Positions 1 to 30,394 of a DNA stretch of 30,394 bases are shown in pieces; position 1 is the stretch's first letter, and each line of letters begins with the position of its first letter. Below the pieces are notes generated by a model. The model did not search any database and was not told the DNA's origin. It saw only the letters and a list, made by a program, of their open reading frames with translations. The DNA is taken from contig DASWGO010000292.1 of NCBI GenBank assembly GCA_036393695.1, positions 1 to 30,394 on the forward strand, given 5' to 3'. The stretch comes from Thermoplasmata archaeon. GTDB lineage: Archaea > Thermoplasmatota > Thermoplasmata > RBG-16-68-12. Both the position numbers and the translations under genes were made by a program.

Positions 1-136
1 CCTGGTCGACTTTCAGGTTCGTGATCATGTACGTCGCGGTGATCGTGCTCACGAGCCCGATGCTCGGGAACGCCGCGACGACGGTGCCGCCCTTCAGGTC
101 GACCTCTTTCAACGTTCGAACTTCCACGTCGGCCAT
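1..136 (-). CDS. Proteasome assembly chaperone (PAC2) family protein, 5' part (runs off the window)
   Basis: Not in the ORF track because it has no stop in the window. My translation from ATG at 136: MADVEVRTLKEVDLKGGTVVAAFPSIGLVSTITATYMITNLKVDQ, matching the PAC2 N-terminal FP-x-x-GLV-x-x-I motif. GGAGG SD at 145-149. Confidence 0.8.
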   Translation of the reverse strand, partial: MADVEVRTLKEVDLKGGTVVAAFPSIGLVSTITATYMITNLKVDQ

Positions 137-144
137 GGAACGCG

Positions 145-182
145 CCTCCCCCCTCGTAGCAGGCTCTCGACTAAGTAGGTTT
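145..182 (-). promoter_or_regulatory. SD and putative BRE/TATA for the PAC2 gene
   Basis: Minus strand AAACCTACTTAG (171-182), then GGAGG (145-149) just upstream of ATG 136. Confidence 0.4.
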
Positions 183-207
183 GGCAATGCGCCGGGCCGA
201 TGCGGCC

Positions 208-1590
208 TCATGCTTGCCCGACGAGCTCGAATCCATCGAAGGCCATCGGAGGGACGTAGGCGCAGCCGGGCGCCGTCAGGAACGCGTGGGTGGGCGTCAG
301 CTCCCGCCCGACCCCGACGACGTTCTTGAGTCCGTCATAGAAGTTCCCGGTCAACAGGGCGACCTTCACGTGGTCCGCGAGCTCGCCCTTCCGGATCAGG
401 GTCGCGTTGCGGACCTCCATCGCGAACGATCCGGAGAATGGGTTCACCTCCGGCGCGGCGAACTTCTCGACGTACACGCCGGAATCGACTTCTGCGAGGA
501 GCGCGTCGAGGGACTTCCGCCCCGGCTCCACGACGAGGTTCGACGGCTCCGTCTCCGCGGGCTTCGTGTACGCGCCCTCGACGGTCGCGACCGCCCGCCG
601 GTATCCGTTCCCGGGGGGCACGCCGATCAGCGCCGCGTGCTTGCGGTCCGCGAAGAAGCCTTTCAGGGTGCCGGCCTCGACGAGGGTCCGGTCGCGGGTC
701 GCGTTCCCTTCGTCGTCCGCGACGCCGGACGCGAGACCGCCGGGCATCCGCGGCCGGTCGCGGATCGTGACGCCGGCCGACGCGATCTCCTGGCCGACCT
801 TCCCGGCCCATGGGGAGCGGCCCTTGTGGACGTCCTCGCCGTTCACCGCGCTGCCGACCGTCGTGAGGAAGACCTCTCCGAGGTCCAACGGATCGAGGAC
901 GGCGATCCCGGGGAGCTTGCCCTTGAACGCGCGGGCCTTCAGGTTCGCGGCGGCGCGCCGGGCCACGGTGGCGCCGAGGTGCGCGAAATCGATGGCCCGG
1001 ATCGAGGTGTTCATCGCCTTCAGGATGCCCTCTCCGAACTTCCCCTTCGACCCGCACTTCGCGGTCAGGTAGGCGAACACGAGCGTGCCGCGGTGGTTCG
1101 CGAGGACGTCGTTCGAGTTCGCGATCCGGAACGCGTACTCCTGGATTCGAAAGATCGCCTTCGGGACTGAGGTCGCCTTCGACTCCGTGACGGCGTCCGT
1201 GAAGGTCGTCGCGGCCTCGAGCAGACCGGCGACCTCCATCGCCGCGGTCGGCGCGTCCCAGGCCCCGCTCACTTCGCCTTTCCCGGCTTCCGTCGGCAGG
1301 CCGGAGAAGTCCGGGTCCTCGGGAACGCATTTCAACCCGGCCATCGCCGCCGCCACCGCCGAGCGGACGTCCGCGGGCGAGGCCAGAGTCGTCGCCGAGA
1401 ACGCGACGCGTTTCGCCTTCGCCGCTCGCACGCCGAGGCCCGTCTCGCTCCGATCCTCCGCGACCTTCGGGACGTCGTCTTCGATGTAGACGGACCGCGA
1501 GGTGAAGGCGATGGCGTAGGCTTCAGCGGCGTCGGCGCCCTCGGACCGCGCCCGTCGCACCGCGTCCGGCGCGAGGTCGAGCCCGTCCAC
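208..1590 (-). CDS. pmbA: TldD/PmbA family protein, PmbA (TldE)-like subunit
   Basis: 460 aa with N-terminal AEAY and GLGVR motifs, a DDEG-x(5)-TLVEAGTL segment, G-x-F-A-M near the C-terminus, and no HExxxH. Starts (GTG) 1 nt after the tldD stop. Confidence 0.88.
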   Translation of the reverse strand: MDGLDLAPDAVRRARSEGADAAEAYAIAFTSRSVYIEDDVPKVAEDRSETGLGVRAAKAKRVAFSATTLASPADVRSAVAAAMAGLKCVPEDPDFSGLPTEAGKGEVSGAWDAPTAAMEVAGLLEAATTFTDAVTESKATSVPKAIFRIQEYAFRIANSNDVLANHRGTLVFAYLTAKCGSKGKFGEGILKAMNTSIRAIDFAHLGATVARRAAANLKARAFKGKLPGIAVLDPLDLGEVFLTTVGSAVNGEDVHKGRSPWAGKVGQEIASAGVTIRDRPRMPGGLASGVADDEGNATRDRTLVEAGTLKGFFADRKHAALIGVPPGNGYRRAVATVEGAYTKPAETEPSNLVVEPGRKSLDALLAEVDSGVYVEKFAAPEVNPFSGSFAMEVRNATLIRKGELADHVKVALLTGNFYDGLKNVVGVGRELTPTHAFLTAPGCAYVPPMAFDGFELVGQA

Positions 1591-1591
1591 G

Positions 1592-2974
1592 TCAGCCGCC
1601 TCCGACGACGATCTTGCATCGCATGTACGGTCCCCCGGCGGCCACGGGAACGTAGTCCTCCTCGCCTTTCCCGCACGAGCCGCCGTCGAGGGAGATCTCC
1701 TTCGACACTCGGTCGACGCTGTTCAGGATCGAGAGCGCGTTTCCGGTCAGGGTCATCCCCCGGACGCGTTCCCCGACCTCGCCCTTCGTGATTCGGAATC
1801 CGGATTGGGTCACGGCCTGGAACGAACCGCCAACAGGGTCTTCCATCCCGCTGATCCATTTCCGCGTCAGGACGCCGGACTTCGTCTCCTCGAGGATCTC
1901 GTCCTTCTTGTCGCGGCCCGCGCCGAAGTACGTGTTCGTCATGCGCACCCAGACCCGGCGGCCGAAATCCTGCGCGCGGCCGTTGCCGGTGGGTCGGGCC
2001 TTCAACATGCCGGACGTCTCGAGGCTGTGGAGGAAGCCGCGGTAAATCCCGCGGTCGATGACCGTCGTCTTGTGGGCCGGGGTCCCTTCCGCATCGAACG
2101 GGATGGAGCCGTGTCCGCCCGGATAGGTGCCGTCGTCATACATCGAGACCAGCGGGGATCCGACTTTCTTTCCAACTTGATCGGTAAGGAAGGAACGCTT
2201 CTTGACGATCTCATCGCCCTCGGACGCGTGACCCATCACCTCGTGCGCCAGGAGGCCGGAGACCCCTGGATCGGTCACGACCGTCATGAGCCCGGACGGC
2301 GGCTTCGCCGCGACCAGCATCTCGACCGCGTCTCGGGCGACCCCCCGACCGAACTCCGCGAGGTCGAGCGCCTTCACGAGTTCCCATCCCGTGGTCCCGT
2401 CCCGGAAGTCGTGCGCGGCCTCCCGGCGGTCCCCTTCGCCGGCGACGGCCTGGCCGGCGATCCGGATGCGGACCTCCCGCCATTGCAGGCATGCGCCCCA
2501 GGTGTTCGCGAGCTCGAAGGTCCAGTCGGAGTCGGAATACGAGGCGTTCGTGTTCGCGACCTCGTCCCGCTTCTGGGCGCGGCACACCTCCATGGCGGCC
2601 GCGACCTTGTCCTCCCCGGACACGTCCCGCGGCTCGATCCGGACCTTCGGCTCCAGGGTGATCGCGGTGGACGGCATCTTGCGGAGCTTCGACGTCGGCA
2701 CGCCCGCCGCGGCGCCTGCGCGAGCGATCGCGACCGCTTTCCGCGCGGCCTGGACCGCATCCCCCGACCGACCGGACGTCCCGGAGGCGTAGCCCCACGC
2801 CCCGTCGAGGAACGCGCGGACGCCCCAGCCGCGACGACGAACCTCGTTCACGCTCTGGATCTGGTCGTTCGCAACGCGGACGACGAACGCCGTGCGGTCC
2901 TCCGTGCGGACGTCGCCGAACCCGGCGCCCGCTTTCTCGAGGGCCCGTACCGCGGCGGACATGAACTCCGTCAC
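1592..2974 (-). CDS. tldD: TldD family metalloprotease
   Basis: Zinc motif LLAHEVMGHASEGD, plus DDGT, FDAEG, TGNGRAQ, VRMTNTY and C-terminal GSCGKG. GTG start at 2974; alternative ATG at 2962. Confidence 0.92.
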   Translation of the reverse strand: MTEFMSAAVRALEKAGAGFGDVRTEDRTAFVVRVANDQIQSVNEVRRRGWGVRAFLDGAWGYASGTSGRSGDAVQAARKAVAIARAGAAAGVPTSKLRKMPSTAITLEPKVRIEPRDVSGEDKVAAAMEVCRAQKRDEVANTNASYSDSDWTFELANTWGACLQWREVRIRIAGQAVAGEGDRREAAHDFRDGTTGWELVKALDLAEFGRGVARDAVEMLVAAKPPSGLMTVVTDPGVSGLLAHEVMGHASEGDEIVKKRSFLTDQVGKKVGSPLVSMYDDGTYPGGHGSIPFDAEGTPAHKTTVIDRGIYRGFLHSLETSGMLKARPTGNGRAQDFGRRVWVRMTNTYFGAGRDKKDEILEETKSGVLTRKWISGMEDPVGGSFQAVTQSGFRITKGEVGERVRGMTLTGNALSILNSVDRVSKEISLDGGSCGKGEEDYVPVAAGGPYMRCKIVVGGG

Positions 2975-2995
2975 GCGAGACCGCGAAGACGCGCC

Positions 2996-3012
2996 GCGAT
3001 AAAGGGATTTCG
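2996..3012 (-). promoter_or_regulatory. Putative BRE/TATA promoter of tldD-pmbA (probably leaderless)
   Basis: Minus strand CGAAATCCCTTTAT lies about 25 nt upstream of GTG 2974, the usual archaeal TATA-to-TSS spacing. Confidence 0.5.
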
Positions 3013-3071
3013 CGCGGTCGAACGACGCGGGCGCGCGTCGTCCTCGAGAGATTCGCCGTCTCGATTCGCGG

Positions 3072-3103
3072 TTATATATTATTATGGCGCTATTATTTTA
3101 TAA
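3072..3103 (+). promoter_or_regulatory. AT-rich regulatory patch with TATA box (TTTATAAG) for the 3137 gene
   Basis: 32 nt with only 5 G/C, inside ~70% GC DNA; TATTAT at 3077, 3080 and 3091. Confidence 0.55.
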
Positions 3104-3136
3104 GCCGAGGCCCATCGCGCGGACGAGGAACTCCCC

Positions 3137-3469
3137 ATGCAGTCGAATCCCCCGCAGTACCCCGGAGCGCCGTACTACCCGATGGCCACGGAGAACTTGC
3201 TGAAGAAGCGGTATGTGCTCGGGCTGAACGCCGTCGCCCTGCTGGCGCTCTGGCTCGCCGGCATCATCGTGATTCTGAGCGGCGACCTGACCGCGCGCGG
3301 GTTCGCGCGGTTCCTGACGATTTCCGGCGGCCTCGTCGGGGCGTTCGGGAGCGTCGCGGGAGCGCTCGGCTCGAAGCGGACCTCCGACATGCAGAACCTC
3401 GGTCTCCTCGTCTGGGCCGGTCTCCTGCTCTCGTTCACGATCGGCGTCCTCGGATGGATCGGCCGGTAA
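3137..3469 (+). CDS. Small membrane protein of unknown function (about 3 TM)
   Basis: 110 aa, ATG with GAGGA SD, host-like GC3 usage, three hydrophobic segments and a Pro/Tyr-rich N-terminus. Confidence 0.75.
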   Translation: MQSNPPQYPGAPYYPMATENLLKKRYVLGLNAVALLALWLAGIIVILSGDLTARGFARFLTISGGLVGAFGSVAGALGSKRTSDMQNLGLLVWAGLLLSFTIGVLGWIGR

Positions 3470-3475
3470 GCGGCC

Positions 3476-4345
3476 TCACTTCAGAGCCCGGATCGCCGCC
3501 GCGAACTCGGGTGCGACACTGACCTTCGTGTGCGGCGAGAGGACCGTGTCCGTGGCTATCACCTCGTCGCAGACCTTCAGATTCGCCTCGGCCGGGCCGA
3601 CGAAGAGGCCGTGGACGCATGCGGCGATCACGCGCTGTGCGCCTTGGACCTTCAGCTCCTTCGCCGCCGTCGCAATCGTGCCGCCCGTCGAGATCACGTC
3701 GTCCACGATGCCGACGGACTTGCCCCGGACGTCGAGCGCCTTCGGCTCAATCTTCACCGTGTACGAATCGAGGCGCTTCTTCACTAGGAAGTCGAACGGG
3801 ACACCGGCGACCGAGGACGCCTCCTTCACCAGACGGAGCGCGCCCTGGTCGGGCGCGAGGAGCACGTCGACCTTCGCGGATCCCAGGTACCGGCCGATTG
3901 CCGGCATGCCGCTCACTTCGCGGGTGGGGAGCGGGAACGTCTTGAGGATCTCCCGGTTGGCGGGGATCGCCATTGTCAGGAGTTCGTCGCAGTCGACCGC
4001 GATGTGCTTCGCGATCGTCTTCGCGGAGACAGCCTCTCCCTCGAGGAATCGCTTGTCTTGGCGGCCGTAGCCATAGTACGGGACCACGGCGGTAAGACGC
4101 CGAGCACCCATATCCCGGATCGCGTCGGCCAGGAGGAACAGCTCGACGATCATCGGGTCGGGGTGCGTCGTCTGGACGAGGACCACATGCTCGCCCGAGA
4201 CGGGGCCCAGCAGGCGGACGTACCGTTCGCCGTCGGGGAATCCACCGGGATGCTTCTCGAAGGCGACGTCGACGAAACCGACGGAGAGCTCATGGGCGAT
4301 CCCGCGAGCTAGAGGGACCGACGCAGAGCCGCCGACGACCTTCAT
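3476..4345 (-). CDS. prs: Ribose-phosphate pyrophosphokinase (archaeal class III-like)
   Basis: Motifs FPDGERYVRL, VPYYGYGRQDKRF and IVDDVISTGGT. Start reassigned to ATG 4345 (MKVVGGSAS), 289 aa; the track's extension to 4498 overlaps the next gene. Confidence 0.95.
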   Translation of the reverse strand: MKVVGGSASVPLARGIAHELSVGFVDVAFEKHPGGFPDGERYVRLLGPVSGEHVVLVQTTHPDPMIVELFLLADAIRDMGARRLTAVVPYYGYGRQDKRFLEGEAVSAKTIAKHIAVDCDELLTMAIPANREILKTFPLPTREVSGMPAIGRYLGSAKVDVLLAPDQGALRLVKEASSVAGVPFDFLVKKRLDSYTVKIEPKALDVRGKSVGIVDDVISTGGTIATAAKELKVQGAQRVIAACVHGLFVGPAEANLKVCDEVIATDTVLSPHTKVSVAPEFAAAIRALK

Positions 4346-4375
4346 GGAGGGCCCGGGCGCGTCGTATGGGATGTG

Positions 4376-4433
4376 GATATATGAATCGTCCGACGTCTCG
4401 CGACCGCGATAACCGGCGGCGAGCTTTCTTATA
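4376..4433. promoter_or_regulatory. Divergent TATA-like boxes for prs (-) and the archaeosortase (+)
   Basis: Minus strand ATTCATATATC (4376-4386) and plus strand TCTTATA (4427-4433), each about 30-35 nt before its ATG. Confidence 0.5.
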
Positions 4434-4465
4434 CGCTCCGGAAGGCTGCGTCGAACTCGACCGTC

Positions 4466-5725
4466 ATGGAGATCATGCGCTGGGTCGCCGCGTTGCAACG
4501 CCGACGGCGGACGATGATCCTCGTCGCCCTCGTGACGACCTTCGCGGGCGTTGCCCTGGTCCTTAATCAGCCGGAACGGACATCTCTGGCTTGGGTCGGC
4601 ATCCCTCTCGTTGCCGTAGGCGCGGCGATGCTCGTTGGAATTGTGTGGCCCGCCGGAACGAGGCTGCCGGAGGCACCGCCATCCCTGGCCTCCACACTGA
4701 TTCGACGCGCGACCTGGAACGGAAGGCTGGTGCGCCTCTTTCCCATGGTGGGCGTGATGATGCTCGCCGCGGACCTGCTGTACAACCTCAAGCTATCCGC
4801 GTCGCCCGCGCTCCAAACGGAAGACACGATTGTCATCCTGGCAGCGTGCGTGTTCATCGTCTACGGATTCGTGCCGCCTCAGTTCTCCCGGGAGCGGGAT
4901 TTCGTCCTCACGTTCGTGGTCGCCCTCAACGCCATCCTCGTCGTCCCCTTGCTCCTCGCGCGAGCCTGGGAGGCCGACTTCGAACGATCGGTCGATTTCT
5001 ACTCGTGGGTCGCCCTTGCACCTCAGACGAGTGCGGTTCTGCGACTCGTCGGTGTTCAAAACACGATCCATCCGGTCACGGGTGCGACGGCTCCCGGCCT
5101 GACTTTTACACCGCAGCATGTGGGTGTGCAGGTGACGGTCGTCATTACGACGGCGTGCTCCGGGATCTACTCCTTCGGAATCTTTGCGTCAGCCTTCGTG
5201 GCCTTCGTGCTTACCGAGTTCCAGCGGCCGGCCCGGCGTGTGTGGCTCCTCCTCGGACTCGGGATGGCGACTGCGTACGTCGCGAACGTCCTCCGAATGG
5301 TGATCATCGTCCTGGTCGGCTATTACACCGACAGCACCGAGACCGACCTTCAGAACATGTTGATCGCGCATTCCTATGCGGGCTGGCTCATCTTCCTCGG
5401 ATGGATTGCGTTGTTTTGGGCGCTAATCTTCCGATTCCTACCAACCGAATCAGTCACCCGCAACGCCCAAACTCCAGCCGAGGTGGCCGGGCGACTTCGT
5501 TCTCGTTGTGGTATCTGCGGCGGAGCACTAACGCCATTGGCGGCCGCAATTCGGTGCACCTGCGGCTCAGTGCATCATGAGGCCTGCCTCCGTCGCACAG
5601 GACAATGCCCCGCGTGCGGACTGCCCGCCCAAAAAGACGGCGCGCTACTTACGATCCGTCCGCACAGGATTGAACTGCAAGGGTGGGTCGAACCCGAAGA
5701 TGCACCCGAGACGCGTCCGCGATAA
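4466..5725 (+). CDS. Archaeosortase/exosortase family protein (ArtC-like) with C-terminal C4HC3 RING-like zinc finger
   Basis: Multi-TM protein with the exosortase catalytic set: ITTACSG (Cys codon 5156), ANVLR (Arg 5294), HSYAGW (His 5369). The tail contains C-x2-C-x12-C-x-C-x4-H-x2-C-x6-C-x2-C (5507-5617). Confidence 0.88.
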   Translation: MEIMRWVAALQRRRRTMILVALVTTFAGVALVLNQPERTSLAWVGIPLVAVGAAMLVGIVWPAGTRLPEAPPSLASTLIRRATWNGRLVRLFPMVGVMMLAADLLYNLKLSASPALQTEDTIVILAACVFIVYGFVPPQFSRERDFVLTFVVALNAILVVPLLLARAWEADFERSVDFYSWVALAPQTSAVLRLVGVQNTIHPVTGATAPGLTFTPQHVGVQVTVVITTACSGIYSFGIFASAFVAFVLTEFQRPARRVWLLLGLGMATAYVANVLRMVIIVLVGYYTDSTETDLQNMLIAHSYAGWLIFLGWIALFWALIFRFLPTESVTRNAQTPAEVAGRLRSRCGICGGALTPLAAAIRCTCGSVHHEACLRRTGQCPACGLPAQKDGALLTIRPHRIELQGWVEPEDAPETRPR

Positions 5726-5885
5726 TGCCAGAGTGACACCGGGTTTGATCTATTGCCAACTCCTATGCTTCGCAAGGCCAATCTAAGCTGTCACCGACTA
5801 AATGCCACTCATGCGCTTGCCGGTAGACAGAGTAGCTGGCCAAATATTCGAAATAGAGGCAGGTGGATAGCACGGATGATTTCTC

Positions 5886-6869
5886 GTGTCTGGGAAGACG
5901 CCCGCCGATCCACCCAGAGTCCTCCATCTCGGTAACACAGCCAACGTCGCCGCTGAACTTCGCAACGGACTCAAATCAACTGGGGCTGCGGAATGCCTTG
6001 TGGTGGAGACGCAAGACAACAAGCTCCGGTTCGACGAGGACATTCGCCTCTCGTGGGACTGGGCAACTTCGCGATTAGCACGCGCAGGACGACACCTCTC
6101 TGAGCTAATCCTGTTGAAGAACCTGGCGAGTGAAGCGGACATCGTTCACATTCACCATACTGGCCAGGTGATGAACGTGCTTGCCAAATGGGCCCAGATG
6201 CACGGGAAGCGCATCGTTCGCCATTTCCATGGGCATGAAGTCCGCCATGGGAAAGTTTCGGAGGAGGTCCGCTTTGCGGACGCCGTCCTTGTCTCCACAC
6301 CAGACCTCTTGCGGTACGTGAGGGCGTCCCAGCCTCGGCGGCAGCCCGTATGGATTCCAAACCCTCGTCCATTCCCAGACTCGCGACCAGAACCCGCCCT
6401 AAGTCCTCCGCTCCGTATCGTTCACGCTCACCTGCGGAACCCCGTGTATGCTGACGTGTTTGGAACTGAGTCGATTCGGGCGGCAGTCAGCCGGCTCGCA
6501 GGTCAGGGGTACGACGTCATGCTTGACGAAGTCAGCGGTTTGACACATCACGACGCCATGAAACGGTACCGTGCCTGTCACATCGCCGTAGACAAGTTAA
6601 GGATAGGCTGGTACGGCGCCTTCGGGATTGAATGTCTGTCCTACGGCCTCCCAGTGTTGGCTGGTGTGTCCAAGGATTTGAGTGTTCTCCAGCCGCCGGT
6701 GCTCCCTACAACCGAAGAGACCCTCGAAGAGACCCTGGAGGAGCTCGTGATGGATGAGCGTTTGCGGGAACGAGTTGGACAGGAGCTTTTCGTCAGGGGG
6801 AGAGCCCAGCACGACACTCCAATCGTAGCCGCGAGAGTTTCTGAGATCTACCGGGACCTTCTTGCCTAG
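5886..6869 (+). CDS. Glycosyltransferase, GT4-like (GT-B)
   Basis: RVLHLGNTANVA, HFHGHEVR, VSTPDL, WIPNP and C-terminal GWYGAFGIECLSYGLPV. GTG start is uncertain. Confidence 0.8.
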   Translation: MSGKTPADPPRVLHLGNTANVAAELRNGLKSTGAAECLVVETQDNKLRFDEDIRLSWDWATSRLARAGRHLSELILLKNLASEADIVHIHHTGQVMNVLAKWAQMHGKRIVRHFHGHEVRHGKVSEEVRFADAVLVSTPDLLRYVRASQPRRQPVWIPNPRPFPDSRPEPALSPPLRIVHAHLRNPVYADVFGTESIRAAVSRLAGQGYDVMLDEVSGLTHHDAMKRYRACHIAVDKLRIGWYGAFGIECLSYGLPVLAGVSKDLSVLQPPVLPTTEETLEETLEELVMDERLRERVGQELFVRGRAQHDTPIVAARVSEIYRDLLA

Positions 6870-7040
6870 GCGTGTCCGAAAAGGCAGTCAATCGGATGGC
6901 GGTTCCGCCGGGCCAGGACGAAGGCCTGGCGAACTGGTTACTCAAATTCCACTTTTCCGGATGGAACCGAGGATTCTGCCCTGGGCTCGTTCCGGGCTGG
7001 ATTCCGGGGTCGATTGCAGGTGTGCTTCAAACGCGCGACT

Positions 7041-8285
7041 CTAAACCTTGGCGAGGTCCTCGTACAATGAGAGATACGCGCTCGCAACGATCCGAACGTC
7101 AAAGGTTGAGACAGCGAAAGCTCGGCATTGTCGACAAACTTCGAGATAGGCGTCACGCGAGTCTCGGAAGCGCCTGAGAACCTCCCACGCAGACCGCGGC
7201 GCGGCACGGTTGACGAACGGGGCAAGTTCAGCGGGCAGGGTCGTTTCGCTCGCCTCTTCAGAGTCCCGAATTCGAATCACGGGTCGTCCAGTTGCGAATG
7301 CCTCAAGGGTTGTTCGCGGGGTGCCGACTTCGTAGGGATCGACCATTACACTCGCCTGCCCAAGAACCGCGGCTACATCCTCGGGCGAGAGATTCCAGAA
7401 AATCGAGACGCGGGGATGAGACGCCAACTGGGAAATTGGCGCCGACATCGGATTATCACCTGGTTCGGCAGCCAAACAGAGGACCAATCGCGCCCATGGA
7501 GGAGCGCTCTCCCAGACCGCGATGACGGTGTTGATCCCTGGCTTGCCCGCACGGCCGACATAACAGACCACAAACTCCGGGCCGCTAGGTGGTTCAATGA
7601 ACCGGAACAGGTCGGTATCAATTGGGTTCGGGATGAACCGCACGAGCGTGTGCAGCTTTTCCTCCCGCAAACATCTTCTGGCATTCTCGTAACCACTTCG
7701 CTCGACAGCTACTACTGCCGCCACAGACCCCATTATCGCTGGCCCTCCGTTTCGTACGAATCTCTCATAAGATCCGGAGAACAGGGAGTGGTCGGTGTAC
7801 AGGCTCGCTCGAGCGGCTCGCGATGCACCGAAGACACGCCTTAAGACCATGGTATTGAACAACCCTCGAATGCCTGGCATGGCCGGATTGTATCTTCTTA
7901 GCCAGCCCAAACCGTGGTAGTGAACAACCGCACGCCCGTCCTCGTCGCGGACGTAGCGGGAGCGCACATCCTGTCGCGCGAGATTTGAAAGCAGCCCGAT
8001 GACACTTGAAGCATGTGCCGTAGGCATCAAAGAGATGATCGGGAAAGCCACTCGAAACCAAGAGGCGTCGGACGCTGAAACATATTGAACATCAATCGAA
8101 TTGGGAGGATTTTCCACAAGACGAGTTGAAGCAGCGGGTGCATCAACGAGCACCGTCGCGTCGACCGATGGCATCCGTCGAAGGAGCGTAGAAAGAGCCG
8201 TTTCAATCCCTCCGATCGACGAACCGAACACATCAGTAAAATGCAGAACTCTCAGACGAGCCCCGCGGCCCTCGCGGCCTCTCAT
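7041..8285 (-). CDS. Glycosyltransferase family 4
   Basis: VLHFTDVFGSSIGGIE, PNPIDTDLF, CYVGR, TTLEAFATGRPVI. Start reassigned to ATG 8285 (alternative 8336) because the track start overlaps the upstream gene. Confidence 0.82.
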   Translation of the reverse strand: MRGREGRGARLRVLHFTDVFGSSIGGIETALSTLLRRMPSVDATVLVDAPAASTRLVENPPNSIDVQYVSASDASWFRVAFPIISLMPTAHASSVIGLLSNLARQDVRSRYVRDEDGRAVVHYHGLGWLRRYNPAMPGIRGLFNTMVLRRVFGASRAARASLYTDHSLFSGSYERFVRNGGPAIMGSVAAVVAVERSGYENARRCLREEKLHTLVRFIPNPIDTDLFRFIEPPSGPEFVVCYVGRAGKPGINTVIAVWESAPPWARLVLCLAAEPGDNPMSAPISQLASHPRVSIFWNLSPEDVAAVLGQASVMVDPYEVGTPRTTLEAFATGRPVIRIRDSEEASETTLPAELAPFVNRAAPRSAWEVLRRFRDSRDAYLEVCRQCRAFAVSTFDVRIVASAYLSLYEDLAKV

Positions 8286-8310
8286 GGCGAACACGGGCCC
8301 CTCCGAGTCA

Positions 8311-9216
8311 TCACGAAACGTACTTGGCGTATTCATCAAGGATTCTCCTCGCAACAGCGCTTGGATTGTGAACGCGGCCAACATACTCACGACCACGATT
8401 CCCGAGCTCAGACCATTGATGCCGCGCGACCAGGATTTCTGACAGACGTTCCTCGAAAGACTTCGAAGAAACCGGGATGACCGGGCACCGATCAAAAAGC
8501 TCTGGATTAACAGACGAGAGCACGACGCATCCGAGCGCCATCGCTTCGACTGAGACCATGCCATAGGCTCCGTACTCGGTCAGCTGGTCGATGACTATGT
8601 CGCACCCTGCCATCAGCTGGACCGCTTCCCGCTGAGTGACACCCGAGACGAGACGGTATTCGAAGTCCAGAGAACGCTGCATCTCTCGGACCTTCCCGGT
8701 AATGAACGCCGTCCCCTTCTTGCTTGGAGTCGAGGGAAAGTGGCCAACAATAGGCTGGCCCGAATTCGCTTTCCTGACGAGTCGGGGAAGGGGATATGGA
8801 TTCGGAACCCAAATGGCACTCGGAGCCCAACGGCGCAAGTCCGGCGTGGCAACGAATTCACAGACCGCGAGATTCCGGAGTGCGTCAGAGATCCCCTCCC
8901 TCAAATCGGAACCATGATAGTGAACAAAGAACGGAGCGTTGCAGAGTCTTCTCAGGTATCGCGCGAACGGTCGAATACCGAAGTGAAAGTGGACGACGTC
9001 CGCCGCTCGCGACAACTTTGCGATGTGCGCGAAGTGAACGACCCGGGCGATTGAAGGAGTCTCGTGGTACAAGTGCAGCCTAAGGTCGCAGGGGAAATCG
9101 CCTTGCTCGGGCTCCAGCTCCACAACGATGGTACTGCATCGCTCAGATTCGAGGGCCCGAGCAATATTCCATGCTACGCCGGCTGTATTCCCGAGCTGGA
9201 GCGAGGCAAGAGGCAC
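8311..9216 (-). CDS. Glycosyltransferase, GT4-like (paralog of 5886..6869)
   Basis: LQLGNTAGVA, VHYHGSDLR, VATPDL, WVPNP, GAYGMVSVEAMALG. Confidence 0.8.
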   Translation of the reverse strand: MPLASLQLGNTAGVAWNIARALESERCSTIVVELEPEQGDFPCDLRLHLYHETPSIARVVHFAHIAKLSRAADVVHFHFGIRPFARYLRRLCNAPFFVHYHGSDLREGISDALRNLAVCEFVATPDLRRWAPSAIWVPNPYPLPRLVRKANSGQPIVGHFPSTPSKKGTAFITGKVREMQRSLDFEYRLVSGVTQREAVQLMAGCDIVIDQLTEYGAYGMVSVEAMALGCVVLSSVNPELFDRCPVIPVSSKSFEERLSEILVARHQWSELGNRGREYVGRVHNPSAVARRILDEYAKYVS

Positions 9217-9320
9217 AGAACGCGGATGAGCGGGACCGAATCATAGGCCTTTCGTTGCTCTCAGGAAGCGAATTGCACGGCGAATCTTTATCTTGCTTAG
9301 GCTGTTCGACGAAGACTTTG

Positions 9321-9803
9321 ATGGCAAATGGGCGGAAGGGTCCGAGACACCTTCGCGCAACTCTGTTTCTGCTGCCCGCGTTTTTCTCCCCCACCTCGTC
9401 TCTCAGAGCCGCCTTCCACAGACTCCGTGGAGTCGATCTTGCGCGCGACGTAGAGGTAGGCTATGAAGTTCTCTTCGACAATCTCTTCCCTGAGCGGGTT
9501 CATGTCCGGTCCGGTGCCACAATTTCAGCGCGGAGCACGATACTCGCTCACGATGAAGCAAAATCCTACGCTTGGGGAGGCAAAGAAGTGGTCGAGGACA
9601 CTTACATTGGGGAGGACGCGTTCCTTGGCATCGCAACCATCGTTCTTGCGGGCGTCCGAATTGGGGCGCGATCAATTGTTGGCGCTGGGGCCGTCGTGAC
9701 TGGAGACGTGCCACCGGACACGATCGCGGCGGGGGTCCCGGCGAGGATCGTCGGTCGCAAAGTCGTCGGCACAAGGCCTTTGGATGCTGGTTCTCGCGGC
9801 TGA
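9321..9803 (+). CDS. Hexapeptide-repeat (left-handed beta-helix) acyltransferase, probable sugar O-acetyltransferase
   Basis: IGEDAFLGIATIVLAGVRIGARSIVGAGAVVTGDVPPDTIAAGVPARIVG. Start reassigned to ATG 9321 (160 aa), downstream of a TATA-like CTTTATC. Confidence 0.85.
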   Translation: MANGRKGPRHLRATLFLLPAFFSPTSSLRAAFHRLRGVDLARDVEVGYEVLFDNLFPERVHVRSGATISARSTILAHDEAKSYAWGGKEVVEDTYIGEDAFLGIATIVLAGVRIGARSIVGAGAVVTGDVPPDTIAAGVPARIVGRKVVGTRPLDAGSRG

Positions 9804-9854
9804 AACCTGCCTCCGAGGATTTTTGTCATGGCCGCAGGGTGAAGAGCGGTGAAC

Positions 9855-10628
9855 ATGTCAGCTGAAACTACCCCGAAACTCGCCTCTATTGTAATCCCGA
9901 CCCTGAACAGACGCCTACTTCTCGAACGCCGACTTCCCATCATTTGCTCTGCAGGCTTTGACGAGGTCATTGTTGTGGACTCAACGCGGTCAATACCAGA
10001 GACCGAGAAAACACGCGAACTCTGTCTCCGCCTCGGTGCACGCTATGTTCCTGCAAGGCTGGGTAGAAGCGCCGCCCGGAACCTCGGTGCCTCGATCGCC
10101 AGCGCCGAGTGGGTCTTCTTCTGCGACGACGATGGATACGTTGTTTCGAAGATATCCCGCGAGGTCCTGCGCTCGGCGGCCCAAGGCTACGATGCGCTTG
10201 TCTTTGCCAACCATCTTGTTTGGATTTTTCGGCAGCCATTCTTCGTCGCGCTAGGGGGTTACAGGGAGAACCTTGTCGCCGGCGAGGATGATGACATTAC
10301 TCGGAGAGCTCTCGGGTCTGGCCGAGTGGGGTCGGCCGAGGGCATTGTTCAAGGCTATATCATCGCTCCCGATTCCGTCGAGCGGCACTCGGATCAATGG
10401 AGGAGACTTCGTAACCAGCTCGAGTACGGCATGACGATGGCGACATTCGCCCTTCAACATCCGAGCCCAAAATCCGTTATCTTGGCGTCCATCCGGAAGG
10501 TCGGTCTACTTGCAAAATCTCGAGAGGAGACAATCCGCCTGAGAATCGCGGAAATACTCATGCTCGGCCTAGGGATTTCCCTTACTCTGGCCCATCTTCT
10601 GTGGCGAAACGGGCTGCGATCGAAGTGA
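9855..10628 (+). CDS. Glycosyltransferase family 2
   Basis: SIVIPTLNR, DEVIVVDS, FFCDDDG (DxD) and LGGYRENLVAGEDDD; GGTGA SD immediately before ATG 9855. Confidence 0.85.
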   Translation: MSAETTPKLASIVIPTLNRRLLLERRLPIICSAGFDEVIVVDSTRSIPETEKTRELCLRLGARYVPARLGRSAARNLGASIASAEWVFFCDDDGYVVSKISREVLRSAAQGYDALVFANHLVWIFRQPFFVALGGYRENLVAGEDDDITRRALGSGRVGSAEGIVQGYIIAPDSVERHSDQWRRLRNQLEYGMTMATFALQHPSPKSVILASIRKVGLLAKSREETIRLRIAEILMLGLGISLTLAHLLWRNGLRSK

Positions 10629-10637
10629 GGGCACGGT

Positions 10638-12074
10638 TTACCTGATTACCATAGCGCTGATTTGCTTCATCGATGCCGAAAACTCTCCACCCGAAGTGGC
10701 CTCGAGAATACAGATGTACCCAACGACTCCAAGCACCGTGGCAATCAAGAGACTCACCAGACCAGGCGGAAAAACGAACAGAACGGTAGACATCCCAACC
10801 GCGGCCATCGCGGAGGCGAAGATCGGCTTGGAAACGACTCTCGCGACCTCTTGCCATCGCACGCCGACGAGCCGCCCGACAAGACGTGTGAGCGAGCAGA
10901 AGTAGACCAGCGCGGCTGCCACAGCCGCGACCGCGACCGACAAGAACGCTTTGTAAAATATCGCGCCGGCGAGACCGATCAAAAGGGCGAGCGCACCATA
11001 GGCATTTGACTTTGTTACAAGTCTTGCCTCACCCATGGCGAGGAGCGCGGAACTCGCCGGGACTGACAATGCAAACGCAAGCCCTCCGACGGAAAGCACC
11101 TGCATCACGGGAGCGGTCCCACTCCATCGTGCCCCTAGGATAATGCTCACAAAAGAGGGGGACAAGACGGCTATCGCTGCGGCCACGGGGAAGAGGAAGT
11201 AAGCGACGTATCGAATGGTAACTGCGTATCCACGCCCGAGTCGCTCCGGGTCCTTGTTCAAACGCGAAAACACAGGGAACAGGACAGTTTCTACGAGCGA
11301 CGAGGCGTTTCGAGGTACGGTAACCGCGAGCGAATACGAGAATGAATAGATGCCGAGGGCGGCAATCCCGAACGCGCCTGCTACCGCCGCATTGTCCGCG
11401 GTCACAAGCAGAAATCCGAAAACCGTCGCGATTGAGACAAACTTCCCCGAGGAGACAAGGGCTTTGGCGATATCCAACCGAAACTCCTTCTTGGTCTTGA
11501 CACGCATTATCAAGCAGACGGAAAAGGCGGAGGTCCAAGTAGAAACGAGCAAGCCCAAGGCTAGGCTCCAGAAGCCAAATCCAATCACCGCGAAGCAAAC
11601 GGCGCTCACGGGCCCAATCAACCGGCCAGCGGTATCCGCGACGGCGAGAGACCTGAAGTTAAGAGCTCGGGTGAGTGCTGCACGAGATCCGAATGAGAAT
11701 GCGGCTGCCGGAAAGATTGTGCTTAGCGCCGCAACGAGCCAGAGAAAGGATGGCATCGAAAACAGAAATGCGAACGCGCTAGCGATGATCAACGCGAATC
11801 CGGTCAGAAAGAGCGCGATCAACCAGCGCAGTCTAATCGCTGTCGGGAGGATGTTTTCGACTTCGTCTCGACGTATCACTTCGACCGTCAAGCCAAGATC
11901 CCCGGGTATTGCAACGAGAGCAATCGCGATCATTGCCAAGCCGAAGAGACCAAAATCGCTCGGTCCGAGCAATGTCGCGAGAGCTATGCCTGCGACTTGC
12001 GAAACCCCTGCGGAGAGCGCCTGCAAGGAACCAAGCCATCCGAGGCCGCGCACCAATGAACGGCGATAACTCAT
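10638..12074 (-). CDS. Wzx-type oligosaccharide flippase (MOP/PST family)
   Basis: 478 aa, many TM segments; N-terminal 'ALATLLGPSDFGLF', 'FGIAALGIYSFSYSLA', 'VLFPVFSR'; GGAGGT SD. Confidence 0.9.
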   Translation of the reverse strand: MSYRRSLVRGLGWLGSLQALSAGVSQVAGIALATLLGPSDFGLFGLAMIAIALVAIPGDLGLTVEVIRRDEVENILPTAIRLRWLIALFLTGFALIIASAFAFLFSMPSFLWLVAALSTIFPAAAFSFGSRAALTRALNFRSLAVADTAGRLIGPVSAVCFAVIGFGFWSLALGLLVSTWTSAFSVCLIMRVKTKKEFRLDIAKALVSSGKFVSIATVFGFLLVTADNAAVAGAFGIAALGIYSFSYSLAVTVPRNASSLVETVLFPVFSRLNKDPERLGRGYAVTIRYVAYFLFPVAAAIAVLSPSFVSIILGARWSGTAPVMQVLSVGGLAFALSVPASSALLAMGEARLVTKSNAYGALALLIGLAGAIFYKAFLSVAVAAVAAALVYFCSLTRLVGRLVGVRWQEVARVVSKPIFASAMAAVGMSTVLFVFPPGLVSLLIATVLGVVGYICILEATSGGEFSASMKQISAMVIR

Positions 12075-12154
12075 GGGTCGTGCGGACCTCCCTATCCTGC
12101 CAATGTGCCGAGCGTGGACTGCCCAGATCTAGGATAATCTTGCCTCTCCATGAA

Positions 12155-12976
12155 TCACACCGCTAGGCGTTCGTAGTATTGCGCTAACTCCCCGAGGGTA
12201 GCGAATTTGTAGCCCTCCCTCTTTGCTTGGGCAACGAACTCCTCCAGGACGCGAAGACGAGTGGGGGAAATTCGTTTCGGATGAGCTTGGATCACGAGAA
12301 GTCGATCTCTGCCGTTTAGATGTCGAGCAGCTTTCATCCAAGTGTCGGTCACAATGTCCAACTCAGAATTATCGAGCTTTGGCCCTTTGGCATACTCGAA
12401 AAAGAACCAGTCGTCGAGCTCGAAAACGGGTAATTCGACAACCCGGGGCGCGACTGGATAGGGGTGGGCAGACGCACGGCCTGACACCTCGCGGATGAGT
12501 GTCCGGGGATACGTTAGAAATGTATCACGAAAGGAGGTGCGTCGCCGGGAAAAAAGGTTCCAGGTCCGGAGCCAGAAGTCGTGCGATGTCCTGCTGCTAT
12601 CATACGTGAATCCTTCGAGCGAGAGGGCAGAGTAGAGGTTTTGGTCATGAGCTAAGTATGGAGCCCGAAAGCCTATTGGGCTCATACCAAGGGTCTTCTC
12701 AAAGGCAACTCTCATGGCCTTCAACCTGGCGCGTTGCACTTCTACCGGTCCGACGAAGGGTTCGTGAACGTCTCCGTGACCAGCGATCTCAATGCCCTGC
12801 TCTGCGAGGAAACTCATCTTGTGGGGACTGCTTTCGAGTGCTTGCGCTACCACAGGGATGGACATCGGCACGCTACAGCTATTGAGCGTTTCGCAGAGTG
12901 GGCGGAGGCACGACGCGATGTCCTCCAAGCCATCGTCGATATCCCCGGTTAGAGCAATCTGCAGTTGTCTCGCCAT
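12155..12976 (-). CDS. Polysaccharide deacetylase family protein (CE4/NodB-like)
   Basis: LTGDID, EIAGHGDVH (H-x3-H metal motif), GFRAPYL, YDSS, LVIQAHP. Confidence 0.85.
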   Translation of the reverse strand: MARQLQIALTGDIDDGLEDIASCLRPLCETLNSCSVPMSIPVVAQALESSPHKMSFLAEQGIEIAGHGDVHEPFVGPVEVQRARLKAMRVAFEKTLGMSPIGFRAPYLAHDQNLYSALSLEGFTYDSSRTSHDFWLRTWNLFSRRRTSFRDTFLTYPRTLIREVSGRASAHPYPVAPRVVELPVFELDDWFFFEYAKGPKLDNSELDIVTDTWMKAARHLNGRDRLLVIQAHPKRISPTRLRVLEEFVAQAKREGYKFATLGELAQYYERLAV

Positions 12977-12979
12977 CTT

Positions 12980-13756
12980 TCATCCCATGGGTCTCGCGGC
13001 GACGACCATTAGAGACTCGCCCTTGGCCCGGCTAACGTGCATGTCGAGCAAGGCAACGGTCATGAGAACCGGAAAGAGGAGCACCGCCAATGGGAAGGCA
13101 ACGCTCGAAAGCCTCTCGGAGCATAATGCCGCCGAAGCTCCCCATCTGCGCAGAATGGGGAAGACATGGCGAACCCTGAATCCGAAGCCTTGCAGCATCC
13201 CGGAGATGCGCTCAGGGAGGAACCCTGTCTCGACAGGAAGCCAAGTGAGTCCATCCGCCCAAACCGCTCGCCAGGTTGCTGGACAGATGATTAGCAGGAC
13301 GCCGGCTCGGGCTACCAAAGAAGCCACCTCTTCGATCACCTTGCTGTCTTGCCGAGCATCGCGCGCTATGTCCGAAAAGACGACGAGATCAAAGGTCCCA
13401 TATTTCCGTGCCGCTTGGATCGTGCCGGTCTCGAAAACCATATTTCGTAAACGTCCCTTCGCGGCACAGCCCCGATTGTGGTCTGTGATCTCTTCATATT
13501 GGTCGAGTCCGACGACCAGCGCCTCAGGAAACTGAAGGCTGAGGGGGAATGCAATCGGCGCGATGCCCCCTAACCAGCCTAGTTCCCCTGACCTCCCACA
13601 GCCTGCGTCCAGAATCCGCTTGGGGTAGGACCGCTGAAGGACTCGGCGGCAATGCAGCGATCGTAGCCTCGCTCGGATGTTTGGGTCCCCGAGGCAGAAA
13701 GCTCTGCCGGCGAACACTAGGAGCCGCGATGTTCGGTTCTTCCGGAATTCCCTCAT
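12980..13756 (-). CDS. Class I SAM-dependent methyltransferase
   Basis: RILDAGCG motif I, VVGLD, TFDLVV; ATGA overlap with the upstream GT4. Confidence 0.75.
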   Translation of the reverse strand: MREFRKNRTSRLLVFAGRAFCLGDPNIRARLRSLHCRRVLQRSYPKRILDAGCGRSGELGWLGGIAPIAFPLSLQFPEALVVGLDQYEEITDHNRGCAAKGRLRNMVFETGTIQAARKYGTFDLVVFSDIARDARQDSKVIEEVASLVARAGVLLIICPATWRAVWADGLTWLPVETGFLPERISGMLQGFGFRVRHVFPILRRWGASAALCSERLSSVAFPLAVLLFPVLMTVALLDMHVSRAKGESLMVVAARPMG

Positions 13757-14883
13757 GAAATCCCCTGGGGCTTGGACATGGCGCGGCTAATGGTTTCGAG
13801 AATCGCTTTCGCCCGCGATTCCCATGAGGCCAATCTCGCGTACTCAAGACCAATTCGGCTCATTTGCTCGCGTTTCTCTGAGTCCGCAAGAAGCACTTCA
13901 ACTGCACTGGCGAGCGTTTGAGCATTGTCGGCTTCAATGACAAGGCCAGCCTCTTGAACAAGGTCCGGGACTCCCGGCACGTTACTCGCTATCACCGGAC
14001 GTGCCATGGCCATGTATTCGAAAATCTTGAGCGGCGAAATTTCAATCAACTCGTTTCGCCCGCGCGAGAAAGGGGCGACGCAAATATCGCTCGCAGCGAT
14101 GGCAAGAGGGACCTGGGAGTGATCGAGCGGACCTGCCATGCGGACTGTGCCGATCAATCCTCGCGCTTCGATCCCACGTCGGATTGAATCGCGCAGGGGG
14201 CCGTCCCCGACCAGGACCCATAACAACCCGCGATTCCCCAGAAGACCCGCCGCGTCCAAGAGAGTTTCCAACCCCTGCCATGGAACGAGCTTTCCAACGA
14301 AAGTGACAATCCAACCGGTCTCGGGCCAGGATAGCGATCGGCGTGCTTCACGTACGTCAAGCGGCTTGAAAATAGATAGGTCTACACCATTAGGTACCGC
14401 TACGAATCGGCCTAGATCGAGTCCGGTCTCCGTGGCGATTGCCCTCGCCAGTCCGAGAGCAGGAACAAATATCTTCTTGCATCGGCGCAAGAGATAGCGT
14501 CGAAGCATCCTTCGTGGCCATCGAGGTCGTATGGACCCTGACTCCGATTCTTCCGACACCAAACCGTTGATCTCAAGAAAAAGAGGAATGCCCATTCGCC
14601 GGGAGACATAGAAACCGAGCTTTGGGCTCGAGCGCCGTTCATACACTATTTCGGGATGGAAGCGCGTCGAAATCCGCTGAACGTCCATTCTGGCGCCCCT
14701 TCCTAAGTTTCGAATAGCAGCGACCTCGAGTCCAGACTGCAAGCTCGAGACGGAACCTCCCGAAACCAATAGAAGCACGTGGTGACCGAGCGACGCGAAC
14801 GCGCTACAGATAGAGAGAGTGTGAACTGATTGGCCGTCCTGTTCGTCCAGGTTGACGTCTGAGGCCAAGAATAGAATTCGCAC
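13753..14883 (-). CDS. Glycosyltransferase family 4
   Basis: MRILFLA, VPNGVD, FVGKLVPWQGLE, SPLKIFEYMAMARPVIAS; AAGGAG SD before the GTG. Confidence 0.9.
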   Translation of the reverse strand: MRILFLASDVNLDEQDGQSVHTLSICSAFASLGHHVLLLVSGGSVSSLQSGLEVAAIRNLGRGARMDVQRISTRFHPEIVYERRSSPKLGFYVSRRMGIPLFLEINGLVSEESESGSIRPRWPRRMLRRYLLRRCKKIFVPALGLARAIATETGLDLGRFVAVPNGVDLSIFKPLDVREARRSLSWPETGWIVTFVGKLVPWQGLETLLDAAGLLGNRGLLWVLVGDGPLRDSIRRGIEARGLIGTVRMAGPLDHSQVPLAIAASDICVAPFSRGRNELIEISPLKIFEYMAMARPVIASNVPGVPDLVQEAGLVIEADNAQTLASAVEVLLADSEKREQMSRIGLEYARLASWESRAKAILETISRAMSKPQGIS

Positions 14884-14911
14884 AGCTACTCTCCTTTCAA
14901 GGGCTTCGGAG

Positions 14912-16117
14912 TCACTTGGAGACCAACCGATCGTAAAGCGCGCTCATCGCTTTCCCTGAGTCTTCAATTTTTAGATGTCTCCTGGCAAAGTCCGATGCTA
15001 CTAATGACAACTTGAGAAAGCTCTCTTCGTCCGTGAGTTTTCGGAGCCACTCATCCCAGAGATCGATTCGGTTCAACGGTATGGTTCCGCCTGCGCCAGA
15101 CCGTTGCACCAGCTCAGCGGTACCACCCATTGGGGTGCAAAGGACCGGTGTGCCAGTGGAAAGCGCCTCATGCACCACCAATGGAGAATTTTCGGGAATT
15201 AGAGAGGGGACAAGGAGAGCACGCGCTTCTGAAATCGCTCGGATCGTCTCGGTTCTCGACCGCTGGCCCAGGAAGTCGACGCGCGGATTTGGTGCACGCT
15301 CGTGTGTTGACCGAAGCGCCATCAACTCGGGTCCGCCGCCGACAAACGCAAACTCCGCGGTAGTCGGTATTGAGTTCCGAGAGGCGAGGTCCAGGACAAA
15401 TCTCGGATTCTTGTAGTAGACCATGCGGCCCGCCCAAACGAATCGGTGGGTTCTCCTCTCTGGAGGGTGAGGAATATTGCCCATGTCAATTCCAAGCGGA
15501 ATCACCTCAATTTTCGAGTTGGTCGAGAAGCCTCGACTCAGAAGCGCGTCCTTCATGTAGTTGCTCGGCGACACAAAGGTCGTAACCGACGACTCGAAAC
15601 GCGAGATCAGCTTTGCACGAAGCGTGAGATTCACCGAGCCGACTAATCGGTGGCCTGGGTCGAAGCAGCAGGACGGTTGGATCCGCGAACAGGCTTGATT
15701 CTTCGACGGGTCGTATAGAATCCCGCGATAGCAGACTGGCCAGTGGTCGTGGACGTGACATACGACTGGTGAGCGTAGCGAGAGTAGAAGCGGGTACATC
15801 ATTATTGTTGAGTTGATGTTGTGCAGGTGGATGACGTCATGCGCCCCGCGTTCCAGTTCGCGTGTCATTGCCTTTGCGAACGGGTTGAAGTTGTACCCGA
15901 ACAAATCAGACGTCAATTTCGGAAACGGTGGTTCGGATCGGAAGAAATGAATCGTAATACCATCACGGCGTTCCACGCGTGTCCTGCCGTGACCGCTTGT
16001 AAAAACTTCGACGGATAGGCCTCGTCGGGCAAGCTCCACGCACAAATCGTACGCAAAAAGCTCGGCACCACCGATTACCCGCGGAGGGAAAAAGTTAGTC
16101 ACCATCGCGACCTTCAT
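14912..16117 (-). CDS. Glycosyltransferase family 4
   Basis: MKVAMVTNFFPPRVIGGAE, HDHWPVC, PSLIPENSPLVVHEALSTGTPV. Start ATG 16117 overlaps the upstream stop (ATGA). Confidence 0.9.
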   Translation of the reverse strand: MKVAMVTNFFPPRVIGGAELFAYDLCVELARRGLSVEVFTSGHGRTRVERRDGITIHFFRSEPPFPKLTSDLFGYNFNPFAKAMTRELERGAHDVIHLHNINSTIMMYPLLLSLRSPVVCHVHDHWPVCYRGILYDPSKNQACSRIQPSCCFDPGHRLVGSVNLTLRAKLISRFESSVTTFVSPSNYMKDALLSRGFSTNSKIEVIPLGIDMGNIPHPPERRTHRFVWAGRMVYYKNPRFVLDLASRNSIPTTAEFAFVGGGPELMALRSTHERAPNPRVDFLGQRSRTETIRAISEARALLVPSLIPENSPLVVHEALSTGTPVLCTPMGGTAELVQRSGAGGTIPLNRIDLWDEWLRKLTDEESFLKLSLVASDFARRHLKIEDSGKAMSALYDRLVSK

Positions 16118-17184
16118 GTGAGCGCCTCGTACAGCCGCATCGTCTGTTGGGCGATAGAGGGCCAAGAGCGACTCTCCGCCATCCACTGCGCAGCCTTCCG
16201 CCCCATCGATAGGCGGGACTCGGGATTTTCGGCCAGGAATATCAGCGCGTCGGCGATGCCATCTGCGATTTGATCGAAGTCGGCACGCCGGACCACAACC
16301 CCGGTCTCCATGTCAAGGACGTCTTCGGCAAGCCCACCCACATCTGTAACAACCACTGGTCGCCCAAGCGATTGCGCGGCGATTGCGATTCCGCTTTGAG
16401 AGGCTTCGGTGTATGGGAGCACGACCGCGGCTGCTTTCCCAACTTCCTCAACAAGCTCAGCCGGGCTCACAAACCGGTTCACAATCTCAACACCCCCGAT
16501 TCGATCAATTAATCGAGCATAGGGGCTCAGATCCCCCTCGCCCACGATTCGGAAGCGCGGCTTCTGCACGCGTTCCCGAACGAGAGGAATCGATGCGAGG
16601 AAGTGCTCCAACCCCTTGTATCGGGTAATTCGGCCAAGAAACAGGAAGGTCCTCCCGTCAGCATCCGGAACGGCGGCGAACCTGCGGTAGAACGAAAACT
16701 CGCCGTGGGGGATAACATGAATCTTCTCGAGTCCTAGGCGAAAACGGCGCATCAGCATGTCTCTCTGCGTCCGACCGTGGACGACAATCGCACCGGCTCT
16801 CGCCGCAAAGATTGAGAGCGCCGGGAACGACCAAGGATCCGGGGATCCCTCGTGAGGGAAGGGATCGTGAACAGTCAACACGTACGGGTGCCTCAAGCGA
16901 TGGACGAAGGGAGCCCGCCAGGAATATGCGTTCTGAAAGTGAACCACGTCGCACCCTTTCGAAGAGATGGTCCGAAGAAGATGGATCTCGTTCCAGAGAC
17001 GCTGCCCGGAAGACCGCCCCGGCGTCCCCAACGCGAGCAAGCCGACCCTGTCGTCGAGAAGCGGCATGATTTGAGGAGCGAGCACGTCCCAGCATGGGAA
17101 CGACACACCCGCCCCGACCGCGAGCGCGTTCGCAAGCTGAATCGAATACTCAACCTGGAAGTTCGGGACCAAGATGATCCTCAT
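16114..17184 (-). CDS. Glycosyltransferase family 4
   Basis: TVHDPFPHEG, VIPHG, FLGRITRYKGLE, LPYTEASQSG, VTDVGGL. Confidence 0.9.
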   Translation of the reverse strand: MRIILVPNFQVEYSIQLANALAVGAGVSFPCWDVLAPQIMPLLDDRVGLLALGTPGRSSGQRLWNEIHLLRTISSKGCDVVHFQNAYSWRAPFVHRLRHPYVLTVHDPFPHEGSPDPWSFPALSIFAARAGAIVVHGRTQRDMLMRRFRLGLEKIHVIPHGEFSFYRRFAAVPDADGRTFLFLGRITRYKGLEHFLASIPLVRERVQKPRFRIVGEGDLSPYARLIDRIGGVEIVNRFVSPAELVEEVGKAAAVVLPYTEASQSGIAIAAQSLGRPVVVTDVGGLAEDVLDMETGVVVRRADFDQIADGIADALIFLAENPESRLSMGRKAAQWMAESRSWPSIAQQTMRLYEALT

Positions 17185-17235
17185 GCTTCTCCCCTTGCCG
17201 CAGCTCGCAGCCCGACGGCAACTCGAAGGAAGGAT

Positions 17236-18861
17236 CTAGCCCAGAAGCCACAGGGTCACGTCCCTATCACTGTAAATGGCATACCGAGTCGCCTTCGCAG
17301 AGACAGCGAGGTCCGAGGGGTAGAGCCGGCCGTACGCATAGTACTCATAAGGGTGCTGGGCCGTCGTCACGAGATAACGAGGATCATAGACATGGGCGAG
17401 GTTCGCGGGGATGGAATCCGCTGGGGACATAAGCATAGTCGCCCAGTCCGCCTCGGCCTGCACTCCTTCCAGTAAGAAGGGGGAGTCGGATTCGATCGTG
17501 AGATCCCCGGGCCGAAGAGGGTGGATCACGAGATGCGCAGGGTCGAGGTACCCAAAGATCAAGAGCTCTGGCCCCTGAAACGCAGTCGTTGCTCCGCCAA
17601 CCGGGAGGTAGGGACGCCCCTGGACCGATGCGATTCTCGCTCCTTGGAGACCATCCGTAAACAGCCAGGTTCCAGGTCCAGTTGTTTGGGAATAGAGGCC
17701 CAAGCTGTACTCATTGAACGTCATCGAGGAGTCTTGAGATAGATCATAAGAAACAATTGCTTGTCCTGAAACAAGCGAAAAGGCCGCAATGGCGGCAACC
17801 AGTGCAGACGTTCCGCGATGAGATTTCACCTTGCTAAGCAACTTGTCAAGGCCTACCACAATGAACAGCGACGTGATCGGGATTGTGTAAAATCCCGTAT
17901 ATTGCCGTAGAAAAAGGGTAGGCAGAAATGCAATCAGAGAGAGGACTACGAACGATTCGGCGAATCCCTTTGCACGACGCCGGACGAGGACAACGACCCC
18001 GAGGAACACGAGTGGGAGCAACATTCCTCCACTGCGCGCCAGGCTCACAAAGAGGTTCAAAAGTCTAACTTGGAACGAATCTCCGGTCGCCACGACCCCT
18101 GAGCTGTATTCTTGAAGCACATTGGTCGAAGAGATCATGACAACCGAAAGCAAGAGTATCCCGAGAAGAGCGAACCATGAGGTGTTTCGAAAAATCATGG
18201 GTTTGAGAAGCAGCGATGGGAATTGGATTCTCAAGGCTCGCATGGCAACTGCAACGATTAGAGCTGCGAGCGACGCTAATGCGACGAGCGCCATGAGAAT
18301 CGCAAGTCGGTGGAAGCTCATCATCAAAGCAAGCACGAGCACGACGACGCCCCCATTACGAAAGGGAGAACTCCGGCTCAGCCGAATGATGGCCCACAAC
18401 AGAATCGGGATCAAGGAAGTGAATGCGATGCGCGTGGGGACCTGCCATAGAAGTGAGCCCACAAATTCCGGCGTCGTAGACATTACGAACGACAGAAGCA
18501 GTGCGAAACTGTCCCGCCGGCTGAACTCCCGAGCCAGGAGGAACCCGCCCAAAGCGCCAACAAGCGCAATCCCAATGTCCGCGACAATGATCGATGCCTC
18601 GACCGGAATCCCGGCGACCTCGCTGAGCCCACCCAGGAAGAACACGGAACCACTTGGCTGACTGAGCGGATACAGCCCGAAGTAAGAAAGGGGATTTAGA
18701 ATCCAAAGAGCAAAGTGCGTCCTAGCGAGCGACGTCACCATTCCGTGCCACACGAAACTGTCGACTCCTACCTCGTGCTCTGTGCGTGGGAACCGGAGGA
18801 GGACATTGAGAGCACAGATTGAGAGAAGCGCGGTAAGACTAGACCGACGCGAGGGTTTCAT
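17236..18861 (-). CDS. Polytopic membrane protein, GT-C-like architecture (candidate lipid-linked-sugar transferase or polymerase)
   Basis: About 541 aa from ATG 18861: first TM, then EHEVGVDSFVWH, roughly ten further hydrophobic segments and a ~150 aa soluble C-terminal domain. The function call is inference from architecture. Confidence 0.6.
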   Translation of the reverse strand: MKPSRRSSLTALLSICALNVLLRFPRTEHEVGVDSFVWHGMVTSLARTHFALWILNPLSYFGLYPLSQPSGSVFFLGGLSEVAGIPVEASIIVADIGIALVGALGGFLLAREFSRRDSFALLLSFVMSTTPEFVGSLLWQVPTRIAFTSLIPILLWAIIRLSRSSPFRNGGVVVLVLALMMSFHRLAILMALVALASLAALIVAVAMRALRIQFPSLLLKPMIFRNTSWFALLGILLLSVVMISSTNVLQEYSSGVVATGDSFQVRLLNLFVSLARSGGMLLPLVFLGVVVLVRRRAKGFAESFVVLSLIAFLPTLFLRQYTGFYTIPITSLFIVVGLDKLLSKVKSHRGTSALVAAIAAFSLVSGQAIVSYDLSQDSSMTFNEYSLGLYSQTTGPGTWLFTDGLQGARIASVQGRPYLPVGGATTAFQGPELLIFGYLDPAHLVIHPLRPGDLTIESDSPFLLEGVQAEADWATMLMSPADSIPANLAHVYDPRYLVTTAQHPYEYYAYGRLYPSDLAVSAKATRYAIYSDRDVTLWLLG

Positions 18862-19945
18862 GGAGTACCTTGACGAACTCTGGGCCGATTTGGTCCCAGG
18901 ACCGGCGGGCGGCCTCGTGCCGACGAAGCAGTTCATATTTAGCTCTTTCGAGGTCGTTCTCCGGGAAGTGTCGAAGAAGAATAGACACGAGCGCCTCACG
19001 CGAGTGAGGAACCGTTCTCCCGAGGGTCGGCTCACTCAATACCAACGGAAGCTCCCCCGAAGCCGTCGCAATGACGGGAGTCCCACACGAGAGCGCTTCC
19101 CAAACGACCGATGGCGACTGCTCAACTTCAGATGTTACCAGCAAGGCGTCGGCCGCGCTGTAGAGAAGCGGCAGCTCCTCGCGGCGAACGGCGCCGATGA
19201 GGCGGATGTCCGCACTCCTCCTTCGAGAGGCCACGTTCCTGCGGACTCGTGACTCCAATGGACCACCACCCGCGACGATCAGCGTCGTGTTCGGTCTACA
19301 TTCCTGGAGCGCGTCGTAAACATCGATTGCCAACTCTGGATCCTTCTCCGCAGCGAGGCGGCCCACGAAGAGGAGCACCGCCCGACCGGAGAGACCGAGC
19401 CGCTTCTTTGCGAGTTCGTGGTTGATCGGCGCGAACATGGTGAGATCGATCGCCAGCGGGATTTTTCGAACTATGGCTTGCGGATAATTTCGCTTGAAAT
19501 ATGTCGCGGTCTCATCGTCAATCGCGACGAGCACGCGGACCAAATTTATTGCAGCAGGCTCCACTAGCTTCCGAAATGTCATGGCGGCAATCGGACGTCT
19601 TGAACGCAGAGTCGGATACGTCGGTCCGTGTGCAACGAGCACGATTGCCGGCGTGCACGTTTTCCGGAATGCCCACGCGTAGAGTTCCGAGTTCGCTACG
19701 ATGACCGTGTCGCGTCGAAACTGAGTGCGGCCCAAATGCTTCTCAAGTTTCCGACAGAATGCGACCTCGCCCCTAGCGTGAGGCAAAATAGAGGTGTAGC
19801 TGAGCAGGCCCTCACGGTGAGCAGAACCGGTTGCCAAGTACTCGGTGGAGATGCCCTGGTGGGCGAGGTAGCTCCCCAGCCCCCGCACATAGCTGATAAT
19901 GCCACTAGGGCGAGGGGAACGAGGATCACCTGCAATCGGGATCAT
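18839..19945 (-). CDS. Glycosyltransferase family 4
   Basis: SGIISYV, IPLAIDLTMF, LFVGRLAAEKDP, TSEVEQSPSVVWEALSCGTPVI. Start reassigned to ATG 19945, after the upstream TAA. Confidence 0.88.
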   Translation of the reverse strand: MIPIAGDPRSPRPSGIISYVRGLGSYLAHQGISTEYLATGSAHREGLLSYTSILPHARGEVAFCRKLEKHLGRTQFRRDTVIVANSELYAWAFRKTCTPAIVLVAHGPTYPTLRSRRPIAAMTFRKLVEPAAINLVRVLVAIDDETATYFKRNYPQAIVRKIPLAIDLTMFAPINHELAKKRLGLSGRAVLLFVGRLAAEKDPELAIDVYDALQECRPNTTLIVAGGGPLESRVRRNVASRRRSADIRLIGAVRREELPLLYSAADALLVTSEVEQSPSVVWEALSCGTPVIATASGELPLVLSEPTLGRTVPHSREALVSILLRHFPENDLERAKYELLRRHEAARRSWDQIGPEFVKVLHETLASV

Positions 19946-19958
19946 GACATGCGTTCGA

Positions 19959-20960
19959 TTACCTCCCCCGGAACCTTCGAAGCGCCGAGAGAGCCACGCG
20001 CCCTCCGACGGTGGCCCTTGACGCTTCAAAGTACGATTCTAATCGAGGTCCGAATTTTGACTTGAATTCGACCAATCGGGGCGTGTTCGCCCCTGCAATT
20101 TCGAGCTGTCGGCACCCACGTTCTGCGGCGAGCAAAATGGATGACCATACCAGATGGCTCGTGAGGGGGAGCTGCGAGTGATGGGGGACAACGGCTCCCT
20201 GCCAGTAGGTGGCCCTGTCGCGGTGAAAGAGAACCACGGCCGCAGCCTCGAGCCCGGCGGCGGTGTAAGCTCCGATGGGCTGGAATTGGTTTGGGCCCAG
20301 CTTGGAATAGAGTTCATCGAGATAGGACAGAGGGAGCGACAATCGAGAACCGTGCGCCTTGTGTGCAGCGCCCACGAAAGAGCGAATCGATGCGAGAAGG
20401 TCCGCACCCCCTGGACGAACCGAGACCCGATTCGCGGTGCGGGTGATGTCGCTCCGTAGGCTCCGATCGAAGGACTGGAGTCCGATTTCTGGAGTTCGTG
20501 GCACATCAACGACATACGTATACAGCGGCTCGACTGCATAGCCACTCCAGCGGAACGGGCGGGCGTCTTTGATTCCCGGAACCATTCGGAAATACACAAT
20601 CGACGGCCGAAATCGTTGATTGATCCAAGTCAAGAGGGTTTGAAGAACCCTCAGATATTCGCGCTCGTCGCCGGCGGTACCGAGTGGCCCTCGGTGAACG
20701 AGGGGACCAAGATACTCGATTCCCAAAGCCGGAGGGGGCGACAAGACTCCTCGGACGAGTCCGACCTGCTTCTTGAACAGGGGCAACCCGACGAGTTCCT
20801 CGCCATCCGACTCCACGATAAGCTTGATTGCCTCGAGGTCGGAGGCAGCCGCAGCCGCGTTGAGCCATTCTAGTTGATGGAAGGCGGTTGACGTCTCAGC
20901 TCTATCGACAAGACGCTGCCAGTCGGAAGAAGAAACGCTATCACGGATTTCAAGTTTCAT
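19959..20960 (-). CDS. GNAT-fold protein, FemAB/BioF2-like (Acetyltransf_6 type)
   Basis: DWQRLV-x(6)-AFHQLEW, YTYVVD, FDRSLRSDITR, HLVWSSI, LEIAGAN and FKSKFG, the typical double-GNAT pattern seen in glycan loci. Confidence 0.82.
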   Translation of the reverse strand: MKLEIRDSVSSSDWQRLVDRAETSTAFHQLEWLNAAAAASDLEAIKLIVESDGEELVGLPLFKKQVGLVRGVLSPPPALGIEYLGPLVHRGPLGTAGDEREYLRVLQTLLTWINQRFRPSIVYFRMVPGIKDARPFRWSGYAVEPLYTYVVDVPRTPEIGLQSFDRSLRSDITRTANRVSVRPGGADLLASIRSFVGAAHKAHGSRLSLPLSYLDELYSKLGPNQFQPIGAYTAAGLEAAAVVLFHRDRATYWQGAVVPHHSQLPLTSHLVWSSILLAAERGCRQLEIAGANTPRLVEFKSKFGPRLESYFEASRATVGGRVALSALRRFRGR

Positions 20961-22273
20961 GCCGCAGCCCCCAACCAGTGGCGCTCAACCTCTTCGAGCG
21001 AACCAACCCAAGCGCCACGGTTCCTCGCCTCCTTAATGAGACGTTCGTAAAGTCCCGTGAAACCGGGGAATTCGGAGTCGTTGAAAAATCGCTGGTGCCA
21101 AAGCAGGACCAGCAGGCCACCGACCGACTCAACCGCACGGAGCAAACGGAAGCAGAGATCTTCTGAGGCTCTATTCGGGGTATCAATGGCTCCGTCCATG
21201 ATTTGGAACGGAATCTCGAGAAATGCGGAGGCGGGATTCACGCAATAGGGGAAGCATGTTCCGGCGCGAAAGCCTAGACGATCAGAATAGCCCATTGTCG
21301 AATCGAAACTAAAGCCGGATTCGATCTGTGGGTGCCAAAGTGAAGGGATGTCGGGTGACAAGTAGTGCTGCCGGACGCCTCGCACTGCTCGGCCGGCGAT
21401 TCGTTCCAGAATGGCCTTCTCGTCACGCAATCGTGCTTGGTTACCCCTCGCGAATGAGCTACTATGCAAACCAATGCCCCATCCCGCGTTTGCAATCTCT
21501 CGGATCGCTTCCTGGACCTGCGGGTTGTCCAATCGACACGCACCGGAAAGCAACAGGCGGCCTCGCAACGAGATCTTTTCATCGCCGGGCGCCTCATGCA
21601 AGAAAAAGAACGTGGATCTCGCGTCTAGCCCACGCTCCAAGCGTAAGATGTCGTCGAATCGCCAATATGCATCAGGGTTCCGGCTCGTCGCGATGTCGAC
21701 GGCACGGTGGAGACGGCCTTGGCGAATCTCCCGCGGAGGGTGAGTGAATCTCTGGAATGTCTTTTTGATCCGATCCACATCGTGACTAAGAGCAACCGCG
21801 AAGGACGAACCTCCGGGCCAAGGACTCCCTAGCGGTCCATACTCCTGCGCGAGCTCCTGGAGCACGATGTTTTCCAAACGATCCACAACCGGAGTCGACA
21901 GGTCATCCGCCCGGAGGACGTGCCGACCTACGGGCGAGTCCACGAGCAGCATCCCAATACTGAGCCACAGATCGAATCCGAAAGTGAGGGCGTCGCCGGC
22001 ACGCGCGGCGATCACATATTCCAATCCGCCGACACTCGCTTGCAGGATGGGGGTCCCGGAGGTTGGCGAAAAGGGGGCCATAATCGGAAACGCGAAGCTC
22101 TTTGCCCCCGCCCGGGATGCGGGCCCGGTTCCGCCTTCTCTCGTGATAATTGTCTTGTCGATCCTGGGCAGCAGGGCATTGAATCCATCCGGTGGCAGGC
22201 TCCTTCGGCAGCGAGCTAGGAATTGGTTACGTCCAAGCTCCCGAAGGAACTCCAAGGTATGCGTCGTCGCCAT
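20957..22273 (-). CDS. Polysaccharide deacetylase-like protein with N-terminal extension
   Basis: ALSHDVD, STFFFL, GLHSS, GVRQHYL, FDSTMGY-x4-GFRAGTCFPY, LEIPFQIMD, VLLWH. Coupled to both neighbours by ATGA and TAATG overlaps. Confidence 0.85.
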   Translation of the reverse strand: MATTHTLEFLRELGRNQFLARCRRSLPPDGFNALLPRIDKTIITREGGTGPASRAGAKSFAFPIMAPFSPTSGTPILQASVGGLEYVIAARAGDALTFGFDLWLSIGMLLVDSPVGRHVLRADDLSTPVVDRLENIVLQELAQEYGPLGSPWPGGSSFAVALSHDVDRIKKTFQRFTHPPREIRQGRLHRAVDIATSRNPDAYWRFDDILRLERGLDARSTFFFLHEAPGDEKISLRGRLLLSGACRLDNPQVQEAIREIANAGWGIGLHSSSFARGNQARLRDEKAILERIAGRAVRGVRQHYLSPDIPSLWHPQIESGFSFDSTMGYSDRLGFRAGTCFPYCVNPASAFLEIPFQIMDGAIDTPNRASEDLCFRLLRAVESVGGLLVLLWHQRFFNDSEFPGFTGLYERLIKEARNRGAWVGSLEEVERHWLGAAA

Positions 22274-23463
22274 TAGGCCCCCGCCATGGTCGCACTTTGC
22301 AACCCCGAGACCGATCGGTATTCCGAGAGCAAGCGTTCGCCCATCTTCGCCCAGGAGTGTTGTCCTGCAACCTCACTAGCGCGAAATCCAAGTCTCTTTC
22401 GCAGGGGGGGATCGTCCAAAATCCTGAGAATTGCGTGCATCAACTCTTTGGAGTCGCCGGGCTCATAATACAGGACTGAGTCGTCCAAGAGCCGTCGGAG
22501 GGACGGCAGATCGGCGACTACCATCGGTTTTCCGAGAAACGCATACTCGTACGCTTTGTTCGGAGTCGCGAGCTCGGTGAGCGGATTTCGCTGGTAAGAG
22601 ACGACACCGAACGTTGATTTGGACAAGAACTCCAAGACCTCGGAAGGGGGAATCGCATCCTCAATCCGGATATGATTCTCCGCGGCTAGGTCTCTCGCCA
22701 TCGCTCTCAATTTGGCCACGTAAGTCTTGTCGCCGGAACCCACAATCCGAACCTCAATCGGTCGAGAGGCGAGAACCGCACTTGCGGTTCTGATGACGAG
22801 CTCCAAATCCCGCTCGGGATTCAGACCACACGCGATTGCGAGCAGAGGGGGCTCTGCGTCTGCGCTAACTCGGAGCGTGTAGTTCCAATCGGGCGAGTTC
22901 TCAACCACAACAGGTTTTTGCGAACCCCCCGTACGGGCCGAGACGATTTCCGCTATCTGCGAGTTCACGGTGATGACGCGATCTGAGATCATGCAGCTGA
23001 GGCGCTGGGCGACCACCGCCAACGAAAGGAGGCCGAGATTCGACTCCGCAGGAAATCGGGCTGCAGCCAACTCAGGCATGGACTCGTGGAGGTCCAAAAC
23101 TAGTTTCGCCCCGAGCACCTTGGCCGGAATCGCGGAGAAAATCAGGAAATCGGGGAGTGAGTGAATGTGGACGATGTGAAATCGGTGCTTCAACTGGAGA
23201 AAGAAAAGCGCGACCAAGGTCAGCAGGGAAAATAAGGCGTATTGGTACAGATAGCGAGCTTTGCCGCCCCTCTGGACCTCGAGCGGGAGACGGTGAACGA
23301 TGACAGCGTCATCGACATCGCGATCACGCTCCTCGGCCGCCCGCGCACAAACGACATGAATCATGACGCCCGCCCGAACGAGGGTCCTTGCTTCCTTTCG
23401 AACCCTCGGATCAGACGGATATCGTCCGTACACGACATGACAGGCGCGAATAACTGGTGACAC
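22273..23463 (-). CDS. Glycosyltransferase family 4 (WbuB-like subfamily)
   Basis: YPSDPRVRKEARTL, HIHSLPDFL, LDLHESMPE, TPNKAYEYAFLGKP. Confidence 0.88.
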   Translation of the reverse strand: MSPVIRACHVVYGRYPSDPRVRKEARTLVRAGVMIHVVCARAAEERDRDVDDAVIVHRLPLEVQRGGKARYLYQYALFSLLTLVALFFLQLKHRFHIVHIHSLPDFLIFSAIPAKVLGAKLVLDLHESMPELAAARFPAESNLGLLSLAVVAQRLSCMISDRVITVNSQIAEIVSARTGGSQKPVVVENSPDWNYTLRVSADAEPPLLAIACGLNPERDLELVIRTASAVLASRPIEVRIVGSGDKTYVAKLRAMARDLAAENHIRIEDAIPPSEVLEFLSKSTFGVVSYQRNPLTELATPNKAYEYAFLGKPMVVADLPSLRRLLDDSVLYYEPGDSKELMHAILRILDDPPLRKRLGFRASEVAGQHSWAKMGERLLSEYRSVSGLQSATMAGA

Positions 23464-23467
23464 AGGT

Positions 23468-24436
23468 TCAAACCACTCCGACCCAAGCCAGCAGGAGGAC
23501 CAACGCGGCGACCACGCTCTCTGCTCCCAGCAGAATCATCACGAGTTCATTCTCAGTGGGCCGGCGCCAACGCATGATGGCATGTGATAAGGACTCGACT
23601 GGACCATCCCACGTGAGACGACCATCCGCTCCCACCTGACCGTAGTTCTCGCTCTGGAATCGGCCCCGTGACTTGAGTGCGAACTCGACAATCATGGGGG
23701 CGAAAAGCAGAGCTCCCTGAAGCTTCAGAGGCGGCGAGGAGATAATTGCGGCACACGCGATTGCAGCTCCTGAGAACAGGGTCATCGAGTCTCCGGGAAA
23801 GACCCTCGCGGGAAACCGATTGAACCAAAGAAACGCGAGTAGAGCTCCGAGTAGAGGGAAGAGGATGAACAGCCCCGTGGTTGACCCTTGAATAATTGAT
23901 AGGAGAATGAGGGACGTTGTGATGATGGTCATGAGTCCCGCACCCAAGCCATTGAATCCCTCGAGCATGTTCGCTGCGTTCGCCGCGCTAGTGACCCCGA
24001 TGGGGACCGCGAGGACCATGAAGATCCCGATGTTCAACCCTAGAAGATAGACATCGCCCGAGGTGAACACCGCGGCGCCAAGAGGCAAGGCCAAGATGAA
24101 CGGCAACAGAGCTTTGGTATGCTGCCGAAGATGGAACATGTCGTCAACCAGCCCAACGACCCCAGCTCCCAGCGCAGCGCTCAAAGCCGCAAAATAGAAT
24201 TTGCTGAACCCGGAGAGCGCCTGGTCAGGCGCCAGAACGGTGATCACGGCGACACCGACATAGAAGCCTAAGATGACCGCCACGCCACCCATCTCAGGGA
24301 CAGTCGGGTGACTTGGTTTGTTTAGGTCCTTCCCCACAAGCGTACTGGTCTGAAGACTCCGGATGAGCCAGGGCACGAACCCCAGCGTCGAGAGGCCGGC
24401 GGCTGCCATCGAGACTGCGAAGAGCCAGAGGTCCAT
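23468..24436 (-). CDS. UDP-GlcNAc:polyprenyl/dolichyl-phosphate GlcNAc-1-phosphate transferase (MraY superfamily, AglH/Alg7-like)
   Basis: GKDLNK, VPEMGG, GLVDD, NAANMLEGFNGL, FNRFPARVFPGDS; GGTGA SD. Confidence 0.9.
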   Translation of the reverse strand: MDLWLFAVSMAAAGLSTLGFVPWLIRSLQTSTLVGKDLNKPSHPTVPEMGGVAVILGFYVGVAVITVLAPDQALSGFSKFYFAALSAALGAGVVGLVDDMFHLRQHTKALLPFILALPLGAAVFTSGDVYLLGLNIGIFMVLAVPIGVTSAANAANMLEGFNGLGAGLMTIITTSLILLSIIQGSTTGLFILFPLLGALLAFLWFNRFPARVFPGDSMTLFSGAAIACAAIISSPPLKLQGALLFAPMIVEFALKSRGRFQSENYGQVGADGRLTWDGPVESLSHAIMRWRRPTENELVMILLGAESVVAALVLLLAWVGVV

Positions 24437-24593
24437 ACCGACTGCTCACCAGCGCATCCAAGCCGGTTCTATTTCTACCCGGTACCTGATATTCTGTAAC
24501 GTGAAAATGCCGTGACAGAGGTTGCTCAGGCCTATCACGTGCGATAGCGACCGGGAAAGGTACTTAAGTCCCGTTCGTAACCAATCGGTCCAG

Positions 24594-24725
24594 ATGCACG
24601 CGGAGAAGATTCGAACAGCGAACATTCCAGCGTTCCGGCTCGAACCGAAGGACGCCTTCATCGTCATTTCTCTGATCGGGGTAACCGCGTACGTCGTTGG
24701 TTTTCTCGTCGGCCTGATGTACTAA
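24594..24725 (+). CDS. Putative 43-aa single-pass membrane microprotein
   Basis: MHAEKIRTANIPAFRLEPKDAFIVISLIGVTAYVVGFLVGLMY; ATG about 25 nt after a TATA-like CTTAAGT; one hydrophobic C-terminal helix. It is short, so it could be spurious. Confidence 0.45.
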   Translation: MHAEKIRTANIPAFRLEPKDAFIVISLIGVTAYVVGFLVGLMY

Positions 24726-24795
24726 CGGCCGGCCAATCGTTCGGCAAATCGACCCGTAGAGAACGTAGATGAGTCGCGTCGGACATCCTCCCGGC

Positions 24796-25371
24796 ATGGC
24801 AAGCCCACAGATACACCCCACCGCCGAAGTCTCCCCCGAGGCCTCGATCGGCTCCGGTACTGCGGTGTGGCACTGGGCGCAGATCCGCGAGGGGGCAAAG
24901 GTTGGGCGTGGTTGCCGAATCGGCAAAGATGTGTACATCGATGCAGGGGTCGTCCTTGGCAACGAATGCAAAGTTCAGAACTTCGCTACTATTTACCGGG
25001 GCGTCGTGATCGGAGAACGTGTCTTCATCGGACCCCACGCATGTTTCACGAACGACATGTATCCAAGGGCGGTTAGTCCGGACTGGGAGGTTGTTCCAAC
25101 CAAAGTCAATGATGGCGCTTCAGTCGGGGCGAATGCGACGATTCTGTGCGGCGTCACGATCGGACGGAACGCGATGATTGCCGCCGGTGCGGTCGTTACC
25201 AAGGATGTCCCGCCGCATGGCCTGGTCGCCGGAGTCCCTGCGAGACTTATCGGATGGGTGTGCGAATGCGGGCGACCGCTGGATCGCAACATGCGATGCG
25301 CCCACGACGGCAAACGATTCCCCGAGCTGAAGCCGAGGGCCGGGGGTCGTCGTTCGCGGCGGCGCAAGTGA
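24796..25371 (+). CDS. WbpD/WlbB-like amino-sugar N-acetyltransferase (hexapeptide repeat)
   Basis: IHPTAEV, VWHWAQIRE, CKVQN, VFIGPHACFTND, GASVGANATILCG and GVPARLIGWVCECG, the WbpD-type C-terminal Cys cluster. Start at ATG 24796. Confidence 0.85.
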   Translation: MASPQIHPTAEVSPEASIGSGTAVWHWAQIREGAKVGRGCRIGKDVYIDAGVVLGNECKVQNFATIYRGVVIGERVFIGPHACFTNDMYPRAVSPDWEVVPTKVNDGASVGANATILCGVTIGRNAMIAAGAVVTKDVPPHGLVAGVPARLIGWVCECGRPLDRNMRCAHDGKRFPELKPRAGGRRSRRRK

Positions 25372-25410
25372 CCAGCGAACCTTCATACTCCGGAGCCGGT
25401 TGCGCGCTCA

Positions 25411-26511
25411 ATGATCCCGATCGCTCGCCCGATCCTCGGCGAAGAGGAACTCGCGGCGGTGCGTGAGGTCCTCGCGTCCGGGATGCTCGCCCAAGGCCCG
25501 AAGGTGGAGGCGTTCGAGAAGGCCTTCGCCAAGGACCTCGGCCGGAAGCATGCGATCGCCGTCACGAACGGCACCGCGGCTCTCCATGTCGCCCTGCTCG
25601 CGCACGGCATCGGTTCGGGGCAGGAGGTCGTCATCCCGCCCCTGACGTTCTTCGCGACCGCGTCGACGGTCCTCTTGTGCGGCGCGAAGCCGGTCTTCGT
25701 CGACATCGATCGGTCGTCCTACAACATGGACCCCGCGAAGGTCGCTCCCGTCATCACGCGCAAGACCGCAGCGGTCATGCCCGTCCATCTGTACGGCCAA
25801 ACCGCCGAGATGGACCCGATCCTCGCCGCCGCCCGGGACCGCGGCATCCCCGTCATCGAGGATGCCGCCCAGGCCGCCGGCGCGGAGTACCACGGCAAGA
25901 AGGCCGGCAACCTCGGCGACACCGCGTGCTTCTCGTTCTACGCCACGAAGAACATGACGACGGGCGAAGGCGGCATGATCGTCACCGACGACGACCGCAT
26001 CGCGGAGAGAGCCCGCCTCCTCCGGCATCACGGCCAGCCCATGAAGTACGAGCACGTCCTCGTCGGTTTCAATTATCGGATGACGGAAATCGCGGCCGCA
26101 ATCGGCCTCGCGCAGCTCGCGAAGCTCGACGGCTGGGTGAAGCAGCGGCGGGCGAACGCGCGGGCGCTGTCCAAGGGCCTCGACGGCATTGAGGGCCTCG
26201 TCCCGCCGTCCGAAGGCAATTGGATGGTCCATTCGTACTACCAATACATCGTCCGGCGGGAGGAGCCGTTCCCGCGGTCCCGGGACGAGATCGTCCAGGA
26301 TCTCACCGAGGACGGAATCGGCTGCCGGCCGTCGTATCCGATGCCGCTCTACAAACAGAAGGCCCTGCGGGATCTGAAGATCCGCGGTCGATGTCCCGTG
26401 GCCGAGGACGTCATCCCGGGTCTGTTCGAGCTCCCCGTCCACCCGGGCGTCGGTCCGGCAGAGGTCGAACGCATCGTCGCGGCGGTCGAGGGACTCGCGC
26501 GGCCGGACTAG
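25411..26511 (+). CDS. DegT/DnrJ/EryC1/StrS family PLP-dependent sugar aminotransferase (WbpE-like)
   Basis: NGTAALH, MPVHLYG, IEDAAQA, SFYATKNMTTGEGG (PLP lysine), GFNYRM. Confidence 0.95.
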   Translation: MIPIARPILGEEELAAVREVLASGMLAQGPKVEAFEKAFAKDLGRKHAIAVTNGTAALHVALLAHGIGSGQEVVIPPLTFFATASTVLLCGAKPVFVDIDRSSYNMDPAKVAPVITRKTAAVMPVHLYGQTAEMDPILAAARDRGIPVIEDAAQAAGAEYHGKKAGNLGDTACFSFYATKNMTTGEGGMIVTDDDRIAERARLLRHHGQPMKYEHVLVGFNYRMTEIAAAIGLAQLAKLDGWVKQRRANARALSKGLDGIEGLVPPSEGNWMVHSYYQYIVRREEPFPRSRDEIVQDLTEDGIGCRPSYPMPLYKQKALRDLKIRGRCPVAEDVIPGLFELPVHPGVGPAEVERIVAAVEGLARPD

Positions 26512-26564
26512 AGCGGCTCAGGACGCAAAGGGCAAAAGGCCTCGGTCCGGTTGTCTGGCCTGCG

Positions 26565-27218
26565 ATGGACCTCCAGGCGTTCCAGGCCGCGCTCCATGAC
26601 GGCGTCGAGAAAGAGCGATCCCTTCGATGGGCGGAGGCGGCGGACCTCTATGCGGAACTCGCCCGGACCTCCTCCGATCCGGCCATGCGGGCACTCGCCC
26701 TCCTGCGGCAAGGGAACGCGCTGATGGAACTTCGCCGGTGGGACGACGCGCGCACGGCCCTCGATGCGGGATTGCACGAGGCGAAGGCATCCGGCGAGCC
26801 GGGGCTCCTTGGCCAGGCGCTCCTTGCGGCCGGCGTCTTCGCCGCGAACCGGGACGATCCGAAGCGCGCGGAGGCGTTCCTGCTCGACGCCCTCGAGCGG
26901 TTCCATCGGAAGGACAACCGGGCGCACCTCCAGGGCCGCGGCTGGGCGTTCCTGAACCTGGCCAGCCTCTACGGGAAGACGGGGCGGCTCGACCTCGCGT
27001 TCGTCACCTTCACGAAGGCCCAGGACGTCCTCGGCGCGGCGGAGGACTGGGGCGGCGTCGCGGCCGCATGGGAGGCGCAAGCCCAGCTCCGACGAGCGAT
27101 TCACGATGAGGACCGCTGGCGCGAAGACCTCGCGGAGGCTGTCGTGTTCTACGATCGCGAGGGGATGACCGCGAAGGCGGGGCGGCTCCGCGCGCTGTTA
27201 GGAAAGAAAGTCGTGTGA
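26565..27218 (+). CDS. TPR-like helical repeat protein
   Basis: 217 aa from ATG 26565 with repeated TPR-like units (ALALLRQGNAL..ARTALDAGL; AFLNLASLYGKTGRLDLAFVTFTKAQDV). The track extension to 26220 overlaps the aminotransferase. Confidence 0.7.
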   Translation: MDLQAFQAALHDGVEKERSLRWAEAADLYAELARTSSDPAMRALALLRQGNALMELRRWDDARTALDAGLHEAKASGEPGLLGQALLAAGVFAANRDDPKRAEAFLLDALERFHRKDNRAHLQGRGWAFLNLASLYGKTGRLDLAFVTFTKAQDVLGAAEDWGGVAAAWEAQAQLRRAIHDEDRWREDLAEAVVFYDREGMTAKAGRLRALLGKKVV

Positions 27219-27329
27219 GGCCCTCCCACCTCGAGCCGCTGCCGTTCGAGCTGGGCCGCGGGTCTCGCCGGACGACGGAACTCCACCCCACCCTTCAAAT
27301 GTCGCGGACGTGTCTCGTCGACGATTCGC

Positions 27330-28121
27330 ATGCCGTTGCCCGCGATCGAGTTGCAGCAGCTCTGGAAATCGTACGACGGCCAGCCGGCCCTCCAAGGCCT
27401 CTCCCTCGAGGCGTACCCGAGCGAAATCCTCGGCCTCATCGGCCCGAACGGCGCCGGCAAGACGACGACGCTAAAGATCCTCGTCGGGTTGCTGCGGCCG
27501 GACTACGGGATCGTGCGGGTGCGAGGCCACGATGTCCTCGCGGATCCGGTTGGCTACAAGGCGGAGCTGGGCTACATGCCGGAGGCCCCGACCTTGCCCG
27601 AGTACCTGACGCCGACCGAGTTCCTCGGGTACGTCGGACGGATCCGGAATCTCCCGAAGGACCGGCTCGCTGCGCGGACGTCGGAACTCCTGAAGGTCCT
27701 CGACCTGACGCCGAAGGCTAACGAGACGATCGCCTCGTTGTCGAAGGGCATGAAGGCGAAAGTCGCGTTCGCGGCGGCGATCATCCACGAGCCCTCGATC
27801 CTCGTCCTCGACGAGCCGCTGATCGGCATCGATCCGGCGGGACAACATCTGCTCAAGGAGCGCCTCGCGACGATGGCCCACGCCGGCGCCACTGTCCTCG
27901 TCTCGACCCACCAGCTCGACACGGCCGAGCGCCTCTGCCGGCGCGTGGCGATCGTGAACCACGGGCGGAACGTGGCGACCGGCGACCTCGCGGCCCTCCG
28001 CGCCCAGGCGCAAACCGGGGAAGAGGGGAGCCTCGAAGACGTCTTCCTGAGGTTGACGCAAGAAGCCGCCGCGCCGGTCGTCGAAACCCCCCGACGCCGG
28101 GGCTGGTTCCGGAGAGGATAG
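27330..28121 (+). CDS. ABC transporter ATP-binding protein (ABC-2/DrrA-like)
   Basis: Walker A GPNGAGKTT, signature LSKGM, Walker B ILVLDEP, H-loop STH. Confidence 0.95.
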   Translation: MPLPAIELQQLWKSYDGQPALQGLSLEAYPSEILGLIGPNGAGKTTTLKILVGLLRPDYGIVRVRGHDVLADPVGYKAELGYMPEAPTLPEYLTPTEFLGYVGRIRNLPKDRLAARTSELLKVLDLTPKANETIASLSKGMKAKVAFAAAIIHEPSILVLDEPLIGIDPAGQHLLKERLATMAHAGATVLVSTHQLDTAERLCRRVAIVNHGRNVATGDLAALRAQAQTGEEGSLEDVFLRLTQEAAAPVVETPRRRGWFRRG

Positions 28122-28124
28122 GCC

Positions 28125-29666
28125 TTGGGTCGGACCTTCACCCTGTTCACCTACAAACTCCGGTTCTTCTTCGGGCCCGCCCTCCGGGGCCGGTTCGGGC
28201 CGCTCGGCTACCTCGCGTTGATCCTGATCTTCCTGCCGTCCGGTTTCGCCTTCGGCGTCACCCTCGGGAGCACCGTGAGGGACGCCGACCCGACCGCGGC
28301 GATTGACGTCCTGGCGGCTCCGCTGGCGGGCCTCCTGTCCTTCGGCCTGCTGTACGCCCTCGGCGCCGGCGTCACCGCCCATGCGTCGGAGTTCGACTTC
28401 TTCCTCACCGCCGATGTGCGTCCGCGGGAGTACCTCGTGGCGGACCTGCTCTTCCAGCTCGTCAGTCTGCTCGGGGCCGGCGGCCTCTCGGCGGCCGTCG
28501 CGGCGGTCGGCATGGCCGTCACGACGGGGCGACCGGCCGTCGCGGCCTTGCCGCTCTTCGCCCTCCTGATCGTGTACACGTTCTTCGTCTTGATGACGTC
28601 CCAGGTCCTCGTGATCCTGCGGGTCCGGTTCCCGAAACGCCCGGTCCGATTGGTAACCACAGCCCTCCTCATCCTCTCCCTCGTCCCGTCCGCCTCTCTC
28701 GCCGACCCCGCATTCCCGATCCGATTCGCGGATCTTCCGCTCCCCTCGACCGCATTTGCGGCGCTCGGTCTCGCGGTCCTCCGTGGCACGCCGTGGCCGA
28801 TCCTCGATGTCCTCCTCGCCCTGGCGTATGCGGGCGGAATCGCGGCCGCGTGGTACGCGCTCAGCAAGACATACATCGTCCACGGCTTGCGGCCGACGAT
28901 GTCCGCGGGATTCGGCCAGGTCGACATGGGCTCGCGAATGGAAATCCAGCGGCACATGACCGCTCGTCTCGGTGTAGTGACCACCCGCGTCCGCTTCCGG
29001 CCGGAGCGAGGCGGAGCCACGAGCCTCATGACGCGCCTCCACCTCGTCCGAATCTGGCGGGACGGGAGCATCCTCTTCGTCGCCCTCTTCGCCGTCATCG
29101 GAATCCTTTCATCGGGCGTCGGGCGCGGCGGGGCGAATCCGATCGGCGTCGTGGCGGTCTCTCAGTTGCTGACGTTCATCTTGGGTATCCTCGCGATGAA
29201 CTGGGCGTTCTACGAGCGCGAGAACATGTGGATTGTCCTGACCTCGGCGCAGGGACCCGGGGCGTATTTCCGCGGTCTCATGCTCAGCTTCGCGCTGATC
29301 GGCCTCGGGGTGACGGGCGCGTTCCTCGCCCTCCTGGCGGCGACCCATTCCCTCCGCCTCCCGATCGACAGCCTCGCGCTCTCCATCGCGTCTCCGATCG
29401 GCGGTGGATTCGTCGCCGCGGCGCTCCTCACGCGCATCAAGCTGAAGCCGTCCGCGTTGTCGTTTGCGGTCCTCGGGATTTTCTTCCTCGTGTCGTTGGG
29501 CGGCATCCTCGGCGGCCTCGCGGCCCAAGGCGTCGTCCTCGCGGCTCGCGCGATCGGGGTGTTCGCGGACGCCGCACAGGCGACCGTCCTCCTCGGCTTC
29601 CTCGTCGCCTTCGTGGCATTCGGATTGTGGACGGTGACCCGGCTCGCGGCCACGTTCCGCCTCTAA
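28125..29666 (+). CDS. Putative ABC exporter permease (12 or more TM)
   Basis: 513 aa highly hydrophobic protein directly after the ATPase; TTG start with GGAGAGG SD; two-half organisation. Confidence 0.78.
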   Translation: MGRTFTLFTYKLRFFFGPALRGRFGPLGYLALILIFLPSGFAFGVTLGSTVRDADPTAAIDVLAAPLAGLLSFGLLYALGAGVTAHASEFDFFLTADVRPREYLVADLLFQLVSLLGAGGLSAAVAAVGMAVTTGRPAVAALPLFALLIVYTFFVLMTSQVLVILRVRFPKRPVRLVTTALLILSLVPSASLADPAFPIRFADLPLPSTAFAALGLAVLRGTPWPILDVLLALAYAGGIAAAWYALSKTYIVHGLRPTMSAGFGQVDMGSRMEIQRHMTARLGVVTTRVRFRPERGGATSLMTRLHLVRIWRDGSILFVALFAVIGILSSGVGRGGANPIGVVAVSQLLTFILGILAMNWAFYERENMWIVLTSAQGPGAYFRGLMLSFALIGLGVTGAFLALLAATHSLRLPIDSLALSIASPIGGGFVAAALLTRIKLKPSALSFAVLGIFFLVSLGGILGGLAAQGVVLAARAIGVFADAAQATVLLGFLVAFVAFGLWTVTRLAATFRL

Positions 29667-29742
29667 GGTCTCCGGAGGAATCCGCCAAAACGTTCATGTA
29701 GCGCGGGTTCCTCGGACCGTCGGCCCAGGAGCACGGCCCCCG

Positions 29743-30394
29743 ATGTCTTCCGAATCCATCACCGTACCCACGCCCGCCGCGACTCCGGCCAAGGCCCCGC
29801 GGGCCGAGGACCGCATCGTCGTCGCGCGTCGCCTCGTGAAGACGTACGACAGCGGCGGCGGGGCCGTCCAGGCGCTCCGCGGCCTCGACCTCGACGTCCG
29901 CAAGGGGGAGATGGTCGCCGTGATGGGCCCGTCCGGCTGCGGCAAGACGACCCTCTTGAACTGCCTCTCCGGGATCGACGAGTTCACGTCCGGGGAAGTG
30001 TGGATCGCGGGCCAGCGCCTCTCGACCTTGAGCGACAACGGCAAGACCGATTTCCGCGCGATGAAGATGGGCTTCATCTTCCAGAACTACAACCTCTTGC
30101 CCGTCCTCAAGAGCGTGGAGAACGTCGAGCTGCCCCTCCTCGTCCGCGGGGACGATCCGAAGGAAGCGCGGCAGAAAGCGCTCGACGCCCTCGCCGCGGT
30201 CGGGCTGGACGACGTGGCGATGAAGAAACCCGCGGAGCTCTCCGGAGGGCAACAGCAGCGGGTCGCCATCGCCCGCGCCCTCGTCAACGAACCGGACATC
30301 GTCTTCGCGGACGAGCCGACCGGGAACCTCGACTCCGAGACGTCCCGGGAAGTCGTCGAGCTAATGAAGCGCCTGCATGCGAAGAAAGGGCTCA
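29743..30394 (+). CDS. ABC transporter ATP-binding protein, LolD/MacB/FtsE type (3' end outside the window)
   Basis: Not in the ORF track. My translation from ATG 29743 gives [47 protein letters not shown]; AGGAG SD. Confidence 0.93.

Follow-up and report, generated by a model that had tools for sequence, protein, structure and literature searches.

The open reading frame at positions 4466–5725 of the window (the whole stretch of DNA analysed, 30,394 nucleotides) specifies what its sequence indicates to be an intact archaeosortase with eight transmembrane (TM) helices, which belongs to an ArtC-like subfamily without a curated model and which carries, behind its last helix, a putative zinc finger of the RING superfamily. 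Sortases with this tail occur in 11 or more family-level lineages within one class of Thermoplasmata. The explanation that we favor, and to which we assign an even chance of being right, is that of a sortase for PEF-type surface proteins equipped with a cytoplasmic RING docking module, and not of a canonical E3 ligase.

The gene is a single open frame on the plus strand (419 amino acids plus stop) with an ATG start, which is supported by the homologs since they share the same start position. It is preceded by the divergent gene prs, where the Pfam match does not set in until residue 52 of the ORF as listed; the true start of prs is therefore probably M52 and the gene probably occupies 3476–4345 on the minus strand, which leaves 120 bp between the two genes. 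The features of the locus are as follows.

3476–4345, minus strand: prs (ribose-phosphate pyrophosphokinase), the conserved divergent neighbor.
4346–4465, no strand: divergent intergenic region, presumed from the coordinates to be a shared promoter region of prs and the sortase gene.
4466–5725, plus strand: whole gene, ArtC-like archaeosortase with a C-terminal RING-type finger.
4466–5440, plus strand: membrane core, residues 1–325, with eight predicted TM helices, both termini inside and a large outer loop at residues 166–226 (AlphaFold2 helices, Lys+Arg counts, EpsH and TIGR04178 matches).
5156–5158, plus strand: codon of Cys231 (motif TACSG), putative catalytic nucleophile, at the predicted outer end of TM6.
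5294–5296, plus strand: codon of Arg277 (NVLR), the conserved arginine of the active site, at the predicted outer end of TM7.
5369–5371, plus strand: codon of His302 (HSYAG), at the predicted outer start of TM8.
5441–5506, plus strand: linker, residues 326–347 (about 22), basic, sequence-variable and predicted to be flexible and cytoplasmic (pLDDT 49–73; family mean of 5.2 Lys+Arg).
5507–5617, plus strand: putative RING-superfamily binuclear zinc finger, residues 348–384, C4HC3, with the loop L-[TS]-P-x-x-P-A-x-R (ligands, profile and fold matches).
5618–5722, plus strand: C-terminal extension, residues 385–419, unconserved and of low confidence (pLDDT about 50), some 20 residues longer than in most homologs.

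Divergent prs genes flank 23 of the 30 RING-tailed sortase loci compared, in a clustering of neighboring genes made noisy by spurious ORFs in high-GC DNA. No conserved downstream partner gene was found across these 30 loci, only the upstream prs being kept. Beyond prs lie a small membrane protein and two TldD/PmbA genes. The sortase gene is followed by a stretch of about 19 kb with a lower G+C content (57% vs 68%), densely occupied by genes for GT4 and GT2 glycosyltransferases, a Wzx-like flippase, a deacetylase, a methyltransferase and acyltransferases; this glycan island is specific to the query locus and is not conserved at the other sortase loci.

The core is an archaeosortase by profile, as the initial annotation held, scoring 52.2 bits against TIGR04178 (the exo_archaeo signature; cut-off 23) and 37.4 bits against Exosortase_EpsH (PF09721; cut-off 25.7). 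ArtC (TIGR03762), one of the two models named there for the core, is the best-scoring subfamily, but at 66 bits the query stays below its cut-off of 100. Eight RING-tailed representatives gave 37–70 bits with the same model, all under the cut-off, and the tailed proteins are therefore regarded as a separate ArtC-like subfamily for which there is no curated model. The query is the sole TIGR04178 match in its own genome, which is 70% complete. The reported Cys/Arg/His set is indeed intact, C231, R277 and H302 being invariant in an alignment of 59 homologs. Cys173 and Arg214 of Haloferax ArtA, the counterparts of C231 and R277, are essential (PMC9263693).

The AlphaFold2 model of the whole protein has a mean pLDDT of 83.8 and contains eight long helices. 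The five loops assigned to the inside contain 20 lysines and arginines in total and the four assigned to the outside contain 5, and the family means show the same bias. By the positive-inside rule, both termini would thus lie in the cytoplasm, and with them the finger, as had been supposed, while Cys231, Arg277 and His302 would face outward. No solved exosortase-family structure was found for the core by sequence search or Foldseek, the matches being to the tail only.

The tail itself contains eight potential zinc ligands, which had been recognized at the outset in C4HC3 order and exactly at nucleotides 5507–5617: C348-x2-C351-x12-C364-x-C366-x4-H371-x2-C374-x6-C381-x2-C384. They were surveyed in 121 proteins, namely the query and its 120 best database matches, with a scan that tolerated ranges of spacing and either His or Cys at the sixth place; among the matches listed, every one has the query's own spacing. 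All eight ligands occur in this order in 114 of the 121 proteins, and the other seven comprise six that are visibly truncated before or within the tail and one with an unrelated C-terminus. In the 59-row alignment the ligands are invariant together with L355 and G367, and P357 and A361 exceed 90%. Conservation of this kind is far beyond chance. A loop consisting of L355, T/S356, P357, P360, A361 and R363 is close to invariant in the alignment and is conserved in sortase tails only, which suggests a specific contact. The tails are basic, with a mean net charge of +3.2 over the 59 sequences.

The fold was assessed in three ways. A profile of the 59 tails, compared with the PDB, matched the RING domains of gp78/AMFR (best, E=5.6e-5), HRD1, Arkadia, RNF24 and FANCL. 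In the full model residues 350–390 have pLDDT values of 88–95 and fold into a pair of short strands followed by one helix (beta-beta-alpha), and with the tail model nearly all of the best 50 Foldseek matches are RING E3 domains (probability 0.9–1.0, E=0.02–0.1, rmsd about 2 Å over 47–52 columns). VIA-align of the tail against 48,161 chains gave a list dominated by RING and U-box domains, at Z scores of merely 3.5–4.7, as expected for so small a domain. On the strength of these matches and of the ligand set the tail is called a RING-superfamily binuclear finger, in line with the original preference for a RING over a plain zinc ribbon; the fold matches point to zinc binding and to the cross-brace pairing of the ligands. 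Complex prediction with two copies of the tail returned no answer (score 0.00), which is evidence neither way on a homodimer.

A likeness to prokaryotic RING family 1 and to RING-CH had also been put forward. Among the 59 tails, 40 match zf-RING_2 (PF13639) and 37 match Prok-RING_1 (PF14446; best 6.3e-8) at E≤0.01, and 13 give weak matches to C1_1. The query tail itself falls below the cut-offs, with 18–22 bits for Prok-RING_1 (cut-off 29.1) and 17–22 bits for zf-RING_2 (cut-off 27.3). The C4HC3 order is that of RING-CH, but RINGv/RING-CH (PF12906) is absent from the query's matches at E≤10, and RING-CH has seven residues before the His as against four in the query.

The distribution of the fusion was followed in 300 genomes of the Thermoplasmata class, the families of which are designated here by f and a number. 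The sortase core is present in most of the families. The RING tail is found on the sortases of the query's own family and on those of f2, f3, f5, f6, f7, f15, f18, f22, f23, f26 and f27, and is kept down to about 30% identity of the core; in distant tails the spacing drifts (C-x2-C, last loop of 4–7 residues) and the eight ligands are still there. The sortases of f9, f10, f16, f19 and f21 stop directly after the last helix, without a tail. In a tree of the core only, the tail-bearing sequences fall into one clade of 41 rows (support 96/85), which covers f1–f3, f5–f7, f15, f18, f22, f23, f26 and f27. The tail-less sequences of f9, f19 and f21 are nested within this clade and those of f10 and f16 lie outside, so that the tree requires three changes in tail state, for example one gain and two losses. 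The fusion is old within the class.

Candidate substrates were found in the query's own genome, in the form of four large ORFs ending in [IV]PEF, a hydrophobic (TM) stretch and an Arg-rich tail. They are C173 (2393 aa), C354 (1360 aa), and C2 and C172, both of which are cut by contig ends. With TIGR03024 the PEF tails scored 17.3 and 13.5 bits, below the cut-off of 23. The four proteins are paralogs with a domain order that had not been expected: an N-terminal KaiC-like ATPase, a zinc ribbon, GRTNGL repeats, one TM segment, a large outer domain and the PEF signal. What sets them apart is an extensive N-terminal region on the cytoplasmic side, in which there is an acidic segment. The outer-domain family and the sortase core occur in the same families of the class, and neither was found in f4, f12, f14, f17, f24, f25 and f29, where weak sortase matches have the E-values of tail-only matches; since related genomes are not independent samples, this co-occurrence is supportive and not proof. 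These four giant proteins are the likely substrates of the RING-tailed sortase. The same ectodomain family also accompanies the tail-less sortases of f9, f10, f16, f19 and f21 and therefore cannot account for the tail.

The finger is not a speciality of the sortase. In a search of 1.84 billion cluster representatives the tail profile matched 478, in many architectures and with the same spacing. One to four copies of the module end proteins of 1000–4900 aa; it stands behind the single TM helix of type-I surface proteins, in small proteins with 2–3 TM helices, and in soluble tandem arrays without TM segments, and also on an EMC3/TMCO1-like insertase, a Na/H exchanger fragment and DUF835 proteins. 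In many proteins its preferred position is directly after a TM segment. A search for free-standing copies of 30–229 aa by words from the tail yielded nothing, and small module proteins emerged from the later profile search. Given the module's presence on so many unrelated archaeal proteins, an explanation resting on sorting alone is too narrow.

Near-complete genomes of the genus encode exactly three module proteins. These are the sortase, a soluble helical rod of about 1500 aa with repeats, an Ig-like (CARDB) domain and the same RING module and spacing at its C-terminus, and a DUF835 membrane protein of about 840–940 aa. The query's genome has all three, the DUF835 protein being on C140 and the rod, cut by a contig end, on C65. 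A trio fixed in each genome and sharing one module amounts to a small, testable network. A link between tail and rod was considered: the rod is present in most families of the class, including f4, where the core was not found, and it occurs beside tail-less sortases, so that no specific co-occurrence backs it. Capture of substrates from RING to RING was likewise considered, and is not supported, because 29 large type-I TM proteins with a cytoplasmic RING lack PEF or PGF before the TM segment and are thus unlike sortase substrates.

Under the reading that we favor, the sortase would cleave the C-terminal signal (PEF, TM and Arg-rich segment) of the giant surface proteins, as ArtA does with PGF-CTERM, and the roughly 22 flexible residues of the linker would hold the RING tail under the membrane. 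Less surely than this substrate step, the tail would be a cytoplasmic protein-docking module that ties the sortase to a partner or scaffold by which the enzyme is positioned or regulated; this role is argued by exclusion and by analogy. The docking partner may be common to the other module proteins, namely the rod, the DUF835 membrane protein and the type-I surface proteins. In the query's own family the tail would not act as a canonical E2-dependent ligase of the ubiquitin type. Archaeosortases do their work at the outer surface of the membrane; their positioning and control from the cytoplasm are not known to have been described, and a conserved cytoplasmic RING finger would offer a concrete handle on a partner. 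Docking of the kind proposed would resemble the midcell recruitment of ArtA, together with PssA/PssD, in Haloferax (PMC9263693).

The initial annotation had raised a coupling to SAMP or ubiquitin-like tagging. The tail would then be a genuine RING E3, or else an adaptor resembling one, by which either the TM stub that cleavage produces, or the substrate, or the enzyme is marked for removal, as with the polytopic endoplasmic reticulum (ER) ligases Hrd1 and gp78, whose RING-H2 domains are among the best sequence and fold matches of the tail. Residues resembling those of E2-binding RINGs are conserved in the 59 tails (I/V/L at 350, L/I at 375, and P382). E2-binding RINGs typically have a hydrophobic residue behind the first Cys and a Pro in C-P-x-C, and the conservation of both here keeps the E3 reading alive. 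Against it, the linchpin position, directly after the last Cys, is occupied by Gly in 48 of the 59 tails.

Genomes were searched for an E2 of the UBC type only, with UQ_con (PF00179). This model found sister families of the same order to be well supplied (6/6 genomes in f3, 6/8 in f2, 1/1 in f7), and there the E2 sits in a compact cluster of ThiF E1, UQ_con E2 and JAB peptidase. Genomes with the E2 carry 6–7 RING modules vs 3–4 in those without, a weak trend in favor of a ligase. However, UQ_con was found neither in the query's own genome (70% complete) nor in any of 25 genomes of its family, several of which are ≥90% complete, and the f5 and f6 genomes examined gave no match either, the tail being conserved to the same degree in all of these families. 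The surroundings of the E2 cluster, out to about 7 kb, are free of RING modules. Archaeal SAMPylation (Haloferax UbaA) is not known to require an E2 or an E3. The suggested coupling is weakened by these results, and a canonical E3 role of the tail is unlikely in this organism; the ancestry of the module may be another matter.

Recognition of substrates from the inside is also improbable as the role of the tail. Here the finger would bind either the stub that cleavage leaves behind or the portion of the bitopic PEF proteins that lies in the cytoplasm, where the KaiC-like ATPase, the zinc ribbon or an acidic helix following the ribbon would be its target. The acidic segment in the cytoplasmic region of the PEF proteins and the basic character of the tail are compatible with such binding, and such a role has been proposed for treble-clef fingers fused to other membrane peptidases: Burroughs, Iyer and Aravind reportedly suggested in 2011 that B-box, AN1 and LIM fingers are partners of membrane-associated peptidases. 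The same substrate family nevertheless also occurs with tail-less sortases, Arg-rich C-terminal tails are improbable ligands for a basic finger, the module stands on many proteins that are not peptidases, and the 29 type-I proteins with a RING have no sorting motif before their TM segment.

We attach a similarly small probability to a finger without a protein partner, structural or membrane-binding in the manner of C1 or FYVE, in which a basic two-zinc knob would rest on anionic lipid headgroups or would stabilize the last TM helix. The net positive charge, the basic linker adjoining the membrane, the weak C1_1 matches and the preference of the module for sites directly after TM segments would all suit a knob of this kind. 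The module also ends the soluble rod and occurs in soluble arrays without TM segments, however, and the RING matches are far more numerous than those to C1.

A broader proposal, which we hold to be quite unlikely, would make an undescribed archaeal set of membrane-tethered RING proteins the ligases or adaptors of a ubiquitin-like system at the membrane, with the sortase tail tagging the cleaved TM stub or the enzyme so that it is extracted and degraded. This set would comprise the sortase, the EMC3/Oxa1-like insertase, the DUF835 receptor-like proteins, the type-I surface proteins and the giant rods. The E1-E2-JAB core of such a system is still encoded in sister lineages. If true, the proposal would describe a precursor, in prokaryotes, of membrane quality control of the Hrd1/gp78 type, physically joined to the sorting of surface proteins. 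Lastly, that the cysteines are arranged by chance, or belong to a generic zinc ribbon without a specific fold, is scarcely credible, for although the Pfam RING models stay under their curated cut-offs with the query, eight ligands of fixed spacing recur in nearly every homolog that is not truncated and the profile and fold matches are almost exclusively to RING and U-box domains.

The protein has parallels in known systems. With ArtC (TIGR03762) and the ArtA of Haloferax volcanii it shares the TIGR04178 signature, the predicted core of eight TM helices and an outer-face Cys/Arg/His set, and the large PEF proteins of its genome recall the PEF-CTERM substrates (TIGR03024) of ArtC. It differs in falling short of both models (66 vs 100 bits for the enzyme, 17 vs 23 for the PEF tails) and in that the ArtC model, of 274 positions, has no tail, whereas the query subfamily adds an N-terminal extension and the RING tail. 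Some homologs are named "archaeosortase C (PEF-CTERM variant)" by JGI. As to whether a RING-tailed member had been described before, the initial annotation knew of none; a literature search for an archaeosortase with a RING or zinc finger, most subscription journals being outside its scope, likewise found no description, but precomputed Pfam tables already show Exosortase_EpsH together with Prok-RING_1 in 4 of the 120 homologs. Prok-RING_1, which corresponds to prokaryotic RING finger family 1 of Burroughs, Iyer and Aravind (2011), ranks first or second among the Pfam families matched by the tails, the query's own score lying under its cut-off.

The closest parallels to the tail are the RING-H2 domains of gp78/AMFR and Hrd1/synoviolin, which are its best profile matches (E=5.6e-5 to 1e-3), share the beta-beta-alpha arrangement and are likewise cytoplasmic RINGs placed shortly after the last TM segment of a multi-pass protein. 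Their ligands are C3H2C3, whereas the tail is C4HC3 with the C-x-C-x4-H-x2-C spacing of the PHD/RINGv type, its overall similarity being nonetheless closest to RING-H2. The tail further differs from both in a last loop of six residues, the lack of the helix Trp, the Gly at the linchpin and a family in which no E2 was found. A finger kept where no E2 was found, in lineages whose neighbors have one, is a case that bears on the roles of RING domains before eukaryotic ubiquitin signaling.

Four giant proteins encoded in the genome to which the window belongs end in a PEF motif, a TM helix and an Arg-rich tail, and are paralogs of one another; they lie at the loci L064, L065, L046 and L047:

C354, 155-4234, (-): PEF + TM + Arg-rich protein
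C173, 1693-8871, (-): PEF + TM + Arg-rich protein
C2, 2-2896, (+): PEF + TM + Arg-rich protein
C172, 2-2791, (+): PEF + TM + Arg-rich protein

Their N-terminal part, in the cytoplasm, holds a KaiC-like ATPase, a zinc ribbon and GRTNGL repeats; after one TM helix the chain continues into a giant outer domain. By this build they are predicted to be surface proteins with an anchor at either end and the ATPase on the inner side. The distribution of their outer-domain family across the class tracks that of the sortase core.

Three more protein pairs of this genome (contigs C4, C5, C24, C156, C114 and C209) have conserved C-terminal TM helices and basic tails, each pair with a motif of its own: GLDP...FGATA, VEPS.AD.LNTLS or IGF[IV]PDP. 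These tails may serve as additional anchoring or sorting signals, although only one sortase gene was found in the genome.

Nucleotides 5886-25400 of the window form a glycan-assembly island of 55-58% G+C, versus 68% in the flanks, which contains many GT4 genes, one GT2, a hexapeptide acyltransferase, a Wzx-like flippase, a deacetylase and a methyltransferase. Because it is not conserved beside the sortase in relatives, the island looks variable and was possibly acquired. Two of its long ORFs gave no Pfam matches at E<=0.001. Among the features of the window are:

208-2974, (-): two tandem TldD/PmbA-family metallopeptidase genes, 460 aa each
10638-12074, (-): Wzx-like flippase, in the island
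17236-19035, (-): long ORF, 599 aa, in the island
20957-22273, (-): long ORF, 438 aa, in the island

A compact cluster of a ThiF-type E1, a UQ_con E2 (~170 aa) and a JAB/MPN peptidase is present in families f2, f3 and f7, which share their order with the window's own family, but was found in 0 of 25 genomes of that own family:

L067, 4382-7560, (+): E1-E2-JAB/MPN cluster
L068, 4937-7228, (+): E1-E2-JAB/MPN cluster

The RING module of the sortase also terminates a soluble rod protein of ~1500 aa, with helical repeats and a CARDB/Ig-like domain, which most of the class's families encode, among them families without the sortase. The third RING-module protein of the genome (locus L066) has a signal/TM segment and an outer domain, then 3-4 TM helices, the RING (aa 705) and a second zinc ribbon, and closes with a DUF835 domain at the C-terminus; all near-complete genomes of the genus encode an ortholog of 840-940 aa.

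L035, 1498-5982, (+): rod protein, CARDB/Ig-like domain, terminal RING module
L036, 5703-10181, (-): rod protein, CARDB/Ig-like domain, terminal RING module
C65, 1703-5488, (+): rod protein of the same family, own genome
C140, 812-3643, (+): DUF835 RING-module protein, own genome

In archaeal metagenome proteins (P0205, P0260 and P0239) the same RING module is joined to three further partners: an EMC3/TMCO1-like (Oxa1-superfamily) insertase, a Na+/H+ exchanger fragment and a CarboxypepD_reg-domain membrane protein.
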